Source: Candidatus Heimdallarchaeota archaeon (GTDB taxonomy: Archaea > Asgardarchaeota > Heimdallarchaeia > Heimdallarchaeales > Heimdallarchaeaceae). Taken from it: a stretch of 64,000 nucleotides of DNA. Under the pieces are notes generated by a model. That model saw only the letters and a program-made list of their open reading frames with translations, ran no database searches and was not told the origin of the DNA. The position numbers were made by a program, and so were the translations under genes. Position 1 is the first letter of the stretch. Each line of letters begins with the position of its first letter. Location: contig JAHLWR010000013.1 in NCBI GenBank assembly GCA_019057815.1, positions 53,873 to 117,872 of the forward strand. Direction: 5' to 3'. Of this stretch, positions 1 to 64,000 are shown piece by piece.

Positions 1-3000
1 CAAAATATTCCCCATTGTAGAAAACTTCCAACAAGTTTTGTACCAAACTCCAATAACTCTCTAGTACCAAATTTGAAAGTATTACCTAATTCTAAACTAC
101 TAAGAGCGTTTTGAGGGCTAAGTTTTTCGATATATTCTAATAACATTCTGTCAGATTGTGACCATGATGAGGGATTATCAAAATCAATATTTTTACCAAC
201 AGCCTCTTTCTTCCAGAACTCCCATTCTTTTGTGTTTTTGATTTTTTTGCTTAAAAGATCTTGAGCTTGATGTGAGGGTTCATCGATGTCACTTAAGACC
301 ATTAATATGTCCCCAGGAATTTGAGAGATAGCCAAACCTCGAAAGAAATTGTTAGGATCGAAAATAGCGTCACGAACATCTTGCCATAAAGCTGTAATTG
401 AGAAACGAGCAAGAAACATTTCCATAATTGTCATGAAAGTAGATTCTTTAAGACCTGTGCCTAAATTAATTCCAGGGATAACAAAGTTGTCACTCATTCC
501 AAAAAACATTTCATAACTAATTTCATCTTCGGCACCTATCACTTTGTAAATAACAATATCAGCAGATTGATTCAAAGAGTCGGGGTTTCGGACATCATTA
601 GGGTTGGTAACACCTAATTTCTTTGTGTTAGGAACATAAACAGTGGAAATATTTGCACCTAGACTATCCGAGATTACAACACTAAAACCTGTTTTTCTTA
701 GAACTTCAGCAATATATTTGACTTGGGCTGCCTCATTACCTCCAATGGCGACACCTTCAGATTTTGCTATTTCGTTAGCAATAGTCTTTAAATAAACCAT
801 AAAGAGGTTCTCACCACCAAAATTATAATTTTCGCGGTTATGAGCTCTATAATTTAGATGAAGTAACATATCAGCGTTGGATTGAACATAGGGGTATTCT
901 TCTTTGGAAACTATCCCAGTACAACCTCCAATATGAAATACCCATTCTAGTAAGAGAATAAAACGGAGTAAGTAATAATATTTTTTCTCTGCCCAATCCG
1001 TAAAGTCCCCTTTTAATAATGAACCTAAAGTGCGCATGAAGTCATTAAAGCTTAATTCTCCTGTCAAAAACGATTTTAATAAGTTAAAGATTGCTGTGAT
1101 TTTTTGCCAGAAATTAATGAAAGAAGTCTTAATTCTATTACCCCAACTAATGAGGAAATCTTTAGTTTTACTAAATACTACTTTAGCAGAAACAAGAACG
1201 TTTCTAAAGAATTGTAAAATGTATTTTCCAGGATTGCTAAAGAACTCTACAATTTTAGCTTTGAGTGTATTAAACATTGCACTTAATCCTGAAGCTATCC
1301 AGTTTGGTCCTCCTGTCATATCTAAGATGACCATCCCAACGAGCATTATTCCCGCAATAATAAATGTTTTCTTGACTATGAAGGTTAGAAAACGACCTTG
1401 TATGTTACCGTATAACATGAGTCCGCCTGTGAGTAACATTATTGAACCGAGTATAGCATATATGTGGAAGTGTTCGTCCGCGTTTTCTATCCATCTATCT
1501 AATAATTCTCCGCTCTTAAGAACATCGATAAATTGTTTAAGAGGACAGTAGAAGTTGTATCTGAGATAGTTGATAAAGTTGTTCCAAGATGATTTAACAA
1601 ACTGTAGAAAAGCACCTTCCCAATCATAATTAAGAAGATAATCTTCTAACGTTTGTTGAGCATAGAGTAGACTTTGAGGAGTGACAGTTCTTTCATCTGG
1701 AACGACATAATCGTAAGAGAACAGTTTGAGCAAAACTTGTGAAGTGAAAATAAAGTTACCATCATAATGATTGTTAAATTCAACACTAAGAGAATTAAGG
1801 AAATGAGCAATATACATTCCATTATAAAGCACATGTAATTCTTTAGTAAGAAGGTTAATAGTAATAACTCTATCTTGTAAGGTGATACGAAATTGTGTAG
1901 TATTAAAACCTTCTACGTTGTTATCAGTGATATTAAGTACTAAGTAATCGATTGGACCAGTGTTATAGTGTTCATCAAAGAGATTCCAATATTCTATGTT
2001 AATAACATCATTCAATTCTAAAGTTGTACCAACAGAAGTGATTTCCATTGTATAACTGTTTTCTTGAACAGCGAGTAGGTCGTGGTTAATACTAGTGTCT
2101 CCAGAGGTTGTTGCAGTGTATAATTTAATATTTTCTAAATCCTGTGTTTGAAGGTTTTTAACTTCTAGATTGTTAATAGATTGATAATTGCTTTGTGTTG
2201 TTGTAGAACATGGTACCATCTCTTGTAGCTCTACTTTTTGTATTTGGATTTCATGGTATTCATGAGCAGTATTTTGATCGTAAATATATCCAAAGACAGC
2301 ATAACCTATACCATCCGTTTCATCATAATCAGCAACACCTATCCAGACGATTTTAACAGTGTGAATAGCTAAACCATCACAATAAAAATAGGACATGAGA
2401 TATTTTTTACTAGAGTATGAACGACGGGCAATATCTACAGGAGCATAAGTGAAAGTGTTTGTTCCTCCCGTGTATTCGTCAAGAGCGAGAAATATTCTTC
2501 TTTGTCCTAATTTATCCATAAGATCTATGTGATAATCTGTAGGTTGAGCAACAAGTGAGATAAATTCATTGATACCTTCGATAGAAAGGGTGAAGTTGAG
2601 AGAGTTGTAAGCATTTAAGTCATTTAACACAAAAACAAACGTGTGGAATCCAGCTGTGTGCCATGTGGTAGAAATATCATCGCCATTGTATGTGTTTGTT
2701 AAATCATAAGGTTTCATAGTAAACTGGAAATTACCATTTGCATCAGCTAACAAAAGTTCATTTCTGAATGATGAAGCATTGAAATCGTTAGGTTGACGAA
2801 TAAGGAAACCATCAATGTAAATTGCTAAGAAACTAGAAAGATTGAGGTTGGAATGTAAAATATACTGCAAATCGGGAGTGATTTCGGTTAAATGTCTAAT
2901 TGTTGTGCTTACAACAATCTGAGTATCGTTAGAGTAGAAACCTGAATCTATTTGTCCTAATTCTTCTATTGTACCATAATCTGTGATGGAGGAATATCCA

Positions 3001-6000
3001 AGTGCCATGTCATTGTAAGTGATGTTGTTAAAAATTACATCGCCTGCTAAAGGAACAGCTTTCTCGAACCATTCTGTCAAGAAGTAAGACATGGAATAGT
3101 TACTATAGATTGGGATATATTCTCCGTTCCACTCTGGAATATCTATATCTCCATTTCTGAAATATTCTCCTGTTTTATCGATATAAATATCGGGATTAGA
3201 GACCGTCCATTCAGGAATAAATGTGAAGTTGTTCGAATCCAATACTGTCTTCATCGAATCTTTGAGTAGGGTAAAGGATTTGTCAAGAACAATGTTAACT
3301 TTGAAGAAGGGTTGATAATCGTTGAAAGAACTATCATTGAAAGTCGTGTGATGGATTCTAAAAATAAAAGTATGATAACCACCGTAAAGATTGTTTAAAG
3401 GTATCTTAATTTCCTTTTCTTCATATTTATTGGCAACATCATAAGAAAATTGATAAGAAACAGGATTATCTATGCTAAATTCAACATTAGTATTGATAAT
3501 TAACGTTCCTATTGATTCTTTTTCTGTTAGTACAGTGAAAGTCATATCGAATGCAAAAACGTCTGCAAAAGTGAGGTTAAGTCTCTCTTTGAGATTAATG
3601 TACCCCAAATCATCTGAAAGAATAGGTTGCCATGTACTATCAGTATTGAGTAATGCACTTGGCGTGTTTTCAGAAGGATTGATAGTTGGAAGTATAGCAT
3701 ATAGATTAAAGCCTTTTAGTTCACTTGATCCTGCAGAACAGGAGAGAGTATAATGTGTACCATCAACATAGAAATCTTTTACTTTTACTACACTATAGAA
3801 ATTACTTATGTAATCATAAGGATTAGTAACATCTAGTAAGTTTAAGGATTGTTCTGTCCCTACTTGTGTTGCACTAATGTATGCAATAAGGTTCATAAAA
3901 TTCAACGAGAAATAATGCCAATCATTGTCATCTTTAATAGGTACAGCATATTCAATATGATGATAACCAGAATAATTTGTATCGTTTAAATCATAAGGAT
4001 CGAAATTTGTAGATGTGAAATATAAATTGGCGAGAATTATCTCTAAATTAAGATTCTTCTCGTAATAGTTATAATCTTCCATATATGAAGCTTGGAGAGG
4101 TAAAGTTACTGTAAGTACATCTCCTTCAGCTATCTTATAATAGAATTCCAGACTATTTACTAGTGTAACATCGACACTTTCAACTGAAGGTATATCTATT
4201 AGATCCACTGAATATTTGGCATCAGATGGAAGAATATCAGGATTTGATGGGCTTGTATAGAGGAAGTTTGTTATCGTTTTGACTTTTCCTAAAGCTATTT
4301 TATCGAATTCTACTATATTATCGAAGTGGAGAGTGTATTTATGTAATCCTACAATGGAAAAGTCATCTAAGATGATAATAACAGGATGATTGGTTGTAAA
4401 AGCGTTATAATCTATGCAACGATAACCAAGGAATTGATCATCATCTCCATATACAGAAATATTAACAGGACCATAAAGAGGGTTAACAATTAATTGTAAG
4501 ATTCCTTTACGTGCAAAATAATCCTCTGAAAAGGTGAAAAGGCCATTATCATCAACATTGTATGACCACCCTTCTAAGTCCTTATACGAAAAGTCCGAAT
4601 TAATTACACCTATACTAACTTCTAGAAGGTAAAGAGTACCCGTGGTAGTTGACATAGAAACATGATAAGTATAACCTATGTCTATGTTAATGGTAGTTCC
4701 ATCATACTCCCACTTTTCTTCTTTTGTACCATCGTCTATGAATAATACTTGATAAGAGGAGTTGAAGTTGAAGGTGAGAGTGTAAATGTGTCCTGAATAG
4801 ATTTGATAGTCAAGTGATTGATTATCAAAGTATAAAATGTTGTCCCTTATTTCAATATTAAAGAGTTCATTATCATTGTGAGTTGTAGTAAATACAGCAT
4901 TTGTTGTATCATTGGCTATGAATGTTGTTGTAAAGGTTCCTAAACTTTCTGTATAATTACCCATAATAAAGGAGTTGCTAATGGAAGAATTGAACATTTT
5001 AAGACTATATTCTGTTTCTCCCTTTAACCAATAACTGATCTCTCCAGCACCTTGTAATCCTCTTCCATGAGAATAAGTAAGAGGAGAAGTGTAAAATTTC
5101 CCGTTTCTAATCTCTTCAATGTAAACCATGGTGTTTTCTGTCTGTATGAAAAGTTTGACTTTTGTACCACCATTAAGGTGAGGTTTCATGAAATTATTAT
5201 GATAAAAGATTTCTTCAACTATAGATTGTCCCATATCATCTTCACTATATATACTGAAGACTACATCAGAATTTTCTTTTATTTCAATACGAATCTTAAA
5301 TATCTCATCATTTTTACTAGCTTGATCATCAAAGTAAACATGAGCAAACTCTCCTAAAATATCATAACCAAATCCACCTAAATCCCAAGCGAGAGCACAT
5401 GTATGACCTAGATCGTTCATTACACCAATATATACTCTTCGGGTGGTCTGGGTGTCCCAAACATTTTGGAAAAGATTTGATAAGGTAACAAGATAATTAA
5501 CATCTTTCATATCAATATAATTTGTGCTAATTTGTCCATCGACCCATAAACCGTCTATTGACATGTAAGTATGACCTGAATCTAATGAAATATAATCACC
5601 TGTTTGTTCAGGACTGGTTGGATATATAACTAAACTATTATAGAAGAAATTAGTCCTATTAGAATAAAAACCGATATTTGATGCTTGATAACCTTGAACA
5701 GTTACACTAGTACTCGTTGCGAACCATCTTGTAGCCATACCATATTCTCCATCATTAGCTTGTTGCATGGCTCTAACTTCATCCCATTCGCTTATACCAA
5801 AAACTCTGTAACATTTGGCATAGATATCATATCTTACTTGCCCACTAGGGGTAATAGTTTTAACAATAGTAAGTTTGAGAGGTTGTAGATTCATGTTGTC
5901 TACAGAATTAGGTCCAGGATCTATACTATTACCTAAATTAACTATTTTTTGCTCGAAAAGGAGTGAATAAGTGTCACTAGCACCTTGATATTGCATTATA

Positions 6001-9000
6001 ACCAAATAAAGAGGATAAGTATAATCGATGTCTTCTACAACTTTGAAACCTATGAACAAACCATCATAGAATGAATTAGCTATATTTTCAGTAGGTAATT
6101 CCAACATCATTCCTGCAACATCTGTTCGAATATCTCCTTCGATCCAAGTACTTGGTTGCACAGACATTTCTAGTTCGAAAATAGTATTTTCATATGGGTG
6201 TGTGTCGAGGAACGCTGCCCCAGCACCACGTAGCATGTTATATGCATCACTATAGGAAAAACCGCCTTCTATCATTTGTAAATAAGTGTCAATATTTTCT
6301 TCAGGTGAATCGAAATAATAGACTTCTCTTTGCATATCAGTATTTTTTTCTATGAAACTTATACCATAAATTGCAGTAAAAGTCTCGTTGAGTTGGAGGA
6401 TAAATCCATTTATGCTGTTGTTTACCCCATAATCTGCTAAGCATTTTTCATCATATATGTTAAAATCAATAGTTTCATTGTCAATTATAACATTAATATA
6501 ATTTGAAGCAGACAAACTTATTTGCTCATATTCTTTAGAGAAACTGAAGGTTTTTTGTAATGTGATTGGACCATGTAAGAGTAAGGCTCCAAATACATTA
6601 TCAAATGAGGGAGGTTCTAAATAGAATTGCATAAAGATTTGTAGTAACACAGAACTGTCAATAGTGTTAATAAAACTAATAGGCGAATCTACAAAACCTG
6701 AAATCCAATAGTTATTAAACATTAATGGATTTGTTAGTTCTAAACCTTGATGTATTGTAATATTATACTCTACACCTTCTTCATTATGGTAATATGCTAA
6801 CAATTTTCCACCATATCGTGGCATGGCTGTGTAATTCACTAACCATGAAGGATTGTAGGGTTGTAATCCAACCATTTCTCCCTCGGTTGTTATGTTAGTT
6901 TCTATATCTGTTGGGATAACGTCGGGAACTACGGTGTTGTTGATAACTTCTCCAAGATATTTTCTAACAATGTCTCCATCAATCGGATTGACAATTCCTT
7001 GGTCATCTATTCCTTTACCAAAGGGTTCTGAACCAGCCCAGAATAAATTATTACCTCTCTCTATCCATTCTTGGAGCAGATATTTTTCAAATGGACGTCC
7101 ATAATCATCATAGTAATAATATTTCTCTAGGAGTTTAGTAGGAAGTTCATCAAAAACTACCAAAATGTACTTTTTACTACTAGTTCGTAAGGTGTTTTTC
7201 ATCCAATTCGGGAAATTTGCATCTTCAGAATAGTAATAATAAATAGGAACATCAGGATATTTAGCCTTGAAAAAACTTACAGCATTTAGTTCTTGCTGTT
7301 CTCGGGTAGGAGTGATGGCAGAACCTATAAGAAAAACAATAGCTGTATCAATATTGTTCGCATAACCAATATCTGCATAGCTGTTTTCGTTACTTTCTTC
7401 AGTATGTAAATAATTGTACTTAGCTATCTTATAGACTTCTATTTTTCTAATAGTGAAGGTTGTAGGTTTATCGAAAGATATTACTAATTGTCCAACTGAC
7501 TGATCGTTATTGGGGTATAATATCTCATACATGTTTTTATGGATTGTAACAAATCCTTGTATACGGTTAGTAAACGGTGTAATATCGTAATACTGGTTAT
7601 TAACACCTAAAGATATTGAGTTATTTTCTTCTATATCGTCTGTCATTATATCAATTGCTACAAACGGATATTCTGTTACATTTACGGGGTTGAAATTGAT
7701 GTATAGTCTTCCTTCATCATAACTAGTATGGTTTACTCTTAAGATACCGTTTTCAAAACTGACATTTGTGTTAAAGGCTATTACACGTTTATCATCAAAA
7801 ACATACATACTAAAGTAATATTCTTTAGTAAAAACATTTTCTACCCAACGTTTAGTAGTTGAATATTTATCAAAGTCTTCAGCCCATCCAAAGTCTGATG
7901 TAGAATACTCATAATCTTCTTCAGCTTCGGAATGACTAGTAATATCTGTTGCTTGTAAGGATAATAATTGTATTGGAATACGTCTATCAATCATTATTAT
8001 AACTTCATACAGTCCTTCATATCCTATTATAACGAGAGAATGACTATGGAAATCAAAATCATTATCTAAGAAAATAATTGAACCTACATATTGTGCGTCG
8101 TCAAGATTAAATATTCCATCGATTTCTAATAAGAAAATGTGGAAAGTAAGTCTTTCTGTTACGTTCTCTCCAACATAATAATTTGCGAGAGCAGTTAAAT
8201 ATAATCGTGTTTCGTTTTTTAGAAACATGTCATATGATGCTATAAAGTTTAGATCTTCAGGTGTTTCTCTTGTAATTATTGAACTGTTATCATATGAACT
8301 ACTGCTACCCAAATCTAGATATTTGAGGCTAATAATGTTGGGGAAGATTTCATTAGTATAAATTGCAGATTGTGTGATTCTTAAAGCGAATACATCAGAA
8401 TTATGGCTTACGGGAATCTCATTACTGAGTACAATAAGAGGGGCAATAGGGATATAATAATCTCCACGATATAATCCCAACAAGAGTTCAGAATCTTTTC
8501 TTCCAAATCTGAACCATATATCAGCATCGATAATACTATCATCAACATATTGAATGACTAAATACTCACCTATATAGACATTAATGGTTAGAACATCAGT
8601 AGTAATTATTTCAACCTTAAACGCTATGTTGTAGGCGTTATCTAAGAATTCAAAAGTTAGATATCCTATACAATTATAACTAATTGTTGTGTTAATATGA
8701 GCGGTCATTAAAAAGTCGTCTACAAGAACCATATCTTTCCAGAATGTTCTTCCTTTTGGTACATAGGTAAACTGTGAGAAATCAAAGAGGGTTTTTAATC
8801 CTTCATTTAGTACATAAGGTATTTCATTAGTTGCTACATTTCCATAAGCATAAGTTGCAAAATCATCAATTGTTGCAAAATCAGTACTATAATCAGGGGC
8901 TACAAAAGATGTGATAGCATTGAAAGGATGAGGATTATCAATAGGTAAGCTTTTTGTACAAACATATATTGCATTAATACCCATTGTGTTCGTAACCGTG

Positions 9001-12000
9001 TTATTTCCCAGTGAAAGTTCTTTGATTTTTATCCTATCAATATAAAGCTGTTCAATCTCATTGGTATATGTAAAAATTGTCTCAAGTTGGTTGGTTCCAG
9101 TTATGTCAGATAAAACTGACAATGTATTACCTTCTCTCATTATCCTGAAGACATTGTTATTTATATCATTAGAATGTGAAAAACTATCTACAAGAACACG
9201 ATTGATGAATAATGAGATAGTGACATGTCCTTGTTCTTCTCCTGTGAATCTAAGTTCAAAGAGATCAAGATACTGCAAATGATCTTCTAAAATAATTGAA
9301 ATTATTCCATAATTTTTATCTAACAAGTAAGTAAGTCTTGTATCTAAATAAAAATCTGTTTCAAAGGTATAATCATATGCATAGACGTTTCCGTACCAAT
9401 CTGTGCCATCTTGGAAAGGACGTTCAAAGTTAGTAGTAAGGTAAGTTGCATTTTGTAGGATGGTTTGAGAAGTATAGTAATTTATTCCTTTTATTTCCCA
9501 GTTTGAAAGATCAGAAAAGTGGTCATTTAAGATTACATATTCACTTTCCCACGGCGCATCGTATTGAGTGACAAGAGCATCTTTTAGGGTTATATCTCCT
9601 AACATCATTAATAGTGGTTCTGGGGACGCAAAATCAAAAGTAGTAATAATGTCAATGTTTTCAATTCTATAAGGTTCGATGTTTAAACTTAGATGAGGTA
9701 CTAAAATGTCTACACTGTTAATATTACTATAGAAAGTGAGTGTATTCCCTTCTTGTATCAAACGTAAGGAACTATATTGCAAAACTGTTTTTTGAATAGT
9801 AATAATGTCTGTTCCACTAGTAGAGTGTAAGCTTATTATTATTGAACTTCCAGTAAATTCTAGATGTAAATAACTATTCATATTATTAAGCGAAATTGTC
9901 AGACTTCCAATCTTATCGATTGATTCAATATTTACACGGAAATCAATCATAAAATCATAATCGGAAGAAACATTTCTAGAAAACGTTATCGCAATATTTT
10001 GTGTAAGAGTGTTTAAAGGAGTTATTTTCATGTAATTGTTCTCATTTGTTATCCCTATATCAGATACATCACAGCCATCATATGATGTTAACCAGTTTCC
10101 TGCAATATATGAATTGTACATATTTTCTTCTAATACTGTATTTACAGCTGATTCCAATGCATTATATCCCGCACTATAATAATAACTGTCAACAAATAAT
10201 GTATCTAGATAATAATTTGGATAATAATGATCATAAAATATCTCTTGTGATATAGCGATTGTATCAATCAAGAAATTTGTACTGAAAGTATGTTCCAGAA
10301 TAGTTGTACTTCTATCCAAGTCAGTTATCTGTATTTCATTTTCGTTTTTCGTAATTCGTATTTTCTTGAAAATAGATGTTGTTATTGTTTCAGTATATAG
10401 GGTATCCTCATTTATAACGATTAGAAATTCTGTGGCATTGTCTGTATCAGATAAATCTCGAAATATTATAGTGATTTTCTCATCTGTATTTCCAAACGAG
10501 ATTTGTTGGATACCTATTGAAGTAGGATCTTCACTTCCTAAAATTATAGCTATAAAATCAATAATAATATTTGAATCTAATTGTTGTTCATGACTTAAAT
10601 ATGTTCCATGGTATCCAGCTCCACTTTCTGATATCCAAAACAGATCTTTCCTCTTCAGTACATCATCTGCAAATTGAGTAGCGAGCACGTTATTTGATAA
10701 ATCTACAACATTATTAGCATTAGCAGTTACATTCCAAGCGTCAAGTGTATTGAATGTTTCACTAATTAATCTGTGGCGGAGCGTTGTATATCCAGCTTTA
10801 AATTCACATGATGCTGAGCCTAAAATAACGCGGAATATATCATATGTTCCAGCTCTGATATTGATATTCTTAATTTGTTGAAGTAGAGCAGGGGTATCTT
10901 TTGTAATTGTAAAAACAGTTGTAGAATCTACTTGGAAAGTTACAGTAGTACTTTCCTTCTTTATTGTAAAATAGTGACTATTGCCATCTGCAAGAGCAAT
11001 TTGTTCCTCATGACCGTCTATTAAAATATAATAGGTATCAAATTTTCTTCCAACAACCAAGAAAGGCTCATTGAAATTGTTTGTTAGTTCTATTTGAACA
11101 AAATCTTCGGCGGATATTGTTGTAAAATCAACATGTATTTGGAATGTGATATCTCCTGCTATGTTGACTTCTTTATTTAATACCATTCCATATTGTTCAG
11201 TTCCCATGTTTTCAATCAGTTTTATCTCTTGTAGTGTGCCATCGAGTTCATTGTATTCTACTTGTGTAAGATTCTCATCACCAAATCTTTCAGCTGTGAA
11301 GATATCAGATATTATTCTTGTTTGCCATAATGATTGCCATTGCTCTGTCTGTACATCCAGTTTTGGATAAAATATTTCATTTGTTGAATCAGTATAATCA
11401 TAAGGTGATTCATATCCTGAAGGTTCGTCACCATTATATACTAACATATCGTTATCGATGTAAGATGCGGTTCCTCTTCTATAATAGTCCCATGCAGGTC
11501 TGCTTTGTCCAAAAGGTGTAGCTCCTGCAAAACCTAACTCATCGATATATATAGGCCAATTGAAAGTTTCTACTATTTCTATCGAGAGTATAGATGTAAA
11601 CCTAATTGTTTCAGGGTTGATGGGACAGATTACTCTCTCAAATCCTTTACCATGCTCAATAACTGCTTTTGCAACAAGTGTTCTAGCTATTCCGTATCTA
11701 TCTATATCATCTATATAGAAAGCAAGTGTAACATCCTCTGGTCCTTGATTCATCGCCCGTACGTGTAATCTATCAGCTGCGTTAGGCTCTCTGCTTTCTA
11801 CGATTAATGTAGTGGTCTTGACGATACTATTGTATCCCATAAAACCTACGTATCTTATTCCAAAATATTCATCATGGATAGAGATATATTCAGAATTTGA
11901 TATGTAAACAGTAATACCTCCATTATCATAAATAATCTCTACATTGTATTCTTCGTTCAAGAGGATGGTTTCTTTTCTTTCATAAATAGAAGTATAACCA

Positions 12001-13511
12001 CTCGGATATAGTCTCACCAATCTTATTTTGTCTTCTGTGGTAGGATCTTTAATAAATTGTAAAGCATAACCACTATCGAAGATATTATCATAGTTAAATA
12101 ATATTGAGAAGATTGATTCTGTTGTGGGATCATTTTGAACAAAGATGAAAGAAGTTGAAAGTCTGTAAGAGTCGTTCATTTCCAAAGGTAAATAGGCTTT
12201 TGTTTTGAAATCAGTATGTGTAGTATTAAGCATTAATCCCTCTTCTGATGTGCATTGTGTATAGTTTTCATCATATACCCAGTTATCAAGATCGCAATCT
12301 GTGAAGTCTATATCATAAATGGGGATACTGTTTTCAAGCAAATAGGATATATATCCTCCATCTTTGTTGTTATCGACAAGTAGAACGCGGTTATTAACAA
12401 CTCTTATTCCACTTTGATCTGAAGTGACATCAGCTAATGTAGTTATTTTTGTGTCATAAAGAGATTTTGAATATTCTTCAGCATTAATTATTTCTCCTGG
12501 GGAATATCGATAATCATTTATTGTTTCATCAATATACAAATAATTTAGTATTAATCCCGTATCTATTCCTGCTGTATTGTTGTACCAAGTTATTGCTAGT
12601 TCCAAACGGATATAATGCCCAGCCCACCACGATAAATCAATAGTATCCATTGTTGGATAGTAGTTTAAATATTCAAATTCATCTACAATTTTGATGTTTT
12701 TATAGGGGTTGTCAGCATCGTAAATTGTCATCTCAATGTCATAGTAAACATATGGAGCATTCAATAGAGACGAAAACAGATAGTTTAGTGTAGGTTTATA
12801 TACGGAAGGTATTACCATATGAAAATCGAAATAGCGTTTGCCATAAGGAGCAACAGAAGGTACGTTAAAGATTCTTGCATTATGCTCTATTCCTTCTGCT
12901 GTTACTATACCATTTTCGCAAATGTAATCTTTTGCAGAAGGATATAGATCTTCATTAAAAGCTTTATCATTTGTTAATAGGTCGTATTTGTGAAATTGGG
13001 GAGTATATATACTTACTTCTTTAATGTTTAAATTATAACCATTCTCGTCATTATCAATGATTTTGATGGTAAGATATTGAGTATTTTTGAAGATATAATA
13101 ATCTATTCTAGCACCCCTTAGATGAGTGAAACTTTCTTTTGTGAAAAATATTTTGGAAGTATTGGTATCAGATATAATCAATTTATCTATTGGATCAGCA
13201 CCATTTGTAGGTGTTTCTACGGTAAGTAGCAGCTCGCTTTCTCCATTCCAACTGCTAATATCAACAACTTTTGTAGCATAACCGTTATCTGGTATATGTA
13301 GGTTATCATACCATGTTTCAAGGTTATCGCCTTTCCAACCCAAAATAGATTCGTGAAAATATGAGTCTTTCACAAAATAATATCCATTATCAAATGTATT
13401 TGGAGTTGTAATTAATATTCCTGATACATTTGAAAACGCAACCAAAAAAATTAACACTGCTGCTAACGTTACTGTTACTAATCTTTTTGCTTTATAATTA
13501 TAAGTGTCCAT
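1..13511 (-). CDS. Giant secreted/membrane protein, >4503 aa, 3' end outside the window; LamG/ConA-like beta domains, one alpha/beta domain, late hydrophobic hairpin
   Basis: Manual translation: ATG at 13511 after an AAGGA RBS, 17 nt past the upstream giant's stop, reading MDTYNYKAKRLVTVTLAAVLIFLVAFSNVSG (signal peptide). Frame spot-checked open near 10.8 kb, 7.1 kb, 5.4 kb and from 1.7 kb to base 3. An internal stop would have produced a large ORF in the track; none is listed. Confidence 0.92.
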   Translation of the reverse strand, partial: MDTYNYKAKRLVTVTLAAVLIFLVAFSNVSGILITTPNTFDNGYYFVKDSYFHESILGWKGDNLETWYDNLHIPDNGYATKVVDISSWNGESELLLTVETPTNGADPIDKLIISDTNTSKIFFTKESFTHLRGARIDYYIFKNTQYLTIKIIDNDENGYNLNIKEVSIYTPQFHKYDLLTNDKAFNEDLYPSAKDYICENGIVTAEGIEHNARIFNVPSVAPYGKRYFDFHMVIPSVYKPTLNYLFSSLLNAPYVYYDIEMTIYDADNPYKNIKIVDEFEYLNYYPTMDTIDLSWWAGHYIRLELAITWYNNTAGIDTGLILNYLYIDETINDYRYSPGEIINAEEYSKSLYDTKITTLADVTSDQSGIRVVNNRVLLVDNNKDGGYISYLLENSIPIYDIDFTDCDLDNWVYDENYTQCTSEEGLMLNTTHTDFKTKAYLPLEMNDSYRLSTSFIFVQNDPTTESIFSILFNYDNIFDSGYALQFIKDPTTEDKIRLVRLYPSGYTSIYERKETILLNEEYNVEIIYDNGGITVYISNSEYISIHDEYFGIRYVGFMGYNSIVKTTTLIVESREPNAADRLHVRAMNQGPEDVTLAFYIDDIDRYGIARTLVAKAVIEHGKGFERVICPINPETIRFTSILSIEIVETFNWPIYIDELGFAGATPFGQSRPAWDYYRRGTASYIDNDMLVYNGDEPSGYESPYDYTDSTNEIFYPKLDVQTEQWQSLWQTRIISDIFTAERFGDENLTQVEYNELDGTLQEIKLIENMGTEQYGMVLNKEVNIAGDITFQIHVDFTTISAEDFVQIELTNNFNEPFLVVGRKFDTYYILIDGHEEQIALADGNSHYFTIKKESTTVTFQVDSTTVFTITKDTPALLQQIKNINIRAGTYDIFRVILGSASCEFKAGYTTLRHRLISETFNTLDAWNVTANANNVVDLSNNVLATQFADDVLKRKDLFWISESGAGYHGTYLSHEQQLDSNIIIDFIAIILGSEDPTSIGIQQISFGNTDEKITIIFRDLSDTDNATEFLIVINEDTLYTETITTSIFKKIRITKNENEIQITDLDRSTTILEHTFSTNFLIDTIAISQEIFYDHYYPNYYLDTLFVDSYYYSAGYNALESAVNTVLEENMYNSYIAGNWLTSYDGCDVSDIGITNENNYMKITPLNTLTQNIAITFSRNVSSDYDFMIDFRVNIESIDKIGSLTISLNNMNSYLHLEFTGSSIIISLHSTSGTDIITIQKTVLQYSSLRLIQEGNTLTFYSNINSVDILVPHLSLNIEPYRIENIDIITTFDFASPEPLLMMLGDITLKDALVTQYDAPWESEYVILNDHFSDLSNWEIKGINYYTSQTILQNATYLTTNFERPFQDGTDWYGNVYAYDYTFETDFYLDTRLTYLLDKNYGIISIILEDHLQYLDLFELRFTGEEQGHVTISLFINRVLVDSFSHSNDINNNVFRIMREGNTLSVLSDITGTNQLETIFTYTNEIEQLYIDRIKIKELSLGNNTVTNTMGINAIYVCTKSLPIDNPHPFNAITSFVAPDYSTDFATIDDFATYAYGNVATNEIPYVLNEGLKTLFDFSQFTYVPKGRTFWKDMVLVDDFLMTAHINTTISYNCIGYLTFEFLDNAYNIAFKVEIITTDVLTINVYIGEYLVIQYVDDSIIDADIWFRFGRKDSELLLGLYRGDYYIPIAPLIVLSNEIPVSHNSDVFALRITQSAIYTNEIFPNIISLKYLDLGSSSSYDNSSIITRETPEDLNFIASYDMFLKNETRLYLTALANYYVGENVTERLTFHIFLLEIDGIFNLDDAQYVGSIIFLDNDFDFHSHSLVIIGYEGLYEVIIMIDRRIPIQLLSLQATDITSHSEAEEDYEYSTSDFGWAEDFDKYSTTKRWVENVFTKEYYFSMYVFDDKRVIAFNTNVSFENGILRVNHTSYDEGRLYINFNPVNVTEYPFVAIDIMTDDIEENNSISLGVNNQYYDITPFTNRIQGFVTIHKNMYEILYPNNDQSVGQLVISFDKPTTFTIRKIEVYKIAKYNYLHTEESNENSYADIGYANNIDTAIVFLIGSAITPTREQQELNAVSFFKAKYPDVPIYYYYSEDANFPNWMKNTLRTSSKKYILVVFDELPTKLLEKYYYYDDYGRPFEKYLLQEWIERGNNLFWAGSEPFGKGIDDQGIVNPIDGDIVRKYLGEVINNTVVPDVIPTDIETNITTEGEMVGLQPYNPSWLVNYTAMPRYGGKLLAYYHNEEGVEYNITIHQGLELTNPLMFNNYWISGFVDSPISFINTIDSSVLLQIFMQFYLEPPSFDNVFGALLLHGPITLQKTFSFSKEYEQISLSASNYINVIIDNETIDFNIYDEKCLADYGVNNSINGFILQLNETFTAIYGISFIEKNTDMQREVYYFDSPEENIDTYLQMIEGGFSYSDAYNMLRGAGAAFLDTHPYENTIFELEMSVQPSTWIEGDIRTDVAGMMLELPTENIANSFYDGLFIGFKVVEDIDYTYPLYLVIMQYQGASDTYSLLFEQKIVNLGNSIDPGPNSVDNMNLQPLKLTIVKTITPSGQVRYDIYAKCYRVFGISEWDEVRAMQQANDGEYGMATRWFATSTSVTVQGYQASNIGFYSNRTNFFYNSLVIYPTSPEQTGDYISLDSGHTYMSIDGLWVDGQISTNYIDMKDVNYLVTLSNLFQNVWDTQTTRRVYIGVMNDLGHTCALAWDLGGFGYDILGEFAHVYFDDQASKNDEIFKIRIEIKENSDVVFSIYSEDDMGQSIVEEIFYHNNFMKPHLNGGTKVKLFIQTENTMVYIEEIRNGKFYTSPLTYSHGRGLQGAGEISYWLKGETEYSLKMFNSSISNSFIMGNYTESLGTFTTTFIANDTTNAVFTTTHNDNELFNIEIRDNILYFDNQSLDYQIYSGHIYTLTFNFNSSYQVLFIDDGTKEEKWEYDGTTINIDIGYTYHVSMSTTTGTLYLLEVSIGVINSDFSYKDLEGWSYNVDDNGLFTFSEDYFARKGILQLIVNPLYGPVNISVYGDDDQFLGYRCIDYNAFTTNHPVIIILDDFSIVGLHKYTLHFDNIVEFDKIALGKVKTITNFLYTSPSNPDILPSDAKYSVDLIDIPSVESVDVTLVNSLEFYYKIAEGDVLTVTLPLQASYMEDYNYYEKNLNLEIILANLYFTSTNFDPYDLNDTNYSGYHHIEYAVPIKDDNDWHYFSLNFMNLIAYISATQVGTEQSLNLLDVTNPYDYISNFYSVVKVKDFYVDGTHYTLSCSAGSSELKGFNLYAILPTINPSENTPSALLNTDSTWQPILSDDLGYINLKERLNLTFADVFAFDMTFTVLTEKESIGTLIINTNVEFSIDNPVSYQFSYDVANKYEEKEIKIPLNNLYGGYHTFIFRIHHTTFNDSSFNDYQPFFKVNIVLDKSFTLLKDSMKTVLDSNNFTFIPEWTVSNPDIYIDKTGEYFRNGDIDIPEWNGEYIPIYSNYSMSYFLTEWFEKAVPLAGDVIFNNITYNDMALGYSSITDYGTIEELGQIDSGFYSNDTQIVVSTTIRHLTEITPDLQYILHSNLNLSSFLAIYIDGFLIRQPNDFNASSFRNELLLADANGNFQFTMKPYDLTNTYNGDDISTTWHTAGFHTFVFVLNDLNAYNSLNFTLSIEGINEFISLVAQPTDYHIDLMDKLGQRRIFLALDEYTGGTNTFTYAPVDIARRSYSSKKYLMSYFYCDGLAIHTVKIVWIGVADYDETDGIGYAVFGYIYDQNTAHEYHEIQIQKVELQEMVPCSTTTQSNYQSINNLEVKNLQTQDLENIKLYTATTSGDTSINHDLLAVQENSYTMEITSVGTTLELNDVINIEYWNLFDEHYNTGPIDYLVLNITDNNVEGFNTTQFRITLQDRVITINLLTKELHVLYNGMYIAHFLNSLSVEFNNHYDGNFIFTSQVLLKLFSYDYVVPDERTVTPQSLLYAQQTLEDYLLNYDWEGAFLQFVKSSWNNFINYLRYNFYCPLKQFIDVLKSGELLDRWIENADEHFHIYAILGSIMLLTGGLMLYGNIQGRFLTFIVKKTFIIAGIMLVGMVILDMTGGPNWIASGLSAMFNTLKAKIVEFFSNPGKYILQFFRNVLVSAKVVFSKTKDFLISWGNRIKTSFINFWQKITAIFNLLKSFLTGELSFNDFMRTLGSLLKGDFTDWAEKKYYYLLRFILLLEWVFHIGGCTGIVSKEEYPYVQSNADMLLHLNYRAHNRENYNFGGENLFMVYLKTIANEIAKSEGVAIGGNEAAQVKYIAEVLRKTGFSVVISDSLGANISTVYVPNTKKLGVTNPNDVRNPDSLNQSADIVIYKVIGAEDEISYEMFFGMSDNFVIPGINLGTGLKESTFMTIMEMFLARFSITALWQDVRDAIFDPNNFFRGLAISQIPGDILMVLSDIDEPSHQAQDLLSKKIKNTKEWEFWKKEAVGKNIDFDNPSSWSQSDRMLLEYIEKLSPQNALSSLELGNTFKFGTRELLEFGTKLVGSFLQWGIF

Positions 13512-13528
13512 AATATTTTCCTTTCTTT

Positions 13529-16500
13529 TCATTTAATTTTCACCTTCTCTAAAAATCGCAGGACTTTTTTTCCTACCTTTCGTCTAAAAATAATCAACGG
13601 AATGGCGATAATACTTGTTAAAGAGGACATAATTATTAATGTGTAATTGGTCTGTGTTAAGTGGTCATGGTTTAATTGAGTCGCCGTTATATTAGGATAA
13701 AGAGTTATTTTTTCTGATTGTAAATGATACCTGCTGATACTATCTATGTATGTTTCAATATACATCTCGATTTCTTCTACGGTCTGTAACGAAAGCGAGA
13801 TATCGTTTTTCTTGAAGAAACTGATAGATTGCCAAACCTTATCATTTTGATATTTGTAAAGGATTTTTGTTTCCAACACTTTACCTTGTGTCGTGATATT
13901 TATACGTGTCAGATTATTTTCTGTATTGTACGATATTATAGGTTGTAGAGGGCTGATAGTGTCTGTAATATTTAAATCATTGAAACCATAATGATAATCT
14001 TTAACAAAACTTTTTGTGAAACCAAAATAACTATGCCACAACATATCTATGTTATAAGTTTCTGTTACAAGTTTATCTAATGAAATTATAGCTTGCCAAA
14101 ACACTTTTCCGGCATTATTAGTATATCTCATAGGATAATAATATTCTGTACCTTGATCTTGTAATGTTAGTGTTATTGTACCGTAACCACTTACATCATG
14201 TAATGTCAAAGCATATTGTAAAAGATTATGATCGTTTTTCAACTCTTGAATAGTATAAGGGATATTCAATGGGCTACTATCTTGTGTATGAGTACCTTCT
14301 TCCATAACCATTGAACAACTTACTAATGGGTCGAAAGGTCCACCACCAGGGTCATATGGTGTTACCCAATAATCATACCAATCAGTAGTTATGGCATTGC
14401 TTATTATAGGATCATAAACGATAAATCTGTAATTAACAGTAGCATGAAGATTTTCGGGTAATTCTTGTCTCCAAGTAGACCAACTGTCATAATATCTACT
14501 ACCACTAAAATAATTCATCCAGAGGGATATAGGGGAAGTTGGTGAACCCTGCAAAAAAGTGTAATATTGTACTTTAACTTGGTAAATATACCAATTATCT
14601 GAAACTTTTACTTGTAGTAGTTGTCCAGCATCATAAGGTACTGGATCTCCATACATTTCTGTAACTTCATGGAAAACAGGGGATTCTGTATCTGTCCATT
14701 GAAGGGCAAATGCATCAGTCTCATACGTATCTCCACCTGCTATTGTAGCTGTACATATCGAGTAGCGGTAGGTTTCAGGCAAATATCCCCCACTATAAGA
14801 TAAACTATATTGTATATGCCACAAAGTCGTAGAATCAGATATTGAATTGGAGGTATATATAGAAGCCACATCTATCCATGTAGTACCACCATCATATGAG
14901 TATTGTAAGAAAACATAGTGTGGCCATGGTTCTGTCGCATAGTCCCAATCTCCCCAAATATTGTATGGTGGAGAATATAGTGTATAATAAAGGTCAAATA
15001 TATTAGTAGTTGTAGGGTCTATATTCTGAGGTCCAAATGTAGATAAGCCCATGTCAATGTTAGATTCACCAAACTCAGTTTCCGCTAAAGTAATAACACT
15101 ATATGAGAATTCATTATAGTAAACATCATGATCACGAGTGTATTTTATTTTAATATAATCGACTATTGCTCCTGCCCAAGCACCAGAACGAACATCAACA
15201 ATGCCTTTATCTGTTGATCCTATTGGAAGACCGTACATTACCCTCATTGCAGCTGTAAAATGAAAAGTAAATTTAACAGTATTATCATCTATTTCTTCAC
15301 CGGCATAAGAGGAAATGGATCTGTAATTAGCATCTATATCATATAGTGAAAACCAAAAACTTATCTGACAAAAGATAATTGAATCCCATGGACTGTCAGC
15401 ATCATAAATATAAACATAGAACGTTAATGAATCAGATTCGTCTGTGAATTGTAAATCTGTGTCAAGAAGAAGATTGGTAGAAGGATGAGTACTCTCATAC
15501 AGTCCTATACAAACAGGTGGTGTTGAATCACCCAAGATAAAGCTTTCATCGGAAGCACCTGTATCACCATCTGCAGTAACACTAATAGTGATAATTATTT
15601 CTTGTCCCTCAAGACAGTTAAAGATGAAATCATTTATAACAAAGTTGAAAGAATAAGATTTACTGTTTAAACCCAAACTATTTTTAGAAAAGGTGAATCT
15701 GCTATCTGTTATTGGATTAGTTCTGGATGCGCCTTTATCTACATTATAGATTGTTATAGAAACATATGCATCGCCAAATGCTGAAGCTTCAAAAACTCTG
15801 AACAGAACAGTTGTTGTACCTGATGGTGTAGGGTGATTTGGATATGAAGGAGTAATTAATATAGCGTCTATTAAAGGAGCAACATCGTCATTGAAGTGTA
15901 TTGTAGGCCATGCAGGAATGCCAGAATATATATTTATCCAATCACAATCTATCCCCAGTGAATTATCAACATATTTTATATCGATATGATATTCAATATC
16001 GCATAATGTTGAAGGTCTATCCCAAACAATATCTGTTGGAAACTTTAACTGAATATAATAATCGCGTCCTTCATAAGTTGGCAAGCCCTGATAATTCGTA
16101 CGTGTTACTGATACATCAAGAACTGTCGTACCAATTTCAAAATCGTAACCTGTGGTAGGATCCCCTGTCCAATAGTAATGACCAATAATAAACAATGTAT
16201 TATCGGTAGAACCATCCCAAGTTGTCTTGATTGTAGGATTTATCTCTCCTACATCTATTACATATCTTAAAGTTAATTGAGCATAACTAGTACTGCTTAG
16301 TGCTATGCTAGTATCAGTTATTGTATGTTTCACAGAGACAGGATTAGTATCAATTACATCATTGATATCCAACTCCAACATATTGGCCGTATTTATAGGT
16401 TCATAACTCATTTGATTTGCATAACCACCTACCAAACCATACCACGCATAATTTACTCTGTCAAATACCTCAAAATAATATTTGGAATTATAACTCCCTA

Positions 16501-19500
16501 TTTCATCACAATAAAGCCTAGTAAGATATTTATGACAATATGTATCTTGATAAAAATACGTACTAGTATATGATAATTCATGTGAAACAATATCTCCTGA
16601 CTGCAAGTTTAATATCTTTAAAGTAACCGTTAGCCTCGAAGATGCACCTTGCTCAGGTACATCTCTTACACTTATTGCAAAGTATTCATATGGTCTATAT
16701 ATAACGTGTGGGTTCCAGTCAAATGATGTTGGTAAATATGATATTTGTTCACCTGTATGAAATAACATAAATATTGGTGTCCACGCGTCTAGAACCCTAA
16801 AGAAAGTACTGTGTACCCCGTCACTTGTAAATGTGAAACCATTCTCTAGTCCTGCATTACTTACCTTCCCATTATCGTAACTATCTACTAAAACAACTGT
16901 TACAGTAACAATTTTATCATAATCATCATACTCAAAAATTCCGTATAAGTCTTCTGCACTTACCTCTATATATCCCCTAACATGCATTTTTTTAGGAACT
17001 GTTTCGAAAGTTAGTGATTCTATCGTTAAATACCCATAATAGTCTACTGTAATTGATGTAATATCTTGAACTAAATTGAATTTTACATAACACCAATAAT
17101 TATTATCTGTATTATCATCAGGATTATTATTTGGATCGGGTGTATAATCAGCGAATAAAATGTAATCTAGTTCTGCGGTATATGACGTATCATATTCCAC
17201 GTAGAGTTTTTGTGTCCAATCAATATCTGTTATATCCTCATAGTTGACATCAACAAGAGTAATTTCCGGATGGTTAACCCCATCTCCCTTATAGGTAACT
17301 ACTAAAAATGAGTTATCGATAGAGGTAATTTCAGTCTCAAAGGTATTCCACCAAAATGTGGTTTCCCAAGTATATTGTATTTTTAGATAAATAACAACTT
17401 TTCCTGTATATATTATATCGTTAGTCGAAAAAGACTCAATTGTTACCATTCCATCATTTGGTGTACAAGTATAACTTTCAAGCCAGTTATCACTATTGTA
17501 ATCAATATCATCATCGTCTATACCTTGAGGATTATCATTTAAATTATCACCATTCTCAAAATATCTGTAATAAATATCAATATTAATATCGTATAAAACG
17601 TTTGATAGAGTAACTAGACCCTCTATTGTATCCCCAGGCGCAAAAATACTAACCGCCCCTTCTATTGCTACTCCCCCACTTATCACATCGTAATTGACAA
17701 TATCATGTACTAAATAAAAAATGTCTGTTTCAATTATTTGTTCCCATATTGAATCTTTTAGGATATATATTTTAAATTTAAACTGTACGATACTTGGATC
17801 TATACCCTCTAAATAATGTGCCCAATCTATTTGCCATTTTAACAAAAATTCTCCATAAATTGGTGGGTCTATCTTGCTGATTGATAGATAAGTATTTAGT
17901 TCAGCAAATACTATTACAGTGCCGTCTAACTCACAAAGTTCAATCTTAAATTCTTCACTTGTCAAATCTGATCCGTCAAAAAGTGTTACTTTTAAGACAT
18001 TTGTTTCTCCACCTATGATAACGCGTCCATCATGGTCAGGATTTCCATCTGTTCTTATTGTAGTACCTTCTTCATCATATGTGTTATAGGGACCATGTAT
18101 TGGGTCATATAAGTCATAAACATATATTGAATATTCCTCTGTTTCTTTGTTTAATTGTTTATCTTCAATTTCTACTTTAAAGAATAGTTGTAGTCTTTTA
18201 TCAGTGGGGTGAGCATATTGGTTATAAATAGCTTCTGTAAGTCCAATACCCGCAGCATCATCAAGATCGATATATATTGTTTCAATACATGACGTAGATG
18301 TCTCATGTTCGAGGTCTATTGTTTCCAAATGAAGGTAAGAAAGGCTTCCATATTTATAATAAATTTTTATATTTGCAGCACCATAAAGATAACTTTCTTC
18401 GTCTGTTATTGTTATATCCATGCGAAAACACGCTTTATATCCTAAAGTATCATCCATTATAGTCGATATCCATTCAATATCACTACTTGTATATAGGTAT
18501 CGTACTGAGGATTGAGGAGCATATCTATCATCGATATCAAAGCGAAATTCTGTTTCTGTCCCAAATCCTGTTATTTCTACAAAGTTGTTTGTAAAATCTT
18601 CAACATGAATCTTATAATAAATAAAGTCATCAAGTGGTACATCTTTAACAAATGAGCGAATTGTTTCCCAATTTAAGGTGTATGTAATTGTATATGTGTT
18701 ACCATCAACAACTATTGTCGTTACTGTCCCATATATTGCCCAACTACCACTTACACCTATTTTGAAATAAACATATACATCATCGTTTTCTATAAATGTT
18801 TCGTATTCTATAGCGCTTATTGTAATAACAAAGTCATACCAACCAGAGCTATCTTGAATATTATCATAAGGTGTGTGAGAGACACTTGTTATTGTTGGTG
18901 GAGTAGCGTCTGATATGGTAAATGTATGTGGTGTTGTTGCATCTCCTTCATAATCATCTAAACCATTATGCAAAACGTAGAAATAAAAATCATATGCCCC
19001 ATCTGCTAATCCCACGCTACTTATATCTTCACCATATTTTACAACTTCTGTGCTAATTATTTCTTGATAGCCTAATGCCAACTCTATCCAAACACTGTCT
19101 AATCCATGTTTATAGCGGACTACTACTGTATCTAAAGAGTTTAAGTTATTAATGTCATTTTCTAGGACTTTACACCAAAAAGATATTGTGTCACCAGAGT
19201 TAAAGATATGACTTTGACTAGGCTGAAAGTCAGTGATACTTGGATCAGTAATGTCTTGTACTATCCATGATGAGGGAAGAGGAGGAGTTTCCTCTATTTC
19301 TATTACATTTGCTGTTTCTGCGTCATCTTCAATTGTTATTTTAGTAATCGTAATCGTATCAGAAGGAACGAAATACATTTCAGAAATGTAAAATGTTGCT
19401 TTATATCCTTCTTCTGGTACCGTAACATAGGTGAAGCTTGTTACAGTTATTGGTGTCTTTGGGTTGTCGTTAATTTTATAATCTAATATTATCTTGCTAA

Positions 19501-22500
19501 TGCCATTGTTGTCGTTTGCTATAACATCAATTACTAGGGGTGATTTGTCATAAACATTACTGATATCTGATATACTGACAAACCAAGGTGATGTATTATC
19601 GAAAACAACAAATGTCCCACCTTCAACAGTGGTTATTTTAATAGGGTTACTTCCGTCGATAGCTTCAATATAATAAATATATGTCCCTTTTTCCAACTCT
19701 AAAGAAAGATCACATTCTCCTGTTTCAGCATTATAATTCATTGTGTAAGAGATGTTCACATCGTTTATTGTAATAATTAAATTCACTTCGTAAATATACC
19801 CATCATCTGTTACTGTTGCTAAAAATAGGATAGGAACGTTATCATATAGGGGGTCGCCAGAGCGACTATAATCGTGTATTATTGGGTTTGCAAGATCATC
19901 TATTGTATCAGTATACTCTTTTATAATATTATTACCGTGACCATCATCATAATCTACAGATAACCAAAAACTGTCTAAAGCTGGCATTTCTGGTAAGTCT
20001 ACATAATATTGTTCTTTAATGCCATCATAGTATGTAATCAAATCTTGTGTTGTTATTGTAGTACTACTAAACGTAGCTGTGACTGTAATTATACTTATAT
20101 CATATATTATAGGTAAATATACTTGAATAGTTGTTTGGGGATTCAAATCTCCGGGATCAAAATTATCATCAACAACTATAGGAACATACGTATCTTGAAC
20201 TGTTTTGGTTATAAACCCAGAATCGTAAGTCGATGAATGTTCAGAACTATCATCTACAATAAGTTTGATTTTGATACCCATGTTATAGTAATCTTGACTT
20301 AATGTTTCCAAAACACTTAGCGGAACGGAATATTCAACTAATTTGTTAGATATACTATATGTTTCAATTACTTGATATGTTGTCGACGTAAAGATTAGAG
20401 TTGTTTCGTCCGGTGACCACAGTTCTATATGTGTTGATTCAAGATTTAACGCGGTATCATCTGTTACATTTGCTAGAATAGTATATTCTATATTTGGTAA
20501 ATCGAAATAATCTTCACTGAGATTGGTTATATATCCTGTTGGAGCATAAGTGTCTCGAACCCAAATTGTATAAATATCTCCTTGAGTGATCATACCGTTT
20601 GAATCTGTTGCTTTTATCCAAATATCTATATTCGCTACATGTATTATATCCCAACTGGATACAGTAACTGAATAGTTATATGACTCATAAAAATCTATAT
20701 CAAAAGTTGTTGTTCCCGATATTGTTTCAGATATACCATCGTGCGCATATGTTATCCAGTGGAGTGTAACACTTTGAATTACTGAATCATCAATAATTCT
20801 TGTTCGTATAGTGAGAAGATTATTATAACCAACAACTGTCGAATCTATCGCCTCTAAAGTATCTAAAAATATTTCTGGTCCTAGCCCATCTCCAATTGCA
20901 TAGGATAAGATGTTGTGCAACTGTGTTTGCTGATCAAACTGGTCTGTAACGTAAAAACTAATTACTAAAGCGTCTCCATAATTATAATTCTCAGGGATGA
21001 TACAAGTGTATGTCCCATTAAAATTATCTATAAGCGTAATATATGTCTCTGCCCCATAATTGATAGTAAACCCTGCTTTAGCCTCTATAATCTCAGAGTT
21101 ATCACTTATTTCTAATAAAATAATACAATCTTCTGTTTCTAATACTGTAGTAGGTGCGTTTACTATTTGAACGCTAGGGGGTGTGATATCTCTTATTGTA
21201 AAACAATATGTACCTTCTGTTAAATGTCCTGAAGTATCATATACTGTGATTTTTATTGCAAGTAATTCACCTGTATACGAGCTTAAATCTAAAGGGTATG
21301 AAAGTGTTACTGTCCATACTTGTTGATTGTTCCCATAATCATAAAAAATTGTTTCAGTTAGCCAAGTATATTGTGTACCCACTTTTATTCCATAAATAAC
21401 AGTAAACCTATCGAGTTCGTTAATATCAGCTACTGTAATATTTGTTCTAGTTATCTCACTAGTGTCTATGGGATCACAATTCACATATAATATCTGTGGT
21501 TCATGGGTGTCTGAAACTTGAAACTGTTCTTCGAATATAGCTGTGTTGTTTAAAGGTTCACCATTATATGTAGTGTTATCTGTTGCAATAATTGTAAATA
21601 TCACAGTCGTTAAGTCAGTGAAATTTTGTATTACATATTCGTAATAATTCTCGTATCCAATGATAGGTATCATATTATGTGTTTGATTATATATTGTTAT
21701 ACCATTAATGTGTATAGCAGTAATTTGTATTGCTACAGTATCTAAGTTATCATCTACTACTGAACAGTTTACTATCACAGAAGTTTGACTGTCTATAACA
21801 GCTGAGTTGATAGGTCCCCAATAGGTGTTTGTAATAGTTGGAGCTATTCCATCATAATATGTTATCGTAGTGTTTTCTGACGTCGCCTCGTTTCCTGACG
21901 AATCTTCAGCGAATATCCAATAGTTGCATTCATAACGAGGGTCATGCATCTCTATTGTTCCTATATATGTGTCTGTGCTTGGTATTCTATCAAGAAATGT
22001 TCCTCTTTTTACATAATGCGTGCCATTGTAGAATGTGTAATATACAATTCGCGTACTTACTTCTGATGCATCTTCAATCGTTGCATTGATTTGTAATCTT
22101 TTTCCTGGGGTATAGGATAGGTCAGTGTCATGAACAATATTAGAAATAGCTGGTTTTATAGAATCATAAATGATAACATTATATGATTCTGTAGTTGTGG
22201 TATGATGTTCTGGTCCATTATCTTCTGCTACACAATATAAAAGTACGTTAGAGTTTTCAGGATAACCATTAAACTCATATTCCCAATAGTTATCTATCAA
22301 ATATGTTGGATAATCAACATACCATGTTTGTGTTTGTGACTCCCAATAATGGATTTCTACGCTTGCTATTCCGTCATAATCGAAAGCTTCTATATACACT
22401 GTGAAAGGAGAATTTGTAGGTACTGGTGTTGGAATAATATCATATACCAGAATAAAAGGATGTAATCCGTCTGTTACATAATATTCTTCTTTTGTAGAAT

Positions 22501-23203
22501 ATGCTGTGTTATTTAGAAATGAGTTATCTACTGCTACAATTTGATAAGTGATTTTTGTATTTGTTTCTTGTTGTGGTATTACCACTTCATATTCTGACTC
22601 TGAAAGACTAGTCATTGATAAGATAGTGTATGAAACGTCATAGTTTTTCCAATATTTTAGTGTAACCAGTTCAACTTCAATATTGTCTGTAACTGTAGCT
22701 TCTATTGTAACACTATCTAAATTTGTTACCAAAAAAGGTGAATGATCGATATTTGTTATCTCTGGTTTAAAACCATCAAAAACTTCGAATGGTCCGAAAT
22801 TATCTGTAATAATACTGTTATTATGGATATCGGTTGCTTCTATTTTGTAATATATTGTTGATCCTAATTCTTGTTTTGGGATATTTGCTGAATAGATATT
22901 ATATTGATGTGTTTTCATTGCCACTGCAGAAGGTGACATATCAACATAATAATGTAAAATGACTATGTCAATTATACTCTCATCAAATACCTCACAAGAA
23001 ATTTTATTCGGCATTTGTGCTTTGAAATATTCATCAGATCTTATTACATTACTTATATCAGGTGAAGTATTATCTATTTCTGCGTTACTCATTTGACCTA
23101 GAAACGGATTATTAATACTTTGGATCATAAATGCTGTAATAATTATTATTCCTATACATAATTGACGATTTTTTTTAGTTTTTATCATTTTCTTTTTCTC
23201 CAT
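13529..23203 (-). CDS. Giant cell-surface protein (3224 aa) with many ~100-aa Ig-like repeats and a C-terminal TM anchor
   Basis: N-terminal signal; recurring D..P.I...(A/V)TVTD...V.L.Y...Y.I.A.D units; C-terminal hydrophobic helix plus RRKVGKK. The true start may be ATG 23188 (ATGA overlap with the subtilase stop). Confidence 0.9.
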   Translation of the reverse strand: MEKKKMIKTKKNRQLCIGIIIITAFMIQSINNPFLGQMSNAEIDNTSPDISNVIRSDEYFKAQMPNKISCEVFDESIIDIVILHYYVDMSPSAVAMKTHQYNIYSANIPKQELGSTIYYKIEATDIHNNSIITDNFGPFEVFDGFKPEITNIDHSPFLVTNLDSVTIEATVTDNIEVELVTLKYWKNYDVSYTILSMTSLSESEYEVVIPQQETNTKITYQIVAVDNSFLNNTAYSTKEEYYVTDGLHPFILVYDIIPTPVPTNSPFTVYIEAFDYDGIASVEIHYWESQTQTWYVDYPTYLIDNYWEYEFNGYPENSNVLLYCVAEDNGPEHHTTTTESYNVIIYDSIKPAISNIVHDTDLSYTPGKRLQINATIEDASEVSTRIVYYTFYNGTHYVKRGTFLDRIPSTDTYIGTIEMHDPRYECNYWIFAEDSSGNEATSENTTITYYDGIAPTITNTYWGPINSAVIDSQTSVIVNCSVVDDNLDTVAIQITAIHINGITIYNQTHNMIPIIGYENYYEYVIQNFTDLTTVIFTIIATDNTTYNGEPLNNTAIFEEQFQVSDTHEPQILYVNCDPIDTSEITRTNITVADINELDRFTVIYGIKVGTQYTWLTETIFYDYGNNQQVWTVTLSYPLDLSSYTGELLAIKITVYDTSGHLTEGTYCFTIRDITPPSVQIVNAPTTVLETEDCIILLEISDNSEIIEAKAGFTINYGAETYITLIDNFNGTYTCIIPENYNYGDALVISFYVTDQFDQQTQLHNILSYAIGDGLGPEIFLDTLEAIDSTVVGYNNLLTIRTRIIDDSVIQSVTLHWITYAHDGISETISGTTTFDIDFYESYNYSVTVSSWDIIHVANIDIWIKATDSNGMITQGDIYTIWVRDTYAPTGYITNLSEDYFDLPNIEYTILANVTDDTALNLESTHIELWSPDETTLIFTSTTYQVIETYSISNKLVEYSVPLSVLETLSQDYYNMGIKIKLIVDDSSEHSSTYDSGFITKTVQDTYVPIVVDDNFDPGDLNPQTTIQVYLPIIYDISIITVTATFSSTTITTQDLITYYDGIKEQYYVDLPEMPALDSFWLSVDYDDGHGNNIIKEYTDTIDDLANPIIHDYSRSGDPLYDNVPILFLATVTDDGYIYEVNLIITINDVNISYTMNYNAETGECDLSLELEKGTYIYYIEAIDGSNPIKITTVEGGTFVVFDNTSPWFVSISDISNVYDKSPLVIDVIANDNNGISKIILDYKINDNPKTPITVTSFTYVTVPEEGYKATFYISEMYFVPSDTITITKITIEDDAETANVIEIEETPPLPSSWIVQDITDPSITDFQPSQSHIFNSGDTISFWCKVLENDINNLNSLDTVVVRYKHGLDSVWIELALGYQEIISTEVVKYGEDISSVGLADGAYDFYFYVLHNGLDDYEGDATTPHTFTISDATPPTITSVSHTPYDNIQDSSGWYDFVITISAIEYETFIENDDVYVYFKIGVSGSWAIYGTVTTIVVDGNTYTITYTLNWETIRSFVKDVPLDDFIYYKIHVEDFTNNFVEITGFGTETEFRFDIDDRYAPQSSVRYLYTSSDIEWISTIMDDTLGYKACFRMDITITDEESYLYGAANIKIYYKYGSLSYLHLETIDLEHETSTSCIETIYIDLDDAAGIGLTEAIYNQYAHPTDKRLQLFFKVEIEDKQLNKETEEYSIYVYDLYDPIHGPYNTYDEEGTTIRTDGNPDHDGRVIIGGETNVLKVTLFDGSDLTSEEFKIELCELDGTVIVFAELNTYLSISKIDPPIYGEFLLKWQIDWAHYLEGIDPSIVQFKFKIYILKDSIWEQIIETDIFYLVHDIVNYDVISGGVAIEGAVSIFAPGDTIEGLVTLSNVLYDINIDIYYRYFENGDNLNDNPQGIDDDDIDYNSDNWLESYTCTPNDGMVTIESFSTNDIIYTGKVVIYLKIQYTWETTFWWNTFETEITSIDNSFLVVTYKGDGVNHPEITLVDVNYEDITDIDWTQKLYVEYDTSYTAELDYILFADYTPDPNNNPDDNTDNNYWCYVKFNLVQDITSITVDYYGYLTIESLTFETVPKKMHVRGYIEVSAEDLYGIFEYDDYDKIVTVTVVLVDSYDNGKVSNAGLENGFTFTSDGVHSTFFRVLDAWTPIFMLFHTGEQISYLPTSFDWNPHVIYRPYEYFAISVRDVPEQGASSRLTVTLKILNLQSGDIVSHELSYTSTYFYQDTYCHKYLTRLYCDEIGSYNSKYYFEVFDRVNYAWYGLVGGYANQMSYEPINTANMLELDINDVIDTNPVSVKHTITDTSIALSSTSYAQLTLRYVIDVGEINPTIKTTWDGSTDNTLFIIGHYYWTGDPTTGYDFEIGTTVLDVSVTRTNYQGLPTYEGRDYYIQLKFPTDIVWDRPSTLCDIEYHIDIKYVDNSLGIDCDWINIYSGIPAWPTIHFNDDVAPLIDAILITPSYPNHPTPSGTTTVLFRVFEASAFGDAYVSITIYNVDKGASRTNPITDSRFTFSKNSLGLNSKSYSFNFVINDFIFNCLEGQEIIITISVTADGDTGASDESFILGDSTPPVCIGLYESTHPSTNLLLDTDLQFTDESDSLTFYVYIYDADSPWDSIIFCQISFWFSLYDIDANYRSISSYAGEEIDDNTVKFTFHFTAAMRVMYGLPIGSTDKGIVDVRSGAWAGAIVDYIKIKYTRDHDVYYNEFSYSVITLAETEFGESNIDMGLSTFGPQNIDPTTTNIFDLYYTLYSPPYNIWGDWDYATEPWPHYVFLQYSYDGGTTWIDVASIYTSNSISDSTTLWHIQYSLSYSGGYLPETYRYSICTATIAGGDTYETDAFALQWTDTESPVFHEVTEMYGDPVPYDAGQLLQVKVSDNWYIYQVKVQYYTFLQGSPTSPISLWMNYFSGSRYYDSWSTWRQELPENLHATVNYRFIVYDPIISNAITTDWYDYWVTPYDPGGGPFDPLVSCSMVMEEGTHTQDSSPLNIPYTIQELKNDHNLLQYALTLHDVSGYGTITLTLQDQGTEYYYPMRYTNNAGKVFWQAIISLDKLVTETYNIDMLWHSYFGFTKSFVKDYHYGFNDLNITDTISPLQPIISYNTENNLTRINITTQGKVLETKILYKYQNDKVWQSISFFKKNDISLSLQTVEEIEMYIETYIDSISRYHLQSEKITLYPNITATQLNHDHLTQTNYTLIIMSSLTSIIAIPLIIFRRKVGKKVLRFLEKVKIK

Positions 23204-25836
23204 TTTTTAATAATGAAATTATAAACAATACATCCCCCTAGAAGAGTAATAATAAATTCAAGGAAAGCGATAGGCGAATTTAAAGGTGTAGTAGTGGTTG
23301 TTATCGGTGTTGTCAATACAGATGTCGATGTAGTTGTCTCTTCATTTCCTCCTAATTTGAAAAATGTGACAGAAACTACACTTGTTCTATTGAAAAAATC
23401 CTTTATTTCTATAATTAAGGTGTGTTCTCCTTCCGTAAGATCTGAATAATCAATCCACCAACTTTTACTAACATTAAATGGATAACTATTATCATATTCT
23501 TCAATACTAATTATAATACTATCAATGGACATCTTTACAGAAAAGGAGGTTATTTCAAAAATTTCAACAGAAATTTCTGTATCATAAGTGATATGGGTGT
23601 CATTATTTATTCCTTCGAATACAACTTGTGGTAGTGTTAAATCGACGTAAAAAGGTTCAGTTTTTGTCTCATGGTAATTACTGTTTGATACTTCATACAC
23701 AAGAAAATGTTTTCCTTCTGTAACATCGTTCATGTAGAATGTATTATTGCTAAAAGATATTTCTTCTCCATCTATGCTAACATTTCCTACAGTTGAATAT
23801 TCGTTAGGATAGATATTCCCTGTGACTTCAGTAGTATTATAATAATTTTTGCTGTATGGAAAGACAACTGTTGCATCAGCGTCAACGATATATGTAAATT
23901 CAAGATGAACTTGTAACGTTTCTTTTTGTGAGGGGCTGATAGTAATATAATAAGTTGTATTAGGACCATCAACAAAGAAAACACCACTAACGCAAATATC
24001 CGCGACCCCCCAACTATTTACAGGGTTACCATATCTATCACTTTTTATTATGAATCTAATATTAACCAATTCTGAACTATTAATAAATAACCTAAATTTT
24101 GTATCTTGTAGATTGGGTGTATGTAGCCTATATACAAGGTTACGTGGTAAAGAATCATTTGTATAACTTAATTCAACATCAGAACTATAAACTGTGAAAG
24201 GATCGATGGCATAAGTATCCACGTAAGTTGATTCAACGTAAGTTCCCCATCCTTCTATTCGATCTTTATACCATATCCCCTCTTCAGGAGTTTGGGATAT
24301 ATAATCATTATCTCCATTAAAATCGTTGGAAAAAGATTGTACAGTTGATTGAAGAATTTGAAATTTAGTGTCCAATACCTCTTGTAAAGTATATGACCAC
24401 TCTTTATTACAGATTTGGTTATAAACGGCTCCAGTAATAAAAGCTGTTGAAAAACTTGTTCCTTCTCTGTTGATAAACATGTTATTTGTATTTGCTTGTG
24501 CTAAAATCAGTGGTCTAAAATCGTTTGCTATTTCACCACCTGGAGCTAGAACATCCGGTTTCATCTCACGTAAGGGGCAGTCACATCCATGACTACTGTA
24601 ATAAGCAACACCAAATTGACTATTTACACTCCCTACAGTTATAGCATATTCACTTGTCCCTGGACTATTAACTGTTCCACTTGTCCCACCATTTCCTGCA
24701 GCAATAACAACCACAATACCTTCTTCAGCTAACCTATTGATAGCATCATCCACTAACTCAATAGATTCATCAAATCCTACTGAAAGATTAACGATTTTGA
24801 TATTATATTCCTCTTTAATCGTAAGCAGATAATCTAAAGCTTCTAACAGTGTGGTGGTATTCCCAAATCCGTAATCGTCTATTGCTTTGAGTACAACTAG
24901 ACGTGCATTAGGTATGAGTCCTTTAAATTTCGCTAAACTCTCAAATTGTACTTCTCCTTGTACAGTTGTCTTCCCACTGCCCCCATAATTTGCAACAAAA
25001 CAGACAATATTTTTGTAATCGTGATAACTAAATTGCCACGTAAAAGAACCATTGTCATATTTAACTGATTCTTGGACAATCTGTTCTGAACTCAAATCAT
25101 ATAATCCAACACTTATCAGATTACTATCATCCCATGATACAGTTATTGCTCCTTTTTCATTGAATGTCCCTTCAATATAGCTGATAAATTTTAGACTTCC
25201 TTCATAAATTTCCTTTTCAAAAGACACTGAACCATTACTAACTGAATTACCTGCAATGATAGAACCAACTGCTGAACCATGACCATTATAATCTGTAGGT
25301 TGAAGATATTCATCATTTGGTTCTGTTAAATTCTCTCCAACAAAATCTTTCCAGTGAAGAATAGTTGTATTCTGATAACATTCCAGTGTTGGATCTATTC
25401 CTGTGTCTATTATTGCTATTGTCGTATTTGGATCTGAAAGGTACTGTTCATTTTCTTTTAGGAAGAATCCCAATTGATATTTAGCTGATAATAGTAATGG
25501 TTTGAGATAGGTATTTTTCACTGGAAAAAAGATTCTTTCCTTGTAAAATTGATAATTTTCTGCAAAAGTTTTCTCATCAGTTATTTCGCATTCAGTAACT
25601 CCTAGCTTTTCATAGGTTTTTCTAACTGTCGCTCCTTCTGGAATTTCTTGTCCTGTGGTGAAAAAGATGTTACCGAAGTCCTTTTGATGTACTCTTGAAA
25701 TATTCTCTTTGAGTAGAAAAGAATTACAACACCATGCTGAATTCAAAGCTATTATAAGTAATAAAACACTAATCTGAATGCTTTTCTTTTTATTATTAAA
25801 CAATTTTTTTCCTTTTTTCAAAACCTTCATATCCAT
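23185..25836 (-). CDS. Membrane-anchored S8 (subtilisin-like) serine peptidase
   Basis: Catalytic motifs IIDTGID, NGHGSAVGS, AAGNGG (oxyanion Asn), GTSFST; signal peptide; Thr-rich linker, TM helix and KKWRKRK tail. Confidence 0.93.
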   Translation of the reverse strand: MDMKVLKKGKKLFNNKKKSIQISVLLLIIALNSAWCCNSFLLKENISRVHQKDFGNIFFTTGQEIPEGATVRKTYEKLGVTECEITDEKTFAENYQFYKERIFFPVKNTYLKPLLLSAKYQLGFFLKENEQYLSDPNTTIAIIDTGIDPTLECYQNTTILHWKDFVGENLTEPNDEYLQPTDYNGHGSAVGSIIAGNSVSNGSVSFEKEIYEGSLKFISYIEGTFNEKGAITVSWDDSNLISVGLYDLSSEQIVQESVKYDNGSFTWQFSYHDYKNIVCFVANYGGSGKTTVQGEVQFESLAKFKGLIPNARLVVLKAIDDYGFGNTTTLLEALDYLLTIKEEYNIKIVNLSVGFDESIELVDDAINRLAEEGIVVVIAAGNGGTSGTVNSPGTSEYAITVGSVNSQFGVAYYSSHGCDCPLREMKPDVLAPGGEIANDFRPLILAQANTNNMFINREGTSFSTAFITGAVYNQICNKEWSYTLQEVLDTKFQILQSTVQSFSNDFNGDNDYISQTPEEGIWYKDRIEGWGTYVESTYVDTYAIDPFTVYSSDVELSYTNDSLPRNLVYRLHTPNLQDTKFRLFINSSELVNIRFIIKSDRYGNPVNSWGVADICVSGVFFVDGPNTTYYITISPSQKETLQVHLEFTYIVDADATVVFPYSKNYYNTTEVTGNIYPNEYSTVGNVSIDGEEISFSNNTFYMNDVTEGKHFLVYEVSNSNYHETKTEPFYVDLTLPQVVFEGINNDTHITYDTEISVEIFEITSFSVKMSIDSIIISIEEYDNSYPFNVSKSWWIDYSDLTEGEHTLIIEIKDFFNRTSVVSVTFFKLGGNEETTTSTSVLTTPITTTTTPLNSPIAFLEFIITLLGGCIVYNFIIKKWRKRK

Positions 25837-25878
25837 TTTTTAACCTCTTATTACGATTATTTTCATTCATTGTTCATT

Positions 25879-26487
25879 TCACATTCTGTTTAATGACAAA
25901 TATTGTTCTTCCTCACTTTTTATTGATCGTTCAATAAAAGAAAAAGAAGACTCATTAGCATACTCTTTATCTTTATTCAAATATAACTGAAAATTTAGGG
26001 AGAACGAAGGAAGGTTTTTATTTTCTAAAACCCTATCTATTACACCAAACCCTACTTCCTTGCATTCTTTTCCCTTTTCAAGTCGTATGTAGCTATTGGG
26101 GGGATAGTGGGAATAGAAGAAATTGTAAAGAAGAAAGGTTCCGTTAATACCACATTCTTGCTCTTCCCAGATATATACAGGTTGTGAGAACTGTGTAGGC
26201 TTAAAATTCTCAAAAAAGTAAAGTTGAAAATGTGTACTAAAATAATTGTAAAAGTAGCCATCAAACTGTTTTGAAACAATTTTGTTTTGAGTTTTCATTG
26301 TTGTCATACTTCTTTGTTTGTAGGAAGATAGTTTGACGGAACCTTCGTAATAATTACTAGTTGAATAAAAAGTTTCATATTTAAAGGAGGTAAATTTTTT
26401 TTCTTCCAAAAAACCCTCAATATTTGTGTAAAAACTCTCTAAAAACATATTATCACTCCCCTTTGGTGGAAACTTCAGTAGTTTCAA
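25879..26487 (-). CDS. Hypothetical protein (probable start ATG 26448)
   Basis: ORF lies in the operon; GGGGAG RBS precedes MFLESF just after the ParA stop. Confidence 0.7.
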   Translation of the reverse strand: MKLLKFPPKGSDNMFLESFYTNIEGFLEEKKFTSFKYETFYSTSNYYEGSVKLSSYKQRSMTTMKTQNKIVSKQFDGYFYNYFSTHFQLYFFENFKPTQFSQPVYIWEEQECGINGTFLLYNFFYSHYPPNSYIRLEKGKECKEVGFGVIDRVLENKNLPSFSLNFQLYLNKDKEYANESSFSFIERSIKSEEEQYLSLNRM

Positions 26488-27400
26488 GATTTATTCTTTT
26501 TTGAGAACCTGAAATTATCTCATCTTGTTTCAATAGATCAATATTTTGTATAACAGTGTCAACCATACACGATAATTGATTGTGTAAAGGATGACTTCGG
26601 GGGAAGAAATACTCTCCCCAGATACAATTCTCAATAATTTCATTAGAGATATTGAAGAAACCGAGAAAAATGTTATCTGTACCAGTTTTATTCTCAATTT
26701 CTTCTTTCCATTCTTTTAAGAGTCTCAAGCTCTTATCTTTAAGTTCTGGGGGTATTTGGTTGAAGATGAAGAAATTCAGAGATTGATAAGAGAGTTTCTT
26801 GTAGATGTCTTGAAGCATTTCTTTAGCTCCTTCAAAACTAAATGTTGAAGGTCTTAGAACAAATATTCTTGCGTCAGCTACTGTCGCAGCGTGGATAGAT
26901 TCTATCCTATAACCCGGGGCGCAATCTAGAATAACGTATTGATAACCAAAATTCTGAAGAGTTTTCATCATCTCGTGAAGGATGAAATGAGAATGGTCGT
27001 GGATACTTTTTAGCAAAGAAAGTAATCCTTCGCCATAGTCTATTTTTTCTTGAGCAACAATAACAGAAAGGTTAGTAACAGAAGTAGAAGAGATGTTGTT
27101 TTCAGAAACAACATTATTCCCTAAGAGAATGTCATTAATAGTGATTTTAATGTCTTTAATATTGAAAATATGTTGTAAAGTAGGTTGAGATACATCAAGA
27201 TCAATAATAACAGTTTTCTTACCTCTCCTTGCAAGTTCATTAGCGAGATTACAGGAAAGAGTAGTCTTACCAGGACCGCCTTTCTGACTATGAAGCATAA
27301 TAACATCTATTCGATTAGATGGTAAATCTTCTAAATCTTTGAGAGTTGTAAGCGATATCTGACTATTGTTTTTTGTTTCTGTCATTATTATCCCCTTCAA
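26453..27400 (-). CDS. MinD/ParA-family ATPase
   Basis: Deviant Walker A QKGGPGKTT, IIDLD, Walker B ILDCAPG; probable start ATG 27385. Confidence 0.93.
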   Translation of the reverse strand: MKGIIMTETKNNSQISLTTLKDLEDLPSNRIDVIMLHSQKGGPGKTTLSCNLANELARRGKKTVIIDLDVSQPTLQHIFNIKDIKITINDILLGNNVVSENNISSTSVTNLSVIVAQEKIDYGEGLLSLLKSIHDHSHFILHEMMKTLQNFGYQYVILDCAPGYRIESIHAATVADARIFVLRPSTFSFEGAKEMLQDIYKKLSYQSLNFFIFNQIPPELKDKSLRLLKEWKEEIENKTGTDNIFLGFFNISNEIIENCIWGEYFFPRSHPLHNQLSCMVDTVIQNIDLLKQDEIISGSQKRINLETTEVSTKGE

Positions 27401-27853
27401 GTTAAACTGAAGAATTGTAGCAACATGTCTTAAGGCATTGAGGAAAAAGAAGAGTAGAAAAAATTAGTTTCCGTCACTCTATCTTCCTCTCTACTCTTCC
27501 TCACATGGTAAGTTCCGATGCGAGCATGATTAACTGTATTTGAAGACTCAATCATCATTTTTATCAGCATAACAATGTAAAGCTCAATATAGTGTGATAT
27601 TGTCACAACATTTATAAGTCTTGTGTCTCATTATTACATCAATGGTGTATTTATTGGGTGAAACTATGTGATATAAGGTAAGTAGAAAAAAAAATAATAT
27701 TGAGTACAATACTATTCTAGATTTTACAAATAAAAATGAAACACTCTCATAGTTGTAAAGTAAGATGTTACAAGAAAAGTAATATACTTAAAATACAAGT
27801 TGGATTGTAGAAATATCATAAACAGCTTGTAACAACTGATTTCAAATAAGTGT

Positions 27854-29071
27854 GTGAACATGGATTACTCGGAATTTCTTGGAAGGAGGATCATCAATAT
27901 ATTATGTAATTATCCCACCGATTCTTTCAGGAATTTGGCTAAAAAGATTGATATGAGTACTAACAAGTTCATACGTATTTTTAACTCCTTAGTTAAAAAG
28001 AATATAATAAGAAAAGTAACAGCGGGTTACACACCTGAACTTCTTTCATTAACGCGATATCACGTAATTATTAATGTAATCAATTTGAATCAGTTTCATA
28101 AACTTCAAACAGCTTTCCGACAACACCCCTACACCCGGCAATACAATCACTTTTTTGGTGAACATTTCGGATGTTATGCAATATTTGATATCCCAAAGAA
28201 AGGGTATAATATAATCAAGAAATTTCTGGATTTTTTAGTTGATTCCGATTTTTGTGAAAATTATTTAATATATGAATCAAAGGGTTATAGATGTGAAACT
28301 CTTGAATATTTTTTCATATCAGATATAACAATACGCAATTTTGATATTACAAGCTTCTTCAATAAGCATTTAGATAAGTCTGATAAATTATCTTCATTAC
28401 CTGAACCATTAGGTTTAGACACCGTTACTCCACTACAATTGGTGTTGTTGCGTGATTTAGGTCGAAATATTCGAGTTTCTCAGATTAATTTAATTAAGAA
28501 TTATCGAAGTTTTGTAGAAACTCCACCAAACGTAGAAAACGATGATTATATTCCTCCTTCTTTTTTAGTTTATTTAGAAAGTTACTTTGCAAATAGAACA
28601 GACGATGCTATAAAAGTGGGTTTTAACCGTCAGTACAATTTTGTGAAAAAGAATCTAATTTATGCACCTCGATTGATTTTTGATAGAAAATATTACGATC
28701 TATATGTTTATAGATCATTTTTCATTGAAAATCTTTCAGATAAAAAAAGTGCACAATTTTTTAACTTAGTAAAAGAAGAAGATCCACCTCTTAAAATGAC
28801 AGTTGAGGTTCTTGAAAAGGGGATTGTTCTGAACTTCAAAATGCCACCTTTTTTTGATTCTAAGTTTAATTATCTTATCTGGTCCTTCTTTCCAGATTAC
28901 AAGATGTACACATTAGATTATTTTGGTAGAAGCGGAATATATTATCAGTTTTACATCGATAATTTTAATCCATATACGTCTAGTTGGAGGGTAGATGAAG
29001 ATTGGATGTTTAACAATGTTGTAGAAAATATAAAAGAAAAATTGGAAGAGAGCAATAACAGTCTTGTATAA
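27854..29071 (+). CDS. Double Lrp/AsnC-like (wHTH + ferredoxin-like RAM, twice) putative regulator, paralog 1
   Basis: N-terminal HTH (SFRNLAKKIDMS...LVKKNII), HPYTR..FFGE.FG.YA.F.IP, second HTH-like segment (TPLQLVLLRDL), C-terminal WRVDEDWMFNNVV. Confidence 0.75.
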   Translation: MNMDYSEFLGRRIINILCNYPTDSFRNLAKKIDMSTNKFIRIFNSLVKKNIIRKVTAGYTPELLSLTRYHVIINVINLNQFHKLQTAFRQHPYTRQYNHFFGEHFGCYAIFDIPKKGYNIIKKFLDFLVDSDFCENYLIYESKGYRCETLEYFFISDITIRNFDITSFFNKHLDKSDKLSSLPEPLGLDTVTPLQLVLLRDLGRNIRVSQINLIKNYRSFVETPPNVENDDYIPPSFLVYLESYFANRTDDAIKVGFNRQYNFVKKNLIYAPRLIFDRKYYDLYVYRSFFIENLSDKKSAQFFNLVKEEDPPLKMTVEVLEKGIVLNFKMPPFFDSKFNYLIWSFFPDYKMYTLDYFGRSGIYYQFYIDNFNPYTSSWRVDEDWMFNNVVENIKEKLEESNNSLV

Positions 29072-29261
29072 ATAATGATACATTTTTTTATTTCTCAAAT
29101 ATTGAATTTTCCTGAAATATTTTTCTATGGTATGAAATGATCCGTTTCATTTTTGCCGGTACCGACAATAATCATTTTTACCAAAAAGTTAATAATTGGG
29201 GAAGAAATGATTTTCTTAGTGATGATTTTTCATTCACTAAAAAACTAAGTAAAAATGAAGA

Positions 29262-29735
29262 GTGAATAAAATGAAAAATAGAAACATATTCTTGGCATTG
29301 GGATTTTTATTGGGTGTTATAATAATAGGAAATTCTGTAGCACAGGCAAATAGTTATGTGTTAGGGGTTAAAATAACAACAGCGTTTTATACAGACCTTG
29401 ATAACGATGGTTTTGAAGACGACATTTATGCAGAAGCATATTTAGCTTTTGATGATGTTGTGAAAGCCCGTATTTTGCTGATATATACGTTAACCTTACC
29501 TTCTGGCTACACATATCGAGATTATTACTATCACAAAATTACATCAGAGTTCATAACATATGAATTCCGCATCTATGAAGGTGCATTTGAGAGTGGAGAT
29601 TATATCTTCGATTTAGTATGTATCGTTCACAGTAATGGTGAGTTTCAAGTATATCAAGATACTTTGGTATTTGATCCTCCAGGTGGTGGTGCTGATGATG
29701 AACCACCGCATAGTATAGTTACTGTAGGACCATAA
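29262..29735 (+). CDS. Small secreted protein with a DxDxDG Ca-binding-like loop (probable start ATG 29271)
   Basis: Signal peptide ending AQA; DLDNDGFEDD; beta-rich; FDPPGGG near the C-terminus. Confidence 0.8.
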   Translation: MNKMKNRNIFLALGFLLGVIIIGNSVAQANSYVLGVKITTAFYTDLDNDGFEDDIYAEAYLAFDDVVKARILLIYTLTLPSGYTYRDYYYHKITSEFITYEFRIYEGAFESGDYIFDLVCIVHSNGEFQVYQDTLVFDPPGGGADDEPPHSIVTVGP

Positions 29736-29753
29736 CAAACGTCTGCTCTCATC

Positions 29754-30050
29754 ACGATTAGACAGAATCGTCTAATGAACACCCACAAAAAAGCAAATTA
29801 CCTCTAGGAGTATCGGGGGAAAAATATCCCTAGAGGGAATCTTGCTTCATCAAATAATGTTAATCAGAATCGTCTGATTAACACCCATCTAGGAGGAATC
29901 CAAGAGGTATTATGGGGTTATACTTTAGGATTTCTTTTGAAAATATAACGATTAGACAGAATCGTCTAATGAACACCCACCCAAGAAAGCGTTAGGGAAG
30001 CCCTCAGAGCAACATATGGAGGTTTCCCTAATGTCTAATAGGTGTTTGTT
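29754..30050 (+). repeat. Three-unit interspaced repeat array, putative structured ncRNA
   Basis: ACGATTAGACAGAATCGTCTAATGAACACCCAC is identical at 29754-29786 and 29948-29980, with a variant at 29856-29888. Each copy is followed by a sequence-unrelated long hairpin. Confidence 0.85.
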
Positions 30051-30081
30051 CGAAAAATTAAATATCTAAAAGGGGAAAAAA

Positions 30082-31293
30082 ATGGAAAGGTTAAACAATT
30101 TTGATATAAAAATTTTACACGCTCTCCAGAATCATCCACTGGAACCTAGTTCTAAAATTGCAAATTTAATTGGTACTTCTACTCAGACAATAATACGTCG
30201 AATCGAAAGGTTAACAGAACAAGGGATATTGCGAAATGCAATAGCTTCAATTATACCTGAACGTTTAGGGCTAGTTGAATATGCTGTGATAGTTTATGTA
30301 TCATCAATAGATCAGATGACTCTACTTCAAATGGCTTTCACAGATCATCCTTATACAAGATATTACAGTCGATTTTACGGAGAAAAATTCGGTTTCTATG
30401 CTACTTTTGAGATTCCTCCTGAGAGCAATGGACTATTAAGAAAGTTTCTTGATTACTTAGTTGAAAATGAATTCTGTAAAAGTTACACTCTCTTCCGTTC
30501 AGAGGGACATAGACTTGCTTTCCCTGATATAGTACCCAATTATACCTTAAATCCCAAATGTTTCAACATGATGGGTTACTGGGAAAAAAGGCTACAGAAA
30601 CCAAATAGGTTTCAAAGGCTAGCTTCAACACCAGATCTTTCAGAATTCACTCCCTTACACATGTTATTACTTCGTGAGATAACCACAAACCTTAGAACAA
30701 GTCAAGCAAATATAGTAAAAAAATTTAAGAACCAAACAAAAGGTGATAAAACGTCAGACCCAATTTTCCTACCTGATAATTATTTCAGCTACATGAAAGA
30801 ATTTCTTGAGAATAAGGCGGATAACACTATACGAAGGGAGTTTAATAAAATTTACAACTATCTAAAAGAAGGTTTTATTGACCGACATAGATGGAATATC
30901 AATAGAAAATTTACTGAAACATTTGTTTACCGAGCATTCATAATTAAAGATATACCTCAAGTAGAAAAGGCTCAATTATTCAATTTTTTTCTTGAAGAAC
31001 GCCCACCTTTTAGGTTGGGATGTACAGTTCTTTCAGATGGTATTTTTCTGACAGTGTCACTTCCACCCTATTACGATGCCAAATTCAGCTATCTAGTTTG
31101 GACAACTTTCGGGGAATATAAAATGTATTCTATGGATTTCTTTAGACATCATGGGCATCACTATTGGCTATATGTGGATAATTTTGATATTGCAAGAAAC
31201 AAATGGAAAGTCGATGAAGATTGGATGTTCAATAATGTTGTAGATAGTTTGAATCAAAGATTAAAAGAAGGCAGATTCACCAGCAATTACTGA
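30082..31293 (+). CDS. Double Lrp/AsnC-like putative regulator, paralog 2
   Basis: LNNFDIKILHALQ...IANLIGTSTQTIIRRIERLTEQGIL...IIPERLGL is a typical Lrp HTH; colinear with 27854..29071; ends WKVDEDWMFNNVV. Confidence 0.8.
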   Translation: MERLNNFDIKILHALQNHPLEPSSKIANLIGTSTQTIIRRIERLTEQGILRNAIASIIPERLGLVEYAVIVYVSSIDQMTLLQMAFTDHPYTRYYSRFYGEKFGFYATFEIPPESNGLLRKFLDYLVENEFCKSYTLFRSEGHRLAFPDIVPNYTLNPKCFNMMGYWEKRLQKPNRFQRLASTPDLSEFTPLHMLLLREITTNLRTSQANIVKKFKNQTKGDKTSDPIFLPDNYFSYMKEFLENKADNTIRREFNKIYNYLKEGFIDRHRWNINRKFTETFVYRAFIIKDIPQVEKAQLFNFFLEERPPFRLGCTVLSDGIFLTVSLPPYYDAKFSYLVWTTFGEYKMYSMDFFRHHGHHYWLYVDNFDIARNKWKVDEDWMFNNVVDSLNQRLKEGRFTSNY

Positions 31294-31404
31294 TGAAAAA
31301 TATGTGTGTAAAATTCAAATAAGAAAGTAATCCTAGAACAACTACAACTACATGTGAATATAAAGTATAAGGAACATAGAAAACCAATAGATGCTGTGTC
31401 GTAC

Positions 31405-31827
31405 TTACAAGTCTGTAGCTTCTGCTTTGACTAAATTGGCATATTCTTCGGGAGATAATAGTCCTTCAACAGTACCATTACATTCAAGTTTTACAAGCCA
31501 TCCTTCACCGTATGGATCATTAAAAACTTTAATGGGATTAACTTCTAAGTCTTCATTAATTGCTACAATTTTACAATCAAAAGGAGCATATGAATCTGCT
31601 TTGATATTTAAGGTTTCAATATTCAGAATTGTATCCCCTTTACTAAATGATTCTCCCACAGTGTGAAAATCTATATGACCAATTTCTCCCAGTTCTATAG
31701 TTGCATAACTAGTGATACCATAAAGCCAATGTGACTCATTTTTCTTTATCCATTCATGTTTCTCGGTATACAATCTGTCTGTTTTTATAATGTACTTGTT
31801 TGCAACTAATATCTCCTTAGTCATCAT
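31405..31827 (-). CDS. gcvH: Glycine cleavage H-like protein, lipoyl-Lys position is Asn
   Basis: YTEKHEWI, GITSYA..LGEI, YAP..CKIVAIN..L..NP..V..DPYGEGWL. Confidence 0.88.
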   Translation of the reverse strand: MMTKEILVANKYIIKTDRLYTEKHEWIKKNESHWLYGITSYATIELGEIGHIDFHTVGESFSKGDTILNIETLNIKADSYAPFDCKIVAINEDLEVNPIKVFNDPYGEGWLVKLECNGTVEGLLSPEEYANLVKAEATDL

Positions 31828-31908
31828 ATAATTACAATTGTTAATATCTTATAATAATGACTATATTGGCAAAATTGATTTTAAAATATCTCATATAATA
31901 ACCACATT

Positions 31909-33573
31909 TCATCGATTATTGTTCAAAACCTTTCTTGTTAGTTTCTCATTATATTTCTCAAATATTTCAATAAAAACCGTTCTCTGGAATTTGTTCTCGT
32001 TGACACTTTTTACTTCATCCATTTTCATTATCTGTACATAGACTTTTATTTCCAGAGCTATTTTCTTAAATCCCTCTCTTTTGCACTTGTTCTCAACTTT
32101 TTGTAGTTTTTTTATAGCCTTTTTCTCTTTTTTTTCTTTGAAATACTCCCCTAGATATTCATAACTCTCTGCCCAATATTTCATTGCTTTTGTTACATGT
32201 TTTGAGTCTTTGATACTCTCCTGTATTTTTCTTACTGTTTCAGTGAACTTTTCATTTTCACCCGTTGTTAACAATGCTTTTGCAAGTAACAGCAGTGAGA
32301 GTGTTTTATTGATCCACTCACCACCCTTTTCTTTCTCTTCCTCCACTCTTTTTTCCTCTGTTATCACTCTATTTGTTTCTTGAACAACCTGATACTCTAA
32401 CTCTTCCACCATTGGTCTGAACATGATAATATTAGGTATGGCTCCTCTGAACCCTTGCAAGAACTTTTCTGTTAGTTCTTTGACATTTTTGTTCTTATGA
32501 ACGTAAATGTATAACATATTCATTTGCATGACATTTACTAAATAATCGTAATATCTCGTTTTGATGTTTCTCTTGAATTCTTCAGAAAGTAGAAGTTTTT
32601 CGTATTCTTGTAGATATTCTAAAGCTCTTTCAAATTCTCCCATGAAGGTGTAAATCATCGTTAGATATGAAAGAGTATTTCCTATCATATACAAATATCG
32701 TGTATCTTGTTTTTTCTCTTTCCACAAAACTTCTAATACTTTCTTGAAGTATATTGCAGCTCTATAATACTCGTTAAGGAAAACCGCTCCCTTACCTAAT
32801 GTATGTAAGATCCATACTTCCTTACATTTTTCGACCTTCTCGATCAATTCTCTGTCATTTTCGATTATTTGTATAAGTTCGCGCATCTTATCATTATATT
32901 TGGGTTCGTTGAAACTTTTACCTAAATAGACACTGAGCAACCTTCCTATACTTTTTACTGTTGCAAAATAGTATCCTGCCTTTCTGAAATAATCTATACA
33001 TCCACAGACGTATTTTTCTGATTTTTCAAGATTGTCTATGAAATAATCTGCTGCTATCAGGATGTATAAAGTCTTGTAATAGAAATAACCCTTTTCATGT
33101 GAAGAAAGCGATTCAATTATCTTTTGAGCTTCATTCAAATAGTGTCTAGAACCTTTATCGTCGTCTATCAACCTCATTAAACAGGATTTAGAACCAAAAG
33201 TAGAAGCCAAGAAAACCTTACTGTTTAGTTTGTTAGCTAGAACAACCATCTTATCCAATAATTCTGAAGATTTTTGTACATTTTTAGGATTTAACCAAAT
33301 AAGGTCGAATTTAAGATCATAAAGATAGAAGAGAGAGAAACTATCTTCTATTGCTAGACTTTTTTCAAGAACTCTGTCGATAAGAGGGATAAAGGCTTTG
33401 TCTTTAGTATTGGAAACTTTTCTATGCAGAGATTGGATCAAGGTTCTTAATTTTCTGACATCTATCACTTTTTCGAGTTCTTGGTAGAAATAGTCCAGTG
33501 AGAAATCAACCAAAACTTCTTTTTCTTTCAGATCTAAATCTTCTTTCCCAATAACTCGCTGCATACTTTTCAC
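31909..33573 (-). CDS. TPR-like alpha-helical repeat protein
   Basis: Repeated helical motifs, e.g. LGKGAVFLNEYYRAAIYFKKVLE and IYTFMGEFERALEYLQE. Confidence 0.7.
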   Translation of the reverse strand: MKSMQRVIGKEDLDLKEKEVLVDFSLDYFYQELEKVIDVRKLRTLIQSLHRKVSNTKDKAFIPLIDRVLEKSLAIEDSFSLFYLYDLKFDLIWLNPKNVQKSSELLDKMVVLANKLNSKVFLASTFGSKSCLMRLIDDDKGSRHYLNEAQKIIESLSSHEKGYFYYKTLYILIAADYFIDNLEKSEKYVCGCIDYFRKAGYYFATVKSIGRLLSVYLGKSFNEPKYNDKMRELIQIIENDRELIEKVEKCKEVWILHTLGKGAVFLNEYYRAAIYFKKVLEVLWKEKKQDTRYLYMIGNTLSYLTMIYTFMGEFERALEYLQEYEKLLLSEEFKRNIKTRYYDYLVNVMQMNMLYIYVHKNKNVKELTEKFLQGFRGAIPNIIMFRPMVEELEYQVVQETNRVITEEKRVEEEKEKGGEWINKTLSLLLLAKALLTTGENEKFTETVRKIQESIKDSKHVTKAMKYWAESYEYLGEYFKEKKEKKAIKKLQKVENKCKREGFKKIALEIKVYVQIMKMDEVKSVNENKFQRTVFIEIFEKYNEKLTRKVLNNNR

Positions 33574-33680
33574 TGATACTATTCTTTTAATTATTGGGTT
33601 AAGAGTAAAAGATAGGTAGATAACTTTAGGTTTAGTTCACTTATATATCTATTGTCTCATATATAAAGAAGGAAAAAAAG

Positions 33681-36600
33681 CTATTTCTTTCTTCGTTGTA
33701 GCACCACTAAACCAAAGACCAAGAATAGAAAAGTTATCGCAGGAAGGAGAAGAGAGAACATTTGAAACTCTGGTATAATCTCAACAACAGTAAATGAGTA
33801 ATATAAACCAGAGTTATCATTGATGGCTAAATTGTGGTTAACAGAATTATCTACAGCTGTAATATAATATTCAATAGTGTCACCAACTGCAAAAGAACCT
33901 ATAGTTACGCTGTAAAGATCACCACTTATAAGAGTCATACTAACTTCTGTCCAAGTTCCACCATTAATCCTGTAGTGGAGTGTAACAGATTGTACACCAT
34001 AAGGGCTAGTAACTGTAGCATTAATACTTATATTATCGAGTTCTGTTGGAGTAGAGGGAGAATGAATAATGTTTGTAATAGCAGGACGAACAACATATAC
34101 AGCAGGTTCTCCAAGAGGATATAAATCAACTGAGTTAGCTTCTCCATCAATAGCATAAGAACCTGTTCCTGACCAGTCTGACCAGTAATTGCCCTCTTGT
34201 GTTTCAGAGTCATACCAAGTATTGTTAGTTCCATCATCAAAAACTTGTGAAGTTCCTCCCAAATTATTGTCTTCAAAGATATTATGGTGAATAAGATTAT
34301 TATCAGAATCGTATCTTAAGTATATTCCATATCCTCCGTTTTCTTGTAGGAGATTGTAAGTAACGACACAAAAATTAGAATAGTAAAACTCAATGCCATA
34401 GTTGTTATTATTGCTGCACGTGTTGTTTGCAACAGTCGCACTCCCAGAATATCGAAGATAAATGCCGTAGTAGTCGTTGTTATTACACGTGTTGTTAATA
34501 ATAACTGAATATGTACAGGAGTAGAGAAATAGACCAGTTGTAGCGTTATATAATATTTGATCACGTACTGTCACATTAGTACAATTAATTAATATTAACT
34601 GCCCATAGACAGGCTCTGCAATTATCGTAGAGTTAAGGTTAGTGTAATAACCTAGTTTTTTCCCATTCACCCAATTATTCTCGACAGTATATGAGAGATA
34701 AGCATCAACTGTACTTTCGCTTATATATAAACCACAACTAGTAAAAGTATTGTTAGCAACAATAGAAGAATCAGAATGGTAACGAAGATAGATACCGTAG
34801 CTGTTGTTGCTACACTTGTTTTTTGTAATAGTAGAGGAAGCAGAAGTATCAAGGTAGATGCCGTAGCTGTTGTTGCTACACTTGTTTTTTGTAACAATAG
34901 AAGAAGCAGAATAGTAAACCCTGATGCCATGGTTGTTGTTGTTGCTACACATGCTGTTTGTAATAATAGAAGTAGAAAGGTAAAGATAGATACCGTCGTT
35001 GTTGTAGCTACAAGTATTGTTTGTAATAATAGAAGTAGAAAGGTAAAGATAGATGCCGGAGTAGTAGTTATTGCTGCACGTGTTGTTGGTAATAGTAGAA
35101 TGATCAGAAGTATCAAGATAGATACCGTTGTTGTTGTAGCTACAAGTGTTGTTGGTAACAGTAGAATAAAAAGAAGTATCAAGAAGGATGCCTTTGTTGT
35201 TGTTGTTGCACATGTTGTTAGCAATAGTAGAACTGCTAGAAGAGTGAAAATAGATGCCCTCCCTGTTGTTGTTGCTACACGTATTTTTGGTAACAGTAGA
35301 ATAACTAGATGACTCTAACCTGATACCATAGTCGTTATTGCTACACGTGTTGTTTGCAACAGTAGAAGAGGTAGAATGGTAATAAATATGGATGCCATAA
35401 TTGTTATTGTTGTTGCATGTGTTGTTGATAATAGTCGAACTACCAGAATCCCAAAACCTGATACCATAGTCGTTGTTGCTACAAGTGTTGTTTGTAACAG
35501 TAGAACTACCAGAAGAGCTAAGAATGATGCCGGAGTAGTAGTTATTGCTGCACGTGTTGTTTGCAACAGTAGAACTACCAGAATAGGAAATCGAGATGCC
35601 ATAGTGGTTGTAGCTACAAGTGTTGTTGGTAGCAGTAGAACTACCAGAGTAGGAAAGCCCGATACCTCCATAGTTGTTGCTTTCACAAGTGTTATAGGCA
35701 ACAGTAGAACTATCGGAATAGGAAAGATCGATACCATAGTGGTTGTAGCTACAAGTGTTGTTGGCAACAGTGGAACTATCAGAAGTATCAAGATAGATAC
35801 CATAGTGGTTGTAGCTACAAGTGTTATTGGTTATAGTAGAAGAAGCAGAACCATCAAGATAGATACCACAGTGGTTGTAGCTACAAGTGTTGTTAATAAT
35901 AACTGAATGTGTACAGAATTGGAGAACTAAAGCAAGTGAAGTGTTGTTTATTATTTGGTCGCGTACTGTCACATTAGTACAATTAACTAATATCAGTTGA
36001 CCATAGATAGGTTCAGCAATAGTAGTGGAGTCAAGGTTAGTGAAATAACCTAGTTTTTTCCCATTCACCCAATTATTCTCGACAGTATACGAGAGATAAG
36101 CATCAACTGTACTTTCGCTTATATATAAACCACAATTAGTAAAAGTGTTATTAGCAACAATAGAAGAATCAGAATGGTAACGAAGATAGATACCGTAGCT
36201 GTTGTTGCTACACTTGTTTTTTGTAATAGTAGAAGAAGCAGAAGTATCAAGATAGATGCCGTAGTTGATGTTATTACTGCAATTATTATTAGTAACAGTA
36301 GAATTACCAGAATATCGAAGAGAGATGCCACCGCTATTGTTGTTGCACGAGTTGTTAGTAACAGTAGAAAAAGCAGAATAGTAAACCCTGATGCCATAGT
36401 GGTTATTGCTGCTGCACGTGTTGTTAATTACAATTGCTGTTCCATCAGCTGCATTATTGATATAAATACCATAGTCTTCTGCGTCAATATAGCAGTTACG
36501 AACAGTAAAATATTTCGTTGTACCAGCAATATAAATACCCTTACCATTTGTTGTTGTAATATTATATCCTTCAATAACATAAGGATCTTCAGCTGTTCCT

Positions 36601-36776
36601 GTTCCTAGAAAAACCTCAAAATCGCTATCACTTGTTATTTCAATAGGATCATGAGGTGTCAACTCTAAAGAAGTAGGTCTATAATTGTTGTCTTCAGCAG
36701 TTAGTTGTACATTAATATTCGATGCGTAGATTGCCAATGTCAGTATTAGTAGAATTAATATTGTTTTCTTTTTCAT
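33681..36776 (-). CDS. Secreted right-handed beta-helix (NosD/pectin-lyase-like) protein with C-terminal Ig-like domain and PEF-CTERM sorting signal
   Basis: Many ~22-23-aa GI.L..S.SSTV.NNTCS.N repeats; MKKKTILILL signal from ATG 36776; ends IPEF-TM-RRKK. Confidence 0.92.
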   Translation of the reverse strand: MKKKTILILLILTLAIYASNINVQLTAEDNNYRPTSLELTPHDPIEITSDSDFEVFLGTGTAEDPYVIEGYNITTTNGKGIYIAGTTKYFTVRNCYIDAEDYGIYINNAADGTAIVINNTCSSNNHYGIRVYYSAFSTVTNNSCNNNSGGISLRYSGNSTVTNNNCSNNINYGIYLDTSASSTITKNKCSNNSYGIYLRYHSDSSIVANNTFTNCGLYISESTVDAYLSYTVENNWVNGKKLGYFTNLDSTTIAEPIYGQLILVNCTNVTVRDQIINNTSLALVLQFCTHSVIINNTCSYNHCGIYLDGSASSTITNNTCSYNHYGIYLDTSDSSTVANNTCSYNHYGIDLSYSDSSTVAYNTCESNNYGGIGLSYSGSSTATNNTCSYNHYGISISYSGSSTVANNTCSNNYYSGIILSSSGSSTVTNNTCSNNDYGIRFWDSGSSTIINNTCNNNNNYGIHIYYHSTSSTVANNTCSNNDYGIRLESSSYSTVTKNTCSNNNREGIYFHSSSSSTIANNMCNNNNKGILLDTSFYSTVTNNTCSYNNNGIYLDTSDHSTITNNTCSNNYYSGIYLYLSTSIITNNTCSYNNDGIYLYLSTSIITNSMCSNNNNHGIRVYYSASSIVTKNKCSNNSYGIYLDTSASSTITKNKCSNNSYGIYLRYHSDSSIVANNTFTSCGLYISESTVDAYLSYTVENNWVNGKKLGYYTNLNSTIIAEPVYGQLILINCTNVTVRDQILYNATTGLFLYSCTYSVIINNTCNNNDYYGIYLRYSGSATVANNTCSNNNNYGIEFYYSNFCVVTYNLLQENGGYGIYLRYDSDNNLIHHNIFEDNNLGGTSQVFDDGTNNTWYDSETQEGNYWSDWSGTGSYAIDGEANSVDLYPLGEPAVYVVRPAITNIIHSPSTPTELDNISINATVTSPYGVQSVTLHYRINGGTWTEVSMTLISGDLYSVTIGSFAVGDTIEYYITAVDNSVNHNLAINDNSGLYYSFTVVEIIPEFQMFSLLLPAITFLFLVFGLVVLQRRKK
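34370..36430. repeat. Intragenic ~66-69-bp degenerate tandem repeats plus a block duplication with 1398-bp offset
   Basis: Recurring GTTGTAGCTACAAGTGTTG-like units; 34651-34865 nearly identical to 36049-36263. Confidence 0.9.
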
Positions 36777-36967
36777 TAAATCACACTTAAATAAACTCTT
36801 TATCGAATATATATTTTGTGTAACCAATTCTTCCAATAATATTCCTTACTAGATTATTTTTCGAGTTTATATACCAATTTGAGAATAATGAGGTAAACCC
36901 ATCCGTTCTGATATCTTCCTATCTTCAAAAAATCTAAACAAGAATAACTCAAGGGTTAGAATCTCTT

Positions 36968-37381
36968 ATGATGGAAGATCTCTTAGAACGTCAATCTTCA
37001 GTAACTTTTAGTATTCTAGAAAAGGTTCTTTTCGTTCTTTTCACTATTCTTTCTGTTATTGCTTCTGTTCTTTCCTTTACTGATTCTTCTAATAATTCTT
37101 CTTATTCCCTTGTTTTTAAGTTCTTCATCGTTTTCTTAACTCTCTTAATCTTTCTCTATTCTTTCATCATCACTGTCACTATCCCTGCAATTACCAAGAA
37201 CATTCTTCCAATAATAGCTGTCTTTCTTTACTGTAATATTCATTCTTTTAGGTTTTTTTCTATTTATAGATTGGTATCTTTCCGATACAAGAATTTCCAA
37301 GAGATTGATCTATTTGAGGATATTAGATTTGAAGAGAATAAGGATAAAGAGGATTTAACAATTTCAGGAGGTTTTAACTAA
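36968..37381 (+). CDS. Small multi-pass membrane protein
   Basis: Two to three hydrophobic helices. Confidence 0.65.
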   Translation: MMEDLLERQSSVTFSILEKVLFVLFTILSVIASVLSFTDSSNNSSYSLVFKFFIVFLTLLIFLYSFIITVTIPAITKNILPIIAVFLYCNIHSFRFFSIYRLVSFRYKNFQEIDLFEDIRFEENKDKEDLTISGGFN

Positions 37382-37383
37382 CT

Positions 37384-37650
37384 ATGTTGTGGGAATTAAT
37401 TTTCGAGATAGAACACAAAGTCAAAGGAGTAACTGTCGGTTTAGCCAATTATAAAATCTCTACCAGAAACGATTTGGAATACTTTTTAGCCCATTGTGTT
37501 AATGTTTCTAACAATTCTGGCGATTTATGGTTTTACAGAGCTTTTCTTCTTGATCAAGAAGGTAAAAAGGTTCTCTTGACTAACCTTAATGACATTATCA
37601 TTAACAAGGACAAATGTTTTAATTCTGATATTCTTTCAACTAGTGTCTAA
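37384..37650 (+). CDS. Hypothetical protein, paralog of 62736..63053
   Basis: GGAGG RBS; shared motif pattern with 62736..63053. Confidence 0.75.
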   Translation: MLWELIFEIEHKVKGVTVGLANYKISTRNDLEYFLAHCVNVSNNSGDLWFYRAFLLDQEGKKVLLTNLNDIIINKDKCFNSDILSTSV

Positions 37651-37659
37651 AGTGATTAT

Positions 37660-38235
37660 ATGAAAAAACTCTTCCTTTCATTCGTTGTTCTAGTTTTTCT
37701 TTTCTCTTTATTACACCCTGTAATTGCTGATGAACACTTAGAAGAATTTGGTTGGTCTACAGGAACTATTGTTAAGTTAAAATCTGAACTTACTGATTCT
37801 GTTCTCCAAACTGGTTCTCATGCTATTACCTTTCATCTAACTGTTCTCCATCTTGCTACTGATGCTGTTTTCTTACTTGATAGCCGAGTTTTCATCTTAA
37901 TTAATGGTGAAGAGACTATGCGAAACGATTTTGCTGTTTTTAAACAATCTGATGTAGGAACCACCACAGGACAAGATTCTTTTACTCACACGTTTCAGTA
38001 TAATGTCAGTTGGGGTGAAACACCTATTGAAATAAAATTCTATTGTAAAGAATTCTATTCGATGGATCTTTCTATTCCTCATGAAACTAATTGGAATACT
38101 TTTTTCACTATTACTCCTTTTATTATTACTACAGAATCCACGACTAGTACTTCACTTGAAGTAAACGGTTCAGGTTTATCTCTTATCTCTCTCACTATAA
38201 TTACTCTAGTTGTCATGAGAACTAGAAGGAGATAA
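37660..38235 (+). CDS. Secreted protein with Thr/Ser linker, C-terminal TM helix and basic tail
   Basis: MKKLFL signal peptide; TTESTTSTS; TM followed by RTRRR. Confidence 0.8.
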   Translation: MKKLFLSFVVLVFLFSLLHPVIADEHLEEFGWSTGTIVKLKSELTDSVLQTGSHAITFHLTVLHLATDAVFLLDSRVFILINGEETMRNDFAVFKQSDVGTTTGQDSFTHTFQYNVSWGETPIEIKFYCKEFYSMDLSIPHETNWNTFFTITPFIITTESTTSTSLEVNGSGLSLISLTIITLVVMRTRRR

Positions 38236-38421
38236 TATCTCTCTTTTCCTATATTTTTTCTTCTTTCTTTTAAATGAAATTGAATATTATCTTATTGAAG
38301 CGAGTTTCTTCAGTGCACTTATATTCTTCCTTTTTTCTCGCTTCAACCCCCTTTATTTCTATCTCTTTATTACATATCTCACCCTCTTTTCTCCCTTTTT
38401 CTTACATTTCTTCCCTTTTGG

Positions 38422-38568
38422 TTAAATGAACGCTTCCAGTGACGCTTGACTATATTTGTAATTTCCCATTCTTTGCGCTACATCATATGTATCTGACCAT
38501 ACTAACTCTTGTTCTTCTTGTTCTTCTTCTGTTTTCATCATAATCTTACAGTCTTTACATTTCCACAT
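38422..38568 (-). CDS. Small CxxC protein (48 aa), possibly truncated by a premature TAA
   Basis: Manual translation MWKCKDCKIMMKTEEEQ... after a GAGGGAG RBS; the frame stays open for ~44 codons past the stop. Confidence 0.4.
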   Translation of the reverse strand: MWKCKDCKIMMKTEEEQEEQELVWSDTYDVAQRMGNYKYSQASLEAFI

Positions 38569-38751
38569 TTCTCCCTCTATTTATCGAGAATGAGATTAGA
38601 GCACCAAATGTAACTTGAAAAGCTAGAAGTTGAATTAGCTATTATCCTCGATATTGGTTTCCTTGTTGGTTTAGCAATTGATTGGAAAACAGGAGAGAAT
38701 ACTAGTTATTCCTTCATATTACAACATTGGTTACTAGAACATTCTATTCAA

Positions 38752-39210
38752 TTATTCATTTGTAACATTGATTAAAATATCATAGTATTTTATCAGAAAC
38801 ATATGGAGTTCATTTACTTCTCTTATATTTTCTTTAATAATCTCAAAACCACCAGCCACATATCTATTCATTAATCTATGGCCTTCAGAACTTAATTCTG
38901 TTGATGAGTTATGATCTAATATTGAAAGCATAAGATTCTCAATATCCTTAACTTTTGAGATTCCTCTCCTATCAATTTCAGAAGCTATTAAACTAGCCAT
39001 AATTTCGTATCTTTGATCTTTATAAGCTTGAGGAAATGTTTTTGTAATTTCAGAATCAGCACTTGCTTCATCTCCAATTTTTACTTCTGAAAATCCAATC
39101 ATTAAGCATATATAATATTCATCCCAGAGGATATCTAACTTGTCATCACTTCCTTTACCAAAGATGTTTTTAAAATAACTCTTAGCTTGATTACTTAGCC
39201 TAAACGTCAT
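38752..39210 (-). CDS. pbeD: Phosphorothioation-associated PbeD-like protein
   Basis: Last gene of the helicase / small protein / CxC ATPase operon; ATGA overlap with the ATPase stop. Confidence 0.7.
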   Translation of the reverse strand: MTFRLSNQAKSYFKNIFGKGSDDKLDILWDEYYICLMIGFSEVKIGDEASADSEITKTFPQAYKDQRYEIMASLIASEIDRRGISKVKDIENLMLSILDHNSSTELSSEGHRLMNRYVAGGFEIIKENIREVNELHMFLIKYYDILINVTNE

Positions 39211-41153
39211 ACCTGAACCTCCTCATTTTCTGAATGAAATTGCATGAAGAACTTTTTATCTGTATGAAAAGCTATACTTCCGGTTTCTCTTTCATCCTTA
39301 TAAATTGTTAAAAATTGAACATCTTCATATTTCCCAATTCCCTCTACAAAACCATTTCTTTCGCTTGATATAATAAAAACGATTAGTTGTGCAAATAACT
39401 TAGGAATCAAATCAGACACTTCTCTCCTTACTTTCAAGTCCAAACTTCCTACTGGACTATCTACAATAAATGGCACTTTATGAGGACTATCTTCAAAAAG
39501 AGTAGAAAGAAAAGCATATGCAACTGCTAAACTTTGACCTTGGCTTACACCTTTTTTTCCATCAACATAAATACAACCTTCAATCTTTTCCAAAACTACA
39601 TCTTTATTTCCCATCAATTGAGAGATTCTTGTGTTAGATTTAGATATCAAATCTTCTTTGATTTTATCAATAGAAGAAGAGATAATGTTATCCATCATTT
39701 TCTTAAATAAAGAAACTCCATTACTAAAATTGACAGTATCTGATGCTTCATCCAATCTTTTTCTTTTCTCAATTAGTTTTTTTTGACATAGATTAATATT
39801 TTCGTATTCATTTAAGCTAAATTCTTCCTGAAATGCAGAGTTTTTTGTTTCAAGAGATTGTATGTATAGATTTAGATCTACTAAGTTGCTACTTAACCTG
39901 ATTATTTCCTGTTTAATTTTCTCAGCTTTTTCTTGATCTTTCTCATCTAGTCGTAATTTAAGCAAGTCCTTAGCTTGAATTAATTGTTGTTTTTCATTTA
40001 TATATGAATAAAGATTATCTCTTAAATTACTCAATTCTTTATAATCATCCATATTCCTAATTGAACCTTTGATACAATTAGTTGTTGTGATATGATCCGC
40101 AGCTAGATATTGTTCAGCTTTCTCAAGGATTTTCTTTTTTATTGAATCATTAAGAATTGGTCGACCACAAATACATTCATCTTCATCAGAAAGTTCTTTA
40201 AAAAACTCTGAAGAAACAGATCTTGGTAGCTTTAGTTTTGACATATTTTCTGAAAGATTTTTGAGTTTATCATTCATCTTCAACGAGAATTGAGATGGAG
40301 TTCTGAGAATATTTAGGATAATGTTTGTTCCATTTCTTATATCATTTTCCAAGCTTGAAATTTTAGTTGTAAATTCAATAAACTCAGCTTGAATGGTTTC
40401 ATTCTCTGATAGCAATTCATCGTTTTTCTTTTCTAGGTCTTCTATTTCCTGAGAAGTAGATACACTTTCTTCCTTAAATTTCTTTAATTGTTTGTTCAAA
40501 TCGACTAAAGTCTGCTTAAGTTTTTTTTCTTCTGTTTCTAATTTAGTTAATCCTTGTTGAGTATGAACTTTTGTATCTTTTGTTGATTTTCTTTTATTCT
40601 CTAATAGAGTATCAGCCTTAATCTTCAATAATTCTAATCTATCAAGAAAATAAAGAAATTTAATTGAAGTTTCAGCTTCTGTTTTTTTATTATCTAAGAT
40701 ATTTTCTGAGAATTCCCCATCGAATACAAAGAGTCTTGTAAAATTCTTGGTCATTACGTTTCTAATATAAGGGGGTAAATCATAAGAAAATGATTTGCCT
40801 CCTCCCACTTCTTTGGGTCTGGATGTTTCATATTTCATAACGCCATTTCTATAATCAAAATGCATTCCAAGTGAATAAAGATCTCTATCAATTATAAGAA
40901 GCACACCAAAATAACCTTCATCGCACTTATATCTTGTAGGTTGATAAGAAAGTACTATTTCTTTTTCCAGGATCTCTCCACACACAATGGATCTCAAAAG
41001 ATTAATGGCAGTAGTTTTTCCTGTTCCATTAGGCATTTGGATTAAAGAGATATGAAATGGAGTGTTCACATCCTTTTCTTTAAATAGTGGTATAGTTAAT
41101 TCTCTGAAATCCCTAATATTCTTGAAATCTAGTTTTAGAAGATTTATATTCAA
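39207..41153 (-). CDS. pbeC: SMC/Rad50-like CxC ABC ATPase, PbeC-like
   Basis: MPNGTGKTT, FVFDGE, coiled coil with ECICGR hook, VSQGQ signature, FIVDSPVGSLD. Confidence 0.8.
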   Translation of the reverse strand: MNINLLKLDFKNIRDFRELTIPLFKEKDVNTPFHISLIQMPNGTGKTTAINLLRSIVCGEILEKEIVLSYQPTRYKCDEGYFGVLLIIDRDLYSLGMHFDYRNGVMKYETSRPKEVGGGKSFSYDLPPYIRNVMTKNFTRLFVFDGEFSENILDNKKTEAETSIKFLYFLDRLELLKIKADTLLENKRKSTKDTKVHTQQGLTKLETEEKKLKQTLVDLNKQLKKFKEESVSTSQEIEDLEKKNDELLSENETIQAEFIEFTTKISSLENDIRNGTNIILNILRTPSQFSLKMNDKLKNLSENMSKLKLPRSVSSEFFKELSDEDECICGRPILNDSIKKKILEKAEQYLAADHITTTNCIKGSIRNMDDYKELSNLRDNLYSYINEKQQLIQAKDLLKLRLDEKDQEKAEKIKQEIIRLSSNLVDLNLYIQSLETKNSAFQEEFSLNEYENINLCQKKLIEKRKRLDEASDTVNFSNGVSLFKKMMDNIISSSIDKIKEDLISKSNTRISQLMGNKDVVLEKIEGCIYVDGKKGVSQGQSLAVAYAFLSTLFEDSPHKVPFIVDSPVGSLDLKVRREVSDLIPKLFAQLIVFIISSERNGFVEGIGKYEDVQFLTIYKDERETGSIAFHTDKKFFMQFHSENEEVQV

Positions 41154-41164
41154 TCATAATCTCC

Positions 41165-41341
41165 TCAGGTTGCATATAACTTTAATGATTTGATTAACTG
41201 CTCTATTTCTAAAATATCGTCATTATTATTGAAGATGTTTATGATTAAATTCTTTAACATATCAAAAACATCTTCTGATTGCTTTTGAACACTTATTTCG
41301 TTCCTAATTGCTTCTTCTATTCGCGGGTTTAATTTAATCAT
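41165..41341 (-). CDS. pbeB: Small 58-aa protein, PbeB-like (not in ORF track)
   Basis: Manual translation MIKLNPRIEEAIRNEISVQKQSEDVFDMLKNLII...YAT*; ATGA overlap with the helicase stop; fills the gap between the helicase and ATPase genes. Confidence 0.75.
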   Translation of the reverse strand: MIKLNPRIEEAIRNEISVQKQSEDVFDMLKNLIINIFNNNDDILEIEQLIKSLKLYAT

Positions 41342-43302
41342 GCTTTCTTTCTCCTAACTAGACTCAATTCTTGTAACCATTTAAATCTTTTTAAATCTGA
41401 AGCTTCATATTCCTTATCTGGTTTTTTTAAATCGTCTTGACAAACTAAATCAACTATATGAGCCCTTTTATTTGGATTATCAGGATCTTTTCTTAAACTT
41501 CGACCTACTCGTTGTATGATTTCTCCATCAGATCTTGAACTGCTAAAAAGTACAATATTCTCAATAGAACGAATATCTATACCCTCAGCTATTTTACGAC
41601 AAGTTATCAAACAGTCAATTTGTTTTTTTCTAAATAGATCAAGATTTTCTTCTTGATCTTCAGAATAATAAGTTCTAAAATTGTCATCATGTGGCAACAC
41701 AATTTTCTGAACGTCTAAACCATAGTCTTTTGTTTGAACAAAGATTATACACTTTTTAAGGATCTGAGAATTTTTTTCAAGAAACTCCTTAAAAATGGGA
41801 AGTTTGTTCATAGATAATTTCTTAGTATTAGCGATTCTCCTGTATAATTCAGTATCAGACATTGGATTTTCTGTTTTTTTTCTTGCGTGGAAATTTGTTA
41901 TAGAATTTCGAATTCCATCTTTATCCTGCTGGCTTAAATTATAAAATAATGGATAATATTCTAATTCACTTAATATCCCATCTCTAATTGCGTTTTCCAT
42001 ATCATAATGAAAAATCTCTGAACCTATTTCATCAAATATAAATTCATTCCCTTCAATATCGTATGGACGAATAGGAGTTGCACTTAATCCCAGCTTGTAA
42101 GAAAACTGCTTTATCTTACCTTTTAATGAGTTGAGCTTTTGTTCAGAGCCTATGTTATGAACTTCATCACATATTAGAAGACATTTGTTTATTAAATCTT
42201 TATCTGTAGCATCTATTAGTTTTGTTAAATTCTGGTATGAGACTGCAATAATCACAATTTCATTCTTTATGAACTCATTAAAAAACTGGATGTCCTTATA
42301 TTTCTCAAAATGTCTTAGTATCTTATATTTGTTTCTAAATTCTTGTAAAAGCAAATTGTACCATTGTTTTAGGAGGTCGTTCCCTACAGTAGAAATAATT
42401 ATACCCCTAATTTTATTCTCTTCAATCAAAGTTCTCATGATTGTAAGCGCTGTAATTGTTTTTCCTGTACCAGGAGCCATTCTTAATATTCCTGATTTCT
42501 TTTCAATGAATATTTTAATAGCATGTTCTTGATGATCCCAAAGTATTAAATCTGTTCTTTTTTTCTTGTCAGAATCTAGATGTCGTAGTTGTTCCAGGTC
42601 TTTAGGAGCTAAATCTATCAATTTTCTTTTCGCAGCTTCTGGTATCGTATAAGTACGTGCTAATGAAATCTTATTATCCCAATATCGATGAAATTTGTTT
42701 AAATCACTTTGAACATATTTTCTTTCACAATCAATCCAATCTTTGAAAACTTTAAACTCCTCAATATTATGAACCCAACCACTTTTAGTTTCATTAATTG
42801 ATCCACTAAATGAAATGATTTTATTTTGTTCATCAATGAAAATACCAACTTTTTGATGAAACAAACCAAAGCTGGAAATTTCATAGTCTTCATAATTAAG
42901 ATTAGGATTCAATCTTAATGCTATTTTTATTTCAAGATGATTAGTTGCTACCATCCAAGCTAACAATTTTACTCTGTCTTTGATTTCTCCATTCTTCATG
43001 CTTTCTAATTCTTTTAGAATATATTTTTCTATAATTTCCTCAGGTCTTAATAAACCATCTCTAATAGCTTTTATGTCTTTTTTATTGAAAACAATTCCAG
43101 ATATTATTTTCATATGTCCTCCTTTTTCAATAAAAGGGAATAATCCTCTTGCTGCAATCGCTAGAGCAGAAGAAGCGAAATATCCTGTGGTTCTATAATA
43201 TTTTCTTGAATTTTGTAATAATGGTACTAAGAATTCCTCGACTATTTTATCTTCAACTGAATCATAAGATTCTTTAAGATCTAATTTTTCGAAATCCATC
43301 AT
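41338..43302 (-). CDS. pbeA: PLD-nuclease + SF2 helicase, PbeA-like
   Basis: FHQKVGIFID...FSGSINET (HKD type), MAPGTGKT, DEVH, SATP, QRVGRSLR. Confidence 0.85.
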   Translation of the reverse strand: MMDFEKLDLKESYDSVEDKIVEEFLVPLLQNSRKYYRTTGYFASSALAIAARGLFPFIEKGGHMKIISGIVFNKKDIKAIRDGLLRPEEIIEKYILKELESMKNGEIKDRVKLLAWMVATNHLEIKIALRLNPNLNYEDYEISSFGLFHQKVGIFIDEQNKIISFSGSINETKSGWVHNIEEFKVFKDWIDCERKYVQSDLNKFHRYWDNKISLARTYTIPEAAKRKLIDLAPKDLEQLRHLDSDKKKRTDLILWDHQEHAIKIFIEKKSGILRMAPGTGKTITALTIMRTLIEENKIRGIIISTVGNDLLKQWYNLLLQEFRNKYKILRHFEKYKDIQFFNEFIKNEIVIIAVSYQNLTKLIDATDKDLINKCLLICDEVHNIGSEQKLNSLKGKIKQFSYKLGLSATPIRPYDIEGNEFIFDEIGSEIFHYDMENAIRDGILSELEYYPLFYNLSQQDKDGIRNSITNFHARKKTENPMSDTELYRRIANTKKLSMNKLPIFKEFLEKNSQILKKCIIFVQTKDYGLDVQKIVLPHDDNFRTYYSEDQEENLDLFRKKQIDCLITCRKIAEGIDIRSIENIVLFSSSRSDGEIIQRVGRSLRKDPDNPNKRAHIVDLVCQDDLKKPDKEYEASDLKRFKWLQELSLVRRKKA

Positions 43303-43508
43303 TGTTTACATCCGGACAAACAAATATCAGATATGAATATGAAAGATAAGTCTTGTGGTTACAACTTGTATGTGACCTAGTTTATAAAAACTAAAGGTGT
43401 ATTGTTTCTAGCTTGCTTAATAATGCTGAAAAATGTTTCTTAAAAATTCGCAAATTTGAGCATCTAAATAAAGTCAAATCAAATGAAAAAGTGAATAGTA
43501 TCCGTATT

Positions 43509-43844
43509 TTACTTTAATTGATTTATAAATCCAGTTACTATCTCATTTATAAGCTGATAATCTTCTTTATTATTAATAGTAAATTTGTTTTTCCTTTTCC
43601 ATTTCCCATCCTTTTTCTGCCAAAGATACAAACCAATACTAGTGCGGTTTTTTACTTTAAACAACACAATTGCAGACCACCAAAAATGGGATTTTTTTAT
43701 TGTTTGGTAATCTAACACTTCATAGAAATCGCTTATTGGTAGTGTTTCTTTCTCTGATTCATTATTTGTTGTTAGATTTTTTCTAACTCTATATTTTGCA
43801 AGTTTAATCTTTCTCTTTTGAATCTCCTTTTTAGTTTCTTTCAT
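43509..43844 (-). CDS. Small basic Trp-rich protein between pbe and dnd
   Basis: 111-aa ORF, WWSAIVLF...LYLWQKKDGKWKRKNKFTIN. Confidence 0.75.
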   Translation of the reverse strand: MKETKKEIQKRKIKLAKYRVRKNLTTNNESEKETLPISDFYEVLDYQTIKKSHFWWSAIVLFKVKNRTSIGLYLWQKKDGKWKRKNKFTINNKEDYQLINEIVTGFINQLK

Positions 43845-43986
43845 AGAATCAACTTTTAAATTGAGTAATCTGCTTATTTATTGCACTGAAGATTGTTAAT
43901 GAAAGAAATATTTTATACTTATATTATTTATGAAAGTTACTAGTGTTTAAATATCAAAATACAGATAAATAGATGAAGGACTTGCA

Positions 43987-45387
43987 ATGGAAATTTTAAT
44001 TGAAAGAACAGACGATCCGATTAGGTACGCTATTGAAGAAATTAAGACATTATACAAGTCAGATAAAAAGCCCTGGATTATTGGATATAGTGGTGGAAAA
44101 GATTCTACAACTGTAGTTGAACTTGTTTTTCAAGCTTTGAAAGAACTAAAAGCAGAGGAAAGAATTAAACAAGTTCATGTTATAACTGCGGATACAATGG
44201 TTGAAAATCCTTTGATTCTTCCAATAATTGAAACTTTTATGAAAAAAGTGAAATTATTTGCACAGAAATATGAACTTCCAATTGAAGGACATATTCTGCT
44301 TCCACGAATTGAAGAAAGTTATTGGTCTCTACTTATAGGTCAAGGTTATCCATTACCCATACAAAATTTCAGATGGTGCACAGATAGATTAAAAATAAAA
44401 CCTTCAAGTGAGTTTATACACTCACAAGTATCGGAATATGGAGAAGTAATTATAGTTCTAGGAGTAAGGAAAGACGAAAGTATATCTAGATATAAATCTA
44501 TTATGAGAGACAAAATTCTAAATAGATTAATTAGAAAACATCCAACACTGAAAAATGCTTATGTTTATGGACCTATTGAAGATTTTACAATAGATTTAAT
44601 ATGGGATTTCCTGTTAGATGATAAAAGTGAATGGTTTGATTTTAATCAAACTTTATCTTCATTATATAGCGGTTCCTCTTCTGATGAATGTGTGCTAGTC
44701 TTAGAAGAAGATACCAGACCTTGCGGAAATTCACGGTTTGGTTGTTGGGTCTGTACGCTAGTAAATGAAGATAAATCTCTAAGGGGATTTTTAGAGACGG
44801 ATTATATAACTGATGAAACCAAAGAAATTCTAGAAAAATTAATAAACTTTAGAGACTGGGTACTGAAAAATCGAAACAATCCTGATATGCGTTTGAAAAG
44901 AAGGAAACATGGACAGATATACTATCTGGGTGAAGGTGATAATAGAAGAATAGGGTTAGGACCATATACACTTGAAGCTCGGAAAGAGATTCTTAAAAGA
45001 TTATTAATTATACAGAAAGAGATAAATCTGTTAACAGAAAATTCAATAAGTAAAGAATTAATAAGAGAGGCAGAATTAAAAACAATAAGATCTATATGGA
45101 TAAATGAGGGGGACTGGGAAGATTCTCTACCACAATTATATTTTGAAATCTTTAAAGAACACCCATCCTGGAGTGAAAAAGAAATAGCTCTCCTTGAGAG
45201 AGATGAGATAGAACTTCTCATAGATTTATCTAAAAAATATGAGTTAGATGTTGAGATTTTAAAACGGTTGATCTCGATTGAAAATAACAATTTAGGATAT
45301 GCTGTTCGTTCGAATATCATGAAAGAAATTAGTAGTCTATTGTTTCAGGACTGGATCGCATTAAAAGATAAAAGTGATAATAAATGA
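43987..45387 (+). CDS. dndC: DNA phosphorothioation sulfurtransferase DndC
   Basis: GYSGGKDS PP-loop, DTMVENP, RWCTDRLKIKP, CGNSRFGCWVCT. Confidence 0.95.
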   Translation: MEILIERTDDPIRYAIEEIKTLYKSDKKPWIIGYSGGKDSTTVVELVFQALKELKAEERIKQVHVITADTMVENPLILPIIETFMKKVKLFAQKYELPIEGHILLPRIEESYWSLLIGQGYPLPIQNFRWCTDRLKIKPSSEFIHSQVSEYGEVIIVLGVRKDESISRYKSIMRDKILNRLIRKHPTLKNAYVYGPIEDFTIDLIWDFLLDDKSEWFDFNQTLSSLYSGSSSDECVLVLEEDTRPCGNSRFGCWVCTLVNEDKSLRGFLETDYITDETKEILEKLINFRDWVLKNRNNPDMRLKRRKHGQIYYLGEGDNRRIGLGPYTLEARKEILKRLLIIQKEINLLTENSISKELIREAELKTIRSIWINEGDWEDSLPQLYFEIFKEHPSWSEKEIALLERDEIELLIDLSKKYELDVEILKRLISIENNNLGYAVRSNIMKEISSLLFQDWIALKDKSDNK

Positions 45388-47366
45388 TTATCAAAAGTCT
45401 AACACTGCAAAATTTTGGAGTTTATGAAGGAATACATAAAGTAATTTTTCCAGATAATAGAGAAAACAACATTGTAGTTTTTATTGGTAATAATGGGTCA
45501 GGTAAAACTACTCTGTTGGATGCTCTAAAGATAGTACTTTATGGTCCTCTAATTTTTGGATACAAAACAGCAAACGAAACGTATCTTAGTAAAATAAAAC
45601 AAAAAATCAACACTAATGCATATAATAAAAAAAAGGAATGTAGTCTTGAATTAGAGCTCACAAAAATTGAAAATTCAGATGAAATTAATTATAAGATTAG
45701 GAGAAAATGGAAAATCAATTCAAAATCACTTTCTGAAGAACTTGAAATTAGGAGAAATGGAAATGCTTTATCAAGAGTGGAAATTGATTTGTTTGAGAAT
45801 TATTTTAGACAGTTTCTACCCCCCTCATTGATTGATCTGTTTTTTTTTGATGGAGAAAGATTATCATATTTAAGTGAGAAAACAGTACTGCAAAAGAAAC
45901 TGGAGGATTCAATAGATGTTATTTTCAATATAGAGATTTTTACTCAACTTATTAAAGACCTAAATGAGCTCTTAAAACAGAAAGAAATTGATTCAGAACT
46001 TTCAAATGAAGAGAAGAAATTAAGAAATAAAAAAGAACAAAGTGAAATATTGGAAGAAAAAATAGAGAATCTAACAAATGAAATTAAAGAAAAATCCAAA
46101 AAACTAACCAAGATTACTGATGATATTCAAGGATTAAAAGAAAAATTATCCATATATGGAGCTGTAGAAAAAACCAAACTCATAGCTCTTGAAGCAAAAT
46201 ATAAAGAACTGGAAAGAGAAAAGGAAAATCTACATCGTAATAGGAGAGAGATCCTAACAAATTTACTACCATTTCAAATATCTAGAAATCTTTTAAAACA
46301 ATTAAAAGTGCGTATAAAAGGTGAATTGTTAAGAAACCAGCAAGATATCATTCAAAATACTTTGAGGGAGAAGGGTTTACTTCATAAAGCAGTTAAAAGT
46401 GCATTAAGTGAACACATGGATAGTTCTAACAATACTAAAAAGATTACAGAAACAATACTAAATAGAATAGAAAAAAAACTATTAACTACCAGTAGAAAAC
46501 CAAACAAAGATCTACAACTAACAAGTTTTATGTCAAAAGATGATATACAGTTATTGGATGAAATCATAGAAAAAACAGGTAGTACTCTAACAGATAAAGT
46601 TGCAAGAAACTATAAGAAAATCAATAATATTAATGCTAAGATGAGCGAAATTCATAAGAAAATTGATTTAAATTTGAAGAACATTTCGTTTGAATATTTG
46701 TTTAATGAAATGGAAAATAAGAAATCTAAACATTTTGACATATATTATAAGATTAAAGAAAAAGAAAAAGAATTAGAAATAATATCTAAAGAAAAGAGAA
46801 CTATCAATAAGGAAGTTGAAAAATTAGATAAACAAATAGACTATATTAACAGAAGTGACACTGTTTCTTCTATAACAAACAAAGTAATCAAAGTTTCTTC
46901 TGATTTTATTAATTTTTCTAGAACTAGAAAATTACGAGTTTTAGAAGAAAAAATATTGAATTCATTCAAAATTCTAATTAGGAAAAATGATTTATTGAGA
47001 GATATTAAATTGGAGTCTGACTACCAAATTAGGTTATATAATGGAAATTCAGATGAACTCCATTTTGAACAACTATCTACAGGAGAGACACAAGTATTTA
47101 TTATTTCCATTTTATGGGCTCTTATTCAGCTTTCTAAGAGAGTGTTTCCAGTAGTATTCGATAGCTTCTTTGGAAGATTAGATGTGACACATAAAGAAAG
47201 AATTCTAAAGAAATATGTCCCTAACTCTCAAAAACAGGTTATTTTATTGGTAAATGATAATGAACTAAATGATAATGACTTAGATGTCTTTTCAAAATAT
47301 AATCCAACAAAGTACTATTTGAAATTTAATGAGAAAAAAAACAATACAATTATAGAGAGGATATAA
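45384..47366 (+). CDS. dndD: DNA sulfur modification ATPase DndD
   Basis: GNNGSGKTT, FFFDGE, LSTGE, VVFDSFFGRLD; overlaps the dndC stop. Confidence 0.93.
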   Translation: MIIKSLTLQNFGVYEGIHKVIFPDNRENNIVVFIGNNGSGKTTLLDALKIVLYGPLIFGYKTANETYLSKIKQKINTNAYNKKKECSLELELTKIENSDEINYKIRRKWKINSKSLSEELEIRRNGNALSRVEIDLFENYFRQFLPPSLIDLFFFDGERLSYLSEKTVLQKKLEDSIDVIFNIEIFTQLIKDLNELLKQKEIDSELSNEEKKLRNKKEQSEILEEKIENLTNEIKEKSKKLTKITDDIQGLKEKLSIYGAVEKTKLIALEAKYKELEREKENLHRNRREILTNLLPFQISRNLLKQLKVRIKGELLRNQQDIIQNTLREKGLLHKAVKSALSEHMDSSNNTKKITETILNRIEKKLLTTSRKPNKDLQLTSFMSKDDIQLLDEIIEKTGSTLTDKVARNYKKINNINAKMSEIHKKIDLNLKNISFEYLFNEMENKKSKHFDIYYKIKEKEKELEIISKEKRTINKEVEKLDKQIDYINRSDTVSSITNKVIKVSSDFINFSRTRKLRVLEEKILNSFKILIRKNDLLRDIKLESDYQIRLYNGNSDELHFEQLSTGETQVFIISILWALIQLSKRVFPVVFDSFFGRLDVTHKERILKKYVPNSQKQVILLVNDNELNDNDLDVFSKYNPTKYYLKFNEKKNNTIIERI

Positions 47367-47726
47367 TTGAAAAATAGGTTAAAAACAGCTAAACAAACTG
47401 AAGAAATTCTTAATGAGCTTGAGTTTAAGTTTAAGCTTCCTCGAAATATTATTCTGAGATTTGCAATTTCATTATCATTAAGTGATGATAAACAGAAAAT
47501 TCAGTTTTCAAAAGACAGTTCAGGTTTAGAATTAACAAGATCAACATTAACTGGAGAGTATGATGCTATTTTCAAAAGTTTAATTTCAATAAAAAAGGAA
47601 AAACAGATAGATGATGGAGAGTTCTTTAGAGAAATGAAACTCCATGTAGATAGAGGAACCATACTTTTGAAAAACTTATATGATTTTGAAGGCAATATTG
47701 AGAAAACAATTCTTAAATTATCGTAG
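47367..47726 (+). CDS. dndE: DndE-family protein
   Basis: Size, position after dndD, NIILRFAISLSL and HVDRG motifs. Confidence 0.88.
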   Translation: MKNRLKTAKQTEEILNELEFKFKLPRNIILRFAISLSLSDDKQKIQFSKDSSGLELTRSTLTGEYDAIFKSLISIKKEKQIDDGEFFREMKLHVDRGTILLKNLYDFEGNIEKTILKLS

Positions 47727-47803
47727 AAAAGATTTGTTCAAACTACATGAAGATTAATTTATTTGATAAAATTTTTAAACAATAAAGAATCTATTAGTAT
47801 ATT

Positions 47804-49510
47804 ATGAGTGATGTAATTAAGGTCATAACAAGTAAAACTCCAGATAAAGAAGTGGAAAACATTGTTAAATGTTTAGAAACTATAGGTTTTACTTGTTTTT
47901 ATTGTTTGCCGAATATGAACCAACAACAACTTGGTTATGAAGAAGTACAAAGTGGAGAGCATCTGGAAATAGACATTATTGCAATTTATGAAAAATTTTG
48001 TATTTTTATCGAAGTAACGACTAAAAATAGCGGAAATATGAATAAATTGAAGGATTTTAATCGTAATCTGAATATTTTACTAGATGTAGATGTAGAAACT
48101 CAACTCAGTAATTTAAGCATACCTCAAGATTATCATGATTTATATGAATGCATCGAAGAGAAGAGAAGACTGTTTATCGGATTCTCGCAAGAATTAGTTA
48201 GAGATAAGATCATAACCCAAAGGGTAAATCCAGGAAACAATTTGATTTATGTTTACAACGCTTTTGATTTCAGTTATCTTGAGCTCATAAGCGAGTGTGT
48301 AGGCAAATTTGCCCTTTATGAATTTTTAGATTCACTTGACATAACTTCTTCCGATATATCAGATTCTCAACCTTCAGAACAGCCTTATGATTGTATTAGT
48401 CTGACAGGAAAAAAATTCTTTGCAAGTAATAAACTCATAAAGCTCTTTGCTTTTAAAGCTCCTGTTTACGATTTATTAAGAATCTCAAAAGTTTTTCGAC
48501 ATGGAGCTATTGGATTAGGGACTTCAGAAACTGGTTATCAAAGGATTCTGAATCCATCCAAAATTCTTTCAATTCAGAGAAAAATAAGATCAATAGGTGA
48601 AAGAATAACATTCCCAAATGCAATCACTGTTGTTTTTAACAAAAATGTTGTTTTTGATGCCCAAAACAAAATAATAAAAGTGCCTGTTGAATTTGGATCC
48701 TTATCTGTATTGGATGGTCAGCATAGACTTTTTGCTTATGCAAAATCAGGACTTACTGATAGTAAGTTAAAAAAGGTTGAGCTATTCGTAATTGGAATTC
48801 AATTTAGTGAGATAAGTAAGAAGAACGAACTAAAAGCTGCCGCAGAAACCTTTATTGAAGTTAATAAGAAGCAAACTAGTGTTCCAACAGGATTAATCTA
48901 TCTAACGGAATATGAAATTATGGGATTAACCAATCCTAGAGCATTGGCGGGAAAAGTAATACTAGATCTAAATAGCAAAAGCGATAATTTGGAGAATGTA
49001 TTTGCTACTAGACCTGTAATGAAAGAAAAGAGGTTGGACAGAAAACCAATTGCAGTCACAACCGTAATACAAGAATTATCAAAAATTTATACGGTATCAG
49101 ATTTGGACGGACTAAGAATTTTTAGTGAAGATTGTTGGAATAAATATAAACGAGAGAATAAATATAAAAAATTAATAAATGAGACAAAAAAACATGTGAA
49201 CATTTTCTTCAGGGAGTTAGAAACGGTGTTTAGTGAAGATTTTAATTCTAATGATTCTATTCTTTTTTCAACAAAATACATTTCTGCTTTTGTTCGAATA
49301 ATGGTAGATCAGTTAAAAACGAGCAATGATATCACGGATATAAGACAATGCTTGACTGAAAAAAGAACTATTATTGAGCATAATAACAGTTCACAAAGAG
49401 GTCCGAACAATGAGCTTTTTCATGGGGATATAGAACTTCTCCCAGATCTTACCACATCAGTAACTATGATATATGAATACTTAACAAATGAGAGAGATGA
49501 TTCTGAATGA
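47804..49510 (+). CDS. DGQHR-domain (DndB-like) protein with N-terminal PD-(D/E)XK-like region
   Basis: GYQRIL, FPNAI, VLDGQHRL, FIEVNKKQ; N-terminal EIDIIAI...FIEVTTK. Confidence 0.85.
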   Translation: MSDVIKVITSKTPDKEVENIVKCLETIGFTCFYCLPNMNQQQLGYEEVQSGEHLEIDIIAIYEKFCIFIEVTTKNSGNMNKLKDFNRNLNILLDVDVETQLSNLSIPQDYHDLYECIEEKRRLFIGFSQELVRDKIITQRVNPGNNLIYVYNAFDFSYLELISECVGKFALYEFLDSLDITSSDISDSQPSEQPYDCISLTGKKFFASNKLIKLFAFKAPVYDLLRISKVFRHGAIGLGTSETGYQRILNPSKILSIQRKIRSIGERITFPNAITVVFNKNVVFDAQNKIIKVPVEFGSLSVLDGQHRLFAYAKSGLTDSKLKKVELFVIGIQFSEISKKNELKAAAETFIEVNKKQTSVPTGLIYLTEYEIMGLTNPRALAGKVILDLNSKSDNLENVFATRPVMKEKRLDRKPIAVTTVIQELSKIYTVSDLDGLRIFSEDCWNKYKRENKYKKLINETKKHVNIFFRELETVFSEDFNSNDSILFSTKYISAFVRIMVDQLKTSNDITDIRQCLTEKRTIIEHNNSSQRGPNNELFHGDIELLPDLTTSVTMIYEYLTNERDDSE

Positions 49511-49813
49511 ATTGGAAAAATTATTCATATAATGAAGGTGAAAAATTATCGGGAGTTTTGATATACATAAGTTTGGTGGCAAGAAAGGAGAAATCAAACT
49601 TATACGTACTAGATTTCTTCTCATCAAGAAGAACAGATTCTACTCCCATCAGAACTTCCATAAACTTCTATTCTTTATTTCATAGATAAAAATTCCTACT
49701 GAATTTGGTTCAAACTTCAAGTTGATTTAGGACATGCTTTAGAATTTTGAATGATAATAGTTAAATTTATAATTAAACAAATCTTAGTCTTATAATGGTT
49801 CGATGAGATAGAA

Positions 49814-50428
49814 ATGACAATCAATAACATAAGAAAGAATGAAAAGGTTTTCAAAGATATTGGTATAGAATCCTTTTGGCACATTACTCATCTAGAGAAT
49901 TTATCAAGGATATTAATTAGAGGTATTCTTAGTAGAAAAGAATGTGAGAATCTAGGAATAGATTTTTTTGACTTATCAAATTATGAGGTTCAACATAGAC
50001 GAAGGAAATATCATGATCATGTACCCCTCTTCTTTGCAGATGATACACCAATGCTTTATGTATTAATTAAAAAAGAAAAAATAGCTGAAACGATTCTTCT
50101 TGAACTTGATAAATCTTTAGTAAATGATTATGAAGGAATTATATATGCAGATGGTAATATAGCTTGTAATGAAACAAAGGAATATAATTATATAGAATCT
50201 TTAAATGATTTTGATTGGCATATAATATATAGAAAAGGTCCTACACTCTCTAGAGAATGGATAAGAATTAGATCTGCGGAGACATTAGTTCCAAAAAGGA
50301 TTAGTCAAAAATACATTAAGGGAATACATGTCCAAACACCTACCGAGTACTACAAAGTTTTGAATATTATTTCTAAAACAAAGTACAAAACAGATGTAAA
50401 AATTAGTTTATCAGAAAAAGGTATTTAG
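49814..50428 (+). CDS. darT: DarT ssDNA ADP-ribosyltransferase toxin
   Basis: WHITHLENL..IL..GILS, HDHVPLFF..DTPMLY, DGN.A, RSAETLV (catalytic Glu). Confidence 0.88.
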   Translation: MTINNIRKNEKVFKDIGIESFWHITHLENLSRILIRGILSRKECENLGIDFFDLSNYEVQHRRRKYHDHVPLFFADDTPMLYVLIKKEKIAETILLELDKSLVNDYEGIIYADGNIACNETKEYNYIESLNDFDWHIIYRKGPTLSREWIRIRSAETLVPKRISQKYIKGIHVQTPTEYYKVLNIISKTKYKTDVKISLSEKGI

Positions 50429-50446
50429 TAATCTGAATGAAAATTA

Positions 50447-51262
50447 TTGGTAATAGAAATGAATTTACAAAAAGAAACTATAGATAATATCTCTTTCTTT
50501 AGCGGAGATATCTTAAAAAGTCAAATGCAAACGTTAGTAAATACTATAAATTGCAAAGGGATAATGGGTGCTGGACTTGCTCGTGATTTTAAAAAACTGT
50601 TTCCTCTCATGTATGAAGATTATAGAGAAAAAAGTAAGAATAAAGAGATTAAAGTAAGTAAACCTTACATTTGGAAAAATCTTGAAATAACTAATAAAAC
50701 AGTTTTGAATTTTCCCACAAAGAATCATTGGAAAGAACCATCTAAAATGACTTGGATAGATGAAGGATTACAATATTTCATCGAAAATTACAAACAATGG
50801 GGAGTAACATCTATTGCTTTTCCTGCTCTTGGATGCAATTTAGGAGGGTTGACTTGGATAGAAGTTAAACCATTAATGATTAAACATATTTCAAAATTGG
50901 ATATTCCTGTTGAAATTTACGAACCTGATTTAACTTCTATGGAGAAAGCACTTGAAAAAATTTCAACTGAAATTAACTCTAAATACAGGCAGGTTGTTGA
51001 AAAAATCTATTTAAAAAGAGAGATATTCTCTAAACAAGATGAATGGACTAATTGGAAAACAACTAAAACCATAGGTGTAATAATGATACTAGCAGAGCAA
51101 AGACATATCAAAGAAATAAAAGAAATTGTTAGAAAAGCTGAAAATATTCATAAAATCGAGATAAATTTATCTTTAATAGAAAAAACAAAAGATGGTTTGA
51201 AGGAGATAAAGGAATTCAAACAGAAGCAAATGAAATTAGATGACAAGAAAGAATTTAAATGA
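50447..51262 (+). CDS. darG: DarG macrodomain antitoxin with atypical C-terminus
   Basis: VNTINCKGIMGAGLA, NFPTKNHW, SIAFPALGCNLGGL; directly follows darT. Confidence 0.88.
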   Translation: MVIEMNLQKETIDNISFFSGDILKSQMQTLVNTINCKGIMGAGLARDFKKLFPLMYEDYREKSKNKEIKVSKPYIWKNLEITNKTVLNFPTKNHWKEPSKMTWIDEGLQYFIENYKQWGVTSIAFPALGCNLGGLTWIEVKPLMIKHISKLDIPVEIYEPDLTSMEKALEKISTEINSKYRQVVEKIYLKREIFSKQDEWTNWKTTKTIGVIMILAEQRHIKEIKEIVRKAENIHKIEINLSLIEKTKDGLKEIKEFKQKQMKLDDKKEFK

Positions 51263-51510
51263 TGCAAATACTAAGCTGAAACAACTCAAAGATATATTGT
51301 ACTCCCTAGAAAACAAAGAAAAGGAAGATTTATCAAGATTTTTATTAAATACAATAGAACCAAATCGTTTATGTTTTTCTGATGCTGGAGTAGTCTGATT
51401 TTCTACTATCTTTTCAACAAATTTTAAATATTGATAATAATAAATTAAGTGTTTAATAAGAAAAACTGTTTAAGCTAGAATAGAGAAAAGAGCAGTATAC
51501 TAAGGACAGA

Positions 51511-52359
51511 GTGAATCAAGTGAGTCAACAAATATTTAAAATATGTAAATTAGAATTTAACAATTTTAGATCGATTGATCATGTTGTAATTAATAATATA
51601 GATAACATAACTATATTAGTTGGTCCCAATGAAGGGGGAAAATCAAATATTTTAAATGCAATAGCTTGGAGCTTCTCAGATAAGGAATTATCAAGAGATG
51701 ACACACCAACAAAAATATTAGGAAAAACAAAAAAAAATAACATTATTGCTGATGTTTTTATTGAGATACTAAATCCGAATGAATATATCACCATCCTTTC
51801 AAAGAGAATTTCAGAGGAATTGGAAAATCTGGTAAAATCTGATATGATGCATCTGACAAAACAAACTTTCAAAGAAATAAGATTCCTAAGAATGCAAAAA
51901 AGAAAAGATGGTTCTAGATTCATTTCTTTCTATGATAGTAATTTTATACCGCTGAGTTCATTGAAATTATTGGAAGAAAATTTGGAAATAGAATTTCAGA
52001 TAAATTTACAAAATATCGATACCTTTCAAGAAAGGATTAGAGATATTTTTAGTAATGGTTTATTGCAATTAATGGATGAAAAACATGTGAATTATAATGT
52101 AAATAATTTAGCAATTCAAATTGATAATCTTCTCAAAAATCAACATTTTAATCAAATGACCAATTATATCACGGAAGCGTTAAGAAAGATAGTTGAAAAA
52201 CATAGTGGTGAATCTACTGAGAAGGAAAAATATAAAAAAGAAATTCTGAAAGAATGGAGAACATTTTCTGTTGACAATATTCCTAAATGCATCAGAGGAA
52301 TTGAGATTTCTTCTTCCAGAATTTTAGTTATTATTTCATTTTTGTTTTTTTCCAGTTAG
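51511..52359 (+). pseudogene. Truncated ABC-type ATPase (AAA_15/OLD-like N-terminus)
   Basis: NNFRSI...LVGPNEGGKSNILNAI; no Walker B or nuclease half; aberrant hydrophobic end. Confidence 0.65.
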
Positions 52360-52598
52360 TATAGCTTCCCAAACCTCTACTTCAAAATCTTCAGATATCG
52401 TAATACATTCTTTATCTCGAAGCTATATGTTTGTTTTTCGCATGAATATTAGTAAATTCACAACTGCTAATTTCTTATAACCAACATCAATTTCGATTTT
52501 TTAAAATTATTTTTCTATTTATAAATAAATTGTGCTTCAGTTTTTTAAAGCAAAAATTCAGAAGATAGAGAAATTGTAGATTTAAACTAGGAAATTAT

Positions 52599-53462
52599 TT
52601 AGTACCAACATTCAGATTTTCCTTCTCTTAACCAATTGATGTATTCTTCTTTAGGATTAATGCAGAGGATTTCCCATATTTTTTCAAAATCTGTTAAACT
52701 CATTTCTCCACGATCTAATAGATTTTTAGGACTTGGTTCTTTTTCATTTTCTTCACACCAATAATTAGTGTGTCGCATAAATAGAAAATAAAATTCCTTT
52801 TGCTTATATTTGTGCTTATATAGCTTAAAAAGTGGGAGTTTTATACCTTCAAGAGCGCTCACAACACCTGATTTTGCATCATTTCCTAGCACTATAATCA
52901 ATCTTGCTTTTGTAATATCTAAGATATCTATTAGGTGAGTTTTTGCACATTTTTTTATTAGTTTAGTCGTTACAGCCTTTCCTTTTTCGGATTTACAATG
53001 AACAATATCAGTTATTGCGTAATCTAATCCTAATTTTATTTCATTTATCCGTTTACCTGTAATTTGGCTATACAACTTCATTATCTTCGACCAATTAGCT
53101 ATAGAGAAATAATCTATTTTACCATTTTTCTTTGGCTTCAGTAAAACTCTTTTTCCATCTTTTACCCATACTTTTCTTCCATTCCCAAAGCGGTTTGTAA
53201 AAAAATCTTCAATAAAATCTTTAGTCCAATTATCATCATATCTTGTTGGATATTCCTCTTCTAAATTAATACTTGGATTTTTTCCTATGAACATTACAGG
53301 TGATTTAGTTATCTCTCCTGACCAAGGTTCAGGTACTTGCCATTTATTTTCATTTCGTTGAATGTCAATTATCGCTCTACATTCAGATTGAGGAATATCA
53401 AATTCTTCACAATTTACAATTTTAAATAAGATTTTTCTACTTTTGACAGTCATTGAAATCAC
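52599..53462 (-). CDS. Uracil-DNA glycosylase superfamily protein
   Basis: PEPWSG....PVMFIGKNPS, TDIVHCKS, IIVLG, MRH. Confidence 0.75.
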   Translation of the reverse strand: MISMTVKSRKILFKIVNCEEFDIPQSECRAIIDIQRNENKWQVPEPWSGEITKSPVMFIGKNPSINLEEEYPTRYDDNWTKDFIEDFFTNRFGNGRKVWVKDGKRVLLKPKKNGKIDYFSIANWSKIMKLYSQITGKRINEIKLGLDYAITDIVHCKSEKGKAVTTKLIKKCAKTHLIDILDITKARLIIVLGNDAKSGVVSALEGIKLPLFKLYKHKYKQKEFYFLFMRHTNYWCEENEKEPSPKNLLDRGEMSLTDFEKIWEILCINPKEEYINWLREGKSECWY

Positions 53463-53500
53463 TTGTTTCGCTATTGTTCTACCAAAATATTTCGACCAAC

Positions 53501-54265
53501 CTATATCCTGTATATAGTATTGTTCTTAAAAGGAATCCATTTCTCATTTCTTGTTAAAGGCACTGTTGCAATCACTATAGCTTTTTCCTCTACTGGTTTC
53601 ATTAATAACTCTACTTCTTTACTTTCTGATTTAATTGCTTCGGTATATGGTGGTTTTCTTTCCACATAATATAGTCTATTCCCTTTGCTATAAACATACA
53701 TTTTTTCTCCATCTGATAACAAGAAATTAAATGATCCATATTCCGCTATTCTTCCTGTTATTTCATTTAATTTATCTATTATTTCTCTATCTGTTGCTTT
53801 CTTTCCTAGTTTTCTCATCTCTTCCATTATTATACAAAATGCTAACTCTAAATCACTCTCATCTTTGGGTTGATAGCTTTCTAAGGAAGTTTGTAAGAAC
53901 CCTTTTTTCATGTCTTCTAACATTTTCTTTTTGTTTAAATGACCATTATGAGCAAAAATCCAATTCTTACTAAATAGCTCTCTCATAAATGGATGGGTAT
54001 TTTCTATTGTTTTTCTTCCTACTGAAGCATATCTTATATGTGAAATAAACATCTTTCCTTCAAACATCAGAGGATTGGTTATTATCTTTCCTACTTTCTC
54101 GCTTGTCATTGCCATAATTGGCTCTTTTTCAACTATCCATTTGTTCATACTATAATGTGCATATCCCCAACCTTGATAGTTTCTATTTGAGTGTTCTTTT
54201 AGAATCTTAAATGAGAAGGAGATGTTAGTTTCTTTATTACAGCTTACTCCAAGCAGTTCACACAT
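53501..54265 (-). CDS. Class II glutamine amidotransferase (YafJ-like Ntn hydrolase)
   Basis: MCELLG N-terminus, GWG, HIRYAS, NTHPF, FAHNG, IATVPLT. Confidence 0.92.
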   Translation of the reverse strand: MCELLGVSCNKETNISFSFKILKEHSNRNYQGWGYAHYSMNKWIVEKEPIMAMTSEKVGKIITNPLMFEGKMFISHIRYASVGRKTIENTHPFMRELFSKNWIFAHNGHLNKKKMLEDMKKGFLQTSLESYQPKDESDLELAFCIIMEEMRKLGKKATDREIIDKLNEITGRIAEYGSFNFLLSDGEKMYVYSKGNRLYYVERKPPYTEAIKSESKEVELLMKPVEEKAIVIATVPLTRNEKWIPFKNNTIYRI

Positions 54266-54584
54266 AAAATGCTGATTAGAACTTAAGCTTATAATAGTTA
54301 CTACTTAATTACTGTGAATTCATTATATCATCAAGACTTGATTATGTGATTATACCAATAATTCTGGGGTATAATTTTCATCGTCTCATTCAGAACACAC
54401 ATGGTTCTTAGAATACAGTCGTTCCATCAAAGAAGTTGACCCTTTAGAAGCTTTAGCATAGGTTGATTGGGATAAAGAAAGATTCCAGAGAAGAGGAGGG
54501 ATATATGAATGATAAAATGTGTTTGCTAAAGTAACTCTTAATTCTAAAAGAAAATAAACTTGATACAGATCATTTGTAGAGAAT

Positions 54585-55223
54585 TCACTTTCCTTGTACT
54601 TTAATAATTAGATATCGAAAAATACCTTTTTTATCTTCCAATTCAGAATAATTAGTCCATCTCATTTCATATTTTCCACTTAGTATGATTGCACCTTTTC
54701 CGTTTTTAGTTCCGTTAGAAGTTCCTTTTCTCCAGTCTAATCTTCCTGAAACTTTTCTTCCTTCAAATATCTTGAATTCTTCGTCGTCAGTTTTATTGGT
54801 TTTTTCATTCCAATAATTTGAATCGTTGGTTAAAAGAATCACAAAACCTATAGAGCTACTGGAATTGACCAAATACTCCTCAATCCGACTTATATCTTCT
54901 AAAAAACCATGTCTCCCTTGATCTCGAGCAGTTTGATTTGTTAAATCAAAAGTTCCTATCTTGTCTTTGAAAGGTTCTTCCAGCGCCAGAGTTTTATATT
55001 TTAGCTCTATAGGAATTTCTTCATTTGAAAAGGTATCAATCACTAAAATATCTATATGCTTTCGCCTTCTTTCTTCTCTCTTAAATGGTTTTTCGAGCAA
55101 CAAATTCAATTCTGAATATTCTTCTTTTATCTTCCATGCCAAAGCAAATTGAAAATCTGCTTCTGAGTGGAAAATTGGTCTTTCCTTACTCAGTTCGGTC
55201 AAAACTCTTCTTAGATTAATCAT
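54585..55223 (-). CDS. Putative PD-(D/E)XK nuclease
   Basis: HSEADFQ, HIDILV...PIELKYK. Confidence 0.65.
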   Translation of the reverse strand: MINLRRVLTELSKERPIFHSEADFQFALAWKIKEEYSELNLLLEKPFKREERRRKHIDILVIDTFSNEEIPIELKYKTLALEEPFKDKIGTFDLTNQTARDQGRHGFLEDISRIEEYLVNSSSSIGFVILLTNDSNYWNEKTNKTDDEEFKIFEGRKVSGRLDWRKGTSNGTKNGKGAIILSGKYEMRWTNYSELEDKKGIFRYLIIKVQGK

Positions 55224-55619
55224 AATTTTCCACCTTTGTAAAAAATTCCTTGCTTTTATGGATACTCACAATCGATATCTATGAGAGTATTAAAATTATA
55301 AGTGTTAAAAAACTTTCGAAATTAAGTTATGGTATTATTGGTTCTTCAACTAATATCCATTTCTTTTTTTGATAATATGCAGATTCCCAAACATGGTAAT
55401 TTCTAATAGAGTGTTGTTGTAGAATTTCAAAAGAAAAAGAAATGTTTATATCAATATTACAATTTATTCCAAGGAGTTCATACACGAATTCTTGAAATTT
55501 TAACAATGGTTCTTAAAATCCCTTCTAGATCATTGCAAAACAATTATCAGAAATAATTAAATCTCTAATGAATTACTGATGCTAACTAAAGGTAAGGATC
55601 TAGAAGAGTTTGAGAATCT

Positions 55620-55958
55620 TTAGCGTTTTCTTCTTTTCTCAGCTTTTTCTAAAATCTCTAGAATATTTTCCCTAATTTCTTCCAATCTTTGATATGGTTT
55701 TACTATTATGCAAAAAATCCCTTTTTGGGTATATTTCTCTTCTAGTTCTTTCCTGTAACTACTCTTTACTTGAAGAGGAATTTCTTTACCTTTTATTGGA
55801 TAAATTAGAAAGTCTATTCCAAACAGATCATCTCCACTAAATGGTGTTGTCCAACCGAAACTTTCGATAACTCCCTCTCTCTCCAATTTTTCTAAGACTT
55901 TACTTACTTTTCTCTCTGCCCTGTCTCCTTTTTCATCGGAGTTATCGTAAAACAACAT
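55620..55958 (-). CDS. Small PD-(D/E)XK-like nuclease
   Basis: GDRAE, GIDFLI...PLQVKSS. Confidence 0.6.
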   Translation of the reverse strand: MLFYDNSDEKGDRAERKVSKVLEKLEREGVIESFGWTTPFSGDDLFGIDFLIYPIKGKEIPLQVKSSYRKELEEKYTQKGIFCIIVKPYQRLEEIRENILEILEKAEKRRKR

Positions 55959-55959
55959 T

Positions 55960-56423
55960 TTAAAACACTACAAACCTAGTTAATGAATAAACTGAATATT
56001 TTTTTTTAAATTCATCTATCGACTTATTAGCTAATTTATCTGCTCTTTTATTTTCTTCTCTTCTAATATGATTATTTTCAACCTTTTCAAAAAAACCTCT
56101 TTCGCTTTTACTTCTGTGAACAACACTTTGAGTTTCTCATCTCTTATCCTATATACTCCTATTAAATGTTTTACAAGTAATTCTGAATCGCTCAAAACAT
56201 GGATCTTACCTCTACAGATTCCTTCACATTTATCCAAACCAAATATCAATGCTTTATATTCTGCTTTATTATTTGTCAAATAACTGCCCGAATACTTCTT
56301 TCCTTCAGCTAGAATGTTTCCATCCATATCTTAAATAACGCATCCAGCTCCAGCTTTTCCTGGATTCCCTCTTGAGCATCCGTCAACAAATAGTTTAATC
56401 TCAAAACATTTTTTGCTAGACAT
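55960..56423 (-). pseudogene. rnhA: Ribonuclease HI pseudogene
   Basis: LFVDGCSRGNPGKAGAG, then in-frame TAA at 56331-56333, TNNKAEY, SDSELLV, then a frameshift at the A7 run (56089-56095) before HIRREENKRADKLAN. Confidence 0.88.
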
Positions 56424-56459
56424 CAATGTTAAAAGAGGAAGCATCATTTATAGATATTT

Positions 56460-56687
56460 TCAAAAAGAAATGAAAATGGTAAAAAACTTTAAAAAAATAC
56501 TAGATTCAAACTGGTTAAAAACTATGATATCTGGGATAAAGCCTTTGATAATGATATTATGTAGAGGATAATCTTTAGCATTAAGTTGGGTATAAGCTGG
56601 ATGATTATCTATCCAGAGACGATATTTTGAGTGTTCAGCAAGAAAATCAAAGGTTTTCTTAACAACATCTACCTCTTCCATCTCCAT
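56460..56687 (-). pseudogene. Probable nuclease gene fragment
   Basis: Ends shortly after FIPDII with an aberrant tail. Confidence 0.35.
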
Positions 56688-56775
56688 GAAGTAAGATAAT
56701 TAACTAAAGAAGTTTACGATTTTCATTGTAGATACATTTTAGAAATACTTGATAATGGATATGCAAAAGAATAAC

Positions 56776-56994
56776 TTAATCAGTTTCTTCTAAGATATTA
56801 GAAAAAAGAGCTTTCATCTCTTCTCTAGAATAGCTGATTGATTCTCTTATCGTGTTTAATTTTACTCCAAAATCATGTTTTTGCTTTTCTAGCATTTTAA
56901 AGAAAGTACTAATTCTTGTAACTTTCAATATATCTGATTCTTCAGAAAATTCAAAACATTCTTCATGTTTTTCCATCAATTTCAGGTTATCCAA
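56776..56994 (-). CDS. Hypothetical protein or gene fragment
   Basis: 72-aa ORF with protein-like composition only. Confidence 0.35.
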   Translation of the reverse strand: MDNLKLMEKHEECFEFSEESDILKVTRISTFFKMLEKQKHDFGVKLNTIRESISYSREEMKALFSNILEETD

Positions 56995-57247
56995 AAGCTT
57001 ATGAAAAGATAGCTCAGATTTGAACGGATATGCAAGGTTATATTACTACAACAACTATGTTCCTTTGGGTTTTTGAGTCAAATAAGAAACAAAGAGGATA
57101 CAGATATATAGACATTCTTGGACTGAAAGAAAATGAAACAGTCGTAGTCAATGTGACAACAAATCTTGATGATAAAGTGAAAATACAAGAATATCCCTGA
57201 ACATCAAAATTTTTTGAGTAATTTTGAAACATTTCGAACTGATTATT

Positions 57248-58720
57248 TCACATATTTATTGTTTTACTCAGAAGTTTGTCGCATATGAGTGTCATCTCAT
57301 TTGTAACATCCGAGGAAAAATTTACTTCTTTGTCAAAGAATCTATGTGATAAATCATTTCTAATCATTCGACATTTATTGATTTTTTGTATCAAATCATT
57401 TGGCAAAATTTCCAGCATGAGGAGAACATCTGTTTTTATTGTTATTGACCAATTAGGATTTTCAATCATTTTTTTGATTTTTTTCTTAGGTAGAATTCTT
57501 CCTTTTTTCTCCTCTAGATATTCTTTCCAGACAAAATTTATTAATCCTTCAATTAAAGACCATCCAATTAAAAATCCAGCTTCATATGCTTCTTTAATAA
57601 ATAATGTTTTCATTTCTATATACAAATTAAAAAGAACTTTGATTTTTTCAGGAATTTTACTTGTTTTATCCAGCACTGATAATAAATCTTCTTCTGAAAC
57701 TATTATGAATTCTTGACTAAAAACTTCATAATCTATAAACCTTTTATTCATTATCCAATCCATTCTACTATCCTTTATTGATTTTCTTTCACTTATTTTC
57801 GAATTACTTAAATCAAAAATACTAATCCCTAAATCTTGAGGTTTAATACTATGTGTAATCCTCCCAAAGAAAGAAAGAATACCCATTAATGAATTTAAAC
57901 TTTCCAATGCTTCTGCTCTTTTTTCGCAAATAACTTCAATATATCCAGCTTGAGTTATAGAAAAATGTATATTCCAAAGGTGAAATATTATATGTGTATT
58001 CATCCTAAGTATTTTTCCTACTTGAATCCCCCTAACTTTGCTTTTTAAATCTGTAAACGGATCTCTACCTATCCATAAATTTGGATAAATAAAACATCCA
58101 TAGCTTTTTAGTTTATTGTTTGCTGAAACAACTCTCTCTTCAATTGGTTGAAATATTTCTTCTCCTAAATATTTGGCTTTTTCTGTATTAAATAACTTAT
58201 TTATTATAAATTCAACATCTAATGAGATGGTGTCATCAAAATACCACTCACCACCATTTCCCCAGATCATTATGCCAAAATCAAATTCTTCTTCATTAGG
58301 AGATGATTTTTCAATAGATCTAAAAATCCGTTTTGGTTGTTCATCATAAATTTGCTTAGCTCTTAATTGCGCTATGTCTCTATGTGTTTTTACTTTGAAT
58401 TTGAAATGTTTTGAATAAACTGATGGAAGTGGAACATCAAAAAAATCTGAATTTGACCAAATTGAGAGTTCATCTAGAATATTTTCATAATCACAATGAA
58501 CTATTATAATCTCCTTATCAGGTAATGTTGGGAGATGAGTAAAGAAAATATACTGTTGATCAAAAGGATATAACCAAATAACATGAAACTGAACTGGTGA
58601 TCTAAGATCTACCAATTTACTAATTTGTTTTATCCCTTCTTTTTTATATCTCATTCGATACTTCTCAATAACGGAGACTAGAAATTGCTTTAATTCTTCT
58701 TTGTTATATGGTATATCCAC
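57248..58720 (-). CDS. Protein with C-terminal HEPN-like domain
   Basis: FLIGWSLIE helix and Rx4H motif RNDLSH near the C-terminus. Confidence 0.7.
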   Translation of the reverse strand: MDIPYNKEELKQFLVSVIEKYRMRYKKEGIKQISKLVDLRSPVQFHVIWLYPFDQQYIFFTHLPTLPDKEIIIVHCDYENILDELSIWSNSDFFDVPLPSVYSKHFKFKVKTHRDIAQLRAKQIYDEQPKRIFRSIEKSSPNEEEFDFGIMIWGNGGEWYFDDTISLDVEFIINKLFNTEKAKYLGEEIFQPIEERVVSANNKLKSYGCFIYPNLWIGRDPFTDLKSKVRGIQVGKILRMNTHIIFHLWNIHFSITQAGYIEVICEKRAEALESLNSLMGILSFFGRITHSIKPQDLGISIFDLSNSKISERKSIKDSRMDWIMNKRFIDYEVFSQEFIIVSEEDLLSVLDKTSKIPEKIKVLFNLYIEMKTLFIKEAYEAGFLIGWSLIEGLINFVWKEYLEEKKGRILPKKKIKKMIENPNWSITIKTDVLLMLEILPNDLIQKINKCRMIRNDLSHRFFDKEVNFSSDVTNEMTLICDKLLSKTINM

Positions 58721-58838
58721 ACATAATTACTAGAACTAGACCTTTATCTTTTTTTCTTTTTCGTAGATAATTCTTAAAAATAGCTACATTTCACTATATA
58801 ATACTGATAATTTAAAAGACTTAGAATTTGGAGGATGT

Positions 58839-59054
58839 TTGTTGTACATTAAAGATAATAAAATAAACCTAAAAGAGAAAGATTATCTGAAATCATTAAT
58901 ATATGTTGATGCATTAATTGAAATTAGATCTAGTTGTCCTACACCCTTTGCAATAGGCTTGTTTGGAGGATGGAGAATTGGAAAAACATCTATTGTATTC
59001 ACTTTATCCAAATTAGATGAACAAAATCTTTTCTCTGGATTTCACATGAGTTAG
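58839..59054 (+). pseudogene. KAP-family P-loop NTPase fragment
   Basis: TPFAIGLFGGWRIGKTSIV (degenerate G.WG.GKTS); stops ~25 aa later. Confidence 0.75.
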
Positions 59055-59292
59055 AGCTCCCATGATTCGGAAATTCTCTGATTTCCACTATTTTAACAAA
59101 AGTGCTTTCATTTCTTTGATTTCGAATAATGAGTTAAGGCTTTTCATTATTATTCTTTCTTTTCTTGTAATCTAACTATAATTCTTTCTTACCTCCTTTA
59201 TATATCATTTGAGTAACTGTTTTTCGATTTTTGTTTTATTAGAACCAAACATAATTCATTTAAATAATGTAAATAGTGAACTGTGAGATAAC

Positions 59293-60411
59293 ATGAATGG
59301 TTTTTATAAAGAATGGAATGAACTAGAAAAATTCCATAAATTAACTAGAGATTGTAATCCATTAAAAAATGAAGGGGTTAAAGCGTTTTTAGAATTATCT
59401 AAGTTCGCTAAAAAACTTAAACTTAAAGTCCCTAAACATCCATCATATCGTGTTAGGTTTGGTAGTAATGTTCATTATAGTTGGTTAATTAAAACTAACA
59501 AATTGGTTAAGATCATTTCAGAAATTCCAAATTATGAACCACGAATCAAGAAATTTTTCAACAATGATAATTATTTTGATTCTCTATCTGCGCTTTATGA
59601 ACTAGAAATGGCATTAAAATTCAAACTACAAGGTTTTGAAGTTGCTTTTACAGATGAAAAAACTCTTGATAAAAAACCAGATATAGAAGTTAAACTAGCT
59701 GGTAGAATATTTAATCTTGAAGTTACATCTTTAAATAATCCTGATCAAGATAAAGAGAAACAAGAATTTCATTTGCAGTTAATGAATTTAATGCTAAGGC
59801 ATAATGTAGAGATTGCAGGTAATATAATTGATATTCCAAAAATAATGCATAACAATCTTTTACAAGAGATTGAAAATAGAATCGTTGAATCCAAAGAAAA
59901 GGGAGAAATAACTAAGATAATAGAAGAAGGAAAATTAATTCTTGAAATTGCTCCTAATCGGAGTACTGAAAAATTAACTCTTACAGGATTCCATTTTGTT
60001 AATAAGGAATTAAAAAATATCGAAGATAAGGTCAATCAAGTTATCAAAGATAAAAGCGGTCAACTCAATGTTAACCAAAATCCTGGTATTCTTTGTATTT
60101 ATAGTGGGAGTAGAACTTTTAATATTGAAAAATTATACACTAAAGCTTACGATAAAATTAATCCTTATCTTCAGACAACACCAAACCTATCAGCTTTAGT
60201 TCTTAGTTCATACTCGGATTTTTATCCTTCTGAAACATTGAATCATTTAGCATCATCAATTGGTTCTAAAACATTAAGTGTATTAAAATCTGGATTTGGT
60301 GAAACAGAACAGTCAATCATTTGGAAAAACAGTACTGCTCCCTATGAATTACCTCCTGAATTTATTGAATCCTATGAAACTTTTGATCATCAAATAACAA
60401 AAATTCTATAA
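59293..60411 (+). CDS. Putative PD-(D/E)XK nuclease-domain protein
   Basis: LYELEMA...KKPDIEV...FNLEVTSL. Confidence 0.65.
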   Translation: MNGFYKEWNELEKFHKLTRDCNPLKNEGVKAFLELSKFAKKLKLKVPKHPSYRVRFGSNVHYSWLIKTNKLVKIISEIPNYEPRIKKFFNNDNYFDSLSALYELEMALKFKLQGFEVAFTDEKTLDKKPDIEVKLAGRIFNLEVTSLNNPDQDKEKQEFHLQLMNLMLRHNVEIAGNIIDIPKIMHNNLLQEIENRIVESKEKGEITKIIEEGKLILEIAPNRSTEKLTLTGFHFVNKELKNIEDKVNQVIKDKSGQLNVNQNPGILCIYSGSRTFNIEKLYTKAYDKINPYLQTTPNLSALVLSSYSDFYPSETLNHLASSIGSKTLSVLKSGFGETEQSIIWKNSTAPYELPPEFIESYETFDHQITKIL

Positions 60412-60614
60412 TAGTTACTCTACTGAACTTATCTTTGATCAACATCGTTGCGAACTTTCTTGTTCTAACTGTGGTACTGTTATCCATGATAGATCCTTTG
60501 TTTGTTGATTCTCTTCCTAGATTTTATTTTACTTGAAGAATAGACTATGACAACGATAATTCGTTCTCTACTCTCTTCTTGAAATAGATTTAAATTTCTA
60601 TTATCTATTCACTA

Positions 60615-60869
60615 TTGATGACTGAAGAAGAACGAGAAATATATTTTAAAAGTTCATTCGATAGACTCCCTTATTCTTGGGAAAGGATGAAATGGATTAA
60701 GGAAACAGAAAGAAAGATAGATATTGAGAATGTAATTACCTGGGAGATAACTAGGTATTTATACCATTCTGGAACACTCAGCTATGTTAATGGTGATTAT
60801 CCATCTTCTATTCTTTCTATTTCCTCTGCAATTGACTCTTTTTTATCCTCAATCATTTCAGCTCTATGA
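60615..60869 (+). pseudogene. Probable N-terminal fragment of a HEPN-like protein
   Basis: SYVNGDYPSSILSISSAIDSFL helix pattern followed by an early stop. Confidence 0.35.
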
Positions 60870-60928
60870 TATCTTCTAACATACTATTTAAATACGCTAA
60901 TTTTATTGAAATTGAATTGTAATGAAAA

Positions 60929-61597
60929 ATGCGAGGAATTTATAAGTTTTTGATTTTATTAATATTACTATTCTTTTCTCTATTCTTGAATAATTTATTC
61001 CAAATCATTCCTATTTTCCAATGTCATAATAATGCTATTATTTTAATTATAGGTGATTGTGGTCCTTTTAATGATTCATTGTATGATGATGATTTTCTAT
61101 CTGAAAAATACAAGGAATATTGGGAAGTAAGAGCTGAAGAACTCAAAAATTTCACTAATTGGGAAGTATATTTGTGTTATGAAAAGACATTTTGTTTTCA
61201 ATTAAGCTATTTTAAAAATCTTCTAGTTATTATTACAGGTCATGGTGCTGTATCAAACTATTATAACAGTCATTATATAGTCATCAATGATAAAAAAATA
61301 ATATATGCAAATGAATTAGAAATTAGCTGTAGTAATCTTACTATTGTTATTAATTCTTGTTATAGTAACAGATGGTATTCTGATTTTAACCACAAAACCC
61401 TAAATCATCTATTTACCAGCGATTTATGTAATAATGTTTCATCGGGTCATTATCAATATCTCCCAGAACCATATAATTTGATAATCCAGAGATACGACCG
61501 TTTCTTCCTAGATGCTTTTCTTAAAGGATATTCATATCAGAAAGCAAATGAAACAGCTTGGATTAATATGACTCAATTTGATCTTATAAATTGTTAA
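60929..61597 (+). CDS. Exported caspase-fold (clan CD) cysteine peptidase-like protein
   Basis: N-terminal hydrophobic segment; LVIITGHG and IVINSCYS dyad motifs. Confidence 0.65.
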   Translation: MRGIYKFLILLILLFFSLFLNNLFQIIPIFQCHNNAIILIIGDCGPFNDSLYDDDFLSEKYKEYWEVRAEELKNFTNWEVYLCYEKTFCFQLSYFKNLLVIITGHGAVSNYYNSHYIVINDKKIIYANELEISCSNLTIVINSCYSNRWYSDFNHKTLNHLFTSDLCNNVSSGHYQYLPEPYNLIIQRYDRFFLDAFLKGYSYQKANETAWINMTQFDLINC

Positions 61598-61851
61598 CCA
61601 AGGAAGTTTTTCCTCTCCCTAGTGGGATCAGCTATAGAATCATCGAAGATTACTTGAATCCAAGACTAATCAATAACATCAAATCAAATCAAACCCATAA
61701 TGAACTAGCAATGTTTTAGATTTACCATTCACCAATAAGTACCTTGAGACAGTTGTTAAATATTCTTCTTCATGTTCTTGTATAATGTTTGAAAGAAATG
61801 TTTTATCATAATATCTTAAGCTTGTAATAGTACTAGTTAATTGAAGGTGTT

Positions 61852-62133
61852 TTAGAGATATCTTTCTACCCATTCTTCTATCTTTTCAGGTAGTTTTGAA
61901 AGAAATGTATTGATATCAATACCTAGATTCAAAGAATGATATGTCAGTAATAATTTCATACACTCTTTACATACACCAGATGGAACATATACTTTACTTA
62001 AAGGAAATCTAATTGGTTTCTTTGTTTTGCATCTACCACAAAGGAATCTCTTGCAAGTTTTACAATTTGTCATAGTTTTATTTCTACATTGGATGCATGG
62101 TTGTTTATATTTTAAATCTAAATTATTCATCAT
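61852..62133 (-). CDS. Small zinc-finger protein (four CxxC pairs)
   Basis: CIQC, CKTC, CGRC, CKEC. Confidence 0.75.
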   Translation of the reverse strand: MMNNLDLKYKQPCIQCRNKTMTNCKTCKRFLCGRCKTKKPIRFPLSKVYVPSGVCKECMKLLLTYHSLNLGIDINTFLSKLPEKIEEWVERYL

Positions 62134-62267
62134 TAATAGTTAGATAAATCTTATTTATAATATAAGGTAATACACTGTAACTACATCTTTTCACTTAGTT
62201 TATACACAACCTTAATCATTAATAATTAAAATACTATCTGTCTTTTTTCTTTCCTTCCCTTCCTTCT

Positions 62268-62735
62268 TTATTTCCATTTCTTGCTTTCTTCTTTACACAG
62301 ACCTTCCTCATGTATTAGACCTAATTTGACATATAATTCCTCTGCTTTTATCTCTATCAGTTTATCTTCTATTTCTTCTTTTAGTAATTTTAGTGTTTCT
62401 TCAGGTATCTCATCCAATTCTTGTTTTATCTCTTCTCTCAATCCTTCTAACACTCTTTCACTTATTTTCCCTAATATGTACTCATATGGTACTATCACCA
62501 TTATCAATCCTATTGTTATCCCTATTGTCATTATTACTCCCACCACTCTTGCTATTACTATCACTATTGCTAGCATTGTTCCCTCTTCTTTATACCAAAA
62601 TGCTATTACTGTCACTATTACACTTATTATTACATATATTCCCCATTGCCCTATCTCTGTCCAATGAAAGAACTTCTTTTCCCTTTTTTCCATCCTTTTT
62701 ACGTATTCTCTCGCTATCTCTATGTCGCTTCTCAC
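62268..62735 (-). CDS. Two-TM membrane protein with charged helical tail
   Basis: Two hydrophobic helices; abuts 62736..63053. Confidence 0.7.
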   Translation of the reverse strand: MRSDIEIAREYVKRMEKREKKFFHWTEIGQWGIYVIISVIVTVIAFWYKEEGTMLAIVIVIARVVGVIMTIGITIGLIMVIVPYEYILGKISERVLEGLREEIKQELDEIPEETLKLLKEEIEDKLIEIKAEELYVKLGLIHEEGLCKEESKKWK

Positions 62736-63053
62736 TTAACTCATCCCTTCCGTCAATATTTTTCCTACTGCCCTTGTCGTCATCATGAACGTTTTCTTCA
62801 ATTCCTCTTGCTCATATATCAGTTCATGTAAATTCTTTAGCGATATCTCTCTCTTGTTCTCATCTACTAGCTTTATCTCTATCCCCCATCCTCTTCCTTC
62901 CCTTTTTTCTTCTTCCATTTGTTCCTTCTGCTCTTCTATGAATCTTGCTAATATTTTCTCTAGTCTTTCACTGTTCCTTACCTTGTATTTTGCTATCTCT
63001 ATACTCTTCTCTTCTTTTCCCCCATATATTTTCAGTATCATTCCCCACGTCAT
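62736..63053 (-). CDS. Hypothetical protein, paralog of 37384..37650
   Basis: Shared motif pattern with 37384..37650. Confidence 0.75.
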   Translation of the reverse strand: MTWGMILKIYGGKEEKSIEIAKYKVRNSERLEKILARFIEEQKEQMEEEKREGRGWGIEIKLVDENKREISLKNLHELIYEQEELKKTFMMTTRAVGKILTEGMS

Positions 63054-63301
63054 TTCTCTTCTATCTTTTTATCTCTCATTTCCTTTTTATACTAGGCTAG
63101 TTTTCCCTACATCTAAATTGTATTCTTTCTCTAACAAAGAAATAATTGTTAAAATAGAATCAGTTCAACCCCATACTTCTTCTATTATTTCATCAAAACT
63201 AGTCCATTATTGATTACTAAACTACTGTTTTCCACTCTATTTTTCTTTTTTACTAAAAATTTGTCCAACTTTAATTGATTGGAATAGTAGCTCTTCCTCT
63301 A

Positions 63302-64000
63302 TTAATATTTGATTTTGTCATAATATTCTTTTATTGCTCTTGGCAAGCTTTCTTCTACAGGTTTGTTTTTTCCTTTCCATAGTAATGAAGTATTTTCATC
63401 AAAATCGATACTAGATAGTCTTACACATCCTTCTAGTGATCTTAAATCTACATTCTTCAATTGGTTATTTCTCATGTGGAGTATACTTAATTTTTTACAT
63501 TTTCCTAGTGGTCTTAAATCTACATTCTTCAATTGGTTATTATTAAGGTAGAGGTACTCTAATCTTGTGCATCCTTCTAATGCTCTTAAATCTATAGAAG
63601 ATAATTGGTTATTATTAAGGTAGAGGTTCCTTAATTCTGCACATCTTGTTAATGGTCTTAAATCTAGGGAAGATAATTGGTTATCATGAAGAAAAAGCTC
63701 ATCTAGCCTTGCACATCCTTCTAATGCTCCTAAATCTACATTCTTCAATTGATTATTATTAAGGTAGAGTCTACTTAAACTTGTACATTTTCCTAGTGGT
63801 CTTAAATCTACATTCTTCAATTGGTTATTATTAAGGTGGAGTTCATTTAATCTTGTACATTTTCCTAGTGGTCTTAAATCTATAGACGATAATTGGTTAT
63901 TATAAAGGTAGAGGTGCTCTAATCTTTTACATTCTTCTAACGGTCTTAAATCTACATTTTTTAATCGGTTATTATAAAGGTAGAGTTCATTTAATCTTGT
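63302..64000 (-). CDS. Leucine-rich repeat protein, 5' end outside the window
   Basis: 24-aa LRR (LKNVDLRPLGKCTSLSRLYLNNNQ) encoded by 72-bp tandem repeats; frame checked open from 63820 to 64000. Confidence 0.93.
   Translation of the reverse strand, partial: TRLNELYLYNNRLKNVDLRPLEECKRLEHLYLYNNQLSSIDLRPLGKCTRLNELHLNNNQLKNVDLRPLGKCTSLSRLYLNNNQLKNVDLGALEGCARLDELFLHDNQLSSLDLRPLTRCAELRNLYLNNNQLSSIDLRALEGCTRLEYLYLNNNQLKNVDLRPLGKCKKLSILHMRNNQLKNVDLRSLEGCVRLSSIDFDENTSLLWKGKNKPVEESLPRAIKEYYDKIKY

What the first reader, a model, noticed from the sequence alone, without database searches (positions are those of the whole stretch)
1..13511. Unlisted giant ORF of more than 4500 aa fills the first 13.5 kb
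The ORF track shows only short shadow ORFs here, but one minus-strand frame runs from ATG 13511 off the left edge. It has a signal peptide and repeated ConA/LamG-like segments (e.g. LADGNSHYFTIKKESTTVTFQVDSTTVF near 10.95 kb). With the 3224-aa neighbour this gives over 23 kb of twin giant surface genes.
Basis: seen in the sequence. Interest (0 to 1): 0.7.

Follow-up and report, generated by a model that had tools for sequence, protein, structure and literature searches.

The report
Aloposon-type giant surface protein gene
The open frame is a real 6,010-codon gene of a Heimdall-group Asgard archaeon, the second of the published but unexplained "aloposon" twin giant genes. It combines sugar-binding-type outer modules, a membrane segment and a fast-changing end piece that avoids sugar-attachment sites.

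Summary
The minus-strand frame is open from ATG 13532 to the left edge and runs 4.5 kb further, giving 6,010 aa in all.

It is a conserved gene. There is a full-length paralog in the same genome and 6,100-6,200-aa homologs in three related genomes, one of them Ca. Heimdallarchaeum endolithica PR6.

With the 3,224-aa neighbour, a membrane subtilase and a ParA/MinD ATPase, it matches the "aloposon" twin giants (Otus/Ephialtes; Wu et al. 2022). Their function is unknown. This scan has already reported aloposon giants at other loci.

Parts of the protein:
- signal anchor;
- about 4,000-aa acidic ectodomain, with at least three related ConA-like modules (one modelled, pLDDT 84);
- three conserved hydrophobic helices;
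- a conserved 430-aa domain that marks the family;
- a 1,370-aa tail.

The tail diverges far faster than the rest, with a sharp break near aa 4640. It nearly lacks N-x-S/T sites (7 against 59 expected in five homologs) and keeps an invariant D...ExK triad.

Likeliest function is a contact-dependent surface device with an exchangeable end module. This is inferred, not shown.

The parts
3..13532 (-). First 4,510 codons of the 6,010-codon giant gene. The last 1,500 codons lie left of the window, at G000:C39:49372-53874.
   Evidence: Full-length homologs.
13540..13547 (-). Shine-Dalgarno-like GAAGGTGA 8 nt before ATG 13532. This ATG overlaps the stop of the upstream giant gene (ATGA at 13529-13532).
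13410..13466 (-). Signal peptide or N-terminal anchor, aa 23-41
   Evidence: Kyte-Doolittle mean 2.46 over 19 residues, preceded by K/R-rich residues.
8988..10793 (-). Three related ConA-like modules: aa 914-1109, 1128-1303 and 1327-1515
   Evidence: hhalign gives A~C 95% and B~C 82%. AF2 model of aa 1325-1520 has pLDDT 84 and pTM 0.85. Foldseek finds GH16 glucanases, L-type lectins and neurexin LNS (323 hits at E<=1e-3). In the ESM Atlas the best match is a phage Dit protein with carbohydrate-binding modules, TM 0.80.
10818..11402 (-).
   Evidence: Aligns in pattern with the other units, but profile support is below 1%. Unproven.
8331..8909 (-). Possible further module, aa 1542-1734
   Evidence: Weak profile link to unit C: 12-26%.
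11781..12329 (-). Module aa 402-584, related to module aa 2971-3143
   Evidence: hhalign N~Z 77-88%. Fold not modelled.
4104..4622 (-). Module aa 2971-3143, related to module aa 402-584
1317..1463 (-). Two strongly hydrophobic helices, aa 4024-4040 and 4056-4072
   Evidence: Present in all four full-length homologs.
921..971 (-). Third hydrophobic helix, aa 4188-4204, ending in an I-G-G-C motif. It follows a 115-aa basic amphipathic stretch.
   Evidence: The Cys is Met in the distant homolog P0008.
3..905 (-). Conserved domain from aa 4210; it runs on to aa ~4640 outside the window. Its roughly 90-aa core, about aa 4340-4440, is shared by all 'second giants' of this archaeal family.
   Evidence: 52% identity between paralogs. 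Invariant motifs. Core shared with the C7 and C38 giants and with P0008-P0011. dN/dS 0.11-0.12.
13529..23203 (-). First giant, 3,224 aa: signal peptide, Ig-like repeats and a C-terminal anchor. There is no N-x-S/T site between aa 1204 and 3079 (window 13970-19591).
   Evidence: The same sequon gap is seen in its homologs.
23185..25836 (-). Membrane-anchored S8 subtilase, 883 aa
   Evidence: Peptidase_S8, E 1.9e-35. Kept in the C16, C7 and PR6 loci.
25879..26487 (-). 202-aa protein of no known family, partner of the ParA gene
   Evidence: 69-71% identical copies at the C7 and C38 loci. No family hit.
26453..27400 (-). MinD/ParA-type ATPase, 315 aa
   Evidence: AAA_31 5.6e-26 and CbiA 1.6e-13. 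phrog_164, ParA-like. 81-85% identical copies at the C7 and C38 loci.

Best explanation
WHAT IT IS (about 0.9). This is a real 6,010-aa gene of a Heimdallarchaeaceae (Asgard) archaeon. It is the second gene of an aloposon-type twin-giant cassette in the sense of Wu et al. 2022. The cassette order is ParA/MinD ATPase, a 202-aa protein, a membrane S8 subtilase, a 3,224-aa type-I Ig-repeat protein, and then this gene, which is translationally coupled to the one before it.

Parts of the protein:
1. A Sec-type signal or anchor.
2. An acidic beta-rich ectodomain of about 4,000 aa, with at least three ConA-like modules shaped like carbohydrate-binding modules.
3. Three conserved hydrophobic helices with a basic amphipathic stretch between the second and third.
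4. A conserved 430-aa domain that marks the family.
5. A 1,370-aa K-rich C-terminal module.

The C-terminal module diverges much faster than the rest and begins at a sharp break near aa 4640. It almost lacks N-glycosylation sequons and keeps an invariant D4990...E5023-x-K5025 triad. It also exists as a separate leaderless protein in a related genome.

HOW IT MOST LIKELY WORKS (inference, about 0.4). The two giants and the subtilase build a cell-surface device. The lectin-like modules bind glycans of another cell. The C-terminal module is an exchangeable, glycan-free payload or recognition module that passes the membrane. This is the logic of bacterial polymorphic toxin or contact-dependent systems, and the payload may be a PD-(D/E)xK-type nuclease.

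Shown: the gene, the family, the module fold, the break in divergence, the sequon avoidance and the triad. Inferred: export, delivery, enzymatic activity and the pairing of the two giants.
For: Gene and family:
- The frame is open over 6,010 codons.
- A paralog aligns end to end at 33% identity.
- Intact homologs of 6,099-6,210 aa occur in G003 and G005. G005 is CP084167.1, Ca. H. endolithica PR6.
- dN/dS is 0.11-0.28 over aa 1-4640.
- The aloposon definition was read in PMC8813620. ParA, the subtilase and the tandem giants are found here.

Ectodomain fold.

Exchangeable tail:
- Identity to the same-genus ortholog drops from about 95% to about 60% at aa ~4640.
- The same step occurs in the independent paralog pair.
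- Nucleotide identity is 0.95-0.96 before the break and 0.74-0.82 after it.
- Differences at four-fold sites are 0.08-0.09 in the ectodomain, 0.23-0.30 in the tail and 0.13-0.18 in flanking genes.
- The tail is not alignable in the distant giant P0008.

Sequon avoidance:
- Tails have 3, 1, 2, 1 and 0 N-x-S/T sites against 11-13 expected each. Five control motifs are near expectation, and the ectodomain has 46 against 48.
- The genome-wide observed/expected ratio is 1.08.
- The same avoidance is found in a stretch of the first giants that must be extracellular.

Triad: D, E and K are among only 41 invariant columns in 1,200, across six sequences that are 19-25% identical, apart from the same-genus ortholog at 61%.
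Against: - Three conserved hydrophobic segments after an outside ectodomain predict a cytoplasmic tail. The tail's composition is also cytoplasm-like.
- The stand-alone tail homolog P0013 has no signal peptide or membrane helix, yet it is also sequon-free. Sequon avoidance alone therefore does not prove export.
- No toxin, nuclease or any other family matches the tail in Pfam, NCBIfam, PADLOC, PHROGs or by PDB sequence.
- No conserved small immunity-like gene follows the giant. The downstream genes differ from locus to locus.
- The tail is far larger than known toxin tips.
- Evidence that this copy is mobile is weak. I found no integrase, no terminal repeats, and the G003 copy sits near orthologous flank genes.
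Confidence: 0.6

Rival explanations
1. It is an adhesion or signalling receptor with a true cytoplasmic tail. The ectodomain binds glycans outside, the three helices anchor the protein, and the 1,800 C-terminal residues stay inside as a docking or signalling platform that simply evolves fast.
For: Three conserved hydrophobic segments give an out-in-out-in path. At the membrane segment the composition shifts from acidic and Y/N/T-rich to K-rich. The stand-alone tail homolog has no signal peptide. Ras-family GTPase genes lie just downstream.
Against: A cytoplasmic domain has no reason to avoid N-x-S/T specifically, and the rest of the proteome does not. Synonymous divergence in the tail is 2-3 times that of the ectodomain, which relaxed constraint alone does not explain. 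The downstream GTPase is not kept at the other loci.
Confidence: 0.3
2. It is structural or transfer machinery of the mobile element itself. The giants would form a surface or bridge structure that moves the aloposon, or a related virus such as HeimV2, between cells, and ParA would partition the element.
For: Wu et al. describe aloposons as transposons related to the virus-like HeimV2. The ParA + 202-aa module is present at three loci in this genome at 82-91% DNA identity, while the giants differ. The membrane segment gives a weak tape-measure PHROG hit, E 0.004. The module fold resembles carbohydrate-binding modules of phage Dit proteins.
Against: No integrase, transposase, replication or capsid gene was found in the cassette, and there are no terminal repeats. 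The PHROG hit is at chance level and lies on hydrophobic and amphipathic helices. There is no tRNA near the sister loci.
Confidence: 0.1
3. It is not a functional gene: a chance open frame, an assembly chimera or a decaying pseudogene.
For: No known family matches any part of it. The language-model recognition score is low.
Against: The frame is open over 6,010 codons in a 33% G+C genome. Four full-length homologs keep intact frames. There is purifying selection. A confident domain model was obtained. The same gene appears in an independent assembly.
Confidence: 0.01

Closest known systems
Aloposon twin giants Otus and Ephialtes of Ca. Heimdallarchaeum endolithica and aukensis (Wu et al. 2022, Nat Microbiol, PMC8813620)
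   Same: Tandem 3,000-6,000-aa genes lie behind a MinD/ParA ATPase gene. This giant is 34.5% identical over 5,605 aa to a 6,099-aa ORF of PR6, whose 2,968-aa and subtilase neighbours also match. A tRNA gene lies downstream.
   Different: The host is another genus of the same GTDB family. Only three co-oriented upstream genes are present, not four. The tRNA is 1.8 kb away with other genes in between, and I saw no sign of recent insertion. The paper gives no architecture or function. The modules, the break in divergence, the sequon avoidance and the triad described here are additions.
Bacterial polymorphic toxin systems (CdiA of contact-dependent inhibition, Rhs/YD proteins); comparison from general knowledge
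   Same: A very large conserved N-terminal surface part is followed by a sharply delimited, fast-diverging C-terminal module. There are several paralogous loci per genome. A semi-conserved D-H-Y-x-P-P motif lies within about 30 residues before the break.
   Different: There is no recognised toxin domain, no pre-toxin motif of a known type, no evident immunity gene and no two-partner or T6SS-type secretion partner. The variable part is 1,370 aa, and hydrophobic helices lie in front of it.
ConA-like lectin/glucanase fold: GH16 lichenases and laminarinases, L-type lectins (VIP36, ERGIC-53), LamG/LNS domains, and the carbohydrate-binding modules of siphophage Dit proteins
   Same: Same beta-sandwich jelly-roll fold. 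PDB matches reach probability 1.00 with TM 0.5-0.66, and the ESM Atlas match reaches TM 0.80 with rmsd 2.6 over 185 residues.
   Different: No sequence-family membership. The GH16 catalytic E-x-D-x-x-E motif is absent. Sugar binding is untested.
Giant repetitive surface adhesins of bacteria (LapA, SiiE, MpIBP type); comparison from general knowledge
   Same: Multi-thousand-residue, acidic, beta-rich cell-surface proteins with lectin-type modules.
   Different: Those are near-identical tandem Ig-like repeats exported by type 1 secretion, without a central membrane segment or a large variable tail. Here BLAST finds no internal repeats at all.

Membership tests
Aloposon (Wu et al. 2022) | Tandem genes for proteins of 3,000-6,000 aa | tested here: met
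   3,224 aa plus 6,010 aa, on the same strand with an ATGA overlap.
Aloposon (Wu et al. 2022) | MinD/ParA-like ATPase gene among the genes upstream of the giants | tested here: met
   Window 26453-27400 (-): AAA_31 5.6e-26, CbiA/ParA/MipZ.
Aloposon (Wu et al. 2022) | [quoted passage not shown] | tested here: inconclusive
   Three co-oriented genes were found: ParA, the 202-aa gene and the S8 subtilase. The sister loci C7 and C38 share 2.7 kb more upstream that this locus lacks.
Aloposon (Wu et al. 2022) | Integration at a tRNA gene downstream of the giants | tested here: inconclusive
   tRNA-His lies 1.8 kb downstream with three ORFs in between. No repeat of its sequence is found at the ParA side. 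No tRNA lies near the C16, C7 or C38 loci, although intron-bearing tRNAs may be missed.
Aloposon (Wu et al. 2022) | Homology to the giant proteins of Ca. Heimdallarchaeum | tested here: met
   34.5% identity over 5,605 aa to the 6,099-aa ORF of CP084167.1 at 2,419,105-2,437,404. Which named aloposon that ORF belongs to could not be checked.
Aloposon (Wu et al. 2022) | Mobility (transposition between sites) | tested here: inconclusive
   The flanks differ between genomes and several loci occur per genome. But no integrase or terminal repeats were found, and the G003 copy is near orthologous flank genes.
ConA-like lectin/glucanase superfamily | Jelly-roll beta-sandwich fold | tested here: met
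   Model of aa 1325-1520 with pLDDT 84; fold matches.
ConA-like lectin/glucanase superfamily | Match to a sequence family (Laminin_G, GH16 or similar) | tested here: not met
   No Pfam hit at E<=0.01. The best hits are single members at E 0.017-0.09. A PDB profile search finds nothing relevant.
GH16 glucanases | Catalytic E-x-D-x-x-E strand motif | tested here: not met
   No such conserved motif in the 28-row unit alignment.
Polymorphic toxins (CdiA/Rhs type) | Conserved N-terminal part and variable C-terminal part with a sharp boundary | tested here: met
   Step at aa ~4640 in two paralog pairs.
Polymorphic toxins (CdiA/Rhs type) | Recognisable toxin domain at the C-terminus | tested here: not met
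   No family hit. Only an invariant D...ExK triad.
Polymorphic toxins (CdiA/Rhs type) | Cognate immunity gene directly downstream | tested here: inconclusive
   The downstream genes are unrelated between loci: a Ras GTPase here, others elsewhere. ORFs under 70 aa were not examined.
PD-(D/E)xK nucleases | D ... (D/E)-x-K catalytic triad | tested here: met
   D4990, E5023 and K5025 are invariant in six sequences.
PD-(D/E)xK nucleases | Alpha-beta-beta-beta-alpha-beta core fold | not testable with these tools
No sequence hit.
Lipoprotein signal (lipobox) | [LVI][ASTVIG][GAS]C after a basic n-region and a hydrophobic h-region | tested here: inconclusive
   A unique I/V-G-G-C site at aa 4201-4204 is present in the four core homologs. 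The Cys is Met in the distant homolog P0008 and absent in the C7 giant.

The most novel reading that the evidence does not exclude
The aloposon twin giants are an archaeal counterpart of contact-dependent polymorphic toxin systems. A lectin-studded surface fibre of an Asgard archaeon would export and deliver an exchangeable, glycosylation-free, nuclease-like module of about 1,400 aa into neighbouring cells. The avoidance of N-x-S/T sites would be a sequence signature of polypeptides that must cross the archaeal membrane without being glycosylated.
Probability: 0.3. Interest if true: 0.8.

Novelty: new member of a known kind. Interest (0 to 1): 0.5.

Why it matters
Aloposon giants are among the largest genes of the archaea closest to eukaryotes, and no function has been proposed for them in the papers I could search.

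This copy gives concrete, testable handles:
- a lectin-type fold in the ectodomain;
- a family-defining domain next to the membrane;
- a sharply bounded exchangeable tail with a nuclease-like triad;
- an unusual, specific avoidance of glycosylation sites, shared by the tail and by the membrane-near half of the partner giant.

If the tail is exported, this would point to cell-to-cell conflict or recognition machinery in Asgard archaea. If it is not exported, the sequon avoidance still needs a new explanation.

Tried and rejected
- Pfam, NCBIfam, PADLOC, PHROGs and PDB sequence searches on every part gave nothing above chance.
- Two ESM Atlas feature searches gave nothing usable.
- AlphaFold on the membrane and juxtamembrane region (aa 3941-4660) with a 6-row alignment failed, with pLDDT 40. 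That model was not used.
- BLAST self-comparison found no internal repeats. Only profile comparison did. An HMM of the units found no further units, and none in other giants of the genome.
- Large-database searches found almost no relatives: 2 proteins among 5.8 billion in the near-length search, 5 among 1.84 billion representatives, 1 shorter protein, and only itself for the stand-alone tail homolog. Deep alignments were therefore impossible.
- A search for att-like direct or inverted repeats between the tRNA-His side and the ParA side found none.
- The lipoprotein-signal idea for I-G-G-C at aa 4204 was dropped as a family feature, because the Cys is not kept in P0008 or in the C7 giant.
- The supplementary files of PMC8813620 do not give aloposon coordinates.
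- Complex prediction was not used. The parts that might touch are far above its size limit.
Full report
**Observation**

With open ends allowed, the ORF list shows one minus-strand frame, window 3..13532, of 4,510 codons without a stop. It abuts the 3,224-aa gene at 13529..23203. The window is 30-35% G+C. About 7% of random codons would then be stops, so chance is excluded.

The window is G000:C39:53873-117872. In the contig the frame runs on to 49372, which makes 6,010 aa.

ATG 13532 has GAAGGTGA 8 nt upstream and overlaps the upstream stop as ATGA. Public gene calls use both starts.

**Is it a gene?**

- The same genome holds a 5,978-aa paralog on contig C16 that aligns end to end at 33% identity.
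- In the GTDB family of the window, intact homologs of 6,210 aa (G003) and 6,099 aa (G005) exist. There are also two contig-cut copies in the sister species G001: a 90%-identical ortholog, and the ortholog of the C16 paralog.
- Against G001, dN/dS is 0.11-0.28 over aa 1-4640.

The gene is therefore real and under selection.

**Organism and distribution**

- An archaeal 16S gene is present.
- Record titles name G005 as Ca. Heimdallarchaeum endolithica PR6 (CP084167.1, 3,326,783 bp) and G001 as a Ca. Heimdallarchaeota MAG.
- A profile of the conserved membrane-near region finds the family only in the window's GTDB family: 5 of 30 other genomes, against 0 of 52 genomes in six other families of the class.
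- It finds 5 proteins among 1.84 billion representatives.
- A word-indexed search of 5.8 billion proteins finds only the gene itself and the G003 copy.

**Known context**

A first-reader note of this scan pointed me to aloposons. Wu et al. 2022 (PMC8813620) define them by three features: tandem genes for 3,000-6,000-aa proteins (Otus and Ephialtes), a tRNA site downstream, and four upstream genes that include a MinD/ParA-like ATPase. They give no function. Later papers add nothing on the giants.

The minus-strand order here is:
- ParA/MinD, 26453-27400;
- a 202-aa protein, 25879-26487;
- a membrane-anchored S8 subtilase, 23185-25836;
- the 3,224-aa protein;
- the giant.

tRNA-His lies 1.8 kb beyond the giant's stop. 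A Ras-family GTPase gene, a cytidylyltransferase gene and a 93-aa ORF lie in between.

The PR6 homolog has the same subtilase, a roughly 3,000-aa gene and a roughly 6,000-aa gene in the same order.

The genome has at least three more such loci:
- C16: subtilase, 3,157 aa, 5,978 aa.
- C7: ParA, 202-aa homolog, subtilase, 1,560 aa, 2,576 aa, 5,237 aa.
- C38: ParA, 202-aa homolog, 2,079 aa, 4,635 aa.

ParA and the 202-aa protein are 81-85% and 69-71% identical between loci. The giants of C7 and C38 share only a core of about 100 aa with this one.

Evidence that this copy is mobile is weak. I found no integrase, no terminal repeats, and partly conserved flanks in G003.

**Architecture**

1. Signal or anchor: aa 23-41.

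2. Ectodomain: aa ~42-4020.
- It is acidic (net about -8 per 100 residues) and Y/N/T-rich.
- BLAST sees no internal repeats.
- Profile comparison links aa 914-1109, 1128-1303 and 1327-1515 at 82-95%, and links aa 402-584 with aa 2971-3143 at 77-88%.
- I aligned seven putative units from four homologs, 28 rows in all, and used this as the input alignment. AlphaFold then gave a confident all-beta model of aa 1325-1520 (pLDDT 84, pTM 0.85).
- Foldseek against the PDB gives 323 hits at E<=1e-3. Those listed are mostly GH16 glucanases, L-type lectins, legume lectins and other ConA-like folds such as neurexin LNS.
- In the ESM Atlas the closest shape is a siphophage Dit protein with carbohydrate-binding modules, TM 0.80.
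- No sequence family matches, and the GH16 catalytic motif is absent.

3. Membrane segment.
- Three hydrophobic segments are kept in all four homologs: aa 4024-4040, 4056-4072 and 4188-4204.
- A basic amphipathic stretch of about 115 aa lies between the second and the third.

4. Family-marking domain: aa 4210-4640.
- It is the best-conserved part, with many invariant residues.
- Its core of about 90 aa is the only piece shared with the C7 and C38 giants, a second PR6 giant and the distant 6,085-aa P0008.
- AlphaFold failed on this region.

5. Tail: aa 4641-6010. It is K-rich and poor in Tyr.

**The tail is special in three ways**

First, divergence.
- Identity to the G001 ortholog falls from about 95% to about 60% within some 30 residues around aa 4640, after a D-H-Y-x-P-P motif.
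- The paralog pair C16/G001:C44 shows the same step.
- dN/dS rises to 0.3-0.5.
- At four-fold degenerate sites of unchanged residues, divergence is 0.23-0.30 in the tail, 0.08-0.09 in the ectodomain and 0.13-0.18 in flanking housekeeping genes.
- This fits exchange of tails by recombination better than relaxed constraint alone.
- The tail of P0008 is not alignable.

Second, N-x-S/T avoidance.
- Sequons are almost absent from the tails of five homologs: 3, 1, 2, 1 and 0, against 11-13 expected each. Five control motifs sit near expectation, and the ectodomain has 46 against 48.
- Genome-wide the observed/expected ratio is 1.08.
- The same avoidance marks a long, necessarily extracellular stretch of every first giant. 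Here there is no sequon between aa 1204 and 3079, with about 16 expected (my estimate from the composition). Similar gaps of 880-1,780 aa occur in the C16, C7, C38, PR6 and G003 homologs.
- I saw this before reading that other reports of this scan had noted sugar-site-free tails at other aloposon loci.

Third, a conserved triad.
- An alignment of six tails, 19-25% identical apart from the same-genus ortholog at 61%, has only 41 invariant columns. Among them are D4990, E5023 and K5025.
- This D...ExK triad is compatible with a PD-(D/E)xK nuclease.

**A stand-alone tail**

G003 encodes a separate 1,207-aa homolog of the tail, 32.5% identical to the tail of its own giant over the full length. It has no signal peptide and no membrane helix, and it too has 0 sequons against 8.7 expected. 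Its neighbour is a secreted protein with 36 sequons against 13 expected.

This shows that the tail is an autonomous module. It also means that sequon avoidance does not by itself prove that the tail leaves the cell through the giant's own signal.

**Reading**

- About 0.9: this is a new member of the published aloposon twin-giant family, with the architecture described above.
- About 0.4: a contact-dependent surface device whose exchangeable, glycan-free C-terminal module is exported or delivered, on the logic of polymorphic toxins.
- About 0.3: an adhesion receptor whose tail stays in the cytoplasm. The three-helix count and the leaderless homolog favour this, but it leaves the sequon avoidance unexplained.
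- About 0.1: machinery of the mobile element itself.
- The artefact reading is excluded.

**Novelty and limits**

The gene family is published, and this scan has already reported aloposon giants at other loci and in other genomes. The finding itself is therefore a new member of a known kind. The module fold, the break in divergence, the sequon pattern in both giants and the stand-alone tail are additions that make the function testable.

Limits: alignments are shallow (4-6 sequences), the comparisons between G000 and G001 are two related pairs, the topology rests on hydropathy only, and no experiment backs any step of the mechanism.

Noticed in passing
window 13970-19591 (aa 1205-3078 of the 3,224-aa gene): The membrane-near 1,875 aa of the first giant contain no N-x-S/T site, with about 16 expected, although they lie between the signal peptide and the C-terminal anchor. 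Homologs at C16, C7, C38, PR6 and G003 have the same gap, while their N-terminal parts are sequon-rich (50 sites in the first 1,683 aa in PR6).
   Followed up: partly
window 41338-49510: A Dnd-like defence cluster: a ResIII/SNF2 helicase, a PAPS-reductase-type (DndC-like) gene, an AAA_23 SMC-like (DndD-like) gene and a DndB-family gene. The cassette therefore sits beside a variable island.
   Followed up: no
window 33681-36836: A 1,051-aa protein with six NosD/right-handed beta-helix repeats, another large probable surface protein.
   Followed up: no
L005:13611-14144 (-) and L005:11321-11836 (+), left of the window: Two Ras-family small GTPase genes flank the tRNA-His region. One lies 229 nt downstream of the giant on the same strand. 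It is not kept downstream of the homologs.
   Followed up: partly
L053:6663-10283 (G003:C41): A stand-alone, leaderless, sequon-free 1,207-aa homolog of the giant's tail. It lies next to a GT2 glycosyltransferase gene, LRR protein genes and a 992-aa secreted protein with 36 sequons.
   Followed up: partly
G005:C1:1920471-1920782 and 1204912-1205253 (L051, L052): Small ORFs of 126 and 141 aa in Ca. H. endolithica PR6 resemble the last ~100 residues of the giant at 28-35% identity. The extreme C-terminus may therefore be a separate small domain.
   Followed up: no
G000:C7:~49700-53760 and G000:C38:181501-185600: The C7 and C38 cassettes share 4.1 kb at 91% DNA identity. This reaches 2.7 kb upstream of ParA and runs beyond the stretch I cut out. 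The window's cassette shares only 1.3-1.4 kb, covering ParA from codon 30 and the 202-aa gene.
   Followed up: partly
L018 (G001:C114), both contig ends: The translated contig ends read TLSLHDALPIF and EEHTSELQSRGLI. From my own knowledge these are typical translations of sequencing-adaptor remnants, so the ends of that public contig are probably not genomic.
   Followed up: no
G005:C1:2418554-2419108 and G003:C6:90857-91348: In PR6 and G003 a 163-184-aa ORF sits between the two giants and overlaps the start of the second one. The window's cassette has no such ORF.
   Followed up: no

Follow-up and report, generated by a model that had tools for sequence, protein, structure and literature searches.

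A genus-restricted, internally triplicated spacer before a double-Lrp gene in Heimdallarchaeota, a candidate cis-acting structured RNA

Structured 5′ leaders and intercistronic attenuators, among them riboswitch-type leaders, protein-binding leaders and the 'GC-rich IGR' motifs, are GC-enriched, non-coding and strongly folding, as is the element described here. To our knowledge, very few structured regulatory RNAs have been described for Asgard archaea. A comparable arrangement at the DNA level is that of the regulator Ss-LrpB, which reportedly has three spaced semi-palindromic boxes before its own gene. CRISPR arrays share with the element direct repeats of ~33–36 nt with some hairpin potential, unlike intervening segments and the lack of a coding frame.

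The window, which is the whole 64,000-nucleotide stretch of Heimdallarchaeota DNA that was analysed, carries at positions 29751–30081 a spacer of ~330 nt that occupies the entire gap from the gene of a secreted protein, p157, to the gene of a 403-aa protein, HTHdn. Sequence comparison presents it as a real, unusual and genus-restricted structured spacer. It is most probably a structured RNA that acts in cis, and not a CRISPR-like array. We assign a probability of roughly 45% to the fuller reading, in which a fixed, internally triplicated, GC-enriched structured region works as + strand RNA in cis, as a 3′ UTR and/or a leader. A regulatory leader for the gene at 30082, one of the functions raised in a preliminary description of the locus, remains the best class of explanation.

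Gene neighbourhood and anatomy of the spacer

The genes around the spacer are the following.

27854–29071, + strand: HTHup, upstream paralogue of 405 aa, same fold family as HTHdn.
29262/29271–29735, + strand: p157, secreted protein of 154–157 aa; likely start ATG 29271.
30082–31293, + strand: HTHdn, 403-aa fused double Lrp/AsnC-like protein, HTH-RAM-HTH-RAM.

The p157 protein comprises a signal peptide, a DxDxDG-like motif and a conserved C-terminal tail, FDPPGG..DEPP, and has no match in Pfam or NCBIfam. Its homologues, with a common C-terminal FDPPGG..DEP(I/P)GG tail, precede double-Lrp genes widely, in other genera too. The AF2 model of the ~405-aa protein has a pLDDT of 92.6. Among the Foldseek matches the siroheme decarboxylase NirDL (4ch7), the nearest solved architecture to the fused double-Lrp proteins, ranks first, and ordinary Lrp/AsnC regulators come next. 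The double-Lrp family was found in 49 of the 61 relatives searched, with several paralogues per genome. In the family tree, a 'type-I' clade contains HTHdn, the pair formed by HTHup and the double-Lrp protein of the second locus in this genome (C9, described below), and one orthologue for each genome of genus g3. The preliminary description had placed the element between two paralogous nucleic-acid-binding genes. The flanking ~400-aa proteins are indeed both fused double Lrp/AsnC proteins, but HTHup is separated from the element by the p157 gene, such that the element directly adjoins p157 and HTHdn, and there is no copy of it 5′ of HTHup.

Within ~4 kb, the neighbours in the window encode ParA/MinD, a double-Lrp protein, p157, GcvH and a TPR protein; the C9 neighbours are GatD/GatE and a NosD-like protein. 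No nuclease or RNA-binding gene is present among the neighbours examined. A link to the neighbouring giant-gene (aloposon-like) element was considered and rejected, because the C9 copy adjoins gatD/gatE in an ordinary chromosome context; the spacer is therefore not part of the giant-gene region.

The spacer itself is divided as follows.

29751–29786, + strand: R1, ATCACG, then the hairpin ATTAGAC-AGAATC-GTCTAAT (29757–29776), then single-stranded GAACACCCAC.
29791–29847, + strand: H1, long hairpin of ~20 pairs.
29853–29888, + strand: R2, variant repeat with the perfect palindrome TGTTAATCAGA-ATCG-TCTGATTAACA (29858–29883), then CCCAT.
29889–29941 (stem 29891–29938), + strand: H2, G-U rich long hairpin with GGGG in its loop.
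29945–29980, + strand: R3, like R1; preceded by an A/T-rich TATA-like run at 29937–29950.
29989–30034, + strand: H3, long hairpin of 14 + 3–5 pairs, several of them G-U.
30041–30051, + strand: GGTGTTTGTTC, 3′ strand of a 9-bp helix that closes unit 3 on the R3 tail.
30052–30081, + strand: A/T-rich tail of 21% GC with GAAAAATTAAATAT and, 7–10 nt 5′ of the ATG, GGGG at 30072–30075.

R1, R2 and R3 are copies of one repeat family, each 36 nt long (33–36 nt depending on how the repeat is defined), spaced by 102 nt and then 92 nt. The copy at 29853–29888 is 72% identical to the reference repeat and that at 29945–29980 is 97% identical, and each is followed on its 3′ side by an unlike long hairpin (H1, H2 and H3). 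The preliminary description of three repeats at these periods, of which the second is a variant, of a hairpin in every repeat including a perfect 11-bp one in R2, and of three unlike long stems after the repeats is confirmed in full, the stems being present in both the minimum free energy (MFE) and the centroid folds.

R1 and R3 contain the 7-bp hairpin ATTAGAC/GTCTAAT with a 6-nt loop, a loop that is 6 or 7 nt long depending on the copy of the element. The R2 palindrome has 11 + 11 bp and a 4-nt loop, with arms at 29858–29868 and 29873–29883, and the palindrome axis of R1 is offset by 2 nt from that of R2. R1 and R2 differ at six positions, all of which lie inside the R2 palindrome and four inside R1's own 7-bp palindrome. 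Because the differences fall in the palindromes and the axes are shifted by 2 nt, each repeat variant is fitted to its own hairpin.

The best-kept parts of the element are the R motifs and the A/T-rich tail, which is nearly invariant across six copies. Variable columns amount to 8–11% in R (4 of 37 in R1 among five copies, and 3 of 37 in R3) versus 26–37% in H2 and H3. H1, which has the same sequence in the window and C9 copies, has 6 variable columns of 57; H2 has 19 of 52 (37%), with its stability kept.

This conservation, together with the palindromic nature of the R motifs and the Lrp/AsnC-fold HTH proteins encoded on either side, brings in a DNA-level explanation. In this view, the neighbouring double-Lrp protein would bind R1–R3 as operators or upstream activating sites and thereby regulate its own gene by cooperative binding or wrapping. 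R2 would be the perfect central site, R3 would overlap the start of the regulator transcript, and the long hairpins would be terminators or passengers. The three-box layout resembles the Ss-LrpB arrangement, the boxes are spaced by 102 and 92 bp, both close to a whole number of helical turns, and around the R2 axis both halves of R1 match the R2 half-site at 7 of 9 positions. The A/T-rich run before R3, and more weakly one before R2, is like the boxes of the genome's tRNA genes, and such runs would place ATCGTC near the transcription start, as ATCGCC in g3; however, no promoter-like run precedes R1. Nonetheless, we regard the operator explanation, although it is the main rival, as less likely than a cis-acting RNA. 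In place of the single symmetry axis and fixed half-site spacing of an Lrp operator, the axes of perfect symmetry of R1/R3 and R2 lie 2 nt apart, and the inner spacer of R1/R3 measures 6 or 7 bp between copies. Registers 2 nt apart speak for a requirement for a hairpin and not for a single fixed half-site of a protein, and a loop of either 6 or 7 nt would be poorly tolerated by a dimeric operator. Nor is a palindrome necessarily the preferred site of a fused pseudo-dimer whose two HTH halves differ. Furthermore, the GC enrichment, the G-U-dependent + strand stems (26–37% variable columns) and the covarying helices of the g3 counterpart would be left unexplained. The readings are not mutually exclusive, and R could serve at both the RNA and the DNA levels.

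The 3′ arm of H2 continues into TTTCTTTTG, a T-rich run that for an archaeon resembles a terminator. T-rich runs occur 3′ of both H2 and H3. The loop of H1, CGGGGGAAAAAT, is similar to GGGGAAAAAA located 5′ of the start codon. The A/T-rich tail contains a motif similar to the A/T boxes 5′ of tRNA genes in the same genome, and the GGGG at 30072–30075 could be either a Shine–Dalgarno (SD)-like site or part of a promoter. A leaderless promoter in this tail would be possible at most; its box lies 4–6 nt too close to the conserved ATG, and the SD-like motifs are conserved. A scan for sigma-70 promoters and terminators was set aside, the host being an archaeon.

The GC content of the element is 38.9%, compared with 25–29% for neighbouring intergenic DNA and 31% for the whole window. 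There is no conserved reading frame across the copies of the element; small ORFs (MNTH..) that start in R1 and R3 were discarded, as their frames are broken by 1-nt indels between copies. Contigs assembled from four DNA runs break at R1/R3, and one contig joins 29764 to 29959. This join was read as a k-mer collapse rather than a shorter natural allele because R1 and R3 are identical over >31 nt.

Folding, copies and constraint in genus g1

The + strand of the element folds with a predicted energy of −103.2 kcal/mol, versus −69.1 ± 5 for shuffled sequences (z = −6.82), and none of 100 shuffles was equally stable. H1, H2 and H3 all appear in the MFE and centroid folds. The preliminary description held that stems 2 and 3 pair fully only by means of G-U wobbles on the + strand, and took this to indicate RNA. 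The energies agree: H2 has −16.6 kcal/mol on the + strand versus −5.1 on the − strand, and H3 −23.2 versus −14.2. The asymmetry of H2 recurs in all six copies (−16 to −18 versus −5 to −11 kcal/mol) and that of H3 in most, and in nearly all copies the + strand gains 6–9 kcal/mol over the − strand in H2 and H3. H1 and the R hairpins fold symmetrically on both strands, and in the window copy the whole region folds equally well on + and −. The + strand RNA reading is favoured by this G-U asymmetry and by the fold-keeping substitutions described below.

The R3 tail GAACA..CACC (29971–29981) provides the 5′ strand of the helix closing unit 3. RNAalifold pairs it with GGTG..TGTTC in all six copies, with all 9 pairs kept and one C-G changed to U-G, which bears out the early observation that GGTGTT at 30041 complements AACACC. 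Within H3, three pairs alternate between G-U and A-U among the copies, and there is one A.C break. The ACCC and GGGG-loop motifs are invariant among copies, and pseudoknots between them within one unit appear sterically unlikely, given a linker of 5–8 nt versus a stem of ~20 bp. The predicted fold leaves the ribosome-binding region unsequestered and shows no simple switch.

A pattern search of the element's own genome (3.7 Mb assembly) yielded six repeat matches at two loci only, the window locus (C39) and C9. The C9 copy has the same order, R1-H1-R2-H2-R3-H3-tail, with 90.7% identity over 333 nt, and it too is flanked by a p157 homologue and by another double-Lrp gene of ~410 aa. Scatter resembling that of MITE or REP sequences, named beforehand as an observation that would speak against the element, was searched for and not seen; in the 3.7 Mb no repeat match falls outside the two loci, which have the same gene context. 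The other copies come from a single further genome of genus g1 (a Heimdallarchaeota MAG) and three metagenome contigs. H1, H2 and H3 recur in unchanged order in each of the six copies, with 90–94% identity. Every copy found is situated in the gap between a gene for a secreted protein of ~155 aa and a double-Lrp gene of ~405 aa, which answers the earlier question of whether the repeat accompanies the ~400-aa double-Lrp genes. Exact-pattern scans of genome, metagenome and viral collections found the real element on four contigs only, all genus-g1-like; single pattern matches in unrelated bacteria were taken as chance. A covariance model of unit 3 matched genus g1 only, and it also scored unit 1 weakly (E 1e-4 to 2e-2); three marginal matches elsewhere (E 0.008–0.03) were taken as chance. 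By these searches, the element is restricted to one genus, g1.

The earlier statement that the element is neither CRISPR nor a recognised RNA family stands. In Rfam 15 the best matches of the window element, at an E threshold of 10, had E values of 0.49–8 and were all far below the gathering score. Neither the C9 copy nor the counterparts in g3, g4 and g5 gave any match at E ≤ 0.05. The proposal of a constant handle with variable hairpin cargo has to be given up, as the same three hairpins recur in the same order in six of six copies; since all copies are alike in this respect, there is no CRISPR-like turnover of cargo. A guide function fares no better, because no complementary targets of the element were found elsewhere in its own genome.

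The modular build, with a constant motif heading each unit, could also reflect tandem trans-acting small RNAs, cut out or separately transcribed as units of ~60–100 nt, that act as decoys or sponges with G-rich loops imitating the ribosome-binding site, or that constitute the cassette's RNA output. Consistent with this are the A/T-rich promoter-like runs before R2 and R3, the T-rich runs after H2 and H3, and the weak score of unit 1 with the unit-3 model. Moreover, GGGGAAAAAT in the loop of H1 is almost a repeat of GGGGAAAAAA ahead of the start codon, and in g3 the loop motif GAGGTC doubles as the ribosome-binding motif of several of the genes. However, trans-acting RNAs seem improbable here, as complementary targets and a nearby nuclease or RNA-binding gene are both missing, R1 has no promoter-like run, and there are only three units and two loci. 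The fixed content is likewise at odds with an adaptive or guide array.

Sequence constraint on the element is moderate at best, because orthologous copies (90–94% identical) diverge as fast as the flanking genes (91–97% over comparable lengths). Compensatory pairs within g1 numbered 0 of 89, in a comparison that has no power with six copies only 90–94% alike. About half of the variable stem positions keep pairing and half break it, and the stems contain 48 G-U cells versus 11 A.C cells. The copies differ from one another by 25–37 substitutions, and after these the + strand fold is as stable as before; the same substitutions placed randomly cost ~15–17 kcal/mol. In three of the five comparisons, only 1–2 of 100 random placements were as stable as the real copies; the remaining two comparisons gave 6 and 13 of 100. 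On the − strand this signal is weaker. The GC enrichment, the G-U excess, the stability of H2 despite its variable columns and the fold-keeping substitutions thus constitute indirect evidence that favours retention of the + strand fold in g1.

The window copy and its paralogue at C9 differ by 9%, a divergence similar to that between orthologues. The proteins flanking the two loci are only 43–53% identical, and the downstream proteins, with 43% identity, are not sisters in the tree. The identity between the two loci begins exactly at ATCACG and drops to ~64% past the start codon, such that both loci have sharp element edges at these two points. Because the paralogous copies are as alike as orthologues despite the diverged proteins, the comparison indicates that a 330-bp block passed from one locus to the other, by copying or conversion, shortly before the g1 genomes split.

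These results also bear on a null explanation, namely that the spacer is functionless palindrome-rich filler spread by local duplication and gene conversion, with hairpins that are by-products of inverted duplication or plain terminators. Divergence at the rate of the flanks, the lack of compensatory pairs in g1, the confinement to one genus and the clear copying between loci whose proteins are so far diverged would all be expected of filler. It would not account for the abrupt limits of the element, which in either locus fall at ATCACG and at the start codon, for the GC enrichment, for substitutions that avoid destabilising the fold, for the fact that all six R1/R2 differences serve one palindrome or the other, or for the constrained, covarying element that occupies the same gap in g3. 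We consider filler highly improbable.

Counterparts in sister genera

In the sister genus g3, the same gap contains a different element of 330–390 nt, in which ATCACG occurs soon after the stop codon, as in R1. It is followed by ATCGCCAGAAA(A)CCCCACCCC(C), to be compared with ATCGTCTAATGAACACCCAC in g1, and the gap also contains the invariant sequences CAAGGGGTCAAACC and TTAGAGGTCTA. The g3 precursor, which comprises 75–121 aa with a signal peptide and 3–5 tandem DEPIG-type cores, is the product of a shrunken p157-type gene.

A covariance model of the g3 core, based on two sequences and on a structure drawn by hand with a closing helix, a three-way junction and additional hairpins, aligned all 16 of 16 g3 loci. 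In this alignment, which was fitted to the model, 92.1% of the cells are paired versus 82.2% in shuffles, and its covariation score of 0.204 versus 0.082 was reached by none of 500 shuffles. Eleven pairs change on both sides, including five of the six pairs of helix P4, which are compensatory. Slid controls gave 42–58% paired cells, and the ratio of G-U to A.C cells is 30 to 17. The core is present in single copy in 18 of the 25 g3 genomes searched, and each match that was checked lies just 5′ of the orthologous regulator; it was not found in the other genera searched. Because the g3 core covaries, the alignment indicates that the gap houses a constrained structured element in this cassette family.

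The g3-core model does not match the g1 element, and the g1 and g3 profile HMMs produced no cross-matches. The two elements have in common their position, the 5′ ATCACG, the motif ATCG[TC]C..A-rich..ACCC and a similar 3′ tail, and from these their common descent is plausible. At the matching place in g5 there is a single unit, consisting of CTGAC-ATAAATC-GTCAG, then AAAAGACC and then one long hairpin. The g5 hairpin is the R hairpin with two compensatory pairs.

Proposed mode of action and comparison with known systems

The spacer keeps one position relative to a single gene family in the genomes that have it, as cis-regulatory RNAs characteristically do, and its g3 counterpart occupies the same place. 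Under the preferred reading as a cis-acting structured RNA, transcription of the precursor gene would enter units 1 and 2, where the long hairpins of these units and the U-rich run after H2 would stop or trim most transcripts and stabilise their 3′ end. Unit 3, in which the R3 tail is closed on GGUGUUUGUUC around H3, would form a rod-like leader of ~110 nt before an unpaired, A-rich ribosome-binding region. The spacer would thereby set the dose of the regulator relative to the precursor, possibly adjusted by a bound factor. That factor would recognise the conserved R motif, with its short hairpin and the single-stranded ACACCCAY after it, as a handle.

The spacer is a long, GC-rich, folded sequence tied to one cassette, in which a secreted peptide-like precursor is followed by a fused double-Lrp regulator and which is widespread in the Heimdall group. 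If it controls the regulator, it offers a way into the wiring that connects these poorly understood proteins with their secreted partners. That two old paralogous loci have recently come to share a 330-bp non-coding block through copying would amount to concerted evolution of a regulatory element.

By analogy of gene layout, one may go further and regard the element as the RNA part of an unrecognised archaeal peptide-signalling cassette, in which the precursor peptide is sensed by the RAM domains and the modules are the RNA output or a protein-binding hub. We hold this extension to be a long shot. The tail of the precursor presumed to give rise to the peptide has a single FDPPGG..DEPIGG here and 3–5 tandem DEPIG-type cores in g3. 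An RNA output of this kind, if real, would suggest that the closest archaeal relatives of eukaryotes signal by means of peptides. The aimX RNA of phage arbitrium systems and RNAIII of agr are alike in that a non-coding structured element lies beside the genes of a secreted-peptide precursor and a cytoplasmic regulator. The proteins are unrelated, with a Lrp fold here versus TPR or response regulator proteins there, and the analogy is one of layout only.

Several other classes were compared and rejected. A CRISPR array does not fit, as there are only three repeats, one of them 72% identical, and the intervening segments are 56–66 nt long, self-complementary and the same three in all six copies (90–94%). 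No cas genes occur among the neighbours within ~4 kb at the window or among the C9 neighbours examined. The ToxI RNAs of type III toxin–antitoxin systems, in which identical ~36-nt repeats run head to tail up to an endoribonuclease toxin gene, were rejected since the repeats here are separated by unlike hairpins and the product of the downstream gene has the Lrp/AsnC fold. C/D and H/ACA guide sRNAs were likewise set aside; the matches to snoRNA families are sub-threshold, the stems are nearly continuous without pockets, and no RUGAUGA box was seen. Integron attC sites, retrons and TnpB omega-RNAs have no matching neighbouring gene. The Csr/Rsm sponge RNAs are alike in having several hairpins with a G-rich loop similar to the sequence that precedes the start codon (GGGGAAAAA here and GAGGTC in g3), but here there are only two or three such loops and the resemblance is that of a short motif. 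We know of no CsrA-like protein in archaea.

The Ss-LrpB operator and the element both consist of three spaced semi-palindromic boxes 5′ of the gene of a Lrp-fold regulator, with a middle box unlike the outer two. However, the Ss-LrpB boxes are ~4 helical turns apart versus 92–102 bp here, where conserved long hairpins lie between them. The element also has a shifting symmetry axis, an inner spacing that varies by 1 bp and a fused double-Lrp protein as regulator, whose binding is putative.

Structured leaders differ from the element in that it has no identifiable ligand, switch, SD-sequestering helix or Rfam match. It is further set apart by its three repeat-plus-hairpin modules and its genus-specific sequence, and is a putative transcript. 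Like structured leaders, the element is fixed before one gene family, and its counterpart in g3 is a covarying multi-helix junction.

A candidate RNA motif upstream of type-I double-Lrp genes

In the sister genus (g3) of the window organism, the gap that holds the three-repeat element (window 29751–30081) contains a candidate new RNA motif with strong covariation. Its core comprises a CCCCUU/AAGGGG closing helix, a three-way junction and a hairpin, P4, with the loop GAGGUC; CAAGGGGUCAAACC and UUAGAGGUCUA are invariant within the motif. No Rfam family matches it. The motif occurs as one copy per genome in 18 of the 25 g3 genomes, and in every match checked it lies immediately upstream of the type-I double-Lrp gene, the clade that includes the gene downstream of the element.

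Candidate RNA motif and plain-spacer gene pair
L094–L110 and L116, e.g. L094:2872–3066, minus strand: g3 candidate RNA motif, covarying core of ~170–200 nt
G000:C27:79347–81066, minus strand, and L112–L114: third pair of a p157-type and a double-Lrp gene (type II); G000 is the window organism's genome

The complete Heimdallarchaeum-type genomes of a further genus (g4; loci L108 and L109) carry a different structured spacer in the same gap, ~190 nt upstream of the gene, with the pairing AACTCCTTAGG..CCTAAGGAGTT and the long-range pairing TTTCTTTCTGA..TCAGAAAGAAA. Each genus therefore has its own version. The spacer of the type II pair is plain and only ~45 nt long, and thus the structured element is an add-on of the type-I clade that the gene pair can do without.

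The gene for a secreted protein, a putative peptide precursor

A conserved tail, FDPPGG..DEP(I/P)GG, stands at the C-terminus of the secreted protein encoded 5′ of the element (window 29262–29735; upstream ORFs at loci L096, L098, L099, L103, L104 and L106). The g3 counterpart has shrunk to a signal peptide followed by 3–5 exact tandem cores, e.g. PVEDEPIGF.PGGA. This form looks like a polyprotein peptide precursor, whose partner would be a ligand-binding regulator.

Repeat junction, putative terminators and 16S rRNA ends

One public contig joins repeat R1 directly to R3 (window 29764/29959), skipping 194 nt. The probable cause is that the assembly collapsed at the identical repeat of >31 nt, although the junction may be a natural one-unit allele arising from R1/R3 recombination.

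At window 29125–29150, 3′ of the upstream paralogue HTHup, the arms ATGAAA..TTTCAT form a short hairpin, with TTTTT after it. This arrangement suggests that hairpin and T-run terminators are in use in this genome, which bears on hairpin H2 and TTTCTTTTG as a putative terminator.

Contig C23 of the same genome carries two 16S rRNA 3′ ends on its minus strand; measured from the far end of the contig, they lie at ~28.6 kb and ~43.2 kb. Their anti-SD is standard. Between CCTGCGG and GGATCACCTCCT they contain ~31 additional bases, including a small hairpin (ATACAT..ATGTAT), at a place where most archaea have CT.
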